A stretch of 64,000 bases of DNA from an uncultured Candidatus Rokubacteria bacterium (GTDB lineage Bacteria; Methylomirabilota; Methylomirabilia; Rokubacteriales; DASRDR01). Location: NCBI GenBank assembly GCA_963708025.1, contig CAVPSB010000014.1, positions 64,001 through 128,000 on the forward strand. Reading direction: 5' to 3'. Position numbers and translations under genes: made by a program. The notes beneath the pieces are model-generated. The model was not told the DNA's origin and made no database searches. It was given only the letters and a program-made list of their open reading frames with translations. Each line of letters starts with the position of its first letter. Within the stretch, counting starts at the first letter, position 1. This document shows, in pieces, positions 1 through 64,000 of this stretch.

Positions 1-1
1 G

Positions 2-820
2 ATCGACCGATACCTCCTGCTCGAACGGACGGCCCGATATGGGGTGACCGAGCACTTCACGGCTCGTGACACTCGGCTCGGCCGCCTGGTCACTCTGGAG
101 GCGAGACCGAAGGAGCCGGGGGAGAATGGGAAGGGGCGCTCGGCTGTCCTGCGCGCGGCATCAGAAGCTTGGGCCAGTCTTGATCACCCGAATGTCGTCC
201 GACTCCACGACTTCGGCGAGACTGCCGACTGGTACTATCGCGCGCTCGATCTACTGGACGGCACGGATCTGCGCCGCGTGCTGAACGACCGGATCCGATG
301 GCCGCTTGCCAAGACGCTGTCTACCATCGGGCAAGTGTGCGAAGGGGTGGAGCACATCCATCGATCCGGCATCGTTCACCGCGACATCAAGCCGGCCCAC
401 ATCTTCCTTCCGTCGCCGGGCGGCGTGAAGATCATCGGCTTCGGCGCCGCGATCAGGGTGTCCGGCCGCGAGGGTGGCTCACCGGAGCTCGCTGGAACGT
501 TGCGGTACATCCCGCCCGAGCAAGCGCGCGGGCAGGTTGACCCGCGATCGGACATGTTTGCCGTCGGCGCCGTGCTCTATGAGCTGTTGGCGCTCCGGCC
601 AGCGTTCGATGTCGATGATCGTTCGCTCGAAGACGCGATCTCTCTGCTGATTCGGAAGGACCGGATGGCGTCTCCCCCGACGCTCACGGATCTCGATGCG
701 GCCATTCCGTCGGAGCTGGCCGCGATCGTCCATCGTGCCATTCAGTTGGAGCCCGAAAGGCGATTCCGAGACATGGCCGAGATGCGGAGCCAGCTGCAAG
801 CGCTCCGGCTCGACACGTGA
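2..820 (+). CDS. Ser/Thr protein kinase-like domain, probable pseudokinase; 5' end lies outside the window
   Basis: LDHPNVVRLHD, IVHRDIKP, GTLRYIPPEQ and DPRSDMFAVG motifs; the frame is open to the window edge (IDRYLLLERT...); VAIK, DFG and the Gly-loop are degenerate. Confidence 0.85.
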   Translation: MDRYLLLERTARYGVTEHFTARDTRLGRLVTLEARPKEPGENGKGRSAVLRAASEAWASLDHPNVVRLHDFGETADWYYRALDLLDGTDLRRVLNDRIRWPLAKTLSTIGQVCEGVEHIHRSGIVHRDIKPAHIFLPSPGGVKIIGFGAAIRVSGREGGSPELAGTLRYIPPEQARGQVDPRSDMFAVGAVLYELLALRPAFDVDDRSLEDAISLLIRKDRMASPPTLTDLDAAIPSELAAIVHRAIQLEPERRFRDMAEMRSQLQALRLDT

Positions 821-880
821 CGCGCGCTCGGTCAGACGACCCGGATCGGTGCTGGCAACGGGTCGGCGAAGGCACGGGCT

Positions 881-3800
881 TCACGGAGCCAGGTCCACGT
901 CGGCGGCGTCCCGGCCGGCCAGGCGGCGGTAGCCTGGCCCGCGATCGAAGAACGGGAGCCGGCTGCGCGCCGCGCGCATCCGCGCCCGCAGGGCGGCGGT
1001 AGCGCCCGCGTCGAGTCGGGGCTCGCCGTCCTCGCCCGCGAGGACCACCACCCCGTACTCCTCGCGAGCGGCGCGCTCCGACACCTTGCCCTGCGCCACG
1101 TCGAGGAGGACGAGCGGGGGCTCGCGCTCGAGTGGATCGCCCCAGCCGCCGCCGCCCGTCGTCTCCACGCGCACGAGAGTCCCGGCCGGGATCGGCTCGT
1201 CGTCGACCAGCCCCGGCAGGACGCGCTCGCCCGGTCCGCCGGGATCCACCGTGACGCGGAAGGGCGCTCCCGCCCGGCCGCCCTTGAGCCCCCAGCAGGC
1301 GAGGATCGAGCGGTCGGCCATCGACATGAAGTAGCCGTCGCAGAGCGTCCGGAACTCCTTCAGGTAGCCGAGCCCGCCGCGCCGCAGACCCGCGCCGCCG
1401 GAGTCGACGGCCAGCGCCAGCCGCTCGACCCGCAGCGGGAAGCGAGTCTCGGTGAACTCGACGGGCAGGTTCTTGCTGTCCGGTACGACGTGGACGATGT
1501 CCTCGCCGTCGGCGTAGGACCGCCCGCCCGACCCGCCTCCGAGCACCTCGCGCATCAGGTAGAACTCGCCGCCCGGGTCCACCCCGTGGAACGCCGGTGT
1601 AGCGGATCGTCTCCTGGTCGGCGGGCATCCGGCCGTTCGTCGCCTTGGCGAGCGCCCCGGCCAGGACGCCCAGGAGGCGCAGGATGACGAAGGTCCGGGC
1701 GTTGGTCGGCGCCGGGAAGACTGGCGTCAGCAGCGTGCCCGGCGGCGGGAACCGCATCTCCAGCAGCGGCACCACGCCCTCGTTGACGTCCAGCTCGGCC
1801 ATCCGCTCCGGGGTGTCGGCCAGGTTGCGCAGGATCGGGCGCCAGCCACTTCTTGAGGAAGCACGCCGTCGGCGTAGTCGCCGGCGTGGTTGATCGGACC
1901 CTTGGCCTGGGGGCTCGTGCCGGCGAAGTCGAGAACCAGCCGGTCCCCGGTCTTGGTCAGCGTGATGCGCTGGGCGTGGAGCCGGGGCGGGTCGACGCCG
2001 TCGTGCTCGGCGTAGTCCTCCCAGGCCCAGGTGCCGTCGGGGATCTGGGCCAGGCACTCGCGCCGGAACGTCTCGGTCGTCCGGGCGAGGATCGCCTCGA
2101 AGCACGCCTCCACCTGCGCCGTCCCGTACCGGCCGAAGAGCGCGGCGAGCCGGCGCGCGCCCTCAGGCGACAGGCGGAGCACTCGCGTCGAGGTCCGCCG
2201 CGCAGGCTGTCGGGCAGGCGCGAGTTCCGGGTCATGATGCGCAGCACGTCCGTGTTGGGGCGGCCGGCGTCGTAGAGCTTGACCGGCGGGACCATCAGGC
2301 CCTCCTCGTGGACGCTGGTCGCGTGCGACGGCATCGAGCCGGGCACGGCCCCGCCGATGTCGTCGTGGTGGCCGAAGGCCTGGACGAACGCGACGACCCG
2401 GCCGTCCTGATGCGGATCGAACACCGGCACGGTGACGCAGAGGTCCGGCAGGTGCCCGATCCCGCCCTCCGACTCGTAGACGTCGTTGTGGAAGAACACG
2501 TCGCCGGGACGCATGGTCTCCGGCGGGAAGTCCCGCACCACCGGCTGGACGAGCGACGAGTAGGAGCGACCGGTGAGCTTGCGGCAGCGCCGGTCGTGGA
2601 TGCCGGCGCGGAAGTCGCGGGCTTCCCGGATCATCGGCGAGCGCGCGGTCCGCTCGATGGCGGTCTCCACCTCGGCCTCGACCGAGGCCAGACTGCCCTG
2701 GACGATCTGGAGGACGATGGGATCGGCCGCGACCGTCTCGGAGCCCGGGGTGCGCTCGGCCGCCGGCGGACGGCCGTCCACCCGGGACAGGATCAGGTTC
2801 GCGAAGCGATCCACCTCGACCCGCTGGCCGGGAAAGACCACCGTGGTGGCGCCGAACTCCTCGACGATCGCCGGGCCGGCAAGCCGGTCGCCGGGCCGGA
2901 GCCGGCCCCGGTCGTAGACGGGGCACGCGACCTCGCGCCCGTCGAACACCACGCCCCGCGTGCCCGCGCGGGCGCGCTCCGCCTGGCCGTCCCCGGCGGG
3001 GGTGGCGCAGGGCGCCGGCCGTCTCGCCAGCCCGATGCCGACCACCCGCAGGTTGACCCACTCGACGGCGTGGCGGCCGGCGGCCTCGCGGTAGCTGTAC
3101 CCGTAGCGCTGCTCGTGGGCGGCGTGGAAGCGCTCGACCGTCTCGGCGGCTCGCGCGGCATCCAGCTCGCCGGCCGGCAGCTCCACGGTCACCTCCCAGG
3201 CCTGGCCGAAGTACCGGAGGTCGGCCAGGCGGACGAAGCGCCGGGCCGGCTCCGGGACCCCCTCGCGGTCCAGCGCCTCGCGGGCGCGGGCCTCGAGTCG
3301 CGCCAGGTGGGCGTCGGCGAGCGCGTGGTCCAGCCGATCGTGCCGCTGGACGCAGGTCTGGACGTAGTCGTTCTTGAGGTCGACCATCAGGAGGCCGAAG
3401 GCCGACACGGTCCCCGGCGACGCCGGGATCAGCGCCGCCCGGAGCCCCAGCAGGTCGACCAGGCGGCCGGCGAGGAGCGGACCGGAGCCGCCGAAGGCGA
3501 CCAGCGTGTAGTCGCGCGGGTCCAGGCCGCGCTTGACGCTCATCTGCTGGATGGCGTTCGCCTGGTTCCAGGCCGCGATCTCGAGGATGCCTTCCGCCGT
3601 CTGCCCGGGGCCGAGTCCCAGCTCGGCGGCCAGACCCTCGATCCCTTTTCGGGCGAGGTCGGCCGACAGCGGGACCTCGCCGCCGAGGAGGCGCGGCGGG
3701 ATGCGGCCCAGCATGAGCTGGGCGTCGGTGACCGTGGGCTGCGCGCCGCCGCGGCCGTAGCACATCGGGCCCGGATCGGCGCCCGCGCTGCCGGGCCCGA

Positions 3801-4830
3801 CCTTCAGGCCGCCGTCGGGGGCGCGCCAGGCGATCGAGCCGCCCCCGGTCCCCACCGTCACCAGGTCGATCATCGGCACCTTGACCGGGAAGCGCCCGAC
3901 GGCGCCGTCGGAGGTGAGGCCCGGCTCGCCCCGCTCGACCAGGCAGACGTCGGTGCTGGTCCCGCCGGCGTCCATGGTCAGGATGCGCTCGAAGCCGGCG
4001 GAGGTGGCGAGGAAGGCCGCCCCGAGGGCGCCGGCGGCGGGCCCGCTCAGGATCGTCGTGATCGGGTGGCGCACCACCTCGCGCGCGGAGATCACGCCGC
4101 CGTTGGACTTCATGACGTAGAACGGCACGCCGGCGCCGAGCTCGGCGTCCAGGCGGGTCCGGATCGACGCCACGTAGCTGGCCACGCGGGACTTGACGAA
4201 GGCGTCGACCAGGGTCGTCATCGTGCGCTCGTACTCGCGGTACTCCGGCCACACCTCGGACGAGAGCGAGACGTGGGCCCCCGGGTGCTCCTCCTCGAGC
4301 ACCGCGCGCATCCGCTGCTCGTGGGCCGGGTTGGCGTAGGCGTGGAGGAAGCTCACGCCGATCGACGTGATGCCCTGGCGCTGGCACCACCGCGCCACCT
4401 CGCGGGCCGCCGCCTCGTCGAGCTCGCGGAGCACCTCGCCGCGATGGCTCAGGCGCTCGGGCACCTCGCGGACGCGATGGAGCGGCACGATCCGGTCGGG
4501 TTTCACCCAGAAGTAGGAGTTCCCGTAGCCCTGGGGGACGCTCTGTCGCGCGATCTCCAGGACGTGGCGAAACCCTTCGGTCGTCACCAGCCCGAGGTCG
4601 GCGAACCGCTCCTCCAGGAGCGCGTTCGTCGCCACGGTCGTCCCGTGGCAGACCGCGCTGACCTCGTCCGCGCCCGCCAGGCGGCGGATCTTGCGGAGCC
4701 CCTCCAGCACGGCGAGGGACGGGTCGGCGGGCGTGGACGGCGTCTTGGTCGCGAAGACCTCGCCGGTCGCCTCGTCCACCGCGACCACGTCGGTGAACGT
4801 GCCCCCGGTGTCGATCCCGATCCGAAACAC
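881..4830 (-). CDS. Fused hydantoinase A/B (5-oxoprolinase family) ATP-dependent amidohydrolase; frameshifted near 2160-2195, 1840-1855 and 1590
   Basis: N-terminal RIGIDTGGTFTD, HGTTVATN, SGPAAG, DAGGTSTD, GPGSAGADPGP, then HyuB motifs HLPDL, HHDDIGG and TGGGGWGDP spread over ORFs 1957-4935, 1727-4390, 684-2105 and 881-1582; GTG at 4830 with GGGAGG upstream. Confidence 0.88.
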
Positions 4831-4831
4831 T

Positions 4832-4970
4832 GTTCGAGACCTCCCGCCTACCCCCCCAGCCCCCCTCCGTTTGATCGGATCGCCGGGACGGCTCGGTCCT
4901 GCGGCCCTCGCGGCGTCCCGCCCTCCGGCGGCCACCGGGGGGAGGGGGGGGCCTGAAGACCCGACTCCTT
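4832..4970 (+). repeat. Family A palindromic C/G-rich repeat, copy 1, with a family C hairpin inserted in its loop
   Basis: ACCTCCCGCCTACCCCCCCAGCCCCCCTCC...CCACCGGGGGGAGGGGGG matches the copies at 16713, 27246 and 54868. Confidence 0.85.
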
Positions 4971-4975
4971 GCCTC

Positions 4976-6004
4976 TCAGCGGAGCGTCCGGGAGAGGTCC
5001 CAGACGTCGTGCGTGTAGGCGGCCGGCTCGGCCGGCTTCTTGATCACGCCGAACTTGAGCGCGATGTCCGCGGTGCGCTTGAAGGCCTCGGGGTCCATCT
5101 TGCCCGCCGGCGTCTTGGGCGCCGGGGGGCCCCAGACGAGCTTGTTGATCTCGGCCATCATCCAGGCCTGGTGCGGCTTGCCGAGCACCGGGCTCTCCTT
5201 CAGGACCAGGTCGACGCAGGCGCCGGCGTTGTCCCGGCAGAACTCCCACCCCTTGAGCGATGCCCGCAGGAAGCGGGCGGCGGTCTCCTTGTTCTTGCCG
5301 GCCCGGAGCCAGTCGGCGCGCGTGAAGATCCCGTCCTCGAGCATGGCCGTGCCCTCGGCGTTGAAGTCGATGACGACCAGGTCCTCGGGCTTCACCCCGC
5401 CGTCCAGCACCTGCTTGTACTCGTTGTAGGTCATGGCGGCCGCCGCGTCGACCTGCTTCTGGAGCAGGAGGTTCATGTCGAACGGCTGCTGCACGAGCGT
5501 CAGGTCCTTCTGGGGATCGATCTTGTACTTGGCCAGGGTGGCCAGCAGCGCGAACTCGTTGCCGCCGAACCACACCGCCACCTTCCGGCCCTTGAGGTCC
5601 GCCGCCGTCTTGATGCCCGAGGTCTTGAAGGCGAGCTGGCGCATGCCGCTGTACGCGAACACCTGGCCGATGTTCACGAGCGGCACCCCTTGCTCGCGCG
5701 CGGAGAGCAGGCTCGGCAGCCAGTCGAGGCCGAACTCGGCGCCCCCGCCGGCCACCACCTGCTCGGGGACGATGTCCGGTCCGCCGGGAATGATCGTCAC
5801 ATCGAGATTCTCGGCGGTGTAGAAGCCGCGGGTCTTCGCGGCGTAGTAGCCCGCGAACTGCGCCTGGGTCACCCACTTGAGCTGGAGCCGCACCTTGGTG
5901 GCCTGGGCCGCGGCCGGCGCCGGCCACGCCGCTCCCAGGGCCACCATCACGCCGAGCGCCAGCCCCATCGTCCGTAGTCTCACGGTCGTCCGTCGCGCCA
6001 TCAC
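4976..6004 (-). CDS. ABC transporter substrate-binding protein, NMT1/THI5 (SsuA-like) family
   Basis: Signal peptide; LQLKWVTQAQFAGYYAA; AAMTYNE. Confidence 0.9.
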   Translation of the reverse strand: MMARRTTVRLRTMGLALGVMVALGAAWPAPAAAQATKVRLQLKWVTQAQFAGYYAAKTRGFYTAENLDVTIIPGGPDIVPEQVVAGGGAEFGLDWLPSLLSAREQGVPLVNIGQVFAYSGMRQLAFKTSGIKTAADLKGRKVAVWFGGNEFALLATLAKYKIDPQKDLTLVQQPFDMNLLLQKQVDAAAAMTYNEYKQVLDGGVKPEDLVVIDFNAEGTAMLEDGIFTRADWLRAGKNKETAARFLRASLKGWEFCRDNAGACVDLVLKESPVLGKPHQAWMMAEINKLVWGPPAPKTPAGKMDPEAFKRTADIALKFGVIKKPAEPAAYTHDVWDLSRTLR

Positions 6005-6038
6005 CGATTCCTCCCGACGTCACGTGGGTTTCGGTTCG

Positions 6039-6809
6039 TCACGCCCGCCCCTGCTCCCGCTCCGCCCGCCAGGGGACGGCGAGCCGCTCGACCAGCGCCA
6101 CCACCGCGTAGAAGGCGAGCCCGAGGAGGCAGGCGACGAGGATCGCCGACCAGGCCTGGCGGGTCTGGAAGAGGCTCGCCGTGCTCTTGATGTACACGCC
6201 CAGCGACTTCATGGGGCCGCCGAAGAACTCGCTCACGACCGCGCCGATCATGGCCAGCGTGGTGCAGGCCCGGAACGCGGTGAACATGAACGGCACGCTG
6301 TGCGGCAGGCGGAGCTTGAGGAAGACCTGCCACTCGGAGGCCGCGCAGCTCCGCATCAGCTCCAGGCTGCGGGGGTCGACGGAGAGCAGCCCGCGCAGCG
6401 TGCCGATGAAGGTAGGGAAGAAGGTCATCACGGTCACGATGGCGATCTTCGACCCGGGGCCGATTCCGAACCAGACGATCGCCAGCGGCGCCAGCGCCAC
6501 GATCGGGACGGAGGCCGAGGCGATGGCGTAGGGCAGGACGAGGCCGGCGAAGGCCGGCGAGCGGCTCGATAGCATCGCCGCCAGCAGTCCCAGGCCGCAG
6601 CCCAGCCCGTAGCCGGCCAGGGCCTCGCCGAACGTGTAGAGGCTCGCCTCGAGCAGGACCGGATAGCTCTGGCGGAGGCTGGCCACGATGACGTGCGGGG
6701 CGGGCAGGAGGTAGAACTCGATCGCGAACGCGAAGACGAAGGCCTCCCAGGCGGCGATGCCGAGGACGAAGACGCCGAGAGCCGGCAGGTTCTCCCGGAG
6801 CCGGCGCAC
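6039..6809 (-). CDS. ABC transporter permease (SsuC/TauC-like)
   Basis: Hydrophobic; LAPLAIVWFGIG, KLRLPHSVP, GAVVSEFFG. Confidence 0.9.
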   Translation of the reverse strand: MRRLRENLPALGVFVLGIAAWEAFVFAFAIEFYLLPAPHVIVASLRQSYPVLLEASLYTFGEALAGYGLGCGLGLLAAMLSSRSPAFAGLVLPYAIASASVPIVALAPLAIVWFGIGPGSKIAIVTVMTFFPTFIGTLRGLLSVDPRSLELMRSCAASEWQVFLKLRLPHSVPFMFTAFRACTTLAMIGAVVSEFFGGPMKSLGVYIKSTASLFQTRQAWSAILVACLLGLAFYAVVALVERLAVPWRAEREQGRA

Positions 6810-6812
6810 CGG

Positions 6813-7631
6813 CTACGCCCCCGCTCCGTCCGGGCCGGGGCCGGCGGCGAGGCCGGGGTCCTCGACGAGGTGCTCGCGCACGGTGGTGACCAGCTCGAAG
6901 AACCGCGGCAGGGCGCGCGTCTTCTCGCTGCGGGGGCGCGGCAGGTCCACGTCCACCACCCGCTCGATGCGGCCCGGGCGGGGGCTCAGCACCACCACCC
7001 GGCTGGAGAGGAAGACCGCCTCCGCGATGCTGTGGGTCACGAAGAGCACGGTGGCGCCGGTCTCGCCGCAGACGCTCAGCAGCTCCAGGTTGAGGCGCTC
7101 GCGCGTCATCTCGTCCAGCGCCCCGAACGGCTCGTCCATGAGCAGGATCGACGGGCTGGTCACCAGCGCCCGGGCCATGGCCACCCGCTGCTGCATCCCG
7201 CCCGAGAGCTGCCACGGGAAGTGACGGCGGAAGGCGTCGAGCCCGACCAGGCGCAACAGGGTCCGGACGCGCTCGTCCTGCTCGCGCCGCGGCCAGCCCA
7301 TCACCTCCAGCGGCAGGCGGACGTTCGCCTCGGCCGTGCGCCAGTCGTAGAGCACGGGTGCCTGGAAGACGATGCCGTAGTCCCGGCCGAGACGCGCCTG
7401 GTGGGGCGACTTCCCGTTCACGGTGACCGTGCCGCCCGACGGCGCGACGAGGTCGCCGACGATCCGCAGGAGGGTGGACTTGCCACAGCCGGACGGGCCG
7501 ATCAGCGAGACGAACTCACCCCGCTCGATGGCCAGCGACACGTCGCGGAGGGCTTCGGTCGCGCCGGCCCGGCTCGGGAACGTCTTGCCCACGCCGTCGA
7601 GCGCGATCATCGGGAGGCGCGACATCGGCAC
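6813..7631 (-). CDS. ABC transporter ATP-binding protein (TauB/SsuB-like)
   Basis: Walker A GPSGCGKST, LSGGMQQR, LLMDEPFGALD. Confidence 0.95.
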   Translation of the reverse strand: MPMSRLPMIALDGVGKTFPSRAGATEALRDVSLAIERGEFVSLIGPSGCGKSTLLRIVGDLVAPSGGTVTVNGKSPHQARLGRDYGIVFQAPVLYDWRTAEANVRLPLEVMGWPRREQDERVRTLLRLVGLDAFRRHFPWQLSGGMQQRVAMARALVTSPSILLMDEPFGALDEMTRERLNLELLSVCGETGATVLFVTHSIAEAVFLSSRVVVLSPRPGRIERVVDVDLPRPRSEKTRALPRFFELVTTVREHLVEDPGLAAGPGPDGAGA

Positions 7632-7634
7632 GTC

Positions 7635-8468
7635 CTACGCGGACCGCCCGGCCGGCTGCCAGGCCACGCAGCGCCGCTCGACGGCGGCCACGGCGTGGTA
7701 GAACGCGATCCCGAGCAGCGCCGAGACCAGGATGGCCGCCCACAGGTTGGCGGGCCGCCAGTTGTAGTACTGGGCCGCGTTGATGATGACGACGCCCATC
7801 CCGAACCGGCTCCCCACCGGCAGCTCCCCGATGATGGCGCCGACGACGCTGGCCGTCGCGGAGAGGCGGAGTGCGACGAAGAGGTACGGGAGGGCCGCCG
7901 GGAAGCGGAGCTTCAGGAACACCTGCCGCCGGGTCGCGGCGAGGGCCCGCATCAGGGCGAGGGCGTCGGGGTCGACCGACCGGAGGCCCCGCAGCATGTT
8001 GACCGTCACCGGGAAGAAGGTGAGATACGCGGCGATGACCGCCTTGGACACCCACGAGGTGCCGAGCCACACCACCACCATCGGCGCCACCGCCAGGATC
8101 GGCACCGTCTGGGACACCATCACGTACGGGAGGAGCCCGCGCTCCAGGAGCCGCGAGCCCGCGAAGAGGATGGCCAGGGCCAGTCCCGCCGTCGCGCCAA
8201 AGGCGAAGCCGGCCAGGCTCTCGAGGGCGGTGTAGGCGGCGTTGTGGGCCATGATCAGGAGCCACGGGCTGCCGTCGGCGCCCTCTCGCAGGAACTCGCC
8301 GAGGATCTCGTGGACGTGCGGGAGCTGGTAGGTCGGGATCGCGAAGAGCGCCTTGCTCCCTTCCCACACCGCGACCAGGGCGGCCGGCACGGCGAGCGCG
8401 AGGAGCCGGCGGTTACGGCCCGGGCGCCCACCCCCGCCGGGCTCGGGGCCGCGCGTGCTTGCGGGCAT
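7635..8468 (-). CDS. ABC transporter permease (SsuC/TauC-like)
   Basis: C-terminal part of ORF 7635-12152; SQTVPILAVAP, KLRFPAALP, GAIIGELP. Confidence 0.88.
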   Translation of the reverse strand: MPASTRGPEPGGGGRPGRNRRLLALAVPAALVAVWEGSKALFAIPTYQLPHVHEILGEFLREGADGSPWLLIMAHNAAYTALESLAGFAFGATAGLALAILFAGSRLLERGLLPYVMVSQTVPILAVAPMVVVWLGTSWVSKAVIAAYLTFFPVTVNMLRGLRSVDPDALALMRALAATRRQVFLKLRFPAALPYLFVALRLSATASVVGAIIGELPVGSRFGMGVVIINAAQYYNWRPANLWAAILVSALLGIAFYHAVAAVERRCVAWQPAGRSA

Positions 8469-8539
8469 GCGCCGAGTGTAGCGCATCGCGGCCGCCCGGT
8501 CCTGTCGGCGGGCGCCACCCGTGGGAGTCGTCGCCGAGG

Positions 8540-9919
8540 CTACCGGCCCCGGAGGAGTGATGGCCGATACGAATCGGTGACGTGGCGCGCCATTCTCGTG
8601 AAGAGATCGGGGAGCCGGGCGGGCTGGGGCTCGGGGGGAAGGTCGCTCAGCGCGGACTCGAACCACCGGAGATAGGTCTTCTCGATCCGGGCCGAGTCCC
8701 AGTGCTCCCGGGCGTAGCGGGCGGCTTCGGCGCCCAGCCGGTGCCGGAGCGGAGGGTCCGCGAGCAACCGGCGCAGAGCCTCCGCCATGGCCTCGGGATC
8801 CGCGGCGGGGACGAGGAGGCCGCGCTCGCCGTGGGCCACGGTCTCGCCGAGACCGCCGACAGCAGTGGCGACGACCGGGGTCCCGCAGGCCTGAGCCTCG
8901 GCGGCGATGAGGCCCGCGTTCTCCGCCCGGGCCGCGTGGACGTAGACGTCGGCGGCCTGGAGGTACCGGGCCAGCGTCTCCTGGGGCTGAAACGGCAGGA
9001 ATCGGAGCCGCGTGTTGCCCACGACCTGCTCGGGCGCCGCCTCGCCGAGGCCGATGAACAGGATCCGCTGCCGGGGGAGCCACTCCGCCAGGTGACGGAC
9101 GGCCGCCTCGATCGTCGCGGAATCCTTGTAGGGGTTCGAGCGGGCCCGGTAGGCCCCGAAGACGAGGATGCGCGCGTCCTGCGGCAGGCCGAGCGCGGCG
9201 CGCACCGCCTCGCGCTCCGCCGGGCGAAAGGTCCGGCGATCGATGGGACACGGGATCACCTGGAGGTCCTGGATGGCGGGCGCCAGGATGGACCGCGCCA
9301 CGGAATCCCGAAGCCACCGCGTCGGGGTGGCGACGCGAAGACGCACCCCCCCGTAAACGTGCTTCTTGCGAGCCCAGTTCACGTCGCTGGCGTCCCGGGA
9401 GATCGCCGGCGGCAGGGAGAGATCGGGACAGCTCCCGCAGCCCGTCTCCCAGCCCGCACACCCGACGGGATACGCGCAGTGCCCCGTCATCGCCCAGAAG
9501 TCGTGGAGGACCAGGAAGGTCGGGATCTGTCGTGAAAGCGATGCCAGCGCGCGGAGGTCGAAGTAGCCGCCGTGGAGGTTGTGGAGCAGGAGCACGTCGG
9601 GCGGCGAGCCGGTGAGGGTTGGCAGGTGCGTCGTGAACGGAAAGTGGAAGTCCTCGAGGCCCTGCTCGCTGTCTCGGCACTTGGCGCGCCGGAGCTCCTC
9701 CTGGAACCCGGGGCTGGCATACGGCCGGTAGTCGAGATGCGGGCTCGAATGGAAGGGGAGGACGCGCGGATCGGCGGTTCGCTTGTCGCCGACGACGAGC
9801 CAGGACTCGAGGCCGCGGCGCTCGAAGCCCTTGAACAGATTCCAGGCGACCCGCTCGGCTCCGCTGCCCTCGTCCGCCGTGTTCACCGAGACGATCTTGC
9901 GCGCGGTCAGCCGGATCAC
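8540..9919 (-). CDS. Glycosyltransferase family 4 (GT-B, WcaC-like)
   Basis: GAERVA, LLLHNLHGGYF, LHDFWAMTGHC, ENAGLIAAEAQACGTPVV; start uncertain (9919 or 9955). Confidence 0.88.
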   Translation of the reverse strand: MIRLTARKIVSVNTADEGSGAERVAWNLFKGFERRGLESWLVVGDKRTADPRVLPFHSSPHLDYRPYASPGFQEELRRAKCRDSEQGLEDFHFPFTTHLPTLTGSPPDVLLLHNLHGGYFDLRALASLSRQIPTFLVLHDFWAMTGHCAYPVGCAGWETGCGSCPDLSLPPAISRDASDVNWARKKHVYGGVRLRVATPTRWLRDSVARSILAPAIQDLQVIPCPIDRRTFRPAEREAVRAALGLPQDARILVFGAYRARSNPYKDSATIEAAVRHLAEWLPRQRILFIGLGEAAPEQVVGNTRLRFLPFQPQETLARYLQAADVYVHAARAENAGLIAAEAQACGTPVVATAVGGLGETVAHGERGLLVPAADPEAMAEALRRLLADPPLRHRLGAEAARYAREHWDSARIEKTYLRWFESALSDLPPEPQPARLPDLFTRMARHVTDSYRPSLLRGR

Positions 9920-10042
9920 GCCCCGACGATACCCGACCCGTGGGCGCGGCGCCAAGGAATCGGCGGCGTCTGCTATCTGCTCCCTCGCCCTCCCGGTGCC
10001 GGCGGGCGGGCTGGACCCTGGGGGGGGTCGAGCGGGCGGCGA

Positions 10043-11302
10043 TCAGCCGGAGCTCGGGCCCAGATCGCGCGCCCCGGCGGCGAGGGGCCGAACGGCGAAG
10101 CCGCCGTGGCGGACCAGCTCGAGGAACGTCGCCTCGTCCATGAGATAGAAGCCGTCCGCTGCCCCCGCCGCGGCCCGCACCGCCTCGACGATCTTGCGGA
10201 TCGTGTCGGACTCGGCCGTGAGCCCGTTGGCGAACAGGTGGTAACGGACCGTGTACTCGTTGCACTTGCGTCCGATCGACACGTGCAGCCGGTTGCCGAC
10301 GAGACGCGGAGGATACACCACGCTCTCTTCGAGGACACCCCGGGTCGCCCGCCCATAGACGATCTGCTGGATGTCTTCGGTCTCGGGAATGCAGAACGCG
10401 CGATCGCCGACGACCGGCTTGTGCGTACTGATCGCGACGCCGGTGGCCCGCGCCACGAAATCCGACAGGCTTTTCAGCCGCGTGAGGTCGATCCCGGTGG
10501 AGATCCCCGCGTGCATTGGCAACGCGACGGCGATCTCCTCCAGCGCGAGGAGTCCCGCGAGCTCGCCGAGCCCGTTGACCGTCGTCTGGAGACCCGTGGC
10601 GCCTCCGAGGGCCGCGGCGACGCCGTTCGCCAGCGCCATCGAGGAGTGGTTGTGACAGTGCACTTGCAGCGGTCGGTCGGTCCAGGTCCTCACCTGCTCG
10701 ATCAGGTAGCGGAGGCCATACGGCGAGATGACGCCCCGCGAGTCGGCGATCGTGTACTCGTCGCACGTCGGCTCGACGGCCTCGATGATCTCTCTGAGGA
10801 ACTCGGGCCGGGTGCGGGTCGCATCCATGGCCATGAAGTTGGTGTGGAGTCCGCGCTCCCTGGCGACGCCGGTGAGGTGGCGGCTCTTGGCGAGGACGTC
10901 CCGGCCGCCGATGCCGGCCGGCAGCGAGCGGTCGTTGACCCATACCAGAATCGTGACGCCCCGCAGACCGATTCGAGCGGCGGTCTGGATCTCCTCCTCG
11001 GTCTTCACGAACGCGCCGACCCGGACCGGAAGCCCCAGGGCGACGACCTGTTCGGCCTCGCGCACGTCCTCGGGAGACGGGCGCGGTGAGTTGCCCAGCA
11101 CCGAGATCTCCGCCACCCCGATCTCGGCCAGCCGCCTGGCGATCTCGAGCTTGTTCTCGCGCGAGATGCTGACGCCGGCCATCTCCTCGCCGTCGCCCTC
11201 GAGCGTGAGATCGTGGATGAACGCGGCACCACGCTGGCCCGGCGGGCCCACCTCGTCGGGCAGCCAGTTGTAGGGACTCCCGTATCTCGCGAACTCGGTC
11301 AC
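10043..11302 (-). CDS. DRE-TIM metallolyase homologue (homocitrate synthase/AksA-like) with a non-canonical active site
   Basis: SPYN N-terminus, KLEIARRL, DATRT, IADSRG, VHCHNH, TTVNGLGE, KPVVGD; no IPMS regulatory domain. Confidence 0.8.
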   Translation of the reverse strand: MTEFARYGSPYNWLPDEVGPPGQRGAAFIHDLTLEGDGEEMAGVSISRENKLEIARRLAEIGVAEISVLGNSPRPSPEDVREAEQVVALGLPVRVGAFVKTEEEIQTAARIGLRGVTILVWVNDRSLPAGIGGRDVLAKSRHLTGVARERGLHTNFMAMDATRTRPEFLREIIEAVEPTCDEYTIADSRGVISPYGLRYLIEQVRTWTDRPLQVHCHNHSSMALANGVAAALGGATGLQTTVNGLGELAGLLALEEIAVALPMHAGISTGIDLTRLKSLSDFVARATGVAISTHKPVVGDRAFCIPETEDIQQIVYGRATRGVLEESVVYPPRLVGNRLHVSIGRKCNEYTVRYHLFANGLTAESDTIRKIVEAVRAAAGAADGFYLMDEATFLELVRHGGFAVRPLAAGARDLGPSSG

Positions 11303-11332
11303 CGATCGATTCCTCGCCCGCGCCCGGCGGTG

Positions 11333-12286
11333 TCAGCGCCCGATCTGTCCGGAATGCGCCATCGCGCCGAGGAGATTCAGGATCAGCCGGCTGGCCAGCA
11401 GGCTCGTCATGTTCTGATGGTCCTTGCCCGGCGCGATCTCGACCATGTCGAAGCCGACGATCCGCCCCTTGGCGGCGATCCCCCGGAGCAGGTTGCTCAC
11501 CTCGTAGTACGTGAGCCCGCCGAACTCGAGCGCGTTGATGCCGGGAGCGATCGCCGGGTCCAGGGCGTCGGTGTCCAGGCTGATGTAGTAGGCGGAGGCG
11601 TCCGGCACCCGCCGGAGGATCTCCTTGACGCCGGCCTCGTGCAGCTCCTCGGCGCGCACCCGGATGCTGCCGAACGCCGCCGCGTCGTCGACCTCCCGCT
11701 GACGGGCGCTGCCCACGCTGCGCAGGCCGATCTGGATCATCGAGGTGACCCAGGGCAGCTCCGACGCCCGGCGCATGGGGCTCGACAGCCCGTCGTGGAT
11801 CCCGTTCACCTCGTCGCGGAAGTCGAGGTGGGCGTCGATGTGGACGACGCAGATCGGCCCCCGGCCTTCGTAGGCGCGGATGATCGGGACCGTGGTCGCG
11901 TGGTCGCCGCCGAGCACGATGGGGACCGCCCCCCGCGCCAGGATCTCCTTCAGCACCGCGGTCCCCATCCGGATGTTGGCGTCGTACTCGCCGGCGGCCT
12001 CGAAGACGTCGCCGCAGTCGGCGATCTGGACCTTCCGGCCCGCGAACAGCTCGGAGCCGAAGTCCATGTCGTAGTGGGTGAGAAAGTTCGGGTAGCGGAG
12101 CGAGGCCTCGCGGATCGCGCTCGGCGCCCAGCTCGAGGGCTGGCGTGACCACTCGAGCGTGTAGGGGACGGTGAACGGGTAGGCGATGATCGCCACGTCG
12201 GCCTGGAGCGCATCCAGGCTGTCGCAGCGGGGCGCGTTGATGAAGCTGGGGCGCCCGATCGGGACCGGCACGGTCTTCGGCTGCAT
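11333..12286 (-). CDS. Ureohydrolase (agmatinase/arginase family)
   Basis: GGDHA, HIDAHLD, SLDTDALDP, GFDMVEIAP. Confidence 0.9.
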   Translation of the reverse strand: MQPKTVPVPIGRPSFINAPRCDSLDALQADVAIIAYPFTVPYTLEWSRQPSSWAPSAIREASLRYPNFLTHYDMDFGSELFAGRKVQIADCGDVFEAAGEYDANIRMGTAVLKEILARGAVPIVLGGDHATTVPIIRAYEGRGPICVVHIDAHLDFRDEVNGIHDGLSSPMRRASELPWVTSMIQIGLRSVGSARQREVDDAAAFGSIRVRAEELHEAGVKEILRRVPDASAYYISLDTDALDPAIAPGINALEFGGLTYYEVSNLLRGIAAKGRIVGFDMVEIAPGKDHQNMTSLLASRLILNLLGAMAHSGQIGR

Positions 12287-12356
12287 GGAACTCGGCTCCT
12301 TTCAGCCGGGCGGGCCGGCATGCCCGCCGCGGGGATCGGCTGACGGCTCGGACGGA

Positions 12357-13982
12357 TCAGGTGCGCCGGAGGCGGAGGTTGAAGTTCCGCACCTCGACGA
12401 ACTGGAGGGGATGCGGCGTCCACTCGACGTACTTCTGGAGCCCGTAGTCGTCGTAGGGCTGGAGCACCACGATCCACGGGTTGTGCTCCAGGAAGATCCG
12501 CGTCATCTTCCGGTACGCCTCGTCCCGGAACTTCTCGTCGATGCTGAAGCGCGCGGCCTCGCCCAGCTCGTCGAACTCGGGGTGTCGCCAGTAGTCCTGC
12601 AGGCCGCCCGGCGCCAGGAGCCGCCACATCATCCCGTCGGGATCCGAGAGCGTGGAGGCGGGGTCCGACCACCACAGCCCCTTGAACGAGCGCTCCCGGT
12701 TCTTCTGGGCCCGCACCGAGTACTCGATCACCTCCACGACGGCGTTGACCCCGATGTCCTTCCACATGGCGGCGATCGCCTCGGACGTCGCCTTCTCGTT
12801 GAGGGTGTAGCCGGACGTCTCGATGTAGACGGGCTCTCCCCGGTACCCGGATTTCTTGAGGCGCTCCCTGGCCTCGCGGGGGTCGTACGGGAGCGGCGGC
12901 AGCGAGGGGTCGTAGTGGTTGTCGCTCTTCAGGATCGGCCCGTTGGGGACGGCGGCCCGTCCCCGCCACAGCTCCTTGACGATCGCCTCACGGTCGACCG
13001 CCAGGGACAGGGCCTGCTTCACGAGCGGGTTGTTGAGCGGGGGCACCTTGGAGTTCACGGCCATCACGTAGAGGACCGACGAGAGGGTGGACACCGATCG
13101 GGTGGTCGGGTGCTGGTTCACGCGATCGAGATGGTCGGGGGGCAGGAGCATCATGAGGTCGATCTCGCCCTTCAGGAGCGCCGCGATGCGGGCGGCCGTC
13201 TCCGGGATCGGGCGGAGGACCACGCGGTCGACATCGGGCCGCCCTCCCCAGTAATCGCCGAACGCGTCCAGGACGGTCCGGTCGTCCTTGGTCCACGACA
13301 CGAAGCGGAGCGGTCCGGTCCCGATCGGCTGGGCGTTGAAGGTCTCGGGTCCCACGCGCTCCACGTACCGCTTCGGCACGATCTGCCCCCCGTAGGCGGC
13401 CAGCCGGGCCGGGAGCAGCGGGTCGGGTTTCTTGGTGTGAACCACGAGGGTGTAAGGATCGGGGACGTCCATCCGGTCGACGGTCGTGTACACCGTGGCG
13501 ACCAGCGTCTTGAAGCTGGGATTGTAGGTCCGGTCGATCGAGAACCGCGCATCCTCGGCGGTGAAGGCATCCCCGTTGTGCCACTTGACGCCCTGGCGCA
13601 GCTTGAACTGCCAGGTCGTCGGGGCGACCCGCTTCCACTCCGTCGCGAGACTGGGATAGAGCTTCCCATCGGGGCGACGGGTGATCAGGGTGTCGAAGAT
13701 GTTGAAGGTCACCCGGATCTCGTTCGACGCCGTGCTGAGGTGGGGGTCGAACCTCGCCACGTCACCCACCTGGGCGAAGGTCACGTCGCGCTTCTGTGTG
13801 GTCTGGGCCGCGCTGCCGCGTGGCGCTACCGCGTCCAGGAGGGCCGTCGCCGGCCCGGTGGCCGCGCCGAGTCCCAGCAGCGTCGCGCGCCGGAGGAACT
13901 CCCGGCGGGGGAGCCCCCCGGCACCCAGGGCTTCCGCGAATCCTTCGGCCTCGGTCTCGGGGATGCGTCGAAGGTCAGCCAT
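12357..13982 (-). CDS. ABC peptide/nickel-type (SBP_bac_5) substrate-binding protein, Tat-exported
   Basis: RREFLRR twin-Arg signal; LRQGVKWHNGDAFTAED, PIGTGP. Confidence 0.9.
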   Translation of the reverse strand: MADLRRIPETEAEGFAEALGAGGLPRREFLRRATLLGLGAATGPATALLDAVAPRGSAAQTTQKRDVTFAQVGDVARFDPHLSTASNEIRVTFNIFDTLITRRPDGKLYPSLATEWKRVAPTTWQFKLRQGVKWHNGDAFTAEDARFSIDRTYNPSFKTLVATVYTTVDRMDVPDPYTLVVHTKKPDPLLPARLAAYGGQIVPKRYVERVGPETFNAQPIGTGPLRFVSWTKDDRTVLDAFGDYWGGRPDVDRVVLRPIPETAARIAALLKGEIDLMMLLPPDHLDRVNQHPTTRSVSTLSSVLYVMAVNSKVPPLNNPLVKQALSLAVDREAIVKELWRGRAAVPNGPILKSDNHYDPSLPPLPYDPREARERLKKSGYRGEPVYIETSGYTLNEKATSEAIAAMWKDIGVNAVVEVIEYSVRAQKNRERSFKGLWWSDPASTLSDPDGMMWRLLAPGGLQDYWRHPEFDELGEAARFSIDEKFRDEAYRKMTRIFLEHNPWIVVLQPYDDYGLQKYVEWTPHPLQFVEVRNFNLRLRRT

Positions 13983-14092
13983 GGCTCAGTCTCCTCCCAC
14001 GGGAAGTCGTCTTCCCATTCTCCTCGTCCCGACTGGCGGCCAGCATATCCCACTCCTGGCACCGCCCGCCACTGCACCGGGCGGCGCGCGCG

Positions 14093-14121
14093 TTGACGCG
14101 GCTCCGGTGCTGGACTACGCT
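14093..14121 (+). promoter_or_regulatory. Putative sigma70 promoter
   Basis: TTGACG-N17-TACGCT, 43 bp upstream of the ATG at 14164. Confidence 0.5.
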
Positions 14122-14163
14122 GGCGTCCGACCCGGCGCGCGCCGGAGAACCGGGGGGCATGCC

Positions 14164-15168
14164 ATGGATGAGCGAGCCTCGCGAAGGGGCGCCGCGACCG
14201 TTCTGGGACTGATTCTCGCGCTCGCGGGGCTCGCGGGCTCACCGGCGGGCGACGTGCGCCCGGCCGCCGCCGCGACGCCGCCCCGGGTCCTGATCGTCGG
14301 GCCACTCGACGGCTACGGCGCGCTGGTGGCCGGCGTCTCGGAGGGGCTCCAGGCGGGCGGCTTCAAGAGCGCGGCCGACATCCAGCTCGACGTGGTGAAC
14401 ACCCGCTCGATGGACGAGGCCCGGGCCGCCATCGCCGGGGCGGTCGGGCGCGGCCTCGACGCCGTCGTCACCGTTTTCGGCCAGGCGACCCAGGCCGCCC
14501 GCGAGGGGGCGCCGGGAGTGCCCATCGTCTTCTGCCCGGTCGCCGATCCCGTCGCGGCCCGGCTGGTGGCCTCGGCCGAGGCTCCCGGAGGGAATCTCAC
14601 GGGTGTCGCCAGCGCCGATGCCGAGGCCAGCCTGCGCCGGCTTCGCGCGTTCCTGCAGGTCGTGCCCGGGCTCCGGCGGCTCGGCGTCCTCTTCGATCCC
14701 GGCTTCCCTCCCGACCGGGTCCAGCTCGCCAACCTGGAGCAGGCCGCGCCGTCTCTCGGGCTGACGATCGCGCGACGCCCGATCGCCGAGGCCGAGGATG
14801 TCCCGCGCGCTCTCGTGGCCCTCGATCAAGAGCACGTCAACGCGGTCTTCGTCCTCCGGGAAGCCTGGCTCCGCCGGTCGGGGACCGAGATCGGCAAGGC
14901 CGCGCTCGCCCACCGGCTGCCGCTCCTGGTCGGCGACCCGGAGCTGGCGATGTTTCCGGGCGTGGTGGCCGCGATCGGGCCGAACCAGGAGCAGATGGGC
15001 CGGATCGCGGGCGAGATGGTGGCGCGGATCCTGAGAGGCGCCCAGCCGGGCAGCCTGCCGGTCGAGCACCCGCCCTTCGATCTGGTCCTCAATCTGAAGT
15101 CGGCGGCGGAGCTCGGTCTCGCCATCCCGGTGGGCGTCATCGCCCGGGCTGCGCGGCTGATCCGCTGA
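14164..15168 (+). CDS. ABC transporter substrate-binding protein (ABC_sub_bind family), orphan
   Basis: Signal peptide; PIVFCPVADPV, PGGNLTGV, RILRGAQPGSLPVE, LVLNLKSA. Confidence 0.85.
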   Translation: MDERASRRGAATVLGLILALAGLAGSPAGDVRPAAAATPPRVLIVGPLDGYGALVAGVSEGLQAGGFKSAADIQLDVVNTRSMDEARAAIAGAVGRGLDAVVTVFGQATQAAREGAPGVPIVFCPVADPVAARLVASAEAPGGNLTGVASADAEASLRRLRAFLQVVPGLRRLGVLFDPGFPPDRVQLANLEQAAPSLGLTIARRPIAEAEDVPRALVALDQEHVNAVFVLREAWLRRSGTEIGKAALAHRLPLLVGDPELAMFPGVVAAIGPNQEQMGRIAGEMVARILRGAQPGSLPVEHPPFDLVLNLKSAAELGLAIPVGVIARAARLIR

Positions 15169-15298
15169 CGAGACCGCCGCCAGGCGGCGCCCGACCTCCA
15201 GCTCCCACCCGGGCCCCCGGTGTCCATCGCCGTGCAGCGGGGTGGCCAGCTCGCCCGTCGCGCGACCCTTCTTTCGGATTGGGCTAAGATACGGCGGG

Positions 15299-15890
15299 AT
15301 GCCGGACGGCCGGGACGAGCAGCCGTGGGAAGTGCTGTCCAAGCGGACGGTCTACCGGGCCGCTTCTCAACGTCGAGCACTGGTCGGTGCGCCTGCCGGA
15401 CGGCAGCGTGATACCCGACTACGAGGTCCTGGACTACCTCGGGGCCGCGGTGGCGATCGTCCCCGTCGGTGACGACGGCCGCGTCCTGCTGATCGACCAC
15501 TACCGGTTCATCACGGGCACCCGCGGCTGGGAGGTGCCGGCCGGCGGGATCGAGGCGGGCGAGTCCGTGGAGGACGCGGCAGCCCGGGAGCTGTACGAGG
15601 AGACGGGCCACCGGGCGTCGGCCTGGCAGCGCCTCGGCGCCTATCACCCGTCGAACGGGTCGAGCAACCAGGTCTTCCACGTCATGCTGGCCCGCCGCCT
15701 CGCCCGCCACTCCGATCCGCTGGACGTGAACGAGACGCTCGGCCTCCGGTGGTTCACGCCGGGGGAGATCCGGCGTCTCGTCGTCGACAACGCGATTCCC
15801 GACGGCCTGACCGTCACCAGCCTGAGCTGGGCGATGGCGGCGGGGCTCATCGGCGAGAAAGGGGAGCGATGGCAGACGACCGACCGCTGA
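15299..15890 (+). CDS. NUDIX hydrolase (ADP-ribose pyrophosphatase-like); frameshift near 15360
   Basis: Nudix box GGIEAGESVEDAAARELYEETG; N-terminus WEVLSKRTVYR lies in another frame. Confidence 0.88.
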
Positions 15891-16702
15891 ACGGCACGGT
15901 GGCGTGGGTGACGGGCTCGTCGCGGGGGCTCGGCCGGGTCATGGCGACGCGCCTCGGCCGGCTCGGCGCCGCCGTGGTCGTGCACGGCACGACGCCGACG
16001 TCGGCCCGCGCCTTCGGCGAGGCCGAGTCGCTCGAGCAGGTGGCCCGCGACGTCGCGGCGGAGACGGGAGGCCGGGTGCTGGCGGTGGCGGCCGACCTGA
16101 CCGATCCGGCCGCGGTGAAGGCCGCGGTCGCCCGGATCCGCGCCGAGCTCGGCCGGATCGACATCCTGGTCAACAACGCCGGTGGCGACATCGGGCCGGC
16201 CGGCGCCACCGGGCCCCGGGGCGGCAAGCCCGAGCGGAACGACTGCGTCTTCATCGCTGTCGAGGACGTGCGGGCGGTGCTCGACCGCAACCTCCTCTCC
16301 TGCATCCTGGTCTGCCGCGAGGTGGCGCCGGAGATGATGGAGCGGCGGTCGGGCCGCATCGTCACCATCGGCAGCGTCGCCGGCCTCGACGGGCGTGCCG
16401 ACGGCGCGATCTATGCCACCGCCAAGGCGGCGGTTCACGAGTACACGCGCTGCCTCGCCGTCCAGCTCCGCCCGTTCAACATTCCCGTCAACTGCGTCGC
16501 GCCCGGCGGCACGATGACGCCCCGCTTCGTGGCCACCGGCCAGGCCCGCCCGGATGTCCTGGCCAAGGGCGAGGTGCTGGAGGGGTACGGCCAGCCGGAG
16601 GACATCGCCGCCGCCGTCGAGTTCTTCGTGACCGAGGCCGGCCGGCACGTCAGCGGGCAGGTCCTGCGCGTGGACGGCGGCGTCCAGACCTGGCCGGCCT
16701 GA
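15869..16702 (+). CDS. Short-chain dehydrogenase/reductase
   Basis: TGSSRGLG, NNAG, YATAK. Confidence 0.92.
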   Translation: MADDRPLNGTVAWVTGSSRGLGRVMATRLGRLGAAVVVHGTTPTSARAFGEAESLEQVARDVAAETGGRVLAVAADLTDPAAVKAAVARIRAELGRIDILVNNAGGDIGPAGATGPRGGKPERNDCVFIAVEDVRAVLDRNLLSCILVCREVAPEMMERRSGRIVTIGSVAGLDGRADGAIYATAKAAVHEYTRCLAVQLRPFNIPVNCVAPGGTMTPRFVATGQARPDVLAKGEVLEGYGQPEDIAAAVEFFVTEAGRHVSGQVLRVDGGVQTWPA

Positions 16703-16712
16703 ATTTTTTGGA

Positions 16713-16773
16713 ACCTCCCGCCTACCCCCCCAGCCCCCCTCCCCCACCCACCGGGGGGGAGGGGGGTGCCGGA
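16713..16773 (+). repeat. Family A repeat, copy 2 (overlaps the 3' end of the methyltransferase)
   Basis: ACCTCCCGCCTACCCCCCCAGCCCCCCTCCCCCACCCACCGGGGGGGAGGGGGG. Confidence 0.9.
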
Positions 16774-17612
16774 ACGACGGGCCGGTCGAAGGCCGCCTGC
16801 ACGACGGCGATCCGGCCTTCTTCCAGGTTCCGGACCTGATTGCGGAACATGGCGGCGAAGTCCTCGCCGAGCAGGAGGTGGAGGCCGAGCGCGGGCGGGC
16901 TCGGCGCGGCCGCCACGGCGGCGACCCGCTGCCGGAACCACTCGACGGCCGCCGCCGTCCCGTCAAGCCAGGCCAGCTCGCGGAAGCCGGCCCGGCCGAT
17001 CAGCGCGCGGACCTCGGCGGGCGGCTGGAGGAAGCTGAGCGAGGGCTGCCGCGCCCACGGCACCGGAAAGTGGGCAGGACCGCCGGGGCCGGCCATGATC
17101 TCGTGGAGGGCCAGGCGGCCGCCGGGCCGCAGCACCCGATGGACCTCGGCGTAGAGGCCGGCCTTGTCGTCGACGTTCATCGAGCTGTGCTGGGTCCAGA
17201 CGAGGTCGAAGCGGCCATCCGGGAACGGCATCGCCAGCGCGTCGCCGTGCTCGAACTGCACCCGGTCGGCGAGGCCGGCGCGCCGGGTCAGGTCGGCGCC
17301 CACCCGGCAGTACGCCTCGGTCAGGTCGAGCACGGTCACGTGGCACTCCAACTCGGCCGCCAGGGTGCGAGCCGGTCCGCCCAGCCCGCCGCCGACGTCG
17401 AGGACCCGTGACCCCGGCGCGACCCCGGCCAGCCGCGCCAGCTCGAGCGTGGCGTCCCGGCCGCGCGTGTGGAACTGATCGACCGGCGCCAGGTCGCCGG
17501 GCGTCAGCCGCTCCGGGTCCTTGCCGGCGGCGCGGAGAGCGGCCAGGATGGCGGCGCCCAGCTCCGGGCGCCGGTAGTGCGCGTTCAGCGCCTCGGCGTA
17601 CTCGCGCGACAC
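16722..17612 (-). CDS. Class I SAM-dependent methyltransferase (sarcosine/dimethylglycine or tocopherol MT-like)
   Basis: DQFHTRG, VLDVGGGLGGPAR, GDALAMPF, RVLRPGG; GTG at 17612. Confidence 0.88.
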   Translation of the reverse strand: MSREYAEALNAHYRRPELGAAILAALRAAGKDPERLTPGDLAPVDQFHTRGRDATLELARLAGVAPGSRVLDVGGGLGGPARTLAAELECHVTVLDLTEAYCRVGADLTRRAGLADRVQFEHGDALAMPFPDGRFDLVWTQHSSMNVDDKAGLYAEVHRVLRPGGRLALHEIMAGPGGPAHFPVPWARQPSLSFLQPPAEVRALIGRAGFRELAWLDGTAAAVEWFRQRVAAVAAAPSPPALGLHLLLGEDFAAMFRNQVRNLEEGRIAVVQAAFDRPVVPAPPSPPVGGGGGLGG

Positions 17613-17626
17613 CGCCCCCTCCGGGC

Positions 17627-18595
17627 TCAGTTCACGACGTTCTGGGGGTGGCCTTCCAGGAAGGCGATGACGTTGTCGACCACGCCCGCGCTGAGGAGGT
17701 CCGTGCCCTCGGGCGTCTGATCGGCGTTGTGCGGGGTGAGCACGACCTGCTCGCAGGCGACGATGGGGTGGCCGGCAGGCAGGGGCTCCCGCTCGTAGAC
17801 GTCGAGGCCGGCGCCGCCGAGCCGGCCGCTCCGGAGCGCGTCCACCAGGGCCGCCTGGTCCACGACGGCGCCCCGCCCCGTGTTGATCAGGATGGCGCCG
17901 GGCTTCATCAGCTGAAGCTCGCGGGCGCCGATGAGCCCGGTGCTCTCGGGGGTGAGCTTGAGGTGGAGGCTCACGACATCGGCCGTGCGTAACAGCTCGT
18001 CCAGTGGCACGAAGCGGATGCCGAGCGCGGCTTCCCGCTCGGGCGTGGGGTGGAAGGTCCAGGCGATCACCTCCATCCCGATGGCCCGGCCGAGCCGGGC
18101 CGTCGCGGCGCCGATGTTGCCGGTCCCCACCACCCCGAGGGTCTTGCCCCGCAGGTAGACGTTGTCGCGCACGGTCCAGCGGCCGGCCTTGAGCTCCGCC
18201 GTGTAGAAGGGGGCGCGCTTGGCGACGGCCAGCATGAGGCCGAGCGCGTGCTCGGCGACGATGGGCGCCGTCTTCCCCGGGACGTTGCACACGACGATGC
18301 CCAGCTCGCGGGCCACGCGGAGATCGAAGGCGTCGGTCCCGATGCCACACACGGTGGCCATCCGGAGCCGCGGCAGCGCCCGCAGCAGCTCGGCTGGCCA
18401 CTTCACGGCGCCCCGGGTGTTCATGAGGCAGACCGCATCCTTCGCGCGGGCGAGCTGCTCGTCGACAGTCTTGGGGCGATCGGTGTAGAGGACGACCTCA
18501 CCGTAGGGCTCGAGCCGATCGAGGTGAAGCGAGCCCTGGACCTGGGGCGGGAAGTCGCCAGGCACGACGATCACGATGCGGTCGCTCACGGTCAT
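17627..18595 (-). CDS. D-isomer specific 2-hydroxyacid dehydrogenase
   Basis: GVVGTGNIG, INTGRG, LDVYEREP, TPHNA. Confidence 0.92.
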   Translation of the reverse strand: MTVSDRIVIVVPGDFPPQVQGSLHLDRLEPYGEVVLYTDRPKTVDEQLARAKDAVCLMNTRGAVKWPAELLRALPRLRMATVCGIGTDAFDLRVARELGIVVCNVPGKTAPIVAEHALGLMLAVAKRAPFYTAELKAGRWTVRDNVYLRGKTLGVVGTGNIGAATARLGRAIGMEVIAWTFHPTPEREAALGIRFVPLDELLRTADVVSLHLKLTPESTGLIGARELQLMKPGAILINTGRGAVVDQAALVDALRSGRLGGAGLDVYEREPLPAGHPIVACEQVVLTPHNADQTPEGTDLLSAGVVDNVIAFLEGHPQNVVN

Positions 18596-18659
18596 GGCAC
18601 CTCCGGTTCCGTGCTACGCTACCGGGGCATTGTAGTCCATCAGAAAGAGGAGCGAGCGC

Positions 18660-20027
18660 ATGATCGACGGAGACGTGAGCGGCCGGCTTTCCGAGACGCG
18701 GCCCGAGTCGGCGGCCTGGTACGCGCGGGCGCAGCAGGCGATCGCCGGCGGGGTTGGCCACGACCTCCGCCACGCGAGCCCGATGCCCACCTGCATCTCG
18801 CACGGGCTCGGCGCCTACAAGTGGGACGTCAACGGCCATCGCTACATCGACTACGGGCTCGGCAACGCCGCCCTCCTGCTGGGCCACGCCCATCCCGCCA
18901 TCGTCGCCGCCGTCCGGGAGGCGGTCGGCCGCGGGACCCACTTCGGGAACGACCACCCGGACCAGGTGCGGTGGGCGGAGGCGATCACGCGGCTGGTCCC
19001 GTGCGCCGAGCGCGTCCGCTTCGTGAACTCGGGCAGCGAGGCCAACATGCTCGCCGCGCGCCTGGCCCGGGCCTTCAGCGGGCGGGGGAAGCTCCTGCGC
19101 TTCGAGGGTCACTTCCACGGCTGGCACGACGACCTCGTCAGCGGCTTCGCGTGTCCCTTCGACGCGCCGACCAGCCTGGGACTCGCCCCCGGGACGGCGC
19201 TCGGCTCGATCATGATCCCGGCCAACGACCTCGACCGGCTCGATCGGACCCTGCGGGCGGACCGCGACGTGGCCGCCATCATCCTCGAGCCCTCGGGCGC
19301 CTCGTGGGGGACGGTGCCGCTCGCCCCCGGCTTCCTGGCCGGCGTCCGCGAGCTGGCGACCCGCCACGGCGTGCTCCTCATCTTCGACGAGGTGATCACC
19401 GGCTTCCGCTGGGCGCCCGGCGGAGCCCAGGAGCGGTCCGGGGTGACGCCCGACCTCTCGACCCACGCCAAGGTGATCGCCGGCGGGATGCCCGGCGCCG
19501 CCGTCTGCGGTCGGGCCGACGTCATGGACCTGATGACGATCCGCGGGGACGCGCGCCGCGATCGCCACCAGCGGGTGCTCCACCTCGGGACGTTCAACGC
19601 CAACCCGGTGTCGGCCGCCGCTGCCCTGGCCTGTCTCGACATCGTGTCCACCGGCCAGCCCCAGCGCCACGCCGACGCGATCGCGGCCCGGCTGCGCGAG
19701 GAGCTGGATGCCGTCCTCGACCGCCGCGGGATCGCCGGCTACGTCTACGGCGAGGCCTCGACGTTCCACGTCTACCTGGAGGCCGCCCCCGGGAGCGGTC
19801 GCCCTCGCGAGGCCCTCCGCACGCTCGACGCCGTCACGCTCAAGTCGATCCCCGGGTCCGTGGTCGCCGCCGTCCAGAACGGCTTGCGAGCGCGCGGCAT
19901 GGAGCTGATGAGCTACACGGGCGGCGTCACCAGCGCGGCCCACACCGAGGCCGACGTGGCGGAGACGGTGGCCGCCTTCGACGACCTGGTGGGCGAGCTG
20001 GCCGGCACGGTGCTCGCCAAGGCCTGA
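18660..20027 (+). CDS. Class III PLP aminotransferase (glutamate-1-semialdehyde aminomutase-like)
   Basis: FVNSGSEAN, FEGHFHG, LIFDEVITGFR, STHAKVIAGG. Confidence 0.9.
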   Translation: MIDGDVSGRLSETRPESAAWYARAQQAIAGGVGHDLRHASPMPTCISHGLGAYKWDVNGHRYIDYGLGNAALLLGHAHPAIVAAVREAVGRGTHFGNDHPDQVRWAEAITRLVPCAERVRFVNSGSEANMLAARLARAFSGRGKLLRFEGHFHGWHDDLVSGFACPFDAPTSLGLAPGTALGSIMIPANDLDRLDRTLRADRDVAAIILEPSGASWGTVPLAPGFLAGVRELATRHGVLLIFDEVITGFRWAPGGAQERSGVTPDLSTHAKVIAGGMPGAAVCGRADVMDLMTIRGDARRDRHQRVLHLGTFNANPVSAAAALACLDIVSTGQPQRHADAIAARLREELDAVLDRRGIAGYVYGEASTFHVYLEAAPGSGRPREALRTLDAVTLKSIPGSVVAAVQNGLRARGMELMSYTGGVTSAAHTEADVAETVAAFDDLVGELAGTVLAKA

Positions 20028-20039
20028 CGGCATCCGGGC

Positions 20040-20777
20040 GTGAGGCTTCGCGGCAAGGCGACGGCGGTGACGGGCGCCACGCGCGGCATCGGCCGCGCGA
20101 TCGCGCTGGCGTTCGCCCGGGAGGGCGCCGACGTCCTCGTCAACGGGCGCGACGTGACGGCGGGCGCCAAGGTGTGCGCGGAGATCGAGGCCCTCGGCCG
20201 CCGCGCGGTCTGGCACGCGGCCGATCTCGGCCGGGTCGCCGAGGCCCGGGGCGTGGTGGCGGCGGCGGTCGCGGCCTTCGGCCGGCTCGACGTGCTGGTG
20301 AACAACGCGGGCTTGTTCGAGCGGAAGCCGGCCCTCGAGATGGAAGAGGCCGACTGGGACCGCCTGCTCGACGTGAACCTGAAGGGCGCCTTCTTCTGCG
20401 CCCAGGCCGCCGCCCGGGCGATGCGCGGCCGCGGCGGGGTCATCGTGAACGTGGCCTCCGACGCCGCCTGGAGCGGCGGGCTCAACCCCTGCGCCCACTA
20501 CGCGGCGTCCAAGGCCGGGCTCGTCTCGATCACGCGCTCGCTGGCCAAGGAGCTGGCGCCCCACGGGATCCGCGTCAACGCGCTCGCCCCCGGCCTCATC
20601 GCCACCGAGATGGGGGGCACCGCCGGCTCGACGCTCCCGGGCCTGGTCATCCCGCTCGGCCGCGAGGGGACGCCGGAGGAGGTGGCGGCCTCCACCGTCT
20701 TCCTCGCCTCGGACGAGGCCAGCTACGTGACCGGCGCCAACTTGAACCTGAGCGGCGGTTTGTTCCTCGACCGATGA
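20040..20777 (+). CDS. Short-chain dehydrogenase/reductase (FabG-like)
   Basis: TGATRGIG, NNAG, YAASK. Confidence 0.92.
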   Translation: MRLRGKATAVTGATRGIGRAIALAFAREGADVLVNGRDVTAGAKVCAEIEALGRRAVWHAADLGRVAEARGVVAAAVAAFGRLDVLVNNAGLFERKPALEMEEADWDRLLDVNLKGAFFCAQAAARAMRGRGGVIVNVASDAAWSGGLNPCAHYAASKAGLVSITRSLAKELAPHGIRVNALAPGLIATEMGGTAGSTLPGLVIPLGREGTPEEVAASTVFLASDEASYVTGANLNLSGGLFLDR

Positions 20778-20784
20778 GTTCTGA

Positions 20785-21627
20785 ATGAGCCCCATCATCG
20801 ACTCGCACCTCCACGTCTGGGACGAGACGGCGGCCGGGAAGGACCCGGGGCCGATGACGAACGCCTACAGCCCCCAGTCCCCGGCGCCGGTGGAGCTGTT
20901 CCGCGACTACATGGACGAGGCCGGCGTCCAGCGGGCCGTGTTCGTCCAGCCCTGGTTCTACCACTGGGACAACGCGTACATGGCCCGCTGCCTCCAGCGC
21001 GACCCGGACCGGTTCCGCGGCGTCTGCGTCATCGACCCCCGTGGCCCCGCGGCGCCCGAGGCGCTGCGGCGCTGGCGGGCCCAGGGGGTGACGGGTATCC
21101 GGCTGCGCGAGCGCCGCGCGGGCGAGGACCCGGCGCCCGGACCCTGGTTCGGGACCGACGAGACGCTCCCGCTCTGGGAGGCGATCGCCGAGACTGGCAC
21201 GATCGTCTGCCCGCTGTCCGTGGGGCCCGAGCTGACCCGCCTCCACGACCTCCTGCGGCGCTTCCCCTCGGTCCGGGTGGTCGTGGACCACCTCAACAAC
21301 CCGGTCCCGGCCGAGGGCCTCGGGCAGCCGGCCTTCCAGGCGCTCCTCGACGTCGCCCGCCTGCCCCAGGTCCACGCCAAGCTTTCCGGCTTCCACCACT
21401 GGTGCCGCGAGCGCTACCCTTATCCGGACGCGATGCCGTTCGTGGAGGCGGTGGTCAAAGCCTTCGGGGCGGAGCGGTGCATGTGGGGCTCCGACTTCCC
21501 CCACGTGCTGGCCGGCTGCGGCTACGTCCGCAACCGGAACCTGCTGCCCCGGGCGCTGCGATCCCTGTCGAAGCCGGAGCTGGACGCGATCATGGGGGGA
21601 ACGGCTGAACGCGTGTGGTTCTCGTAG
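20785..21627 (+). CDS. Amidohydrolase_2 family protein (lactonase-like)
   Basis: IDSHLHVW, VVDHL, KLSG, MWGSDFP. Confidence 0.9.
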   Translation: MSPIIDSHLHVWDETAAGKDPGPMTNAYSPQSPAPVELFRDYMDEAGVQRAVFVQPWFYHWDNAYMARCLQRDPDRFRGVCVIDPRGPAAPEALRRWRAQGVTGIRLRERRAGEDPAPGPWFGTDETLPLWEAIAETGTIVCPLSVGPELTRLHDLLRRFPSVRVVVDHLNNPVPAEGLGQPAFQALLDVARLPQVHAKLSGFHHWCRERYPYPDAMPFVEAVVKAFGAERCMWGSDFPHVLAGCGYVRNRNLLPRALRSLSKPELDAIMGGTAERVWFS

Positions 21628-21662
21628 GTTAACCGGCAACCATCAAGAGAAAGGACGAGCCA

Positions 21663-22010
21663 GTGAGCATCGACCGTCATGGCGTGGGGGCGCGGCTGAG
21701 CCAGGGCGTGAAGCACGGAGACACCATCTACATCGCGGGCCAGGTAGCCGACGACCCGTCGGCCGGCGCCAAGGGACAGACCGAGCAGATCCTCCGGAAG
21801 ATCGACGCGGTGCTCGCGCACTTCGGCAGCCACAAGTCGAAGCTCCTGTCCGCCACCGTGTATGTGGGCAGCATGGGCTCCTACGACGAGATGAACGCGG
21901 CCTGGGACACCTGGGTGGAGAAGGGGCAGGCGCCGGCCCGGGCGACCGTCGAGACCCGGCTGGCCCGACCCCAGTACCTGGTCGAGATCGCCGCCATCGC
22001 GGCGGCGTGA
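21663..22010 (+). CDS. RidA/YjgF family protein (Rid2/YoaB-like)
   Basis: YIAGQVA, MNAAWDTW, APARATVE, VEIAAIA. Confidence 0.92.
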   Translation: MSIDRHGVGARLSQGVKHGDTIYIAGQVADDPSAGAKGQTEQILRKIDAVLAHFGSHKSKLLSATVYVGSMGSYDEMNAAWDTWVEKGQAPARATVETRLARPQYLVEIAAIAAA

Positions 22011-22075
22011 CGCCAGGCTCCCAGGGGGCGTCATGAACACACCGGAAGGAGCTGGCGGGGGCGCGGGCGAGCGGC

Positions 22076-23218
22076 GTGCCCGCCTCGCTGATCCGCCACA
22101 TGTACGATGCCGCCCAGGACGTCCCGGGCGCGGTCAGCCTGGCCGTCGGCGAGCCGGATTTCCCGACGCCGGCCCACATCGTGGAGGCGGGCCAGGCGGC
22201 GCTCCGGGACGGCTGGACCCGCTACTCGCCGAACGCTGGCTACCGGGATCTGCGCGAGGCCATCGCCGGGAAGCTCCGCCGGGTGAACGGCCTCGACGTG
22301 GACCCGGAGACCCAGGTCTTCGTCACGGTGGGCGCGATGAACGCCCTCATGCTGACGTTCCTGGTCGGCCTCGACCCCGGCGACGAGGTCATCGTCACCG
22401 ATCCGTGCTACTGCAACTACGTCTCCCAGATCGCGCTGGCCGGGGCCCGACCGGTGTTCGTGCGCGTCGCCCCCGAGAACGGCTATCTGCCGGCCGTGGA
22501 CGCGCTGGAGGCGGCGATCACGCCGCGAACCCGCGCGATCCTCATCAACAGCCCGGCCAACCCGACCGGCGCCGTGTTCCCGCGCGACCTCCTGCACGCC
22601 ATCGCCGAGCTGGTCGTCCGCCACGACCTGCTGCTGGTCTCCGACGAGGCGTACGAGGCGCTGGTCTACGGCGACATCCGCAGCGTGAGCCCGGCGGCCT
22701 TCCCCGGGCTGGCCGACCGGACGGTCTCCATCTACTCCTTCTCCAAGGAGTACGCGATGACCGGCTGGCGCGTCGGCTACCTGACCGGCCCCGCGCCGAT
22801 GCTGAAGGTGATGGCGACCGTGCAGGAGCAGGTAGCCTCGTGCGTGAACGCGGGCGCCCAGCGGGCGGCGCTGGCGGCCCTCACCGGGCCTCAGGACTGC
22901 GTCGAGGCGATGCGGCAGGCGTACCAGCGGCGCCGGGACCTGATCGTCGAGCGGCTCAACCGGATCCCCGGCGTCCGCTGCCCCCGGCCCGACGGCGCCT
23001 TCTACGTCTTCCCCGACGTCCGGGCGATCACCCACGACACGAAGACGCTCGCCGAGCGGCTCCTCTTCGACCACAAGGTGGTCGTCTCGCCCGGCGAGGC
23101 CTTCGGCCCCGACTCGGCCGGCTTCCTCCGGCTGTCCTACGCCCCGTCGGAGGACGCGATCAACGAGGCCGTCGACCGCCTCGAGGCCGGCCTCGCCCGC
23201 GCGCGGAGCCAAGCCTAG
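22076..23218 (+). CDS. Class I/II PLP aminotransferase (aspartate aminotransferase-like); the true start may be the ATG at 22033 with an indel
   Basis: GEPDF, INSPANPTG, SDEAY, SFSKEYAMTGWRVG. Confidence 0.92.
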   Translation: MPASLIRHMYDAAQDVPGAVSLAVGEPDFPTPAHIVEAGQAALRDGWTRYSPNAGYRDLREAIAGKLRRVNGLDVDPETQVFVTVGAMNALMLTFLVGLDPGDEVIVTDPCYCNYVSQIALAGARPVFVRVAPENGYLPAVDALEAAITPRTRAILINSPANPTGAVFPRDLLHAIAELVVRHDLLLVSDEAYEALVYGDIRSVSPAAFPGLADRTVSIYSFSKEYAMTGWRVGYLTGPAPMLKVMATVQEQVASCVNAGAQRAALAALTGPQDCVEAMRQAYQRRRDLIVERLNRIPGVRCPRPDGAFYVFPDVRAITHDTKTLAERLLFDHKVVVSPGEAFGPDSAGFLRLSYAPSEDAINEAVDRLEAGLARARSQA

Positions 23219-23221
23219 CCC

Positions 23222-23270
23222 CCTCTCCGCTCCCTCTCCCTTCCAGGGAGAGGGTTGGGGTGAGGGTCGA
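23222..23270 (+). repeat. Family B (BoxC-like) palindromic repeat
   Basis: CCCTCTCCCTTCCAGGGAGAGGGTTGGGGTGAGGG; 48 of 49 nt identical to 41578-41626. Confidence 0.9.
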
Positions 23271-23409
23271 GGTCCTGGACGACATCGCGACCTACGCGCG
23301 CCTCGGCGTGAGCGAGCTGATCTTCGACTTCCGGAGCGAGCGGCTGGAGGAGAGCCTGGAGCGCATGGAGCGCTCTGGCGCGCTCGTGAAGCCCGAGCGC
23401 GCCGGCTGA
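23266..23409 (+). pseudogene. C-terminal remnant, probably of an LLM-class flavin/F420-dependent oxidoreductase
   Basis: VLDDIATYARLGVSELIFDFRSERLEESLERMER with coding-like codon usage and no start; begins at the edge of the repeat. Confidence 0.5.
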
Positions 23410-23466
23410 GAGGGTTCGCTGAGTCGAAGGTCAGACTGAGAGTCGCGGCGTCCAGGGCCCCGGTCC

Positions 23467-23492
23467 TGTTGCGTGTTGCGCAACACGCAACA
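23467..23492. promoter_or_regulatory. Perfect 26-bp palindrome, operator-like
   Basis: TGTTGCGTGTTGCGCAACACGCAACA equals its own reverse complement. Confidence 0.5.
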
Positions 23493-23747
23493 CGAAGGCG
23501 TCGGCGGCCGAGAGGAAGCGTCGCCGGGTCGGCTCACCGCTGCGCCCGCGCGTGCACGTCCGCTCCTCCGTCGCCGCTCTAGGTGAGCCACGTCACGCCG
23601 AGCAGATGCCCGGGCAGCGCCATGGTCCGCGCGCTCCCCCTCTCGATGCCGATGGGCCGGCCAGCCTCGGCTTGACGCGGTTAGTCATTGCGTTGCCGCC
23701 TCGGCCACCGCGGCGTCGTGCGCGTAAAGCCAGCCGATCGCCGGAAT

Positions 23748-23850
23748 CGAACACCTGAACGTCGAACCCGGCGTGCAGCAGCGAGAGCGCCGCCGCCAGG
23801 CCGCCGATGCCCCCGCCGACGACGGCAACGGACAGCTCGCCCGGGCTCAT
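23748..23850 (-). pseudogene. N-terminal remnant of an FAD-dependent monooxygenase
   Basis: MSPGELSVAVVGGGIGGLAAALSLLHAGFDVQVF (GxGxxG dinucleotide fold), after which similarity is lost. Confidence 0.7.
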
Positions 23851-23980
23851 CCCATCTCGATCGGTAGCGAGGGGTCTTTCGATGCCGTCTAGGATCCTAG
23901 CGAAATCGGCCGGCTGGGACACCTCCATCGTGCTGGCCGTGATCTCGATGGCCGCGATGGCCTTGGCGTCCGAATGAGCC

Positions 23981-24631
23981 CTACAATGGCGCCGGGGCGT
24001 AGAGGACGAAGCGCATCGACGTGGGGTTGTGGGCGTTGGTCGGGGTGATGTCGGAGGGGCAGGCCGAGTTGGCGACGACGAGGTCCATCTCGGCCAGGAG
24101 GTCCGCGTAGTCGCCGGCCTTCGACACCGGCGCCATCGGCACGAGGGTGCCGTCGGGATCGACCGGCCACCGCATGAACAGGTTGAACGAGAAGGGGATC
24201 TCCCGCGCGGCCATGCCCCAGGGGGCCATCGCCTCGGCCAGGTTGCCGCGGCAGCTCCGGTGCGGGGCGTGGTGGTCGAGGCGGTTCCGGTAGTACTCGT
24301 CGCTGCAGGAGCCACAGATCAGGTCGTGGACCCCGACCGTGTCGGCGACGAGCCGCATCATGGGCCGGCCCCGGTCCGACACGAGCGCGGCGCCCACCTT
24401 CGGGTAGATCGTCCGGTTGAACAGCACCGTGTTCTGGGGCGAGTAGCGCTCGGCCAGGTCGTGGCGGTTGAAGCAGACCAGGTCGCCGACCTGCTGGCCC
24501 TCGACGTCGATCACCCGGAGCGCCTGGCCCCGCGCCACCTCGATGGCCGCCCCGTGGCGCGCCGGGATCTCCACGACCTGCAGCACGCGCCCCGGGACCG
24601 GGTCCTTCCCCGTCTGGCTCGACGACGTCAT
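23981..24631 (-). CDS. DUF1989 / urea-carboxylase-associated family protein
   Basis: VIDVEGQQVGDL, HDLICGSC, SCRGNL, FNLFM, SACPSD. Confidence 0.88.
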   Translation of the reverse strand: MTSSSQTGKDPVPGRVLQVVEIPARHGAAIEVARGQALRVIDVEGQQVGDLVCFNRHDLAERYSPQNTVLFNRTIYPKVGAALVSDRGRPMMRLVADTVGVHDLICGSCSDEYYRNRLDHHAPHRSCRGNLAEAMAPWGMAAREIPFSFNLFMRWPVDPDGTLVPMAPVSKAGDYADLLAEMDLVVANSACPSDITPTNAHNPTSMRFVLYAPAPL

Positions 24632-25372
24632 CGGTCGGCTCCTCCTTCGCCGTTCCGGGTGAGCCACGTCACGCCGAGCGGGCGCCCGGGCAGCGTGATG
24701 GCTCGCTCGCTCGATACCTCGATGCCGATCGGCCCCTCCTCGGCCCCCGGGTCGATCTCGACCGCGATCCGCATGGGCGAGCCCGGCCAGCGGTAGACGA
24801 GCTCGCCGTCCTCGCCGGCCGAGGCCTCGCCCTGGAGCACGGTCTCCCACTGGGCCCGCGCCCGCTCCCGGGAGTGCGCCCGCAGCCGGAGGCCGAGGAC
24901 GGTGACGGGCGGGGGCGGGGCGGCCGGCCCCGGCGGGATCGGCATGCGGAAGGGTGGCCGGTCGTCGGGGCCGGCGGCCTCGGCGAGCTGCACCACGATG
25001 CCCAGCGCTCGGCGGGGGTGGAGGAACGCTTCCTTCCAGCTGGGGCGGGACTCGTCGCGCCCGACGACCTCGTAGCCGAGCCCTTGCGCGCGCCGGCAGG
25101 CGCCGTCGAGGCTCGGGACCTTGAAGGTCACGTGGTGGATGCCGGGTCCGCGCTGGGCCAGGAAGCGGTGGAGGAAGCCGTCCGCGCCGCTCGGCTCCAG
25201 GATCTCGACGCGCCCACCGCCCGCGAAGAGCCAGCAGCCCCAGTTGAAGCCGCGCGAGGGCGAGGCGGCCTCGGGCACGCCGCCCAGCGCGCCGACTACC
25301 ACCGGCCGGCGCGTCGGCGATCCGCGGCAGCCCGATCGCGATGTGGTCGAAGACGATCCCGCGTGCGCTCAT
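24628..25372 (-). CDS. VOC/glyoxalase (methylmalonyl-CoA epimerase-like) protein; frameshift near 25305
   Basis: FDHIAIG, VEILEP, GPGIHHVTFKV, EAFLHP, VQLAE. Confidence 0.82.
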
Positions 25373-25417
25373 CCCGATCTGGTAGTATAAGGCCGGTTTT
25401 GCCACGAGGAGGCCCGC

Positions 25418-25981
25418 ATGCCGGAATCGATTCCCGCGTCGCTCGTCATCGACACCCTCAAGGACACCTTCCGCGAGGCCCGCGCCGCGCTGGCCGCCGA
25501 GGGCCGGGGCGCGTCGGGGCACGCCGAGCCCCTCGGCTGGGTCCTGAGCGTGCCCGACACCCACCAGCGGACGGTGCTGGCCGCGCTCGACAAGGAGCGG
25601 GCGATCCGGGTCGTCACCTGCTCCACCGAGGACGAGGCCAACGCCATCGCGGCCGGGCTCTACATGGGCGGGGAGCCGTTCGTGCTGATGATCCAGCACG
25701 CCGGGCTCTACGCCTCGATCAACACCCTGCGCGGCGTGGCCATGGACGGCAAGGTGCCCGTGCTCTACCTCATCGGGCTCCTCAGCCGCGAGAAGGACAA
25801 GGACCCGCGCGAGTCGCGTCACTCGATGGTCCGGTTCTGCGAGCCGCTCCTCGACACGTTCGCGGTACCCCACGCGCGGCTGGAGGGCCCGAACGACGTC
25901 CACCTGATCCCCGAGTACTACCGCCTCGCCTGGCAGCGGCGCGGCCCGGCGGCGCTCCTCGTCGGCCTGGAAACCAGCTGA
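25418..25981 (+). CDS. TPP-dependent decarboxylase alpha subunit (sulfopyruvate/phosphonopyruvate decarboxylase ComD-like)
   Basis: SVPDT, TEDEANAIAAGLYMGG, MIQHAGLYASIN. Confidence 0.8.
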   Translation: MPESIPASLVIDTLKDTFREARAALAAEGRGASGHAEPLGWVLSVPDTHQRTVLAALDKERAIRVVTCSTEDEANAIAAGLYMGGEPFVLMIQHAGLYASINTLRGVAMDGKVPVLYLIGLLSREKDKDPRESRHSMVRFCEPLLDTFAVPHARLEGPNDVHLIPEYYRLAWQRRGPAALLVGLETS

Positions 25982-25997
25982 CCCCCCGGTTGACGCC

Positions 25998-26663
25998 ATG
26001 TTCGTCGGCCACCTCGGCGTCGGCCTCGCGCTGCGGCGCGCCGAGGACCAGGTGAGCCTCGGCGTGCTCTTCCCCGCGGCGCTGCTGCTCGACTTCCTGC
26101 TGGGGCTGTTCGTGTGGCTCGGGCTGGAGCGGGTCATCGTCCCGGACGACTACGCGAGGCTCCACTATCTCCGCTTCGAGTTCCCGTACTCGCACGGGCT
26201 CCTCGCCAGCCTCGCCTGGTCGGCCCTCGCGTTCGGCGCGACGGCGGCCTGGCTGCGGGGCCGGCCGCGGCGCGCGCCCGCCGCGGCGGTCGTGGCCCTG
26301 GCGGTCTTCTCGCACTTTCCGTGCGACGCCTTGGAGCACCCGCCCGAGCTGCCGCTGGCCGGGCCGGGGTCCCTCGCGATCGGTTTCGGACTGTGGGATC
26401 ACCTCGGCGTCGCGCTCGGCGTGGAAGCCGCGCTCGTCGCGGCCGGGCTCGTGCTCTACCTCGGCGCCGTCGCCCACCCGGGCCGACGCAAGCGGCTCGC
26501 CCTGGTCGCCGCGATGGTCGCGCTGTCGGCGCTGGCCTTCGGGGGCCAGGCTCTCTCGCCTACCCCGCCGAGCACGACCGCCAACGTCATCGCGTGGCTG
26601 ACGCTGCCGGTCGCCCTCGGCCGGTTCGGGTTCTGGATCGACCGACCCTCACGGGAGGCCTGA
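25998..26663 (+). CDS. Membrane protein, putative metal-dependent hydrolase (YdjM-like)
   Basis: MFVGH, PYSHGL and SHFPCD motifs; multiple TM helices. Confidence 0.75.
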   Translation: MFVGHLGVGLALRRAEDQVSLGVLFPAALLLDFLLGLFVWLGLERVIVPDDYARLHYLRFEFPYSHGLLASLAWSALAFGATAAWLRGRPRRAPAAAVVALAVFSHFPCDALEHPPELPLAGPGSLAIGFGLWDHLGVALGVEAALVAAGLVLYLGAVAHPGRRKRLALVAAMVALSALAFGGQALSPTPPSTTANVIAWLTLPVALGRFGFWIDRPSREA

Positions 26664-26666
26664 CCG

Positions 26667-27239
26667 ATGGCCATGAAGCCGGAAGAGGTGCTCCGCGTCA
26701 TCGCCGCCGCTCGCGGCGACGCGATCTGCGTGCCCACCATGACGACGTCGCCCTCCTGGCGGACGATCGCGCCGGACGATCTCTCGGTGACCTGCGTCGG
26801 CTTCATGGGCGGCGCCTCGTCGCTCGGGCTCGGGCTGGCGCTGGCGCGGCCGGAGCGGCGCGTGATCGTCTTCGACGGGGACGGCTCCCTCCTGATGCAG
26901 CTCGGCTCCCTGGCGACCATCGCCGGCGCGGCCCCGCGGAACCTGCTCCACCTGGTGTTCAAGAACGCGGTCTATCACACCTCGGGCGCCCAGGAGATCC
27001 CGGGCGGGTCGGGGGTGGACTTCGCCGCGATGGCGAAGGGGGCGGGCTACCGGAACGCCTACACGATCGAGGACCTCGACGAGCTCCGGCGGCGCTTGCC
27101 CGCCCTCCTGCGCGAGGAGGGGCCGGTGCTCGTCCAGCTCTCCACCACGCTGGCCGACCAGACGCCGATGACGGCCCCGGGCGGCCGGCCCTTCCCCCAG
27201 CAGGTCCAGGACCTCCGCGCCAAGCTGCTCGCCGGATAG
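26667..27239 (+). CDS. TPP-dependent decarboxylase beta subunit (ComE-like)
   Basis: MGGASSLGLGLALA; TPP motif DGDGSLLM...N; TSGAQ. Confidence 0.85.
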   Translation: MAMKPEEVLRVIAAARGDAICVPTMTTSPSWRTIAPDDLSVTCVGFMGGASSLGLGLALARPERRVIVFDGDGSLLMQLGSLATIAGAAPRNLLHLVFKNAVYHTSGAQEIPGGSGVDFAAMAKGAGYRNAYTIEDLDELRRRLPALLREEGPVLVQLSTTLADQTPMTAPGGRPFPQQVQDLRAKLLAG

Positions 27240-27245
27240 ACCTCA

Positions 27246-27326
27246 GTTCGGGACCTCCCGCCCACCCCCCCAGCCCCCCTCCCCCACCCACCGGGGGGAG
27301 GGGGGAGCCGGAGAACCCCATTCCTT
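27246..27326 (+). repeat. Family A repeat, copy 3
   Basis: GTTCGGGACCTCCCGCCCACCCCCCCAGCCCCCCTCCCCCACCCACCGGGGGGAGGGGGGAGCCGGAGAACCCCATTCCTT. Confidence 0.9.
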
Positions 27327-27466
27327 CACAGGCTCTCACTTTCGTCGGTCCCTCCCGTCAGGGAGAGCGTGGCGCCGAGCTTCAGGTCGGCGGCCATCGC
27401 CGGTGCTCCGGCCCCGAGCAGGACGAGTACGCCGATCATCGCGACCACACCGCGCCGTGTGCTCAT
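27326..27466 (-). pseudogene. N-terminal remnant of a branched-chain amino-acid-type ABC substrate-binding protein (46 aa)
   Basis: SD GGAGGAG, signal peptide ending AMA-ADLKLGATLSLTG, then a stop at the repeat edge. Confidence 0.7.
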
Positions 27467-27540
27467 CGTGGTTTCTCCTCCAGGGGGTCCTCTCGAGGCC
27501 GAGGCCAGGGTTCAGGGGTCTGCCAGGTCCGCTCGCCGCG

Positions 27541-27569
27541 ACCTTACCCGGCAGCCGACCCCTTGTCAA
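27541..27569 (-). promoter_or_regulatory. Putative sigma70 promoter of the truncated SBP
   Basis: TTGACA-N17-TAAGGT on the minus strand. Confidence 0.6.
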
Positions 27570-27677
27570 GGAAGCCACTGCTGGTGAAGCGGGCAGGTAC
27601 TCACGGCCGTCAGGTCGGGGGTGGGGATCACGTTGATCGGAACCCGCGTCGCCAGGGAGGGAGAGGGAGCGGACGGC

Positions 27678-28572
27678 TCAGCGCTGGACGCCGGGCACCC
27701 AGGCCGCGGTGCGGCCGCCGATCGTCTGGTGGCGGATCGGCTCGCCCCGGGCCGTCGTGACGTTCCGCTCCCAGCGGCGGTGGAACAGCCACGTCCGCGG
27801 GTAGCGGGCGCTGTCCGCCCCGGCCCGCACGGCGGTAGCCAGCACCGAGCGCAGACGCATCCGCAGCCGCCGGGCCTCGGCCGGCGTGAGCTCGCGGGCG
27901 GGTCGCCGCGGGTCGATCCGCGCCTGGTACAGCACCTCGTCGGCCACCCAGTTGCCCACGCCGGCGGCGAAGGTCTGGTCGAGCAGCACCGCCTTGATCG
28001 GCGCCGCCCGCTGCCGCAGCGATTCGCAGGAACCGGGAGACCGGCGGCAGCTCGCGGTAGGCGTCGAAGCCGAGCTGGCCGATCGGCGGCTCGCGGCGCG
28101 GGTCGTCCCGGAGGCGGAGGCGCCCCAGCCGGCGCGGGTCGGCGAAGGCCAGCTCGCCGCCGCCGTCGAAGGTGAGCCGGAGCTTGGTGAAGCGCGGGGG
28201 CCAGACGGATCCCGGTCGGCGTCCGCCCGGCGCATCGCCTCGCCGTCGCGCCTTCCGGACGCCGACGAAAGACGATCGATCGTTCCGGCCGTGCGCGACG
28301 AGCCAGACGCCGCGCCCGGGCGTGTAGAGCCCACCGCTCATGCCGAAGTGGAGGATCGGCCACGGTCGCCGATCGAGCTCCAGCCAGAGGTGCTTGCCGT
28401 GCCGCCGGACGGCGAGGATCCGCCGGCCGACGAGAGCCCGCCGGATCCGGGCGGGAGCCGCCCCGTCGAGGACGATCGGATCGGCCGCGCACCATACCGC
28501 GTCGATGCGGCGCCCGGCCGCCACCCGCTGGGCCAGCCGGCGGGCGGCCTCGACCTCAGGCAGCTCGGGCAT
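27678..28572 (-). CDS. mutM: Fpg/Nei family DNA glycosylase (zinc-less finger type); frameshift near 28030
   Basis: MPELPEVE, RHGKHLW, HFGMSG, ADPRRLG, LLDQTFAAGVGNWVADEVL, GGRTAAW. Confidence 0.85.
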
Positions 28573-28644
28573 GGCCGTGGAGCGCCACCCGCACGAGGAG
28601 GGCCCGTGAAGCAAGCACCGCCGCCGGTTTCTGCCGCCGTTTTC

Positions 28645-28673
28645 TTGACAGCGGTACTCGAATCCAATACCGT
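28645..28673 (+). promoter_or_regulatory. Putative sigma70 promoter
   Basis: TTGACA-N17-TACCGT upstream of the ATG at 28724. Confidence 0.55.
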
Positions 28674-28723
28674 AAAACGCACTGCGTCGAGTTGACCGTC
28701 CACTCTCGACTCAAGGAGCGGCG

Positions 28724-29700
28724 ATGCGAGTCAAGTTCTGGGGTACGGGGGGAGCTTCGGGCTCTTCAGTCCGGAGCGCACGCGGTACGGGTGCAACACG
28801 CTGTGCCTGGAGATCAACTCCGAGTGCCTGCCGCCCGGCCACCACCTCTACGTCGATTCGGGAACGGGGATCATCGCGGCCTCCCGGGACTTCATGCGAC
28901 GGGAGGGCCGGGCGCTCGTCATCCTCCAGTCCCACTACCACATCGACCACGTCGTCGGCTTCCCCGGGAGCCTGTTTCCGTACTACAAGGACTTCGCGAT
29001 CACGTTCGTGGGACCGGGCGAATACGGGAAGGGGCCACGGGAGGTGATGGCCGCCCTCATGCAGCCGCCGATCTTCCCGGTCCCGTTCGCCGAGGTCGGC
29101 AGCCACATCGACCACCACGTCGTGGACTTTCCCTCGACCGAGGTCGTCGTCTTCCACCCGATGATGCGGATGGCGATCCTGTCGGTCGAGGACTACGAGC
29201 GCCGGCTCCAGCGCGGCGGCGGAATGACCTTCGACGGCGGGACCGTGCCGGTCAGCGAGTGCCTCGTGGTCAAGATGACGCGGACGAACCACCCCGAGAA
29301 GACGATCGGGTACCGGTTCGAGGAAGGTCCGACCGGGCGAACCCTCGTCACGCTGTTCGATCACGAGAACGTGGACAGCGTCTCGCAGGCGCTCAAGGAC
29401 CACGCCCGGGACGCGGACCTCCTGGTCCAGGACTGCCAGTACGACCAGAAGGTCTACTGCGGCGAGCGGGGAAGCTGGGGGCACGGCGATCCCGTGGGCG
29501 TCCGCCGGATCGCGCACTACGGGCAGGTGAAGGCGGTGGCGCTGATCCATCACGACCCCTTCGCGACCGACAAGGAGATCGACGGCCACGTCGAGGAGGT
29601 CCGCGGCGGCGAGGGCCCGGAAAAGCTCACGATCCCCATCTTCGCCGCCGGCGATTATCTCGAGGTCGAGGTCGGCAACCCCAAGACCTACCCCGTGTAG
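28724..29700 (+). CDS. MBL-fold metallohydrolase (PhnP/ElaC-like); frameshift in the G-run near 28750
   Basis: MRVKFWGTGGS...RYGCNTLC, DSGTG, SHYHIDH, DCQY, WGH, HHDP. Confidence 0.85.
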
Positions 29701-29747
29701 CCGGACGCTCGCCCTCGACCTCCGACGACTCCGGGGGCCGGGGCGCG

Positions 29748-30311
29748 CTACCCGAGCGTCAGCGTGTGGCGGATGGTCTTCGCCACCTCCCCCCGGTCCA
29801 GCGAGAGGTAGTGGTAGCGCGCGCCGATCCACTCGGCGAGCTGGTCGCCGTAGTGGGGGCTGCCCGGGTGGCCGGACTGGCCCTGCGCGTCGACCGCCCA
29901 CAGCCCCGGCGGTGACGCGGCCAGCTCGGCGATCAGCCGGTAGTTGGCGCCCATCGGCGCCAGGTAGTTCGGGTCGTAGCCGGTGTTGCAGACGGTGGTC
30001 CCGTCGCCCTTGACCGGGAGGCCGCCCCGATCGAGGAGGCGGTCCTGGGCCATCGCGTAGCCGAAGGCGAAGAAGAGCGCCTCGTCGCGCTCCGCGTAGA
30101 TGTGGGGGATGCCCCAGCCGTCGCGGTGGATCTCGGCTTGGATCCCGCCGGGCGCCGACCGCGTCCCGCTCGCCGCGGGGACGCGGGCCGCGGTCTCCGC
30201 CGCCCACCACGCGTCCAGCTCGGGCCGCGTGAGGCCGGCGGCCGCGCAGACGGACACGATCGACTCGCCGGCGCCGAGCCGGCGCAGGATCTCCTTGGAT
30301 GCCAGCGTCAT
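29748..30311 (-). pseudogene. Penicillin acylase family gene with a large in-frame internal deletion
   Basis: N-terminal IHRDGWGIPHIYA...FGYAMAQDRL joined directly to C-terminal ...GQSGHPGSPHYGDQLAEW; only 187 aa, with no Ntn nucleophile region. Confidence 0.8.
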
Positions 30312-30865
30312 GATGCTCTCCCGAGTAAGTGGGCTTCGAGGATCGGGCGGAAATGCTCGAGGTCCGGCGTGGGCGCCCCGGCGACCTTGCCCTGGTCGTC
30401 CCAGCGGCGGAGCCGCACGGCGTCCTGGGCGTGGGGCGTGGCCTCGAACGCCCGGACCTCCGCCGGGCCGAACGGCCCGCCCTGAACCGCCAGGGTCCGG
30501 ATCGAGGCCGGCGAGAGCGCCGCCCGGTAGCCCGGGTTGACGGCGCAGAGGTAGCGCTTGGCCGCCACGTGGAGGCGGACCGGCTCGGCGACGGCCGGGA
30601 CGAACCGGCGCGACAGGAAGGCGAAGCCGATCTCCGCGTGGCGGCCGTCGAGGTCGGGGTCGGCGGCCTCGCCCGAGGGCCGGCGGAGCAGATACGCGAC
30701 GTCGTGGAGCAGCGCGGCGGCGACGAGCGCCGGGGCGGCCGCGTCTCGCTCGGCCGCCTGGGCGGTCTGGAGCATGTGGTCGGTGATCGAGAGCGGCTCG
30801 CCGAGGTAGGCCGTCCGGCCGTACTGGCGGTACGCCTCGAACAGCTCGTCGATCGGGTCGCTCAC
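30308..30865 (-). CDS. tmpB: HD-domain phosphonate C-P cleaving oxygenase (PhnZ/TmpB-like)
   Basis: YLGE...HMLQ, LLHD, GRHAE, LHVAAKRYL, LSPAS, QGGP, LRRWDD; overlaps the stop of the TmpA-like gene. Confidence 0.8.
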   Translation of the reverse strand: MSDPIDELFEAYRQYGRTAYLGEPLSITDHMLQTAQAAERDAAAPALVAAALLHDVAYLLRRPSGEAADPDLDGRHAEIGFAFLSRRFVPAVAEPVRLHVAAKRYLCAVNPGYRAALSPASIRTLAVQGGPFGPAEVRAFEATPHAQDAVRLRRWDDQGKVAGAPTPDLEHFRPILEAHLLGRAS

Positions 30866-32004
30866 GCGGGTGTCGTCGCCGGCGCGGCCGATGCGCGGCT
30901 CAGCACGGCCAGCCGGCTCCGCAGGGCGTCCATGTCGGCGTAGCAGCCCTGGAGGTGGCGCTGGCCCGCGCCGGAGAAGGCGGTGCGGCCGTGGAGCATT
31001 CTCAGGTTGTCGACGATGAAGAGGTCACCCGGGTCGAGCTTGAACCGGAGCTGCCATTCCGGGCTCTCCAGCATCCGGGCGAGCGCCAGGTAGGCGGCGT
31101 AGTACGCCTCGACCAGGTCGGGGGCGACGGCGAGCGGCGCCTTGGCCCGGTTGTTGAGACGGATCGCCGCCACCTCGCCCCGCGCGTCCAGCGTGATCAC
31201 CGGGTGCTCGGCCGTGAGCTCGGCCTCGGCATCGCGGAAGCGGAAGCGGACCGGCAGTCGCGCCAGCAGGTCGAACTGATCGGGGCGGGTGGCGCGGAGC
31301 CGCTCCGCGACCTCGAAGCCGTCCACCAGCGCGCTGTCTCCGCCGTCGACGCTCGAGGACAGGCAGTGGAGGAGCTGGAGCGTCGGGGCCGGGTCGCGGT
31401 ACGGGTTGTCGGTGTGGCAGGAGAGCCCGAGCCCCGTGTAGGCCAGGTTGGTCGGGTTCAGCACCGAGCGGACGTCGAAGAGCCGCCCGTAGTTCGTCTC
31501 GCGCACGTGGCCGAAGAGCTCGGCGACCCGGCAGACCTCGCCGGGCACCGCCGGCACGCCACGGAGGAGGGCGAACCCGTAGGCGTCGACCGCCGCCAGC
31601 CAGTCGCGGAGCGCCGACGGATCGGCGACGACGTCGGCGTGGCGGGCCTCGGGGAGCCCGGTGTGCGATTCGGCGCGCCAGGAGCGCCACCGGCGGGGAC
31701 CCGGCCGGTCGGCGTCGCAGTAGCAATGGGCGCGGAGCCAGGCCGTGGGGTAGACGCCCGCGTGGCCGTCAGCCCACGCGACCTCCACGTCGCCGTCGGG
31801 ATTGACTCGGGCCGAGGCGAGCGCGAGATCGTCCGGGATGACGCCCGTCTCCAGGAGCCGCTGCCCGGTGCCGGGATGGGCGCACGCCGGGCAGGGACAG
31901 CCGTCCCGGAGCCAGATCGCGTGGAAGCGGCTCGCGTGGCCGTCCGCCCACCGGATCGCGAGATCCTGGCCGGACCGGGCGAGGTCGAGGATTCGATCGG
32001 GCAC
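30862..32004 (-). CDS. tmpA: Fe(II)/2-oxoglutarate dioxygenase, gamma-butyrobetaine hydroxylase-like (TmpA-like)
   Basis: N-terminal WLRDGCPCPAC (DUF971), VRETNYG, NLAYT, HTDNPYRDP, LHGR, LQGCY; SD AAAGGAG before GTG 32004. Confidence 0.82.
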   Translation of the reverse strand: MPDRILDLARSGQDLAIRWADGHASRFHAIWLRDGCPCPACAHPGTGQRLLETGVIPDDLALASARVNPDGDVEVAWADGHAGVYPTAWLRAHCYCDADRPGPRRWRSWRAESHTGLPEARHADVVADPSALRDWLAAVDAYGFALLRGVPAVPGEVCRVAELFGHVRETNYGRLFDVRSVLNPTNLAYTGLGLSCHTDNPYRDPAPTLQLLHCLSSSVDGGDSALVDGFEVAERLRATRPDQFDLLARLPVRFRFRDAEAELTAEHPVITLDARGEVAAIRLNNRAKAPLAVAPDLVEAYYAAYLALARMLESPEWQLRFKLDPGDLFIVDNLRMLHGRTAFSGAGQRHLQGCYADMDALRSRLAVLSRASAAPATTPA

Positions 32005-32031
32005 GCGACACTCCTTTCGACGACGGCCCAC

Positions 32032-32073
32032 ATTATAGGGCCGTTTGACAGGCCTGGCGTCCCTGGCTAGGAT
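32032..32073. promoter_or_regulatory. Closely spaced divergent promoters (tmpA-like gene versus SBP operon)
   Basis: Plus strand TTGACA(32045)-N17-TAGGAT; minus strand perfect TATAAT at 32032-32037. Confidence 0.6.
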
Positions 32074-32125
32074 GAGGGCCACCCCGAAGACGGTTCCGCG
32101 GCCTCACCGTATCAAGGAGGATCCT

Positions 32126-33665
32126 ATGGGTCGTGCCGTCCTTTCCGCCGCCCTCGTCGCGCTGGTCCTGGGCCTCGCGCCCGCGCCCGACCTGGCCGCC
32201 CAGACGAAGGAGGACACCCTCGTCTACGCGCTCCAGTCGGACATCGACAACTGGGACCCGCCCAACTCGGTCCTCCGGGAGGCGATCATCCTCGGCTACC
32301 ACGTGTTCGACCACCTCGCCGTCCGCGACCTCAAGACCCGGAAGGTCGGCCCCAACCTGGCCGTCTCGTGGAAGACCCTCGACGACACGACCTGGGAGGT
32401 CAAGCTCCGCCCGAACGTGAAGTTCCACGATGGCAGCCCGTTCACCGCGCGGGACGTCAAGGCGACGTTCGACCGGGTCCTGGACCCCGAGAAGAAGATG
32501 ACGGCCCGGGGGAACCACGCCAAGATCAAGAGCGTGGAGGTCGTGGACGACCTCACGGTGCGCTTCAAGACGGACGGGCCGTACCCCCTCTTCGTGGAGC
32601 GCATGAGCGCGCTCGTCATGCAGTCCGAGAAGCAGATCAAGGAGAAGGGGCACGAGTGGATGCAGGAGCACCCGGTCGGCACCGGCCCCTACAAGCTGGT
32701 CCGCTGGAACCGGAAGCAGGAGCACCTCCTGGTCCGCAACGACGACTACTGGGGGGCCAAGCCGTACTTCAAGCACGTCCGGGTCCGGATCATCCCCGAG
32801 CAGGCGACCCAGATCGCCGAGCTGATCTCGGGCGGGGTGGACGTGATCAAGGCGGTCCCGCCCGACCAGATGGACGTGATCGACAAGTCGGGGCAGGCCC
32901 GGACCGCGACCTCGCCGATCCTCCGGACCGCGATGCTCCAGCTCGACCAGGCCGGCCGCGGCGGCCCCAACCCCTTCCAGGACCGGCGCGTCCGGCATGG
33001 CCGCCAACCTGGCCGTGGACATCGACGCGGTGATCAAGCACGTGCTGAACGGCCTCGGCGACCGGACGCCGACGGCCGTCAACCCCATGGCGTTCGGCTT
33101 CGACCCCGCCGTCAAGCCGTACCGGCAGGACCTGGCCCAGGCCAAGAAGCTCCTGGCCGAGGCCGGGTTCCCGAACGGCCTCGACGTCCGCTTCAACACC
33201 GGACCGCCGATCGTGGAGCCGGCCATCCAGCAGACCAACGACGCCATCGTGGCCGACCTGACCAAGGCCGGCTTCCGCGTCCAGCAGCACTACATCGGCG
33301 ACAACACCGTGCTGGTCGCCCAGATCCGGGACAGCAAGGCCGGGCCGATGTTCAACTGGTCGTGGGGCTACTACTCGGTGTTCGACGCCGACGCGATCCT
33401 CTACGACGTCTTCAAGTGCGGCGAGACGTACAGCTACTACTGCAACAAGCAGCTCGACGACCTGATCCACGCCGGGCGCTCGACGCTCGACGCGAAGCGG
33501 CGGACCGAGATCTACTCCCAGGCCCAGAAGCTCCTCTCCGAGGACGCCGCCTACCTCTACAAGTGGGGGCTGCGGGGCGTGTGGGGGATCAGTAACCGCG
33601 TGGAGTACCAGGCCCCGGCCGACGAGGTCGACCGGATGTTCACCGCCACGCTCCGCAAGAAGTAG
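32126..33665 (+). CDS. ABC peptide-type substrate-binding protein, paralogue 1; frameshift near 32997
   Basis: SD AAGGAGG; LRPNVKFHDGSPFTARDV, PVGTGPY; ORFs 32045-33595 and 32997-33665 together are collinear with the downstream paralogue. Confidence 0.9.
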
Positions 33666-33676
33666 AGGAGGCGGTC

Positions 33677-35215
33677 ATGGCTCGTGTCCTCGCCCTCGCC
33701 GTCACGCTCGCCCTGGTGCTCGGGCTCCTCGCGGCCGGTGAGGCCCGGGCCCAGACCAAGGACGACACCGTCGTCTACGCGCTCCTCTCCGACGTCGGGA
33801 CGTGGGACCCGCCGAACTCGGTCCTCCGGGAGGCCATCATCCTCGGCTACCACGTCTTCGACCACCTGGCCGCCCGCGATCAGAAGACCGGGAAGGTCGG
33901 CCCGAGCCTGGCCCTCTCCTGGCGGGCGCTCGACGACACGACGTGGGAGGTCAAGCTTCGCCCCAACGTGAAGTTCCACGACGGCTCGCCCTTCACCGCG
34001 CGCGACGTCAAGGGTTCGTTCGAGCGGGTCCTCGATCCCGAGAAGAAGATGCCGGCTCGCGGCAACCACCTGAAGGTCAAGAGCGTGGAGGTCGTCGATG
34101 ACCTCACGGCGCGCTTCAAGACCGACGGCCCCTATCCGCTCTTCGTCGAGCGCATGACCGCGCTGGTCATGTCCTCCGAGAAGGCGATGCGGGAGAAGGG
34201 CCACGAGTGGATGCAGGAGAACGCGGTCGGCACCGGGCCCTACAAGCTCGTCCGCTGGAACAAGAAGCAGGAGCACCTCCTGGTCCGGAACGACGACTAC
34301 TGGGGGCCCAAGCCCTCCTTCAAGTACGTCCGGGTCCGGATCATCCCCGAGCAGGCCACCCAGATCGCCGAGCTCGTCTCGGGCGGGGTGGACATCATCA
34401 AGTCGGTGCCCCCCGACCAGATGGACGTGATCAGCAAGTCGGGCTCGGCCCGCGTCGGGACGTCGCCCATCCTGAGGACGGCCTTCCTCCAGCTCGACCA
34501 GGCGGCGCGCGGCGGCCCCAACCCGTTCACCGATCGCCGGGTTCGGCAGGCGGCCAACCTCGCGGTCGACGTGGACGCGGTGATCAAGCACGTCCTCAAC
34601 GGGCTCGGCGACCGCGTGGCGACCGTCGTCAACCCGATGGCCTTCGGCTTCGACCCCGGGCTCAAGCCGTACCGGCAGGATCAGGCCCAGGCCAGGAAGC
34701 TCCTGGCCGACGCCGGCTACCCGAACGGCTTCGACGTCCGCTTCCAGACGGGACTCGAGGGGACGGAGCCGGCGACGCTCCAGACCAACGAGGCGATCGT
34801 GGCCGACCTGGCCAAGGTCGGGATCCGGGCCCAGCAGCAGTACATCGGGGAGACCGTGGTCTTCTCGACCCGGACCCGGGACGGCAAGGCCGGCCCCATG
34901 TCCAACTTCAACTGGGGCTACTACTCCGTGTTCGACGCCGACGCCATCGTGTTCGACATCTTCAAGTGCGAGCAGCCGTTCAGCTACTACTGCAACAAGG
35001 AGGTGGACGAGCTGATCGTGGCCGGCCGCTCGACCCTGGACCAGAAGAAGCGCGCCGACATCTACGTCCGGGTCCAGAAGATGCTCTTCGACGACGCGGC
35101 GGCGCTCTTCAAGTGGGGACTCCGGGGCGTGTGGGGGATCAGCAACCGCGTGGAGTACGAGGCCCCCCGGGACGAGATCGACCGCATGTTCGTCGTGACG
35201 CTCCGCAAGAAGTGA
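33677..35215 (+). CDS. ABC peptide-type substrate-binding protein, paralogue 2
   Basis: SBP_bac_5 motifs; highly similar to the upstream gene. Confidence 0.93.
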   Translation: MARVLALAVTLALVLGLLAAGEARAQTKDDTVVYALLSDVGTWDPPNSVLREAIILGYHVFDHLAARDQKTGKVGPSLALSWRALDDTTWEVKLRPNVKFHDGSPFTARDVKGSFERVLDPEKKMPARGNHLKVKSVEVVDDLTARFKTDGPYPLFVERMTALVMSSEKAMREKGHEWMQENAVGTGPYKLVRWNKKQEHLLVRNDDYWGPKPSFKYVRVRIIPEQATQIAELVSGGVDIIKSVPPDQMDVISKSGSARVGTSPILRTAFLQLDQAARGGPNPFTDRRVRQAANLAVDVDAVIKHVLNGLGDRVATVVNPMAFGFDPGLKPYRQDQAQARKLLADAGYPNGFDVRFQTGLEGTEPATLQTNEAIVADLAKVGIRAQQQYIGETVVFSTRTRDGKAGPMSNFNWGYYSVFDADAIVFDIFKCEQPFSYYCNKEVDELIVAGRSTLDQKKRADIYVRVQKMLFDDAAALFKWGLRGVWGISNRVEYEAPRDEIDRMFVVTLRKK

Positions 35216-35236
35216 CCCGCCTCTTCCTCCGCCACC

Positions 35237-35277
35237 CCCTCTCCCTCCCCCGGGGAGGGAGAGGGTCGGGGTGAGGG
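35237..35277 (+). repeat. Family B (BoxC-like) repeat between SBP and permease
   Basis: CCCTCTCCCTCCCCCGGGGAGGGAGAGGGTCGGGGTGAGGG. Confidence 0.85.
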
Positions 35278-35305
35278 TGGAGGAGAGCAGCCGGCCGGTC
35301 GCCCC

Positions 35306-36226
35306 GTGAGAAACTACTTCGCCCGCCAGCTCGTCCAGCTCGTCGTCGTCGTCGTCGGGATCTCGGTCCTCTCGTTCGCCATCCTCTACGTGATCGGCGA
35401 CCCGGTGCTGCTGCTCCTGCCCCAGAACGCCGGCAAGGAGGAGTTCGAGCGCTACCGGAAGCTCCTCGGCCTCGACCAGCCGCTCTGGGTCCAGTACTGG
35501 CGCTTCGCCAGCCAGGCCGTCCAGGGCGACTTCGGGAAGTCCTGGTACGCCGACACGCCGGCCTTCCGCCTGGTGCTGGAGCGGATGCCGCCGACGATCT
35601 ACCTCACGCTGGCCGGCCTGGGGGTCGGGCTCGCCATCGCCCTGCCGCTCGGCGTCCTGGCCGCGCTCAAGCGGCACTCGCTGGTGGACAACCTGTGCAC
35701 GGTGGTGGCGGTGGCCGGGCAGGCGATGCCGCTCTTCTGGCTCGGCATCATGCTGATCATCGTCTTCGCGGTCCACCTCCGGCTGCTCCCGGCCTCCGGC
35801 TACGGGACCTGGCAGCACTTCGTCATGCCGGCCCTCTGCCTCGGCGCCTTCCTGGCCCCGGTGTCGATGCGCCTGGTCCGGTCGGGCGTCATCGAGGTGA
35901 TGAGCACGGAGTACATCAAGACGGCCCGCGCCAAGGGGGTGCGGGAGTGGCGGGTGGTAGCCAAGCACGCCTTCCGCAACGCGTGCATCCCGGTCATCAC
36001 CGTGCTCGGCATCCAGTTCGGCCAGCTCCTCGGCGGCGCCATCATCACCGAGACGGTCTTCGCCTGGCCTGGCGTCGCCACGCTGACCGTCGAGTCGATC
36101 CGGAACCAGGACTTTCCGGTGGTCCAGTGCGCCGTCGTGCTCCTGGCCCTGGTCATCGTCGTGGTGAACGTGCTGGTGGACCTGGCCGTCGGCCTGATCG
36201 ACCCCCGGATCCGGGTCGGCGCGTGA
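35306..36226 (+). CDS. ABC permease (DppB/OppB-like)
   Basis: YIKTARAKG, HAFRNA, ETVFAWPG, IDPRI. Confidence 0.93.
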   Translation: MRNYFARQLVQLVVVVVGISVLSFAILYVIGDPVLLLLPQNAGKEEFERYRKLLGLDQPLWVQYWRFASQAVQGDFGKSWYADTPAFRLVLERMPPTIYLTLAGLGVGLAIALPLGVLAALKRHSLVDNLCTVVAVAGQAMPLFWLGIMLIIVFAVHLRLLPASGYGTWQHFVMPALCLGAFLAPVSMRLVRSGVIEVMSTEYIKTARAKGVREWRVVAKHAFRNACIPVITVLGIQFGQLLGGAIITETVFAWPGVATLTVESIRNQDFPVVQCAVVLLALVIVVVNVLVDLAVGLIDPRIRVGA

Positions 36227-37146
36227 GCGCGGTCACCGCCCGCACCGAGGCCGCCGTCGACGGCCGCGTCGTTCCAGGGTCGAGCGCGGCGGCCGAGCGC
36301 CGGGTGGCGTGGCGGCGGCTGTGGCGGCTCAAGTGGGGCGTGGCGGCGAGCGTCGTCCTCCTCGGCATCGTGGCCAGCGCCGTGTTCGCGCCGCGGGTGG
36401 CCCCCCACGATCCGCTGGCCGTGAACATCCGGCACCGCCTGGCCCCGCCGGCCTGGATGGCGGGCGGCGCCGCGCAGCACTGGCTGGGGACCGACCAGGT
36501 GGGGCGCGACCTGCTCTCGCGGGTCGTCTACGGGGGACGCGTCTCCCTGGTGGTGGGCGTCGCCGCGGTGGCGATCTCGGCCCTCCTCGGCGTCCTGCTG
36601 GGGCTGGGCGCCGGCTACTTCGCCGGTCGCGCCGACGGGCTCATCATGACGCTCGTCAACGTCATGCTCACGTTCCCGTTCGTCCTGCTGGCGCTGGCGG
36701 TGATCGCCGTGCTCGGCCCCAGCCTGGTGAACATGATCGCCGTGCTCGGCGCCGCCGGCTGGCCGATCTACACGCGGGTGGTGCGGGCGGAGACGCTGGC
36801 GATCCGGGAGCGCGAGTTCGTCCTGGCGGCGCGGGCGCTGGGGAGCGGCCACGCCCGGATCGTCTTCCGCCAGATCCTCCCCAACGTGGCCTCGGCGATC
36901 GTGGTGATCGCCACGCTCCAGGTGGCCCAGGTCATCATCCTGGAGTCGTTCCTGTCGTTCCTGGGCCTCGGCGTCCAGCCGCCCACGCCGGCCTGGGGCA
37001 ACATGCTGGGCGAGGGGCGGGTCTACATGCTCAACTCGTGGTGGATCGCCGCCTTCCCCGGCCTCGCCATCTTCGTCACCACCCTGGCCATCAACCTGGT
37101 GGGGAACGCCCTGCGCGACTGGCTCGACCCCCACCTGAAGCTGTAG
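36223..37146 (+). CDS. ABC permease (DppC/OppC-like)
   Basis: LGTDQVGRDLLSR, ILPN, ESFLSFLGLG, ALRDWLDP. Confidence 0.92.
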   Translation: MSAVTARTEAAVDGRVVPGSSAAAERRVAWRRLWRLKWGVAASVVLLGIVASAVFAPRVAPHDPLAVNIRHRLAPPAWMAGGAAQHWLGTDQVGRDLLSRVVYGGRVSLVVGVAAVAISALLGVLLGLGAGYFAGRADGLIMTLVNVMLTFPFVLLALAVIAVLGPSLVNMIAVLGAAGWPIYTRVVRAETLAIREREFVLAARALGSGHARIVFRQILPNVASAIVVIATLQVAQVIILESFLSFLGLGVQPPTPAWGNMLGEGRVYMLNSWWIAAFPGLAIFVTTLAINLVGNALRDWLDPHLKL

Positions 37147-37181
37147 CGGGCGGGGCCGATGAGCGTCGCATCGTTCATCTC

Positions 37182-37329
37182 GGTCGGGACGCGCTCGGCC
37201 TGCGGCCTCTCGGCCGTCCCGACCTATGGTCGTGCTTGGTGTACAGCCGCTCCCCGACCGCGAGCGGCACCCGCGTCCGGCCGGCGACGCGGGACGCGCT
37301 CGGCCTGCGGCCTCTCGGCCGTCCCGACC
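37182..37329 (+). repeat. Family C hairpin: two identical 40-bp direct copies (37185-37224 and 37290-37329), 65 bp apart
   Basis: CGGGACGCGCTCGGCCTGCGGCCTCTCGGCCGTCCCGACC twice; stem CGGGACG/CGTCCCG. Confidence 0.9.
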
Positions 37330-37489
37330 GTGGCGTCCTCGGTCGTCGCCGATCCTCGGCGCATGCAGCATACGCCTGCGGTCGGCGACTCCCTGCGTCT
37401 TTCGGAAGACCCCCGAAGCCCCGAGCCGGGCGGCGGCGAGGCCGGCGCTCGGAGTTCTTCGTGGCCGGGGCGCCAGGGCGCGAGACCAC

Positions 37490-37658
37490 GTACGAGTTCA
37501 GGTAGAGGAACACGACGGGCAGCACCGTCACGGCCCGAGGCGACCAGCAGCACCACCTGGCGGCCGGCGGCCACCGCCCGAGATCGCGCGGCCTTCGGCC
37601 TGTGGCGGGGCGAGGGGGGGGCCGGAGCCACCGATTGCTTCACGCATGCACTCACCAC
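37490..37658 (-). pseudogene. N-terminal remnant of a second carbohydrate ABC permease (MalG-like)
   Basis: RQVVLLVAS..VTVLPVVFLYLNS (first TM helix) directly after the MalF-like gene, then non-coding hairpin DNA. Confidence 0.55.
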
Positions 37659-37665
37659 CGGGGCC

Positions 37666-38622
37666 TCACGTCAGGTCGCGCTCCCGCCGGCGGAGCGCCC
37701 ACAGGAGCGCTGCCGACAGGACGAGCAGGAGGAGCGACGACGCCACGGCGACGGCCATCGCGTAGCTCATCCGGAAGGACGTGCTGTAGGCCCCGCCCGT
37801 CCCGAAGGCCGACGAGTAGATGACGGTCCCCAGCGTGCTGGTGCGACCGACCGGCGAGCCCGTCGGCCCCGCGAGGACGTAGACGATGTCGAATACCTTG
37901 AACATCCGGATGAACGACAGCATGGTCATCGCGGTGAAGGCTGGGGCGAGCTGGGGGAACACGACGTGCCGGAAGCGGGTCCACCGGCCGGTCCCGTCGA
38001 TCTGGGATGCTTCGAGCAGCTCCCGCGGCACGCCCTGGAGCCCGGCCAGGAAGACCACGATCGGCAGGCCCATCCACTGCCAGGCCTGGACCAGGATCAC
38101 CGTCGGCAGCGCCGTCAGGGGGTCGGCCAGCCAGGGGCGGGCCAGGGCGCCGAGGCCGACGGCGCGGAGGAGCGGGTTCACCAGGCCGAACTGGGCGCTG
38201 AGCATGAGCTGCCAGATGAAGCCGGTGTTGACCAGGGAGAGCGTCACCGGAAGGAAGAGGAGCACCCGGTAGACGGCGTGGAAGCGGGGCCGGGCGTTGA
38301 GCTGGACCGCGAGGAAGAGCCCGACCGTGGACTGGAAGGCCACGATCGCCGCGAAGAACCAGATGGTGTGGGCCAGCGCGCTCCAGAACTCCTCGCCGGC
38401 CAGCATCTCGCGGAAATTCGCCAGCCCGACGAAGTTCCGCTCGTGTCCGATCCCGCTCCAGTCGTACAGGCTCAGCACGAACGCCGAGCCGGCCGGGTAG
38501 AGCACGAACGTCACGTAGAACGCCGCAGCCGGCAGGATGAGCCAGACCGCGGCCCACCGGGTTCGGTCGGGCCAGGCCAGGCGCCAGGCTCCCGCCCCGC
38601 GGACCGCTGCGGCGGTGCCCAC
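37666..38622 (-). CDS. Carbohydrate ABC permease (MalF/UgpA-like)
   Basis: NFVGLANF, WQWMG, FLAGLQGVPRELLEASQIDG. Confidence 0.9.
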   Translation of the reverse strand: MGTAAAVRGAGAWRLAWPDRTRWAAVWLILPAAAFYVTFVLYPAGSAFVLSLYDWSGIGHERNFVGLANFREMLAGEEFWSALAHTIWFFAAIVAFQSTVGLFLAVQLNARPRFHAVYRVLLFLPVTLSLVNTGFIWQLMLSAQFGLVNPLLRAVGLGALARPWLADPLTALPTVILVQAWQWMGLPIVVFLAGLQGVPRELLEASQIDGTGRWTRFRHVVFPQLAPAFTAMTMLSFIRMFKVFDIVYVLAGPTGSPVGRTSTLGTVIYSSAFGTGGAYSTSFRMSYAMAVAVASSLLLLVLSAALLWALRRRERDLT

Positions 38623-38627
38623 GTCGC

Positions 38628-39872
38628 CTACGGGGTGACCAGGGCCGCCTGCGCCCGCTGCCCCAGCTCGGCCGGCTTGAGCTGGTTGAGCAGCACCGCC
38701 TGCATGTTGCGGGTGAGCGCGGTCCAGACCGGGGCGGTGGCGTCCACGTCGCGCCAGGTCGGCACGTCGTGCTTCGCCTCTTGCACCTGCTTGGCCCAGA
38801 TCGGGTTGTTGCCGGGGACCACGCCCTTGACCGTGGGCAGCGTGATGGAGCTGGCGAAGAGCGCGTTCGACTCCGGCGTGGTGAGCCAGTCCACGAACTG
38901 GACGGCCGCGTCCACGTGCTTGCCCTTGGCGTTGACGGTGTAGATCAGCTCGAGCCCGCTCACCGTGGCGGGGACGCCGCTGGTCGCCCCGGGCGGCGGA
39001 AACGCGAAGAAGTCGAGCTTCACGTCCTTGTTCACGGCCACGTAGCCGGCGTAGTCGGCGGTGCCGCCGAGGATCATGGCGGTCGCTCCGCGGGCGAAGG
39101 TCGCCTTGCCCTCGGCGTAGGAGATGGCGGCGAAGCCCTCGGGGTAGTAGGGCACCAGGTCGAGCAGGAGCTGGGCCGCGGCCACCAGATCGGCGTCGGT
39201 CAGCTTGCGCTTCCCGGCCAGCAGGTCCACGAAGCCCACCGGCCCCATGACGCTGGAGGCCGTCAGCATGTAGTAGAAGGCCGGGATGACGCCGTCGCGG
39301 GCCGGCATCATGAGCGGCGTCACTCCCGCCCGCTTGAGCGTCTGGCAGATCGCCTTGAGATCCTCCCACGTCCGCGGCGGCTGGAGCCCGTGCTTGGCGA
39401 AGACGTCGGTGTGGTAGTAGACGCCGACCGTGTACTTGCCGAAGGGCGTGCCGAGCACCTTGCCGTCGCGGACCACCCGCTGCTGGACGATGTCGAGCAG
39501 GCGGTCGGCGTGGACCTTGCCGGTCAGGTCCACGATGTAGCCGCTCTTGAAGAACTGGGAGACGAGCGGGCCCGGCGGGATCCCGGGCAGATCAGGGCCC
39601 TCACCGGCTTGCATCGTCGTGGACAGGATCTGAAGGTACTCGGGCCCCGGCTTGGGCTCGAGGGCGACCTTGATCCCGCTGCTCTGCTCGAAGACGTCGA
39701 GGTTCCGGCGGAGCGCGTCCTTCCACTCCGGATGATTGGACCAGAGGCGCAGCGAGGCCCCGCTGCCCGGGCGAGCCTGGGCGGCGGCCGGCCGGGGTCG
39801 TGCGGCCAGGGCCAGGGCGCCGGCCGTGGCCAGCCGGAGGATGTGGCGGCGGTTCATCGTCGTCGTGAGCAT
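38628..39872 (-). CDS. Carbohydrate ABC substrate-binding protein (SBP_bac_1), Tat signal
   Basis: MNRRHIL, GEGPDL, YHTDVFAKHGLQPPRTWEDL. Confidence 0.88.
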   Translation of the reverse strand: MLTTTMNRRHILRLATAGALALAARPRPAAAQARPGSGASLRLWSNHPEWKDALRRNLDVFEQSSGIKVALEPKPGPEYLQILSTTMQAGEGPDLPGIPPGPLVSQFFKSGYIVDLTGKVHADRLLDIVQQRVVRDGKVLGTPFGKYTVGVYYHTDVFAKHGLQPPRTWEDLKAICQTLKRAGVTPLMMPARDGVIPAFYYMLTASSVMGPVGFVDLLAGKRKLTDADLVAAAQLLLDLVPYYPEGFAAISYAEGKATFARGATAMILGGTADYAGYVAVNKDVKLDFFAFPPPGATSGVPATVSGLELIYTVNAKGKHVDAAVQFVDWLTTPESNALFASSITLPTVKGVVPGNNPIWAKQVQEAKHDVPTWRDVDATAPVWTALTRNMQAVLLNQLKPAELGQRAQAALVTP

Positions 39873-40138
39873 CGTTCCTCCCTCATCGTCGCGGGAACTG
39901 GGCTCAGCACGTGGACCGTGCGGAAAACCCGTTGGCCTCGCCGGCTGCGGCGGATGGCGCCGGCGCCGCCGGTGACAGGCGCGCCGTGTACCGTGGCCCC
40001 ACCGGCCAGGAACTGTCAAGAGCGTCAGCCCGGTCTCGGCTCGCCCCGGACGGGCACAAGTGCCTGGGAGGGCGTGCGTGCGCCCCGTGGGCCCCGGATG
40101 ACGCTCGCTCGTCGGCCCCGCCGGCGCGGGCCTTCGAC

Positions 40139-41359
40139 TCAGCCGCGGGCGAACTCTTCCTTGGCCGCCTTGACCTTCGCCGGGTCGGCCAGGAGGTCGT
40201 AGGTGGTCATCGCCATCGTCTTGGCGGCGGCGAGCATCGCGGTCCAGGCCATCGGCTGGACGGCGGCCGCGGCGAACTCCCGGGTGTGGATCGCCATCCC
40301 GGTGGGGGCGATGCCGATCATGGGCTGGATGGCCGGGATCACCTGGCTGACGTTGCCGATGTCGGAGGAGCCCAGGCGGTCGGGGATGGCCTGGCCCTCG
40401 GCGAGGCCGACCTGCCGCATGTTGGCGTCGAACAGGTCGAGGAGCGTCTGGTTGCGCTTGAGCGGCTCGTAGACGTTGTCGGCCTGGTCGACCTTGAGGG
40501 TCGCGCCGGTGGCGCGGGCGGCCGCCTCGGCGCAGGCGACCACGCGCCTGGAGAGGTCCCACATCGTGTCGATGCGGGGCGCCCGGACGTAGAAGCTGGC
40601 CGCCGCGTACTCCGGGATGATGTTGGGGGCGGCGCCGCCGCTGGTGATGATCCCGTGGATCCGGCAGTCGGGCCGGACCTGCTGCCGGAGCATGCTCACC
40701 GCGGTGTAGGTCTGGACGCACGCGTCGAGCGCGTTGATCCCCGCCCACGGGTCGGCCGAGGCGTGGGCGGCCTTGCCGGTGAACTCGAAGGTGATCCGGA
40801 CGATCCCGAGGAGGTCCTGGTGGAGGAGCGTCCGGTCGAAGCCGTGGATCATCATGGCGCAGTCCACGTCCCGGAAGATGCCGGCCCGGATGAGCTTCAC
40901 CTTGCCGCCGCCGCCCTCCTCGGCCGGGGTGCCGACCACGAGGATGCGGCCGCGGGGCAGGCGGGCCTTCACCGCCGCCAGCGCCGCTCCCGCGCCGGCG
41001 CCGGCGCCGGCGATGACGTTGTGGCCGCAGGCGTGGCCGATGCCGGGGAGGGCGTCGTACTCGCACAGGATGGCGATGGTCGGGCCGTCGCCCGTCTCCA
41101 GACTCGCGCGGAACGCCGTCTCCACGCCGCCGGCCCCGCGCTCGACCTTGAAGCCGTGGCGCTCGAGGAACTCGCCCAACCAGGCGCTGGCCTTCGTCTC
41201 CTGGTAGCCCAGTTCGGGGTGGTCGTGGATCGCGCGCGACAGTGTCTCCAGCTCGCCGGCCAGCCCGTCCACGGCCGCGCCGATCGCGTCTTTCGTCTGG
41301 TCGTCCCGCCTTCGGCCTTCGGCCTTCGGGACGGCACTTCCTTCTGGGTCAGCACTCAT
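40139..41359 (-). CDS. M20 family amidohydrolase (AbgB/PM20D2-like)
   Basis: HPELGYQE, CEYDALP, HACGHN, GTPAEEGGGGK, GSSDIGNVS. Confidence 0.93.
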   Translation of the reverse strand: MSADPEGSAVPKAEGRRRDDQTKDAIGAAVDGLAGELETLSRAIHDHPELGYQETKASAWLGEFLERHGFKVERGAGGVETAFRASLETGDGPTIAILCEYDALPGIGHACGHNVIAGAGAGAGAALAAVKARLPRGRILVVGTPAEEGGGGKVKLIRAGIFRDVDCAMMIHGFDRTLLHQDLLGIVRITFEFTGKAAHASADPWAGINALDACVQTYTAVSMLRQQVRPDCRIHGIITSGGAAPNIIPEYAAASFYVRAPRIDTMWDLSRRVVACAEAAARATGATLKVDQADNVYEPLKRNQTLLDLFDANMRQVGLAEGQAIPDRLGSSDIGNVSQVIPAIQPMIGIAPTGMAIHTREFAAAAVQPMAWTAMLAAAKTMAMTTYDLLADPAKVKAAKEEFARG

Positions 41360-41577
41360 GGAGGCCTCCTCGGGGTCGCGTTGGAGTGTCGGACCAGGGC
41401 CGGGGCGAGACTATCACGACCCGGCGAGCCGCTCAACGACGCTTGACCGGAAGGGTTAGCCCTAAACGGCGAATACAGCACCTTCATCAGCGGTCCGAGA
41501 GCCGCTACGGGGATGAGCGAGCGAGCCGAGCGCGGTACGAACTCACTCCAGGGCGAGGACGGGGTGACGGCACGGCG

Positions 41578-41682
41578 CCTCTCCGCTCCCTCTCCCTTCC
41601 AGGGAGAGGGTCGGGGTGAGGGTCGATCGGGGGGCATGACTTCCCCCTCACCCTCACCCTCTCCCCCAAAGGGGGAGAGGGA
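41578..41682. repeat. Inverted pair of family B (BoxC-like) repeats
   Basis: 41578-41626 (+) and CCCCCTCACCCTCACCCTCTCCCCCAAAGGGGGAGAGGGA at 41643-41682 (opposite orientation). Confidence 0.88.
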
Positions 41683-41759
41683 AAAGAGGGTGCAACCCGA
41701 GCCGGATGGTCGCCGATTTGGGGTTTGGTGAGCAGCGATGGGCCGCCCGCGGGCCCGCC

Positions 41760-41918
41760 CTACTTGAGGAGCTGGGAGAGCGCGAAGTCCGGGGCGCGGA
41801 CCGGGCCGAGGCCGGCCGGACGCGACGCCACCGCGCTCTGCCCCAGCCACTGACCCACCTGGCTGACGGCGATCGCGATGGCCAGCGCGAGCAGCACTTT
41901 CCACACGCTCATGCCCAT
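41760..41918 (-). CDS. Small hypothetical secreted or membrane peptide (52 aa)
   Basis: MGMSVWKVLLALAIAIAV hydrophobic N-terminus; GGAG upstream. Confidence 0.35.
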   Translation of the reverse strand: MGMSVWKVLLALAIAIAVSQVGQWLGQSAVASRPAGLGPVRAPDFALSQLLK

Positions 41919-42080
41919 CTCCGGCGGAACCCGTAGCAAGTCGCGGGCCACGGAGGCCTCGCCGGTTGCCGCGCCCGATGCGGCGTCGGAGTGGGAGCGA
42001 GTGCCGGCTGCCGATTCTCGAACAGTCGGCTGTCGATTTCCGTGCAGTGTGTCCGGGGATCGACAGCCGGGCGCCAGGCC

Positions 42081-43136
42081 TCACCCCCCGTCGCCGACGG
42101 CCCGGACCAGCTCCTCGTAGGCCACCCGCAGCACGATGGCGTAGATCGAGTAGATCGGGAGGGCCAGGATCATCCCCATCAGGCCGAACAGCTTGAAGGC
42201 CACCAACGGCAGGACGACCCCCAGCAGGGCGTCCAGCCGCAGGCGGCCGGAGATCATGAACGGCTCCAGGTAGTAGGTGTCGACGAGCTGCGCGATCGCG
42301 ATCGTGACGATGACGTAGAGGGCGACCACCGGGGCGTCGAGGAGGAGCGTGATGGCCAGCGGGGGTACCGCGGCGAGGACCGGCCCGATGAACGGGACGA
42401 TGTTGAGCGCCCCGGCGAGGACGCCGAAGACGAGCCAGCCCTTGACCCCGGCCAGGTAGAAGCCCAGACAGCACATGCTGCCCACCATCGTGCTCTCGAC
42501 GATGCGGGCGGCCAGGTACTCGGTCGTGCGGCTCGTTACCTCCCGCACCAGCCGGCTCACCCCGGCCCGGAACCGGCGCGGGGTGATGGCCAGAAGCCGC
42601 CGCAGCGTCTGCTCCCGGCGCCGGAAGTAGAGCACAGTCTGGAGGGGGATGAGGAGGATCCCGAGGGCGAGGACGGTGAGCAGGTCGCGGGCGAAGTCCG
42701 CGGCGAGGGCGACGACGGATTCGACCAGCCGGGTGACCAGGTCCTCGGGCAGCACGGTCTGGGCGACGAGGCGCGGGACGTACGGCTCGATCTTCTCGGC
42801 GTAGGCCGCCCGGAGCGACGGCTTCTCGGCGGCCAGGTGCTGGAGCGCCCCGCCGAGGTCGGTGATCGAGTCCTGGACCAGGAACAGCGCGGCGCCCAGC
42901 CAGAAGCCGGCCGTGACCGGACCGTACAGCGCCAGCATCCACGTCGAGAGCTTGAGGCTGGCCACTCGCCGGCGATAGTCGACGATGAGCCGCTCGGTGA
43001 TGACGATCAGCACGTGCCCGATGACGAGGGTCAGGAACATCTCCCGGAAGTAGAAGCAGAGCCCGACGACGGTGGTCAGCGCCAGGAAGAGGACGACGAG
43101 CACCTTCCAGACGGTGGGATGGGACGAGAGGGGCAT
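42081..43136 (-). CDS. AI-2E family transporter
   Basis: LNIVPFIGP, AQLVDTYYLEP; multi-TM. Confidence 0.88.
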   Translation of the reverse strand: MPLSSHPTVWKVLVVLFLALTTVVGLCFYFREMFLTLVIGHVLIVITERLIVDYRRRVASLKLSTWMLALYGPVTAGFWLGAALFLVQDSITDLGGALQHLAAEKPSLRAAYAEKIEPYVPRLVAQTVLPEDLVTRLVESVVALAADFARDLLTVLALGILLIPLQTVLYFRRREQTLRRLLAITPRRFRAGVSRLVREVTSRTTEYLAARIVESTMVGSMCCLGFYLAGVKGWLVFGVLAGALNIVPFIGPVLAAVPPLAITLLLDAPVVALYVIVTIAIAQLVDTYYLEPFMISGRLRLDALLGVVLPLVAFKLFGLMGMILALPIYSIYAIVLRVAYEELVRAVGDGG

Positions 43137-43148
43137 GCCGGCGTCGGG

Positions 43149-43660
43149 TCAGGTCCGGGCCGGCTCGAAGCCGAGGCGGTACACGCCGGCCATGACCGTG
43201 ACCGACATCACCCCGATCACCGTCTCGTAGAGGATGCCGGTCCAGAGGGCCGGCCCCGCCAGCGCGGTCGCCGGCATCAGACGGAAGAGCGCGAAGAAGG
43301 CCAGGTTCAGGACGTGGCCGAGCAGGAGCGCCAGGGCCGCGATCGGCGCCGGGGCCCGGCCGCGAAGCCAGCCGGCGACGAAGCCCATGACGCCGTGCGG
43401 CAGGATCGCCAGCCGCTCGAACGGCGGACCCCGCCGGGGAGAGGGCGTTCAGCGCCGTTCCCAGGACGCCGGCCAGGAAGCCGGTGGGTCGGCCCGAACA
43501 GGATGCCGGCCAGCACGGGCACCACCATGTTGACCGCGACGATCGCCCCCGGGATGAACGGGTTCGGCCGGATGGACCGCGCGTTCCCCAGGAGGACGTA
43601 CAGGGCGACGCAGGCGGCGACCCGGAAGAGCAGGATCCGCCCGACCCGACCGAGCGTCAT
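43149..43660 (-). CDS. ECF transporter S-component-like membrane protein; frameshifts near 43420-43490
   Basis: VPVLAGILFGP..GFLAG and PHGVMGFVAGW across ORFs 43307-43660 and 43149-43388. Confidence 0.6.
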
Positions 43661-43663
43661 GCC

Positions 43664-46078
43664 TCAGGTGCCGGGAGGGGCGGGCCGCAGCCGGATGTCC
43701 TGCTGCGGGACCGGGATCTCGATCTTGGCCGCGGCGAGCGCCGCGTGGAGGGCCAGGCCGAGCTCGCTGCGGGTCTGCAGCCACAGGTCGAACTGGTCCG
43801 TCCAGACGCGCAGCTCGAAGTGCAGCGCGTAGTCGCCGAAGCGGATGAACAGCGCGATCGGCTCGGGCTCGCGGAGCACCAGGGGATGGCTGCGGGCGAC
43901 GTCCCGGAGGATCTCGAGCACCTGGGCCGGATCGGAGCCGTAGGTCACCAGCACCGACAGGTCGATTCGCCGCATCCGATCCGAGAGGGTCCAGTTCGTG
44001 AGCCGCTCGGACACCAGGGTGCCGTTCGGCACGATCACCTCGGCCCCCTCCCAGGTGCGGAGCGTGCTCGCTCGGATCCCGATCCGCCGCACCTCGCCGC
44101 TCACGTCCCCGAGCTGGACGGCGTCGCCCACGTTGATCGGCCGCTCGACGAGCAGGATCAGTCCCGAGACGAAGTTGTTCACCACGTTCTGGAGCCCGAA
44201 GCCGATGCCGACGCCGAAGGCGCCGGCCAGGATCGTGACCCGGTTGAGGTCGAAGCCGAGGGCGGCCACCGCCAGCGCGAAGCCGGCGAAGAGGATGGCG
44301 TAGTGGAGCAGGCTCGACACGGTGTTGGGCAGGCCGCGGGTGAGCTGGCCCCGCGGATAGACGTCCTCCTCCAGCACGAAGCGGACGAGCGCCGAGAGGA
44401 GGAACGCCGAGCAGACGGTGAGCCCGAACTCGACCGACGTCGCCCAGGGTCACCGTGAGGTGGCCGGGGATCAGGTCGGTGGCCAGCGCCGCCCGCGCCG
44501 TCGCCACCGCCGGCTCCAGGAGCGCGAACTGGTCGAGGGTGATCACCGGCCAGATGCCGACCGCCAGCCAGCGCAGGGCGGTGGTCACCCGCCGCTGGAG
44601 CAGGGGGCGGTGGCGCTGGACCAGGTTGAGCCAGACCAGGGGACGGACGCGGAGGGCGCACGCGACCAGCCCCTCGAGGACGCGAACGCTCGCGTAGAGC
44701 ACGAGGGCGAGGTAGCTGCTGCCGAGGACCCCGATCCCGAGCAGGCGGGCCAGTCCCATGTACCCGACGGCGCCGGCGAGGAACGCCGTCACCAGCACGA
44801 CGAGCACCACCCGGAAGGCGCCGCGCACCAGCGCCCGGGCGCCGCCCTGGCCCGGGGCGGCGTCGCGGGCGGCCGGGCGCGTGGTGGCGAGCAGCCAGGC
44901 GACGAGGACGACGCCGACGAGCATCTCCAGGAGGAAGAGCACCTGCTCGAGGAGCGGGAGGACCGCCGCCAGGTTCCGGAGGCGGTCGATCAGGAAGAAC
45001 CCGCCCAGCGCGTACAGTCCCGGGACGACGGGCGGATCGAGGAGCGGCCGCATGATCCGGAGCACCGGGACCAGCATCAGCGCGCCGACGAGGTCCCGCA
45101 GGACGCGGGGCTCCTGCGGGTAGAGGTAGGGGACGATCAGCAGGCTCAGGACCAGCGCCGACGAGATCGGCCGCGCCACGACCAGGGCGGCCGCCTCGAC
45201 GCCGGGGTCTGCCTCGACCCAGCGGCGCGCCCGGGCGCGCAGGGAGTAGAGGAGCCAGGCGAAGCCCAGGAAGAGCACCGCGTGGAGCGGGAGCTTGTGC
45301 CGGTGCGCGGCCATGAATCCGCTCAGCAGCGCCCACTCGACCCGGGCCGACTCGCGGATGTGAGCGGGCAGCTCGCGCCACGCCCGGGTCCTGAGCTCCG
45401 AGCTCCAGATGGGCACGCTGTCCCGCGCCCGGAGCTGGCCGACCGCCCGGCTCCGGGCCTGGCCGAGCTGGGCCAGGGTCTCCTCGCACAGCGCCAGCTC
45501 CTGGGCGGCCCGGGCCTGGATGCCGAGGATCGAGGCCCGCTGCGCCTCGAGCTTCGCGCGGGTCTCGGCGATGGCCCTGAGAATGGCGTCGATCCGCTCC
45601 GTCACGGGCTGGGGGGCCATCGACGCCCCGGCCGCGTCGCGCGAGCGGACCCAGACCTCGCGCAGGCCGGTGAGGCCGAGTCAGCTCCTGCTCGATCTGG
45701 CTCGCGCGCCGGGTGAGCCGCTCGTTCCACCCGACCAGGTCGAGCCGCGCGGCCTGCCATTCCTCCGCCAGGTCGTCGAGCACCATCAGCGGCGGCGACC
45801 CCTGCATCGCCTGCGCCGTCCGCTCCACCCGGAGCCGGAGGCGCTGGCCGGTGGCCTCGAGCTGCCGCTCGATCGCCTCGATCTCGGGGGACGGGACCAT
45901 GCAGCCGGTCGAGCGACCGAAGGAGCGCCGTCACCTCCTCGGCCCGCCCGGCGACCTCGGGGACCGGGATGGCGGTGACCGCCGGCTCGGGCGTCGGCTT
46001 CTCCTGCGCCGGGGTCGCGGTGGCGAGCAGCGCGAGCGCCAGGCCGACCAGCGCCCGGACGGGCGCGCGGCGTCCCAT
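43664..46078 (-). CDS. Large MscS-family mechanosensitive channel (MscK/KefA-like); several frameshifts
   Basis: C-terminal GIGFGLQNVVNNFVSGLILLVERP and IVPN...TNWT; coiled N-terminal domain, signal peptide and TM block in adjacent frames. Confidence 0.85.
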
Positions 46079-47545
46079 CAGATCGGGTCCAGCGGGAAGA
46101 TGGGCCGCCGCACCTTCTTGAACTCGAAGCGCGAGAGGTTCGAGGACGACAGCCCGGGGGCGTCCACCTCGAGGATCGCGTGGGCGATCGGCTCGAAGGC
46201 CGCCCGGTAGTGGATCGTGGACTTGAGGACCAGGAGCTTCTCGGCGAGGGGATCGATCCCCACGAACCGGAGCATCTCGGGATCGAGCGTCTGCCAGCGG
46301 AGCGAGATCAGGATGATCTTGATCCCGCCCGCGTCGAGCACCGCGGTGAGGCCGAGCCGGCCCTCGACGCCCCGGAGCATCGGCCCCTTGTGCACGAACC
46401 GCCCGTCGGCGAGCGCGCGGACGCGCCCGGTCACCTCCACCGGCGCCCCGTGGCGGTCGTCCACCTTGCCGCCGATCGGCAGCGTGACCGTGACGCCGAC
46501 CCCGGCCTTCGCGCAGGCCGCGGCGGCCGCGGGGTCCCAGATGCAGGCGACCACGGCCGAGGGCGCCCGGACCCGGAGCAGCTCCCGCAGGATCTCCGTC
46601 CCGTCCCCGGCGGCGCCGCCCCCGGTGTTGTCCGCCATGTCGGCGAGGACGACCGGCCGGCCCTCGAGCGCCTGGGCCCGGGCGACCGCCTCGGCGACCG
46701 GCAGCCCCTGGTGGGCGAACTCGTGCCGGTGCTCCCAGGCGACGGCCTCCAGCCGGTCGGCCAGCCGCTCGGCCAGCGGGGCGTCGTCGTGGGTCGCCAC
46801 GTAGATGCTGAGCCCGGCGTCGGCGATGTCGGCCAGCGGGAAGCCGGCGAAGATCGAGATGGAGGCGACCCCCGGGTCCCCGGCCATCTCGCCGGCCAGG
46901 TCGTAGAGCCGGCGCATCGGACCGACCGCGGTCCGCTGGCTGCCGATCGGCGGCAGCAGCCGGGGCTGGCGGAAGGGCCACGGTGGGCCGGAGCCGGCCG
47001 GCGACGACGTCGATCAGCCGCTCGGTCGCCTCGACGCCCCGCTCCGCCATGTCCACGTGCGGGTAGGTCTTGTAGCCGTGGAGGAGCGTGGCGTGCCGGG
47101 CCATGGCGGGGGTGACGTTACCGTGGAAGTCGAGCGTGACCGCGATCGGGAGGTCGGGTCCGACGGCGCGACGGACGGCGGCCAGCAGCTCGCCCTCGCC
47201 GTCGTCCGCGGTCTCCGCCACCATCGCCCCGTGGAGGTCGAGGAGGATGCCGTCGACGGGGCCGGCCGCCGCCAGGTCGGCGAGGAGGCGGTCGCGGACG
47301 TGACGGTAGACGTCGCCGGTGACGGGACCGGCCGGCGACGCGGCGGCGGCGACGGAGGGCAGGAGCGCGACCCCGTGGCGCTCGGCGGCTGCCAGCATGC
47401 CACCCAGGCAGGTGCCGGTGCCGCGGTAGACCTCGAGGATCTCGCCGCCGTAGCGCAGGTCCCGCGCCTCGAACTGGCGGCGGTCGGTCGGGATGTTGCT
47501 GAACGTGTTCGTCTCGTGGGCGAACATCGCGAGGAAGAAGCGCAT
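46078..47545 (-). CDS. MlrC-like M81 family metallopeptidase; frameshift near 46975
   Basis: HETNTFS, LDLHGAM, LDFHGN, YKTYPHVD, DNTGGG, KSTIHYRA. Confidence 0.9.
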
Positions 47546-47620
47546 GCCACAGGCCTCCCGTTCACTCGACGGTCCTCAGTGTAGTGCGGCCGGTCCGGCG
47601 TGTAAAATACCCCGACGCTC

Positions 47621-48652
47621 GTGAACGGCTCGGATCTCGGCTCGCTGCGTGCCCGGCTCGTCCTGCCCTTCGCGCTGGTGCTGGGGGTGGTGGCGGTGGG
47701 CACCGCCGGCTACTACGTGCTCTGGCGGGACACCGGCGGCTCCTGGCTGGACGCGCTGTTCATGACCGTCACCACCATCACCACGATCGGCTACGGCGAG
47801 GTCCGGCCGCTGACCGGCGCCGGCCGCGTCTTCACCATGGTCCTCGCCTTCGTCGGCATCGGGAGCCTCTTCTACACGCTGGGCGCGGTGATGGAGTACC
47901 TGGTCAGCGCGCGGCTGGCCGACCCGAAGGGGGTGCACCGGATGGAGCGCCGGATCGAGGAGCTGAGCGGGCACGTGATCGTGGCGGGGCTGGGGCGGGT
48001 GGGCCGCCAGGCCGCCCAGGAGCTGGCCGCGGCCGGCCGGCCGCTGGTGGCGGTGGACTCCGGGGAGGCGGCCGCGCGCCACGCCGAAGAGCGCGGCTAC
48101 CTCCACCTGCGGGGCGACGCCACCGAGGACGCGGTCCTGGAGCGGGCGGGGGTGCGCCGGGCCGGCGGGCTCATCGTCACCACGGGCCACGACGCCACCA
48201 ACATGTACATCGTCCTCTCGGCCCGGGTCCTCAACCCGGTGCTCTACATCGTCTCGCGGGCCGTGGACGAGTCGAGCGTGACGAAGCTGACCCGGGCCGG
48301 CGCCAACCGCGCCATCAGCCCGTACGCCATCGGGGGACACCGGCTGGCCCACCTGATCCTCAGCCCGGCGGTGATCGACTTCTTCGAGACGGCGCTCCGG
48401 CGTGGGTCGGAGGCGCTCGTCATCGAGGACATCGCGGTGCCCAACGAGAGCCGGGCGCTCGGGCAGACCCTGGAGACCCTCGACATCCGCCGGGCCACCG
48501 GCGCCACCGTCCTCGCCATCCTGCGGGACGGGAGCCCGGTCGGCCTGTCCGGCGACCTGGTGATCCAGGCCGGGGACCGCCTGCTGGCCCTGGGCACCGG
48601 CGAGCAGCTCAAGCGGCTGGAGCGCCTCCTGGCCGGTGGGTCAGGGTCATGA
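47621..48652 (+). CDS. Potassium channel protein (Ion_trans_2 + TrkA-N + TrkA-C)
   Basis: TTIGYG selectivity filter; GLGRVG; RCK domains. Confidence 0.93.
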   Translation: MNGSDLGSLRARLVLPFALVLGVVAVGTAGYYVLWRDTGGSWLDALFMTVTTITTIGYGEVRPLTGAGRVFTMVLAFVGIGSLFYTLGAVMEYLVSARLADPKGVHRMERRIEELSGHVIVAGLGRVGRQAAQELAAAGRPLVAVDSGEAAARHAEERGYLHLRGDATEDAVLERAGVRRAGGLIVTTGHDATNMYIVLSARVLNPVLYIVSRAVDESSVTKLTRAGANRAISPYAIGGHRLAHLILSPAVIDFFETALRRGSEALVIEDIAVPNESRALGQTLETLDIRRATGATVLAILRDGSPVGLSGDLVIQAGDRLLALGTGEQLKRLERLLAGGSGS

Positions 48653-49879
48653 TGCGCCGGCTGATCGGCGCGGTGTGCCTCGTGGCGTGCTCCGGGCTCG
48701 CGCACGCGGAGCCGGTCGCGCTGCCTGACGACCTCCAGCTGCCGCCGCCCGCCGCTGCCCGAGGCGACGGCGTCCATCCGATGCTCGGCGTCTGGGTCGG
48801 CGACGCCTGGAGCGGTGTGCTTCCCCACGTCCTCGTCGTGGAGAGCGTGGCCAGCGACGGCCAGGCGACGGTCGTCTACGCCGTCGGCGACGGGCCCGAA
48901 TGGAAGATCGCGGCGGCCTGGTCGAGGGTGACCGCGCGGATCGCCGACGGGACGCTGTCCTTCACGCTTCGGGGCGGGGCGGCCAGGGTGCGGTATGCCC
49001 TGACCCCGGTCGGTCGGCTGGAGGGACACTTCGACACGGACCGCTCGGGCGCGCTCGTCGTGCTGCACCGCGTGGAGCCGGCGACTCGCGATGCGCTGGC
49101 CGCGACTGGTCGCCGGCGAGACGTACCGGGTCGAGCCCGAGCCGATCTTCATCCCCGTGACGCCGGGCGCCGGGCCGGCGGTCCGGCTCGAGGCCACGCT
49201 CTACCGGCCCGACCGATCGGGCCGATTCCCCCTGGTGGTGTTCAACCACGGCTCGACGGGGCCCGGCGCCATTCCGGCGTCTCTCACCCTGACGTTCCAA
49301 GCGCAGGCCCACTACTTCGTGCGCCGTGGCTTTGCCGTCGTGGTGCCGATGCGCAAGGGGCGCGGCGCCTCGGAGGGCTCCTACGACGAGCCCTACGGCT
49401 GCGGGCCGGATGTGGTGGCGACGGGGGTGTCGAGTGCCCTCGGCGACGTGGACAGCGTCCTCGACTACGTGCTGCAGCAGGCCTACGTCGACGGCGACCG
49501 GCTGCTGATGGCCGGACAGTCGCGGGGCGGCTACCTGTCGGTCGTGTACGCGGCCCGCGGTCGCCATCGGAGCCGGCTGCGCGCGGTGATCAATTTCGCC
49601 GGCGGCTGGTCGGGCCAGCGCTGCGGCGATCGCAACTCGCCCGGCTATGCGGACGCCGGACGGGCCACGCGGCTCCCGATGCTGTGGCTCTACGGGGAGG
49701 GGGATTCCTACTACTCGGCGGCCGCCATCCGCGGGTACTTCGAGTCGTTCGAGAAGGCCGGCGGCAACGGGCGCCTGGTGCTGTTCGGCGGGCTGCCGCG
49801 AGACGGCCACCGGCTGGTGGACTTCGTCCCGGTGTGGAAGCCCGAGGCCGACCGGTTCCTCGAATCGCTGGGCTTCTGA
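48649..49879 (+). CDS. Secreted dienelactone hydrolase / alpha-beta hydrolase with an extra N-terminal domain; frameshift near 49095
   Basis: Signal peptide; FPLVVFNHGS, GQSRGG nucleophile elbow, DGH. Confidence 0.8.
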
Positions 49880-49895
49880 CGCGGGCCCTTCCGTT

Positions 49896-49933
49896 CCCTC
49901 TCCCCCGGAGGGGGAGAGGGCCAGGGTGAGGGG
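49896..49933 (+). repeat. Family B (BoxC-like) repeat between convergent genes
   Basis: CCCTCTCCCCCGGAGGGGGAGAGGGCCAGGGTGAGGGG. Confidence 0.85.
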
Positions 49934-49942
49934 GCGTCGTGT

Positions 49943-50929
49943 CTAGCTGACGCTGGCGAAGACGCGCTCGATGTTGGTCAGGATCCCCGTGCGCCAGGGC
50001 CGGTAGGCGCCGTACTTGGAGAAGGCCTGCTCGTAGGCCGGCGCCAGCCGATCCGGCACCCGCTGCTTGACCTCGTCCAGCGAGGCACCGGTCAGGACCT
50101 CCTGGCGCACCGCGTCCACCAGGTCCTCGACGTAGCCGCGGAAGACGGCGAGCCACTCCCGGCCGGCCGGCTCGCCGTGGCCCAGGAGCAGGAGGTCGGC
50201 GTCGAGCCGCTCGAGCCGCCGGAGCGTCGGGCCCCAGTCCTCGGGGTAGCCGTCGCCCATGAACGGCGCCCACGCGATCACGGCGTCGCCGGTGACCACC
50301 AGCTTCTCCTTCGGCAGGTGGACGAAGACGTCGCCCTCGGTGTGGGCCCGCCCCAGGTAGAGCAGGTGGATCTCCCGGTCCCGCTTGAAGATCCGCATCG
50401 TGTTCTCGAAGGCCAGGGTCGGCAGGGTCGGCTCGAGCGCGCGGATCTCTTCCAGGTAGGCCTCGGCCTGCTGGAGGTTCCAGGCCAGCTCGGCCCGCTG
50501 CTCGGGCCCGGTGGCGGCGGCCAGGTCGGCCCGGAGCTTCACGATCTCAGCCGGCACCGAGCGGACGTGGTCCTGGATCCGCTTGAGGCTCTTCCGGATC
50601 ATCGCCTCCCGGGTGATGGTGTTGGTGATGACTTCCACGTTGGGGTAGGTCGCCGGGTACACCTCGTTGCCCTGCCAGTGGTCCCAGTGGAAGTGGGTGT
50701 TGACCACGTAGCGCACCGGCTCCCGGGTGATGTCCCGGAGCTGCTGGACGACCGCCCGGGCCGCCGAGGGCTTCGAGTGCGAGTCCACGATCAGGACGCC
50801 GTCGCCGGTCTCGATGATGGCGGTGTTGGAGTTGACCTTGTAGGCCGGCGCCGCCACCGCCACGTGAACCCCGTCGGCCACCTTCCGGAACTCGAACAGC
50901 GGGGCTCGGGGAGCGTGCCGGGTCGACAT
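49943..50929 (-). CDS. MBL-fold metallohydrolase (cyclase-like)
   Basis: NTHFHWDHWQGN, AHTEGD, TGD, GHG. Confidence 0.9.
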   Translation of the reverse strand: MSTRHAPRAPLFEFRKVADGVHVAVAAPAYKVNSNTAIIETGDGVLIVDSHSKPSAARAVVQQLRDITREPVRYVVNTHFHWDHWQGNEVYPATYPNVEVITNTITREAMIRKSLKRIQDHVRSVPAEIVKLRADLAAATGPEQRAELAWNLQQAEAYLEEIRALEPTLPTLAFENTMRIFKRDREIHLLYLGRAHTEGDVFVHLPKEKLVVTGDAVIAWAPFMGDGYPEDWGPTLRRLERLDADLLLLGHGEPAGREWLAVFRGYVEDLVDAVRQEVLTGASLDEVKQRVPDRLAPAYEQAFSKYGAYRPWRTGILTNIERVFASVS

Positions 50930-50959
50930 TGGCGCCTCCTGGTCAGTTGCGGGGGATTC

Positions 50960-51187
50960 TCATCGCAGCCGAAGATAGTCCTCGACGGAAAAGCCTGCGT
51001 CCTCGAGGATGCGCGCGGCGAGACCTCGACCGATGTCGGCCCCGGTGTGGATCGGAACGGTGGCTGCTACCCGCCGCTCCTCGTGCCAGAACGTCAGGTG
51101 ACTGCCAGTCTGTCGATCCTCGACGAAACCCTGTGACTTGAGGAATCGCACCAGCTCACGCGCAGTGAGCTGGGGCAGCCGCGGCAT
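50960..51187 (-). CDS. hicA: HicA family mRNA interferase toxin
   Basis: MPRLPQLTARELVRFLKSQGF..RQTGSH...VPIH. Confidence 0.9.
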   Translation of the reverse strand: MPRLPQLTARELVRFLKSQGFVEDRQTGSHLTFWHEERRVAATVPIHTGADIGRGLAARILEDAGFSVEDYLRLR

Positions 51188-51423
51188 CAGGGAACCCCGA
51201 CGGTCAACTCCTCGACGTGAACGAGCCGCTCGTTCTGCGGAACCGACTGGCCGTGGGCCAGCAGGGCCTCGATGTGCTGCTGAATCGCTTCGCGGATGTT
51301 CCGCTTGGCCTCCTCGATCGTCTTGCCGTTGCTGAAGCAGCCGGGAAGGGTAGGACTGTAGGCCGCGTAGCCGTCGTCCTCGGCTTCCTTCTCGATGACG
51401 ATCTCGAAGGTGTAGAAACGCAT
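51187..51423 (-). CDS. hicB: HicB family antitoxin (short, no DNA-binding domain)
   Basis: YSPTLPGCFSNGKTIEEAKRNIREAI; TGATG overlap with hicA. Confidence 0.9.
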   Translation of the reverse strand: MRFYTFEIVIEKEAEDDGYAAYSPTLPGCFSNGKTIEEAKRNIREAIQQHIEALLAHGQSVPQNERLVHVEELTVGVP

Positions 51424-51449
51424 GGCGCACGATCCTCCCGACCCCCATT

Positions 51450-51884
51450 CTATCCCAGGCTGCCGGCGCCCTCGATCTCGAACGAGGTGGTGAAGGCGAT
51501 GTCTTCCCGGAGCGAGTGCCACACCGAGCAGTACTTCTCGCGGGAGAGCGCCAGGGCCCGCTCGACCTTCTCGGGCGGCACCTCGCCGGTCACGACGAAG
51601 TGGAGGTCGATCTTCACGAAGCGCCGGGGCTCCTCGCTCCGCCGCTCGCCGACGAGCCGGGCCCGGAGGCCGCGGAGCGGCGCCCGCCCCTTGACGAGGA
51701 TCGCGACCACGTCGCTGGCCATGCAGCCGGCCAGCGCGAAGGCCAGCGCCTGGACCGGCGACGGCCCGGCCGCCCTGGCCGCATCGATCACCAGCGAGAC
51801 CGTCTCGGCACGGCCCCTGAACCGGAGATCGCCCTCCCACTCGAGGTCGAGCGTGACAGGCGGTGGGGGCGGCGGCGTCGCCAT
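51450..51884 (-). CDS. OsmC/YhfA family protein
   Basis: GPSP, ALAGCMASD, EKYCSV. Confidence 0.9.
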   Translation of the reverse strand: MATPPPPPPVTLDLEWEGDLRFRGRAETVSLVIDAARAAGPSPVQALAFALAGCMASDVVAILVKGRAPLRGLRARLVGERRSEEPRRFVKIDLHFVVTGEVPPEKVERALALSREKYCSVWHSLREDIAFTTSFEIEGAGSLG

Positions 51885-51896
51885 GGCGGTCCGATT

Positions 51897-52721
51897 CTAT
51901 CGCAACCGGGGATCGAGGGCTTCCCGGAGCCCCTCGCCGAGGAAGTTGACGCCGGCCACCGCGGCCACGATCGCCAGCCCCGGGAAGATGCCGAGCCACG
52001 GTGCCTCGACGAAGTGCACCTGGGCCGCGTGGAGCATGCCGCCCCAGGTGGCGGTCGGCGGCGGCACGCCGAAGCCGAGGAAGGACAGTGCCGACTCGAT
52101 CAGGATCGCGTTGGCGACCAGGAGGGTGCCGGCGACCAGCACGGGGGCGATCACGTTCGGCATGACGTGGCGCGCCAGGATCCGGAGGCGCCCGGCGCCG
52201 AGGCCGCGGGCGGCCTCGACGAACGGCCAGCCGGCCAGGCCGAGGACCTGGCCGCGCACCAGGCGGGCGACGGTGGTCCACGACAGGAGCGACAGCACGA
52301 GGATCAGCCGGCCCGGCGTGAGCTGGACGAGCGCCGCCGCCACCATGGCCAGGGCGAGGGTCGGGATGGACAGGAGCGCGTCCACCAGCGCGGCCACGGT
52401 CGTGTCGACCCAGCCGCGGAGGTAGCCGGCGAGGCCGCCGAGGACGCTGCCGAGCCCGACCGCGGCGACGGCGACGCCCACGCCGAGGAGCAGGGAGGCG
52501 CGACCGGCGTGGAGCAGGCGGCTCAGCACGTCGCGCCCGATCTCGTCGGTGCCGAGCCAGCCCGCGGGGCCCGGCGCCCGCAGCATCGCGCGGAGGTCAA
52601 CCGCGTCCGGCGGGCGGGGCGCCAGCCAGGGGGCGGCGAGGGCGGCCAGGGCCAGGACGGCGAGCGTCAGGGCGCCGGCCATGCCCAGCGGGGACGACCG
52701 GAACCGCCGCCAGGCGGTCAC
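51897..52721 (-). CDS. ABC permease (DppC/OppC-like)
   Basis: LGTDEIGRDVLSR, HVMPN, ESALSFLG, LREALDP. Confidence 0.92.
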   Translation of the reverse strand: MTAWRRFRSSPLGMAGALTLAVLALAALAAPWLAPRPPDAVDLRAMLRAPGPAGWLGTDEIGRDVLSRLLHAGRASLLLGVGVAVAAVGLGSVLGGLAGYLRGWVDTTVAALVDALLSIPTLALAMVAAALVQLTPGRLILVLSLLSWTTVARLVRGQVLGLAGWPFVEAARGLGAGRLRILARHVMPNVIAPVLVAGTLLVANAILIESALSFLGFGVPPPTATWGGMLHAAQVHFVEAPWLGIFPGLAIVAAVAGVNFLGEGLREALDPRLR

Positions 52722-53683
52722 CGGGCTTCCTCGCTCACCCGGACCCGCGGGTCGATCCACCCGTAGGCGAGATCGGTCGCGAGGTTGGTGACCACGACCG
52801 CCACCGCCAGCAGCATCAGCACGCCAAGCGCGACGGGATAGTCGCGCGCGAGCAGGCTCGCCGTCAGGAGCCGGCCGAGCCCGGGCCAGGCGAAGACGAC
52901 CTCGGTCACCATGGCCCCGGCCAGGATCCGGGGGGTCTCGAGCCCGATCACCGTCACCAGCGGGATGGCCGCGTTGGGCAGGGCGTGCCGGAGGAGCAGG
53001 CCACCCTCGCGGACGCCCTTGGCGCGGCCGGTCCGGACGTAGTCCTCGCGGAGCGTCTCATTGAGTCCCGCCTGGACGTAGCGGGTCCACTGGGCCACGT
53101 AGACGGAGCCGAGCACCATCACCGGCGCCGCCAGGTGGGCCAGCCGATCCGTCAGCGAGAACGCGCCGCCGATCGTCGCCATGCCGCCGGCCGGGATCCA
53201 CCGGAGCCAGACGGCGAACACCAGGATGACGAGGGTCCCGCTCCAGAAGGTCGGCACGCTCATGCCCAGGACGGCGAGCGCCTGGACGCCCGCCTGCAGG
53301 CCGCGTCGGCGGGTCGCCGCGGCGGCGGCGCCGAAGGCGAGCCCGAGGATCAGCGAGAAGGCGAGCGCGCTCCCGCTCAGGGCCAGCGTCGCCGGTAACC
53401 GCTCGAGGACGACCGCGGCGACCGCCCGGTGCTCGCCGAAGGACTGGCCCCAGTCGCCGGTGACGGCCCGGCGGAGCCAGATGCCGTACTGGGCGAGCAG
53501 TGGGCGATCGAGGCCCCAGAGCGTCCGGAGGCGCGCGACGGCGTCCGGCGAGGCCGAGGGGTCAGCGGCGTAGATGTCGGCGGGGCCGCCGGGCGGCACC
53601 TGGAGCAGCAGGAAGAGGAGCAGCGAGATGAAGAGGAGGCGGGCGCCGGCGCCAAGCACCCGCCTCCCGAGGTAGGAGAGCAT
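52718..53683 (-). CDS. ABC permease (DppB/OppB-like)
   Basis: DYVRTGRAKG, HALPNA, EVVFAWPGLG. Confidence 0.92.
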   Translation of the reverse strand: MLSYLGRRVLGAGARLLFISLLLFLLLQVPPGGPADIYAADPSASPDAVARLRTLWGLDRPLLAQYGIWLRRAVTGDWGQSFGEHRAVAAVVLERLPATLALSGSALAFSLILGLAFGAAAAATRRRGLQAGVQALAVLGMSVPTFWSGTLVILVFAVWLRWIPAGGMATIGGAFSLTDRLAHLAAPVMVLGSVYVAQWTRYVQAGLNETLREDYVRTGRAKGVREGGLLLRHALPNAAIPLVTVIGLETPRILAGAMVTEVVFAWPGLGRLLTASLLARDYPVALGVLMLLAVAVVVTNLATDLAYGWIDPRVRVSEEAR

Positions 53684-53702
53684 CCGGACGGAAGGCGGCG
53701 GG

Positions 53703-53997
53703 CTACTCCCTCGTCCAGTCGGCGGCGTTCCAGAGGCTGCCGACCGGGCTCGGCGCGTAGCCCCGGAGCCGTTTGCTCGCCGCGTTCAGGAGCACCCGCG
53801 GCGCCAGCGGCAGGGTCGGCACGTCCTCGGCCGCCTGGGCCTGGAACGCGCGGATCAGCTCGAGTCGCTTGGGCCGGCTCGGGGTCGTCAGCGCCTGCTT
53901 CAGGAGGTCGAGCGCCGCCTCGTTCCGGTAGCGCTGCCAGTTGGTCCCGAGCCACAAGTTGAAGACGGGCTCCGCCTGAGAACCGCTCGGTGGTCAT
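53703..53997 (-). pseudogene. Peptide ABC substrate-binding protein with most of the gene deleted
   Basis: SD GGGAGG + MTTERFS, followed at once (other frame) by the SBP C-terminus NWQRYRN...AEDVPTLPL...WNAADW. Confidence 0.72.
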
Positions 53998-54065
53998 GCG
54001 CTGTCCTCCCGAGAGAAGGGTGGGCGGTCCGGCGTCGATGGTAACACCAATGCTAGAATCGCGCG

Positions 54066-54848
54066 GTGCGGCTCACGGGCCAGGTGGTCGCCATCACGGG
54101 GGCGGGGGGCGGGATCGGCCGGGCGATCGCCCTCGCCTTCGCCGCCGAGGGGGCCGGCCTGGTCCTCGGCGATCTGATCGACGCCGTCGAGGGCGTGGCC
54201 GACGAGGCGGGACGGGCCGGCGCCCGCGCGCTCGCGGTTCGCTGCGACGTGAGCCGGAGCGAGGACATGCGCGCGCTCGCCGATCGCGCGGTGGCAGAGC
54301 TCGGCGGGCTCGACGTCCTGGTGACCTGCGCCGGCATCGACGGCCCCGGCCTTCTCGCCGAGCAGGACGAGGCGAGCTGGATCCGGGTGATCGACGTGAA
54401 CCTCAACGGGACCTACCGGGCCATCCGGGCCGCGCTCCCCGAGATGATGCGGCGGGGCCGCGGGCGAATCGTGACGATCGCGTCGGTCTTCGGCAAGATG
54501 GGGGGCCACGGCTTCATCACCGCCTACGCCGCCTCCAAGCACGGGGTGGTCGGGCTCACCCGGGCGCTGGCCGCCGAGCTGGGCTCCCAGGGCTACGTGG
54601 GCATCACGGTGAACGCGATCTGCCCGGGCTACGTGCGGGCCGGCATGGGCATCAGGGCGCAATCGACGAAGGCGGGCCCGATGGCGGGGACCGAGATCTT
54701 CGAGCGCTACTACAAGCGGCAGGTGCCCCTCCGGCGGATGATCGAGGCGGAGGAGATCGCCCACGCGGCCGTCTTCCTGGCGCTGCCCGGATCGGGCGGG
54801 ATCACTGGCCAGGCGCTGAACGTGGACGGCGGCTTCATGATGTCCTGA
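54066..54848 (+). CDS. Short-chain dehydrogenase/reductase
   Basis: TGAGGGIG, YAASKHG, NAICPG, NVDGG. Confidence 0.92.
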   Translation: MRLTGQVVAITGAGGGIGRAIALAFAAEGAGLVLGDLIDAVEGVADEAGRAGARALAVRCDVSRSEDMRALADRAVAELGGLDVLVTCAGIDGPGLLAEQDEASWIRVIDVNLNGTYRAIRAALPEMMRRGRGRIVTIASVFGKMGGHGFITAYAASKHGVVGLTRALAAELGSQGYVGITVNAICPGYVRAGMGIRAQSTKAGPMAGTEIFERYYKRQVPLRRMIEAEEIAHAAVFLALPGSGGITGQALNVDGGFMMS

Positions 54849-54867
54849 GGGCGTGAGAAACCGATCC

Positions 54868-54927
54868 TCCGACTCCCCCCTCCCCCCCGGTGGGTGGGGG
54901 AGGGGGGCTGGGGGGGTAGGCGGGAGG
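54868..54927 (-). repeat. Family A repeat, copy 4 (reverse orientation)
   Basis: CCCCCCTCCCCCCCGGTGGGTGGGGGAGGGGGGCTGGGGGGGTAGGCGGGAGG is the reverse complement of copy 2. Confidence 0.9.
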
Positions 54928-54933
54928 AGATAA

Positions 54934-55902
54934 ATGGACTATCGCACGCTTGGGAAGACCGGGCTGCGCGTCTCGGCGCTCGGCTTCGGCTGCGGCAACG
55001 TCGGCGGGCTGATGATCCGCGGGGCGCCGGCCGAGCGCGAGCGGGCGGTGGCCCGGGCGCTCGAGCTGGGCATCAACTACTTCGACACGGCGCCGGCCTA
55101 CGGCGACGGGGTGTCGGAGCGCCACCTGGGCCAGGCCCTCCGGGCGCTCAAGGCCTCGGTGTACGTCGGGACCAAGTTCCGCGTGGAGGCGACGGAGTGG
55201 GGCGACGCCGCGGGGGCCATCACGCGCTCGCTGGAGGCGAGCCTCCAGCGCCTCGGCATGGAGCGCGTGGACCTCTTCCAGCTCCACAACCTCGTCGGCG
55301 CCTCGCCGAGCGCCGACCAGGTTCTCGACGCCGTGGTCCCGGTGCTGGACCGGCTCCGCCAGCAGGGGAAGATCCGGTTCTACGGCATCACCGCGCTCGG
55401 CGAGACGGCCGCCCTCCACCGGGTCATCGACGCCGGCGTGCTCGACACGGCTCAGGTCTGCTACAACCTGCTCGAGCCGAGCGCCGGCGTGGCGGTCCCG
55501 GCCGGCTTCCCGGCCCAGGACTTCGGGCGGCTCCTCGACCACACCCGGCGCCAGGGCGTCGGCGTCATCGTCATCCGGGCCCTGGCCGCCGGGGCGCTCT
55601 CCGGGACCGAGACCCGCCACCCGGTCGCGGTGCCCTCGGTCGAGCCGATCGCCTCCGGGCCCGACTACGCGACGGACGTGCGGCGCGCCCGCCGGCTCGA
55701 GGCCCTGGTCCGCGACGGCCACGCCGGCAGCCTGGTGGAGGCCGCGCTCCGCTTCCCGCTCGGCTCGGAGGCCGTCTCCACCGTGCTCCTCGGCTACTCC
55801 AGCCAGGAGCACCTGGAGTACGCGGCGGCGGCGATGGCGAAGGGGCCGCTCCCGCCGGCGGCCCTCACGGAGCTGGCGAAGCTCTGGCGACAGCTCGCGT
55901 AA
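54934..55902 (+). CDS. Aldo/keto reductase
   Basis: LGKTGLRVSALGFG, FDTAPAYGDG, GTK, DLFQLH. Confidence 0.92.
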   Translation: MDYRTLGKTGLRVSALGFGCGNVGGLMIRGAPAERERAVARALELGINYFDTAPAYGDGVSERHLGQALRALKASVYVGTKFRVEATEWGDAAGAITRSLEASLQRLGMERVDLFQLHNLVGASPSADQVLDAVVPVLDRLRQQGKIRFYGITALGETAALHRVIDAGVLDTAQVCYNLLEPSAGVAVPAGFPAQDFGRLLDHTRRQGVGVIVIRALAAGALSGTETRHPVAVPSVEPIASGPDYATDVRRARRLEALVRDGHAGSLVEAALRFPLGSEAVSTVLLGYSSQEHLEYAAAAMAKGPLPPAALTELAKLWRQLA

Positions 55903-55918
55903 CTTGAGCGGAGACTCG

Positions 55919-55973
55919 TTGACATACGCGACTTCGATCGATAGCATGTTCGACATACGATTAATCGATCGAT
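55919..55973 (+). promoter_or_regulatory. vapBC promoter with two operator-like repeats
   Basis: TTGACA-N17-TAGCAT; GACATACG-N5-TCGATCGAT at 55921 and 55952. Confidence 0.75.
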
Positions 55974-55982
55974 GGAGGCGCC

Positions 55983-56186
55983 ATGACGCTGACGATCTCC
56001 CCGAAGTTCCAGGTGGTCATCCCGAAGGCCATCCGCGAGAGGCTGGGTCTCGCGCCCGGGCAGAAGATCCAGGCGATCCTGTACGAGGACCGCATCGAGC
56101 TGATCCCGCTTCAGCCAGCGCGGCGCTTACGAGGCTTCCTCAAGGGGATCGACACCCGGGTTCCCCGTGAGCCCGATCGCGCATGA
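55983..56186 (+). CDS. vapB: AbrB/MazE-type antitoxin
   Basis: TISPKFQVVIPKAIRERLGL; ATGA overlap with the PIN gene. Confidence 0.9.
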   Translation: MTLTISPKFQVVIPKAIRERLGLAPGQKIQAILYEDRIELIPLQPARRLRGFLKGIDTRVPREPDRA

Positions 56187-56560
56187 ACGTCGTCGATTCG
56201 AGCGCGTGGCTCGAGTACTTTGCCGATGGCCCGAATGCTTCCTTCTTTGCCGGGGCCATCCAGGAGACCGGGTCACTGGTCGTCCCCTCGCTGACGATCT
56301 ACGAGGTCTTTAAGCGTGTCCTTCAGCAGCGAAGCGAGGGTGAGGCGCTGCGTGCCGTCGCTGTCATGCAGCAGGGTTCCGTCGTCGATCTCGATGTTCG
56401 GGTCGCCTTGACCGCCGCCCGCGCGAGCCTGGACGCGCGGCTCCCGATGGCCGACAGCGTCGTCCTGGCGACCGCCCGACTCCACCACGCCACGCTCTGG
56501 ACCCAGGATGCCGATTTCGACGGCATGCCCGGGGTTCGCTACCGCGCCCGGAAGACGTGA
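56183..56560 (+). CDS. vapC: VapC PIN-domain toxin
   Basis: VVDSSAWLEYF, IYEV, MADSVVLATA, TQDADF. Confidence 0.92.
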   Translation: MNVVDSSAWLEYFADGPNASFFAGAIQETGSLVVPSLTIYEVFKRVLQQRSEGEALRAVAVMQQGSVVDLDVRVALTAARASLDARLPMADSVVLATARLHHATLWTQDADFDGMPGVRYRARKT

Positions 56561-56593
56561 CGAGACGCCGCGCCCGTGGCCCGGAGCGGTCGG

Positions 56594-58195
56594 TCAGTCG
56601 GCGGCCAGCCAGACCGTGTCGAGCTGGTTGTTCAGGAAGTGGCTCGGCGTGATCGTCCAGCCCCGGACCCGGGCGCTGTGGACGACGATGCGGTGCCACT
56701 GGAAGGTGTAGAGGTAGTGCGCCTCCTCGTCGAGGAGGCGCCGCTCGAAGTCGCGGATGTGGCGTCGCCGCTCGTCCCGGTCGGTGGCCCGGCTCTGCTT
56801 CTCGTACAGCGCGTCCAGGACCCGGTCCGTGTAGCGGCTGTAGTTCACCGGGCTGACGTTGACCGACTGGAACTTGAACAGGGCGAGGTCCGGCTCCACG
56901 ATGTAGCTGCAGTGGAAGTCGGCGGCGACCTCGAAGCTGCCGGCGCGGATGTCCGCGTAGAGCGCGCCGAGCTCCAGCGTCTCCACCTTCACGTTGAGCC
57001 CGACCTGCCGCCACTGGTCGGCCAGCCAGACCCCCAGCGCCTCGTACGGGTTGGGGATCGCCCGGTTCTTGAAGGTGAACGCGAACCCGTCGGGCACGCC
57101 GGCCTCGCGGAGCAGCCGGCGGGCCTCCGTGCGCGACCGGCCGATGTCGCGGCCGTACCCGGCCAGCTGCTCCAGCTCGGCCGGTGAGGCCGCGAAGGGC
57201 GTGCCGACCCCCTGCACGCCCGCGACCTCCTTGAGGATCGTGAGGCGCGAGAGCGCCTGGGCCCCCTGGTGGCGGTCCAGCGCCAGGGAGAGCGCCCGGC
57301 GCACGCGGCGGTCGTCGAAGGGCTTCCGCTCGTGGTTGATCGCGATCGGGTTCCAGCACTCCCACGGGCTCTCCTGCACCGCGCTCGCGCTCCCCAGGGC
57401 GCGGACCAGGGTGTCGCGCTCCGGGGGCGAGAAGCCGCGGAACTGGATCATCGCCCGCTGGCCGCGGATGGCCGCCACCTGCGCCGCCGAATCCCGGATG
57501 AACAGGGCCCGGTAGCCGTCGAGATAGGGCTTCCCCTTGTCCCAGTAGCCCGGGTTCCGGCGGCCGACCCAGTGGCTGCCCTTCACGTACTCGACGAAGA
57601 CGAAGGGGCCGGTGCCCATCACGTTCCGCTCGTACCAGTGGATGTCCCGGGCCAGGAGGTCGGCCTTGTAGATCCAGTTGAACGGCGAGGCCAGGGAGGC
57701 GAGGAACGAGGCCGAGGGCCATTTCAGCCGGAACACGACCGTGGACGGGTCGGAGGCCTCGACCGACTCCACGTTGACGTACTCACCCTTGCGGTTCGAC
57801 GCCACCCCCGGCGGCGGGAAGATGATCTTGTCGTAGGTCGCCTTGACGTCGCGCGCGGTGCAGTCGCTGCCGTCGTGGAACTTCACCCCCGGTCGCAGCT
57901 TGAACGTGTAGGTCTGCCCGTCCCGGGAGACCGACCATGACTCCGCCAGGTCGCCGACGATCCGGGTCCCGCTCCGGTCGGCGGGATCGACCCGCAGCAG
58001 GGTGCTGTAGTGCGGCGCCGCCGGGTGCACGATCGCGAAGGTCTCCTCGCGATGGGCGTCGTAGGAGGGGGGCTCGGCCGGGACCACGAACACCAGCTCG
58101 CCCCCGGAGCGCGGGGTCTCCTGGGCGCGGGCCGGCAGTGCGGCGACCCCGAGCAGCAGCAGGGCGGAGAGCGCGACGCGGAGCCGATCAGACAT
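56594..58195 (-). CDS. ABC peptide-type substrate-binding protein (SBP_bac_5), orphan
   Basis: GDLAESW, LRPGVKFHDG, MGTGPF, KPYLDG. Confidence 0.92.
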   Translation of the reverse strand: MSDRLRVALSALLLLGVAALPARAQETPRSGGELVFVVPAEPPSYDAHREETFAIVHPAAPHYSTLLRVDPADRSGTRIVGDLAESWSVSRDGQTYTFKLRPGVKFHDGSDCTARDVKATYDKIIFPPPGVASNRKGEYVNVESVEASDPSTVVFRLKWPSASFLASLASPFNWIYKADLLARDIHWYERNVMGTGPFVFVEYVKGSHWVGRRNPGYWDKGKPYLDGYRALFIRDSAAQVAAIRGQRAMIQFRGFSPPERDTLVRALGSASAVQESPWECWNPIAINHERKPFDDRRVRRALSLALDRHQGAQALSRLTILKEVAGVQGVGTPFAASPAELEQLAGYGRDIGRSRTEARRLLREAGVPDGFAFTFKNRAIPNPYEALGVWLADQWRQVGLNVKVETLELGALYADIRAGSFEVAADFHCSYIVEPDLALFKFQSVNVSPVNYSRYTDRVLDALYEKQSRATDRDERRRHIRDFERRLLDEEAHYLYTFQWHRIVVHSARVRGWTITPSHFLNNQLDTVWLAAD

Positions 58196-59253
58196 GGAGC
58201 ACCACCTTGAGCGCGTTGCCGGCGCGCTTGACGTAGGCGTCGAAGGCGTCGTGGATCCGGGCGAGCGGGAAGTGGTGGGTGATGATGGGATCAGCCACGA
58301 TCTTCCCGGCGCCCATGAGGGCCAGCGACCGGCCGCAGTTCATCCCGCCCTCACCCCGGGCGGCGTAGATCCGCACGTTGCTCCGCACCGCCAGGTTCAT
58401 GTCCACCTGGACCGGCCCGGCGTACCAGGCGACGACGCCGATCCGGCCGCCGCGCTTCACGCACTCGAGCGCCTCCTGCATCGAGGTCGGGCCGCCCGCG
58501 CACTCGAGGACCGAGTCGGCGCCCTTGCCCCCGGTGATCTCGTGGACCCGCGTCATCAGGCTCTCGTTCCGCACGTTGACGACGTGGTCGGCGCCGAGCC
58601 GGCGGCCGATCGCCAGACGCTCGTCCCGGGTGCCGCTCAGGATGACCCGCTCGGCTCCCAGCGCCTTGCAGAGCTGGACCGCGATGAGGCCGATGGGGCC
58701 CGGGCCCTGGACCAGCACGGTCTCGCCGGCGACGTAGCCGCCCATCAGGTCGATGGCCCAGAGCGGCGAGGCGGCGGTTGTCACCATGCACGCCTGCTCG
58801 AAGGTGAGGTTGTCCGGCAGGCGATAGAGCGTGTTGATGTGGTTGACCGCGTACTCGGCGAAGCCGCCGTCGCAGGTCAGCCCCTTGGCCCGGTGACCCT
58901 TGGCGACGTTGCCGTAGTTCAGAGCAGGACGTGTACCAGCCCTTGACGCAGTTCTCGCAGCGCTCGCAGCCCTTGTGCACTTCCACCGCGACGCGGTCGC
59001 CGACCGCGACCTCGTCCACGTCGGGACCGAGGGCGGCGACCGTCCCCGCGTACTCGTGGCCCATGACGAACTCGCCGTCGGGCTGGCCCATGAGCTTCCG
59101 GTGGAGCACCTTGACGTCGGTGCCGCAGATGGACGCCACGCTCACCCGGAGCAGGACCTCGCCGGGGCCGGGCTCGGGCACCGGCCGCGGCTCGACGTGC
59201 ATGTCGTCGGCACCGTGCAGGACCACCGCCGTCATCGTGGAGGGTATGGTCAT
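58188..59253 (-). CDS. Zn-dependent (MDR) alcohol dehydrogenase; frameshift near 58925
   Basis: ICGTD, GHEYAG, CERCENC, GPGPIG. Confidence 0.9.
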
Positions 59254-59283
59254 CGCGTCGCTCCTCGTTCGATGCCTCGCGCG

Positions 59284-59693
59284 TCAGCGGAGCAGCATCT
59301 GGGTGCAGCGGAAGAGCGCGAGCACCTTCCCGTCGCCTCGTCGGTCACCCGGGCGTCCCACACCTGGGTGGTGCGGCCGCCGTGGACCAGGGTCGCCTCG
59401 CAGGCGATGGCGCCCTCGCGCGCCGTCCCCAGGAAGTTCGTCTTCAGCTCGATCGTGGTGAAGCCCCGGGCGCCCTCGGGCAGGCTGGCCACCGTCCCGT
59501 AGCCGCAGGAGGTGTCGGCCAGGGCCACCACGCTGGCGGCGTGAAGGTAGTCGTTGGGCGCGAACAGCTCGCGGCGCACCGGGAGCCGGCTGGCGACGCG
59601 CCCCGGCTCGATCTCGCGGATCTCCAGACCCAGGAGACCGGGGAGATAGCCCTGGCCCAGGGCGTTCCACCTGGCGCGCTCCGACTCAGTCAC
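59284..59693 (-). CDS. PaaI family thioesterase; frameshift near 59330
   Basis: YLHAASVVALADT, TTIELKTNFL, HGGRTTQVW; C-terminus ALFRCTQMLL in another frame. Confidence 0.88.
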
Positions 59694-59772
59694 GGCGGCC
59701 GTCCTTTTCCCCGTACGGCCGCCACCCTTGGATCGACGACCTCGATCCGAGACGGGTCGGGCGGCGGCCTCC

Positions 59773-60744
59773 TCACTGGATGACCTCGTCGGCGCGGAGG
59801 AGGATCGACTGCGGGATCGTCAGCCCGAGCGCGCTGGCGGTCCGCAGGCTCACGATGAGCTCGAACGTCGTCGGCTGCTCGACCGGGATCCGATCGGGCC
59901 GGGAGCCCTTGAGGATCTTGTCCACGAGCGTGGCCGCCCGGTGGAAGTTGTCGACGATCCGGGGACCGTACGCCATCAGGCCTCCCGCCTCGACGAACTC
60001 TCTCGCCTCGTAGACCCCCGGCAGCCGGGCCCGGGCGGCGAGCGCCACGATCCGGGCGCGCTGGCCGTAGAGGACCGAGTCCGGCAGGACCAGCAGCGCC
60101 CTCAGGCGCTCGCCGGCCACGCTCGCAAAGGCCTGGTCGACGCCCGCCGCGTCTCGCGCCTCGACGACCCGCAGCGCCACGCCGAGCGGCTTCGCCGCCT
60201 CTCCCAGCTCCCGGACCTGGATCGGCGTGATGGGGTTGTCCGGGTTCCCCAGGACGAGGACCCGAGGATTGCCGGGCGCCAGCTCGCGGATCAGCTCGAG
60301 CCGCTTGGCGTTGAGCTCGGTCGTCACCAGGGTGAGGCCGGTGACGTTCCCCCCCGGGCGGACCAGGCTGGCCACGAACCGGCTGCCCACCGGGTCGCCG
60401 ACGGTTCCCATGACGATCGGGATCGTCTTCGTGGCCCGCATGGCGGCGCGCGTCGAGGCCGAGTTGTCGGTCACGAGGACGTCGGGCTTCAGGCGCAGCA
60501 GCTCGGCCGCGGCGCCGGGCAACCGGTCCGGCCGGCTCCCCGCGTCCCGGCAGTCGACGGCGATGTCGCGCCCCTCGAGGTAGCCGAGCTCGCGGAGGCC
60601 CCGCCGGAACGCGTCGTAGTTGCGATTCGCCTCGCAGCGACCGGTGGCCAGCAGGCCGACGCGGGGGAGGGGGGCCGCGTGCAGGTCGGCCGCGCCCGAA
60701 GCGGCGAGGATCGCCAGGGCCAGGGCGGCCGCCAGCCGAGTCAC
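59773..60744 (-). CDS. ABC transporter substrate-binding protein (ABC_sub_bind family), orphan
   Basis: GDPVGSRFVASLVRPGGNVTG, KRLEL, GGLMAYGP, PVEQPTTFEL, RADEVIQ. Confidence 0.9.
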   Translation of the reverse strand: MTRLAAALALAILAASGAADLHAAPLPRVGLLATGRCEANRNYDAFRRGLRELGYLEGRDIAVDCRDAGSRPDRLPGAAAELLRLKPDVLVTDNSASTRAAMRATKTIPIVMGTVGDPVGSRFVASLVRPGGNVTGLTLVTTELNAKRLELIRELAPGNPRVLVLGNPDNPITPIQVRELGEAAKPLGVALRVVEARDAAGVDQAFASVAGERLRALLVLPDSVLYGQRARIVALAARARLPGVYEAREFVEAGGLMAYGPRIVDNFHRAATLVDKILKGSRPDRIPVEQPTTFELIVSLRTASALGLTIPQSILLRADEVIQ

Positions 60745-62252
60745 CGCCGCTCGCGTCCGACGACCGTGCGGATCGCCGGCTCGAAGTCGTCGTCGAAGGG
60801 GAAGAGCGGCCGGCTGACGTGGCGCCAGTCGAGCCGCTTCAGGTTGGCCGTGCTCGGCCCCGGGGTGTCGACCACCCACATGGCCTTCGCGAAGGGGCCG
60901 TAGCCGTCGCGGAACTGGAGGGCCGACTTCACCACGACGATCTTGGCGTCCTTCGGCTCGAGGCCGACCGCGCGGTAGAAGGCGGGATCGACGGTGAACG
61001 CCGGCCGCTCGGTGACCAGCACGGAGACCGTGCCGACCTCGATGACCGCGGCCCGCCCCATGTGGCCCTCGGTGCCCCGCGACTTCTGGTCGCTGAAGAT
61101 GAACCGGCCGTCGGAGAGGAGGCGGACGCGACCGGTGATCGTGACCGGCCGGTTGTAGCGGGGGTCGAGCCGCCCGCCCACGGGGACGGTCAGGTCGTGG
61201 CCCACCCCGACCTCGATCGCCCGGGCGACGGCCGGCGCGTCCACCACCGTCACCAGGCAGCGCTCCCGCACGCCGAGGGCGAGGAGCCGCTCGAGGACGG
61301 CGGCGCTGTCGCCGGGCGAGCCGGCGCCGGTGCCGTCGGCGGAGTCGGAGAGGATGACCGGCCCACCCTCCAGCGCGAGGGCGCGCCGGATCGCGTCGTC
61401 CACCGCGAGCAGGTTCGCCTCGAACTTCCGCCGGGCCTCCCACGCCTTCCAGGCCAGCTCGCGGACCACGGGCTCGAGCTCGGCCGCGCGCCGGGCGCCG
61501 TCGGCGACCGCCACGACGCTGAAGCCGGTCTCGGGGATGTCGAGCCAGGGCTGGACCGGGAACAGCGAGACGGACAGGACGCCCGGTCGCTGCTCGAGCC
61601 GCTTGGCCTCGGCCAGGAGGCCGGCCATGGGCTGGTCGGCGGTCCCCATGCCCTCGGCAGGGACGATCATCGGCGAGCGGGCGAAGACGGTCACCGGCTG
61701 GACCTCGCCGCGGGCGGCGGCCACGACGAGGTTGGCGCCCTTGACGCCGGTCTCGTAGAGGTCGATGTGCGGGTAGGTGTCGTAGCCGACGAGGGCGTCG
61801 GCCGCCTCGACCATGCGGGGGGTGATGGTGGCGTGGAGGTCGAGCGTGGCCACGACCGGCATCCGCGGGCCGACCTGCTCCCGCACGGCGGCGAGCAGCT
61901 CGCCGTCGCCGTCGGGGGCGTCGTCGAGCACCATGGCGCCGTGGAGGGCGAGCAGCACGCCGTCCAGCGGGCCGGCAGCCGCCAGCCGCTCGAGGATCTC
62001 CGCCTTCAGGGTCTCGAAGGTCTCCCGGGGGACCGGCCCGCTCGACACGCAGTTGGCCGCCACCGTGGGCACGACCTCGACGCCCAGCCGGCCGAGGGCG
62101 TCCAGGAAGCCGCCGACCTCGGCCCGCGTCCCCCGGAGCTTCGCGACGTCATCGTCCAGGAGGAGCTGGTTGTTCCGGAAGTGCTCGAGGTCCGCCAGCT
62201 GGCGGACGAAGGTGTTCGACTCCTCCATGAACTGGCCGATGGCGATGCGCAC
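60741..62252 (-). CDS. MlrC-like M81 family metallopeptidase (second copy)
   Basis: EESNTF, LALHGAM, LDLHA, YDTYPHID, VVKS. Confidence 0.9.
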   Translation of the reverse strand: MRIAIGQFMEESNTFVRQLADLEHFRNNQLLLDDDVAKLRGTRAEVGGFLDALGRLGVEVVPTVAANCVSSGPVPRETFETLKAEILERLAAAGPLDGVLLALHGAMVLDDAPDGDGELLAAVREQVGPRMPVVATLDLHATITPRMVEAADALVGYDTYPHIDLYETGVKGANLVVAAARGEVQPVTVFARSPMIVPAEGMGTADQPMAGLLAEAKRLEQRPGVLSVSLFPVQPWLDIPETGFSVVAVADGARRAAELEPVVRELAWKAWEARRKFEANLLAVDDAIRRALALEGGPVILSDSADGTGAGSPGDSAAVLERLLALGVRERCLVTVVDAPAVARAIEVGVGHDLTVPVGGRLDPRYNRPVTITGRVRLLSDGRFIFSDQKSRGTEGHMGRAAVIEVGTVSVLVTERPAFTVDPAFYRAVGLEPKDAKIVVVKSALQFRDGYGPFAKAMWVVDTPGPSTANLKRLDWRHVSRPLFPFDDDFEPAIRTVVGRERR

Positions 62253-62256
62253 GGGA

Positions 62257-62297
62257 CCCCCTCACGCTGACCCTCTCCCCCGCCTCGGGGGAGAGGG
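62257..62297 (-). repeat. Family B (BoxC-like) repeat immediately upstream of the MlrC-like gene
   Basis: CCCCCTCACGCTGACCCTCTCCCCCGCCTCGGGGGAGAGGG. Confidence 0.82.
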
Positions 62298-62304
62298 AAT
62301 CGAA

Positions 62305-63608
62305 TCAGCCGCGGGCGGCGCGGCGGGCGGCGACGTCGACGGCTTCCAGCGCCCGCTCGACGTCGGCCATGGTGTGCGTCGCCGAGATGCCGTGGTGCCA
62401 CTGGAAGTGGAAGTAGGCGCCTTCCTCGACGACGGCGGCGTAGAAGCGGCGTGCCATCTCCCGGTCGTGGCGGGCGGCCTGGCGGTACGTCGTCGGCTCC
62501 GCCTCGAGCCCGAAGAGCAGGCTGAAGCGGGCGCCGAGGGCCTGGACCCAGACCGGAAGGCCGGCGCGCTTGAAGGCGTCGCGGAGGCCGGCGTAGAGGG
62601 CGGTGTCGAGCTGCTCGAGGCTCGCCCAGAAGTCCGGCCGGGCGATCTCGTCGAGGAACGCGTTGGCGGCCATGATCGGGATCAGGTGGGCGTTGAAGGT
62701 CCCGCTGTGGACCGCCCGGCCGCGCGGGGCGACCGCGTCCATCACCTCCCGCCGGCCGGCGAAGGCGCTGAGCACCGTGCCGCCGCCGAGCGCCTTGCCC
62801 AGGGTGCACATGTCGGGCGTGACGCCCGAGTAGCCCTGGATGCAGCTCGGCCCGGTGCGGAAGCCGGAGAGGATCTCGTCGAAGATCAGGACGATCCCGG
62901 CGTCGCGCGTGAGCTGGCGGGCCGCCTGCAGGTAGCCGGGGGCGGGCAGGATCGTCCCCGAGTTGTAGTTGACCGGCTCCATGATGACGGCGGCGATCTC
63001 GCTGCCGTGGCGGGCGATGGCGCGCTCGAGCGCCCCGGCGTCGTTCCAGGGGAGCACGATGACGAACGCTGGCGCAGCTCGGGCGGGATGCCGCCGCTCT
63101 CGGGGACCGCCGCCGGCGCGTCCTCGGGGCCGGCCTGGTCGAGCGGCGGCCACGAGCTGTAGCCCAGGTAGTCGTGGTAGCCGTGGAAGTGCCCCTCGAA
63201 CTTCACGACCTTCGACCGGCCGGTGTACGCGCGCGCCGTCCGGATCGCGTGCCACGTCGTCTCGGTGCCGGAGCTGGTGAAGCGGACCAGCTCGGCGCAC
63301 GGGATGATCGCGCTCAGCTTGCGGGCGACCTCTCCCTGGTACGGCGTCTCGTGGGCGCAGACGATCCCCAGGTCGAGGGCCTGCTGGACGGCCCGGCGCA
63401 CCGCCGGGTGGCCGTGGCCGAGGAGCGAGGCGCCGGACCCCGTGTGGAGGTCGACGTAGGCCTTGCCGTCCACGTCGTAGAGCCGCCCGCCTTCGCCCCG
63501 GGCGACCATGAGCGGCCGCCCCAGGGCCGCGTGCACGCGCGCCGCCGCCGACACGCCGCCGGCGAGGTGGCGCTGCGCTTCCTGGTAGAGCCGATCGGTC
63601 TCGCTCAT
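62305..63608 (-). CDS. Class III PLP aminotransferase (GSA-aminomutase-like); frameshift near 63070
   Basis: FTSSGTET, FEGHFHG, IFDEILSGFR, TLGKALGGG, HSGTFN. Confidence 0.9.
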
Positions 63609-64000
63609 GACCTGGGTCCCTTTCTGGACACCTGCCGGTATCGGAAGCAATCCACGGTGTGGTCGTTGACCATGCCGACCGCCTGCATGTGAGCGTAGCA
63701 GATCGTCGAGCCGACGAACGTGAAGCCCCGCTGCTTGAGCGCCTTGCTCAGCGCGTCGGACTCCGGCGACCGGGGCGGCACCTGCCCCATGCGCGTCCAG
63801 GCATTCCGCTTCGGGCGGCCGCCGACGAACTGCCAGACGAAGCGGTCGAAGCTGCCGAACTCCTGCTGGACCGCCAGGAACGCCTTGGCGTTCCGGATGG
63901 CCCCCTCGATCTTCAGCCGGTTGCGGACGATGCCGGCGTCGCCGAGGAGCCGCCGCACGTCGCGGGCGCCGAAGCGGGCGACCGCCGCCGGGTCGAAGCC
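63605..64000 (-). CDS. tag: DNA-3-methyladenine glycosylase I (5' end outside the window)
   Basis: GIVRNRLKI, GFTFVGSTICYAHMQAVGMVNDH..C. Confidence 0.93.
   Translation of the reverse strand, partial: GFDPAAVARFGARDVRRLLGDAGIVRNRLKIEGAIRNAKAFLAVQQEFGSFDRFVWQFVGGRPKRNAWTRMGQVPPRSPESDALSKALKQRGFTFVGSTICYAHMQAVGMVNDHTVDCFRYRQVSRKGPRS

Follow-up and report, generated by a model that had tools for sequence, protein, structure and literature searches.

What does a protein do that keeps the scaffold and metal site of a homocitrate synthase while the residues carrying the synthase chemistry are replaced? This question is raised by a gene at 10043..11302 (−) in a 64,000-nucleotide stretch of DNA (hereafter the window) from an uncultured Candidatus Rokubacteria bacterium. 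The ORF is open and encodes 419 aa from a GTG start; a Shine-Dalgarno-like GAGGA, read from the sequence, lies 8 nt upstream of the GTG at 11302 (11311..11315, −), and the start falls at the same aligned position in homologues. Pfam recognizes an HMGL-like domain (PF00682, 7.8e-42) and finds no LeuA_dimer regulatory domain in the protein, in agreement with an earlier note on this DNA, which had described an intact, homocitrate-synthase-like ORF without a regulatory domain. The AF2 model (pLDDT 90.6) was matched by Foldseek best to HCS 6ktq (1.3e-26) and next to MAMS, TtHCS, LiCMS and NmIPMS, with a probability of 1.00 to 6ktq, 6e1j, 2ztj, 3bli and 3rmj. Pfam, AF2 and Foldseek thus concur on a TIM barrel of the HMGL-like type that carries a helical subdomain at its C terminus, and the ORF, together with these three lines of evidence, identifies a DRE-TIM (HMGL-like) protein, one of a group that we refer to as the LEGDGEE/PETEEIQ clade. 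None of the NCBIfam synthase models reached its cut-off: the best scores were 184–207 bits versus cut-offs of 463–517 (NF002085, 207.2 versus 517; TIGR02660 nifV, 196.3 versus 462.9; TIGR02090, 184.1 versus 484.75), and TIGR02146 scored 159.8 versus 413.55.

The motifs singled out earlier (DLTLEGDGEE, EISV, HCHNH, GELAGL and IPETEDI) are all read in the sequence where they had been placed, and their alignment to canonical synthases separates what is kept from what is replaced. The first, DLTLEGDGEE (residues 31–40; 11183..11212, −), defined by translation, alignment and clade conservation, has E35 and an inserted G36 at the position of the superfamily Arg, and E40, invariant in alignment A1, at the position of the Gln of RDGEQ. 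The D of GDGEE, D37, aligns with the Asp after the Arg in LRDGEQ and is the metal Asp. In EISV (residues 65–68; 11099..11110, −), S67 stands at the position of the IEAG Glu, which is the “E” in DRE, and is followed by a two-residue insert. In MAMDATR (residues 157–163; 10814..10834, −; MAMDATRT, residues 157–164, in a longer reading), D160 and R163 are retained and M159 replaces the Glu of xEDAxR, a loss that the earlier note had not named. DSRG (residues 187–190; 10733..10744, −) places S188 where MAMS has a carboxylate-hydrogen-bonding Thr. In HCHNH (residues 215–219; 10646..10660, −), H215 and H217 are metal ligands by alignment and H219 replaces the Asp of HxHND, and in GLGELAGL (residues 244–251; 10550..10573, −; GELAGL itself, residues 246–251) both the Arg and the Asn of GERAGN are replaced. 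Last, the segment KPVVG...IPETEDIQ (residues 295–312; 10367..10420, −) is acidic and carries an insert of ~9 residues where HESGIH stood; its His is gone, with PETEDIQ in its place. Compared with canonical synthases, three of the replaced sites thus carry inserts of one, two and ~9 residues. The metal triad D37, H215 and H217 aligns with the canonical ligands and is invariant in alignment A2, so the claim that the Asp and His-x-His ligands were kept holds, with D37 rather than D31 as the metal Asp. The replacement of Arg, Gln and Glu likewise holds for all three, the Arg detail now being corrected to E35 plus the inserted G36. The name-giving Asp-Arg-Glu triad is hence reduced to its Asp (D37), with E35 for the Arg and S67 for the Glu; given the fold and the metal histidines, the protein is a structural DRE-TIM member without two of the three signature residues.

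In the Claisen-condensing synthases, the Gln of RDGEQ positions acetyl-CoA, and the xEDAxR Glu and the HESGIH His form the enolisation pair. A study of MAMS (PMC11532901), from which we also take the roles of the Asp/His/His metal ligands, indicates how a canonical enzyme depends on the replaced residues. There, the metal Asp is Asp90, adjoining Arg89, and the Glu of xEDAxR is Glu227. The variants R89A/K/Q, Q93A/N, E227A/D and H388A/D/E/Q were inactive, T257S, the change that corresponds to S188, retained activity, and the Arg beside the metal Asp is called invariant and essential across DRE-TIM metallolyases. By alignment, these four residue positions whose mutation kills MAMS are all replaced here. 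What the window protein shares with IPMS, HCS, CMS and MAMS is the TIM barrel and C-terminal subdomain, collinear over ~380 residues, the metal site (Asp/His/His), the DxxG turn that binds carboxylate, and two further motifs, NGxGE and KPxxG; AksA/NifV-type HCS likewise lacks the regulatory domain. The differences lie in the replaced residues (the Arg by the metal Asp, the RDGEQ Gln, the IEAG Glu, the xEDAxR Glu, both the Arg and the Asn in GERAGN, and the histidines of HESGIH) and in the genomic context, which is catabolic and transporter-linked here and biosynthetic in the synthases. By automatic annotation the protein would be a standard synthase of homocitrate, isopropylmalate or citramalate (AksA/NifV/LeuA/CimA type), and such synthases are indeed its best family and structure matches; the source names of clade members also say “isopropylmalate/homocitrate/citramalate synthase” or “homocitrate synthase NifV.” We consider this highly improbable and close to refuted, in view of the NCBIfam scores far under cut-off, the replacement of the Arg, Gln, Glu and His needed in MAMS, the presence of two canonical LeuA-like genes elsewhere in the same genome and the absence of leucine, lysine or nif genes around 10043..11302. 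Since the Claisen residues are replaced clade-wide, the isopropylmalate/homocitrate/NifV annotation of the clade genes is almost certainly wrong.

The changes are not private to this protein. The clade comprises 89 protein clusters at 40–95% identity (canonical synthases, ≤37%) and forms one side of a branch with an SH-aLRT of 100 and a length of 0.75 in a quick tree. The first motif, lacking the Arg, occurs in 80 of the 89 clade proteins, PETxxxQ in 84, HxH in all 89 and HxHNH in 76. In alignment A1 (46 sequences, 39–89% identity to the window protein), the metal ligands and ~45 further positions are invariant, among them D31, L34, E39, E40, M41, A42 and G43 in the N-terminal part and H215, H217, N218, G244, G246, E247, G250, P306, E307 and T308; E35, E39, E40, P306, E307 and T308 are conserved as strongly as the metal ligands. 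Six informative pairs out of 11 tried gave dN/dS values of 0.05–0.17, which, at the level of sequence, indicates that the clade is under purifying selection. Because the same substitutions are common to the whole clade, they go beyond chance, and the proposal of coordinated remodelling rather than decay is borne out. Clade carriers include cyanobacteria, marine and soil Proteobacteria and one archaeal MAG. The ESM Atlas returned generic HMGL-like clusters only, and no paper on the clade was found in the literature searched, which included few subscription journals.

These data bear directly on the idea that the protein is not an enzyme at all, being instead a ligand-binding or regulatory partner of a transporter, or the product of a gene in slow decay. 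The loss of the relatives' catalytic Arg, Glu and His would suit such a role. The gene was also absent from 40 searched relatives of the genome (E 1e-40 or better), suggesting that it is dispensable for the lineage; among 72,556 plasmids, tblastn found no match at that threshold either. Against this stand the intact ORF, the low dN/dS and the invariance of the metal ligands and ~45 positions across 46 sequences: the new residues are conserved like the metal ligands, as expected of an active site and not of a relic. We therefore judge a non-catalytic protein to be quite improbable.

A homodimer was predicted with a score of 0.91 (best control, 0.00). Of proteins whose solved structures are pairs, 20 of 30 attained this mark, and of those solved as single chains, 1 of 23 did. 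HCS and IPMS homodimers have already been solved, so that this pass may reflect likeness only. Across runs, at least 93% of the contacts agreed and the partner pLDDT was at least 91. The predicted interface includes residues 36, 40–47 and 286–311, with residues 286–311 contacting residues 218–222 and 246–250 of the partner, near the HxH and GE motifs. A segment after the barrel would thus reach the active site of the partner, as in IPMS, HCS, CMS and MAMS.

Profile searches also revealed ~400-aa “W-x-SPYNF” DRE-TIM proteins, which match the clade in length, in the SPYN motif near the N terminus and in the C-terminal subdomain. Clade-profile scores dropped from >430 bits in the clade to 200–330 bits in these proteins. 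The xEDAxR Glu and HESGxH are both absent in 65 of the best 150 representatives, and in a few (P0124–P0127 and P0134), which branch next to the clade in a quick tree, an E/D-x insertion replaces the Arg. Unlike the clade, most of them retain RDGEQ and GERxGN, and PETEEIQ occurred in none of those examined. A scan of genome contigs with A4, an alignment for the EG-type sister proteins, was dominated by the HCHNDFG pattern and returned only canonical-looking archaeal and bacterial synthases at 28–37% identity.

Within the window, the gene follows two others on the same strand. An arginase-family ureohydrolase gene of the agmatinase/guanidino-acid hydrolase-like type (11333..12286, −; Pfam Arginase, 1.3e-61) lies 30 bp upstream and ends with a TGA at 11335–11333. 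The enzyme scores 162.7 bits with TIGR01230, under the cut-off of 174.3, and matches agmatinase 1wog (1.6e-39) and guanidinobutyrase 3nio (1.1e-30) in the PDB. Its identification as the guanidine hydrolase GdmH was not supported, as the match to “Probable agmatinase 2” 7esr reached only 9.8e-24 versus 1.6e-39 for 1wog. A family-5 (peptide/opine/nickel type) ABC substrate-binding protein is encoded 70 bp upstream of the ureohydrolase (12357..13982, −; Pfam SBP_bac_5, 4.7e-84), and no NCBIfam equivalog reaches its cut-off for this protein. That the linked binding protein of the window belongs to family 5, not family 3, counts against an Arg/Gln-type substrate. No riboswitch or other RNA reached its gathering score in positions 1–26000 of the window or in nine loci, and no regulator hinting at a ligand was seen; a promoter and terminator scan of 8300–14400 gave 0 sites, which at 70% G+C carries no information.

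Among 42 clade loci with a flank of at least 3 kb, which are not independent and include several near-identical pairs, 19 contain an SBP_bac_3 ABC importer, 24 a urea-releasing enzyme or DDAH, and 5 none of the counted neighbours. In several loci (L004/L038, L005, L006, L034 and L037), the DRE-TIM gene overlaps the gene for the SBP_bac_3 importer ATPase by 4 bp or lies ≤5 bp from it, and the minimal conserved unit is the importer and the DRE-TIM enzyme alone; in the 21 gene-called loci of the marine alphaproteobacterial group, no importer is adjacent. An ATPase/DRE-TIM fusion, to which a 651-aa ORF in L005 and also P0088 had pointed, was dismissed: in L005 the ATPase has its own ORF (2862–3680), which shares 4 bp with the start of the DRE-TIM gene, and the 651-aa ORF results from extension out of frame. 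The binding proteins of the importers match AncQR best (1.5e-32 and 1.2e-30), followed by Arg/Lys/Gln and nopaline/octopine binders. In those of A-C type importers, R111 is invariant and D198 is present in at least 90%, two residues that we take to hold the free alpha-carboxylate and alpha-ammonium of the ligand. The accessory genes vary by lineage (allantoicase, ureidoglycolate lyase, ureohydrolase, DDAH, DoeB-like deacylase, dipeptide epimerase, PrpB-like lyase and PfkB kinase), such that no single pathway emerges from them, and some may be unrelated. The allantoicase scores 433.6 bits versus a cut-off of 277.9, and in L007 and L014 it is encoded with ureidoglycolate lyase in the same operon as the DRE-TIM gene.

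Taken together, the kept metal site, the replaced chemistry residues and the importers and urea-releasing neighbours probably signify a different breakdown reaction. The linkage to importers and to urea-releasing neighbours across diverse carriers further suggests that the substrate is probably an environmentally relevant N-rich compound. Read from sequence, a change of substrate, perhaps to a cationic one, or of reaction, as the earlier note had supposed, fits the data: MAMS-essential residues are replaced, the importer binders are Arg/Gln-like and the neighbours release urea. Our best reading is a metal lyase or hydrolase that would work independently of CoA on an imported derivative of an amino acid, either cationic or N-rich. 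In its full form, an active, homodimeric, metal-dependent DRE-TIM enzyme that performs no acetyl-CoA Claisen condensation and degrades an imported Arg/Gln-like (cationic or guanidino/ureido) amino-acid derivative, we hold it tentatively, at somewhat short of an even chance.

In such an enzyme, the substrate would chelate a divalent metal, held by D37, H215 and H217, via its alpha-carboxylate and a neighbouring alpha-heteroatom (OH or N), and S188 would retain the hydrogen bond to the substrate carboxylate. E35, at the site of the enolate-stabilising Arg of all other DRE-TIM enzymes, could act as the acid/base toward the heteroatom, while the cationic part of the substrate may be held by E39/E40 and by E307/E309 from the lid of the partner subunit. 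A lyase-type step would then break the bond (C-N, or C-C) next to the chelated carbon. A small 2-oxo or 2-amino acid would stay bound to the metal, and the N-rich fragment released could be converted to urea by neighbouring ureohydrolase, allantoicase or DDAH-type enzymes. The location near the metal that is predicted for the acidic residues derives from the alignment and the list of dimer-interface residues; we infer the roles of E35, E39, E40, E307 and E309, which type of bond is broken and that the substrate is cationic. Ureidoglycolate lyase and peptidyl-alpha-hydroxyglycine alpha-amidating lyase, which are metal-dependent, cleave N-substituted alpha-hydroxy acids to give glyoxylate plus either an amide or urea. 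They offer an analogy of function only, with folds unrelated to the window protein and no sequence or structural link; by this analogy, C-N cleavage would depend on an acid chelated to the metal and on a carboxylate as base, not on the Arg/Glu/His enolisation machinery.

The same neighbours can be read in favour of a zinc-type hydrolase, in which the 2-His-1-carboxylate metal would activate water and E35 would serve as general base in cutting an amide, ureido or guanidino bond, the proposed substrate being an N-acyl amino acid or iso-dipeptide such as beta-Asp-Arg or an N-acyl-diamino acid. The peptide-type binding protein of the window would suit this, as would a minimal unit of importer and one enzyme, which fits a single hydrolytic step. 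A gene similar to dipeptide epimerase/N-acetyl-D-Glu-racemase lies directly upstream in cyanobacterial loci (PDB 3iji, 7.1e-71; NCBIfam DgcA, 196 bits, under the cut-off of 400), and a DoeB-like AstE/AspA deacylase (282 bits; cut-off, 402.7) is found in six loci (L009, L011, L041, L042, L055 and L056). A precedent comes from P. aeruginosa, where an Arg-type ABC importer, accompanied by an AstE-like dipeptidase, reportedly takes up beta-Asp-Arg (PMC9974463). Loci with the DoeB-like deacylase, however, already have a candidate for the hydrolytic step, and R111 and D198 argue against N-acylated ligands for the A-C type binding proteins. Moreover, we know of no hydrolase in the DRE-TIM superfamily, and we regard this possibility as unlikely.

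Another route would be different chemistry on the metal-chelated acid. The enzyme could be an epimerase/racemase or a decarboxylase, or it could work as a C-C aldolase on an amino or guanidino acid that has been hydroxylated, in a hydroxylase-plus-aldolase route. The superfamily does contain aldolase and lyase subgroups. The DmpG/BphI aldolases (1nvm, 4jn6 and 4lrs) and HMG-CoA lyase (2cw6) share the fold and metal site; they are catabolic, independent of CoA condensation (the aldolases) and cleave the bond beside a metal-bound oxo or hydroxy acid, as proposed here. They are nevertheless far weaker matches (NCBIfam, 56 bits versus cut-offs of 229–286; PDB E-values, 4e-5 to 1e-3; TIGR03217, 56.1 versus 286; NF004283, 40.5 versus 246), and their C-terminal domain differs from that of the clade. 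Some loci have hydroxylase genes close by (PhyH in L007, TauD in L020, a Rieske oxygenase in both L013 and L014 and, for the marine group, FA_hydroxylase), and a PrpB-like lyase (L004/L038) or PfkB kinase (L002, L032 and L033) is encoded downstream in others. Most loci, by contrast, lack hydroxylases, and the enolate-forming aldolases and lyases of the superfamily retain and need the Arg that the window protein is missing (PMC11532901). We thus find chemistry of this kind rather unlikely.

Returning to the imported N-rich derivative as substrate, a more specific and more doubtful version is that the clade forms a new DRE-TIM functional subgroup with a reaction new to the fold, in which the guanidinium or ammonium of the substrate itself replaces the deleted Arg beside the metal. 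A candidate reaction would be that of a C-N (carbinolamine/aminal-type) lyase on a guanidino or ureido alpha-hydroxy or alpha-amino acid, giving a metal-bound 2-oxo acid together with guanidine, urea or an amine. Alternatively, a metal hydroxide might attack the guanidino carbon.

A conserved, selected clade has dispensed with the supposedly invariant Arg as well as the remaining residues of the Claisen chemistry and carries conserved acidic residues instead, from which it appears that a well-known scaffold now serves another reaction. Through ligand screening, the linked binding proteins open the substrate question to a direct test. If the substrate indeed replaces the Arg, this would add a missing step to the bacterial breakdown of N-rich compounds, one that would feed the neighbouring ureohydrolase, allantoicase or guanidine/urea-carboxylase-type enzymes.

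The clade gene (10043-11302, reverse strand) is open over 419 codons from a GTG, with a GAGGA read 8 nt before it, which agrees with the earlier note's description of an intact ORF. The preceding gene has its stop codon 30 bp upstream, and in the alignment the homologues start at the same aligned position as the window protein. Translation recovered each motif quoted in that note at the position given there: DLTLEGDGEE at residues 31-40 and EISV at residues 65-68, together with MAMDATRT, DSRG, HCHNH, GELAGL and KPVVG...IPETEDIQ. Pfam assigned the window protein a single domain, HMGL-like (7.8e-42), the regulatory domain of LeuA being absent, as had been claimed from the sequence alone. The GC content around the gene is 0.68-0.75, and the base composition resembles that of the remainder of the window. 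The region also holds a 1505-aa ORF (7635-12152, reverse strand) spanning the permease, glycosyltransferase, DRE-TIM, and ureohydrolase genes. At its C-terminal end it coincides with a real permease gene (7635-8516, reverse strand), and we rejected its upstream part as a high-G+C artefact, the other three genes lying in other frames; naive longest-ORF calling here would mask the true genes.

A word-indexed protein search yielded 130 proteins with E of at most 0.001, the best 120 of which were listed. The clade proteins, P0001-P0089, matched at 9e-83 or better with 40-95% identity and carry PF00682 alone; among the matches listed, those from P0090 onward are set off by a jump in E to 7e-37 or worse, share at most 37% identity, and nearly all have the HCS_D2 domain in addition. 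An alignment of 46 sequences contained 42 invariant columns, including D31, L34, E39, E40, M41, A42, G43, H215, H217, N218, G244, G246, E247, G250, P306, E307, and T308, while E35, D37, M159, D160, R163, E309, I311, and Q312 were at least 90% conserved. Counted over all 89 clade proteins (12 of them fragments of <380 aa), the first motif was present in 80, PETxxxQ in 84, HxH in all 89, and HxHNH in 76. The NGxGE motif, in its 14 most frequent forms (78 proteins), has L/F/Y at the Arg site and L/Q/I at the Asn site. Six of 11 gene pairs were informative for dN/dS, the remaining five being identical or saturated. The window gene gave 0.164 against its relative at locus L031 (342 codons), and the other pairs gave 0.051, 0.102, 0.094, 0.085, and 0.166. 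Replacements conserved clade-wide, with dN/dS of 0.051-0.166, favor the earlier proposal of remodelling rather than decay: the motif is a clade signature under purifying selection, and the substitutions are common to the clade, not private to one protein. Set beside this conservation, a non-catalytic protein appears very improbable. The remodelling is a real finding and an unusual one in the DRE-TIM superfamily; the chemistry discussed below is a hypothesis.

Aligning nine clade members with eight canonical synthases (A2) matched D-T-T-L-R-D-G-E-Q with D31-L-T-L-E35-G36-D37-G-E39-E40, such that the superfamily Arg becomes Glu (E35) plus one inserted Gly (G36). The metal Asp is therefore D37, which corrects the earlier assignment of D31 as metal ligand. 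Also in A2, the IEAG Glu corresponds to S67, followed by a two-residue insert, the xEDAxR Glu to M159, and the DTxG Thr to S188; HxHND reads HCHNH, GERAGN reads GELAGL, and HE(S/A)GIH becomes PETEDIQ inside a segment that is about nine residues longer. The Arg, Gln, and Glu of canonical chemistry are thus indeed replaced, with E35 and G36, E40, and S67 in their places. According to a study of MAMS (PMC11532901), the metal is held there by Asp90, His288, and His290, the 2-oxo acid by Arg89 and Thr257, and the bridge to CoA consists of Gln93 and His388; R89A/K/Q, Q93A/N, E227A/D, and H388A/D/E/Q are inactive, T257S is still active, and the Arg is termed invariant across DRE-TIM metallolyases. 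The mutants described in that study hence mark four activity-killing positions (Arg, Gln, Glu, and His), all changed in the clade protein, and the only change tolerated there, Thr to Ser, falls at the site kept conservative in the window protein (S188).

The best curated families for the window protein were the NF002085 IPMS subfamily (207 bits) and NifV homocitrate synthase (196 bits), followed by archaeal LEU1 (184 bits) and fungal/archaeal HCS (160 bits), all four far under their cut-offs of 414-517 bits; DmpG-type aldolase and HMG-CoA lyase models gave about 40-56 bits. Sulfolobus homocitrate synthase 6ktq was the closest solved structure by sequence (3.3e-34), before IPMS, Thermus HCS, MAMS, and citramalate synthase. 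For a confident AlphaFold2 model built from 46 clade sequences (pLDDT 90.6, pTM 0.89), Foldseek likewise ranked 6ktq first (1.3e-26), then the synthases 6e1j, 2ztj, 3bli, and 3rmj. The clade thus has its fold and metal ligands in common with canonical synthases, whereas the Claisen residues are replaced, and we consider an ordinary synthase extremely improbable. Two copies modelled with zinc scored 0.91 (median of three runs) versus 0.00 for the best control, a pass that may show likeness only, since HCS and IPMS homodimers have been solved; this mark was attained in 20 of the 30 proteins whose solved structures are pairs of one chain, against 1 of the 23 solved as single chains. Contacts agreed to at least 93% between runs, with a partner pLDDT of at least 91. 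The predicted interface comprises residues 7-18 (SPYN motif), 36, 40-47 (EEMAG), 218-222, 246-250, and 286-311 (KPVVG...PETED). In the model, residue 296 of one chain contacts 218-221 and 249 of the other, which would place the clade-specific acidic segment of one subunit over the partner's metal site, a placement like that of the HESGIH segment, which in canonical enzymes lies over the metal site of the partner subunit.

Genes were called in 50 of 61 loci (11 metagenome loci of <3 kb were dropped) and labelled via Pfam-annotated cluster representatives, giving six arrangements. In cyanobacteria (A), polysaccharide-deacetylase-like, NMT1-type binding protein, and SBP_bac_3 ABC importer genes precede a dipeptide-epimerase-like enolase-superfamily gene (3iji, 7.1e-71), the clade gene, and a PfkB kinase. 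Arrangement B consists of importer, clade gene, and PrpB-like lyase; C of ureidoglycolate lyase, allantoicase (433.6 bits, cut-off 277.9), importer, and clade gene; and D of ureohydrolase(s), DoeB-like AstE/AspA deacylase, clade gene, and importer. In marine alphaproteobacteria (E), the order is SDR, ABC1 kinase, SDR, clade gene, MatE, DDAH-like, GGACT, and FAD oxidoreductase, with a ureohydrolase and an amidohydrolase a few kilobases upstream. The window (F) has SBP_bac_5, ureohydrolase, clade gene, GT4 glycosyltransferase, NMT1-type ABC importer, and hydantoinase A/B. In deep-sea metagenome and alphaproteobacterial loci (L041, L009, and L042), the clade gene and importer are flanked by a DoeB-like deacylase and as many as three genes of the arginase family; the coordinates in L041 are 564-1541, 7811-8803, and 9137-10174.

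Neighbors were counted in 42 loci that had 3 kb or more of flanking sequence, excluding L063 (25% identity); because the loci are kin, some near-identical (L032/L033, L004/L038, and L009/L041), the counts describe the sample and are no statistical test. An SBP_bac_3 importer was near the clade gene in 19 loci, a ureohydrolase, allantoicase, or ureidoglycolate lyase in 15 (24 with DDAH included), and an epimerase or deacylase in 11; five had neither importer, urea-releasing enzyme or DDAH, epimerase, nor deacylase. Physical coupling is the strongest single fact of the context: in L004/L038, L005, and L006 the clade gene and the importer ATPase gene share a 4-bp overlap, and in L034 and L037 the clade gene comes 5 bp after the ATPase gene. 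P0088, a 291-aa metagenome protein, has ABC_tran and HMGL-like matches that overlap each other; it is probably no true fusion but a read-through, by frameshift, where the ATPase and DRE-TIM genes overlap. The clade gene is linked in operons to the import of amino acids and keeps company with urea-releasing enzymes, and in several loci importer and clade gene are the sole recurring unit.

The importers' binding proteins best matched AncQR, a reconstructed Gln/Arg binder (1.5e-32 and 1.2e-30), and another linked one matched 6svf, an "amino acid ABC transporter" protein (1.3e-29); ArtJ and Lys/Arg/Orn-, glutamine-, nopaline-, and octopine-binding proteins ranked lower. In an alignment of the binders (A5), those of A-C type have an invariant ITxER Arg and keep the Asp in at least 90%, residues that we take to hold the alpha-carboxylate and alpha-ammonium. 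Binders of L009, L010, L020, and L021 have Gln-Ser at the Asp site, where the A-C type keeps a DD pair, hinting at a ligand that may lack a free amine. The window ureohydrolase is closest to agmatinase 1wog (1.6e-39), then guanidinobutyrase and guanidinopropionase, and scores just under the agmatinase cut-off (162.7 versus 174.3). NMT1/THI5-type binding proteins also recur near the clade gene in the window (4976-8516, reverse strand) and in cyanobacterial loci (L001 2579-3550; L032 1485-2513), in the window with a NitT/TauT-type ABC importer; transporters of this type are used for guanidine uptake in some bacteria. A fused, oxoprolinase-like hydantoinase A/B gene (684-5043, reverse strand) lies in consecutive pieces on that strand (ORFs 1957-5043, 1727-4975, 684-2162, and 881-1726), its Hydantoinase_B half over at least three frames; with several frameshifts in about 700 bp, it is a pseudogene or reflects assembly indel errors.

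A plausible, if tentative, reading is that the enzyme cleaves an imported amino-acid derivative, cationic or N-rich, by a lyase-type, CoA-independent reaction. The substrate would still chelate the metal via a carboxylate and an adjacent heteroatom, as S188 and the DxxG turn are retained; given Glu at the Arg site, this heteroatom would probably be a hydrogen-bond donor (OH or N) rather than a keto oxygen. The net acidic gain of E35, E40, E307, and E309, set against the two Arg and three acidic residues that were lost, would suit a cationic group. One lyase- or hydrolase-type step would account for importer and clade enzyme standing alone; a zinc hydrolase is, in our view, rather unlikely, and other chemistry, namely an aldolase acting after hydroxylation, an epimerase, or a decarboxylase, is quite unlikely. 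A literature search, mostly outside subscription journals, found no publication on the clade.

Searching 1.84 billion representatives with a profile gave 11,493 proteins with E of at most 0.001, with the tight clade at >430 bits, a second tier at 270-330 bits, and below it a large set of ~400-aa proteins whose match extends from the SPYN motif at the N terminus through to the C terminus. Of the 150 top-ranked representatives, 41 keep both Arg and HESGxH, and 10 replace Arg with an E/D-x insertion, only 3 of these 10 having PETxxxQ too. Many of P0128-P0268 from this search are ~400-aa DRE-TIM proteins with N-terminal W-x-SPYNF and RDGEQ kept; the type that keeps the Arg and misses both the xEDAxR Glu and the HESGxH histidines makes up 65 of the 150. 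From these motifs, a Claisen synthase role is unlikely for them too, and our search for a characterised member of the set found none. In a quick maximum-likelihood tree of 80 rows with a midpoint root only, all 29 clade rows fall on one side of a branch (SH-aLRT 100, length 0.75), EG-type proteins without PETEE (P0124/P0125, P0127, and P0126) branch next to the clade, and canonical HESGxH enzymes are nested inside Arg-only proteins.

The source genome (assembly contamination estimate 8.18%) has one copy of the clade gene and two canonical LeuA-like genes (ORFs of 535 and 625 aa); no match at E 1e-40 or better was obtained in the 40 relatives of the same family or order that were searched, and a search for plasmid copies found none. 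Pattern scans located 27 loci in 185,579 species genomes, namely Oculatellaceae and Elainellaceae cyanobacteria, several alpha- and gammaproteobacterial MAGs, and marine single-cell genomes, and 34 more in metagenomes. This patchy distribution suggests horizontal spread. In one MAG of a Thermoproteota archaeon (locus tags ACFL0D_...), the clade has at least five paralogues (P0039, P0045, P0049, P0073, and P0083; 54-56% identity to the window protein), which suggests that substrates may have diversified inside one genome.
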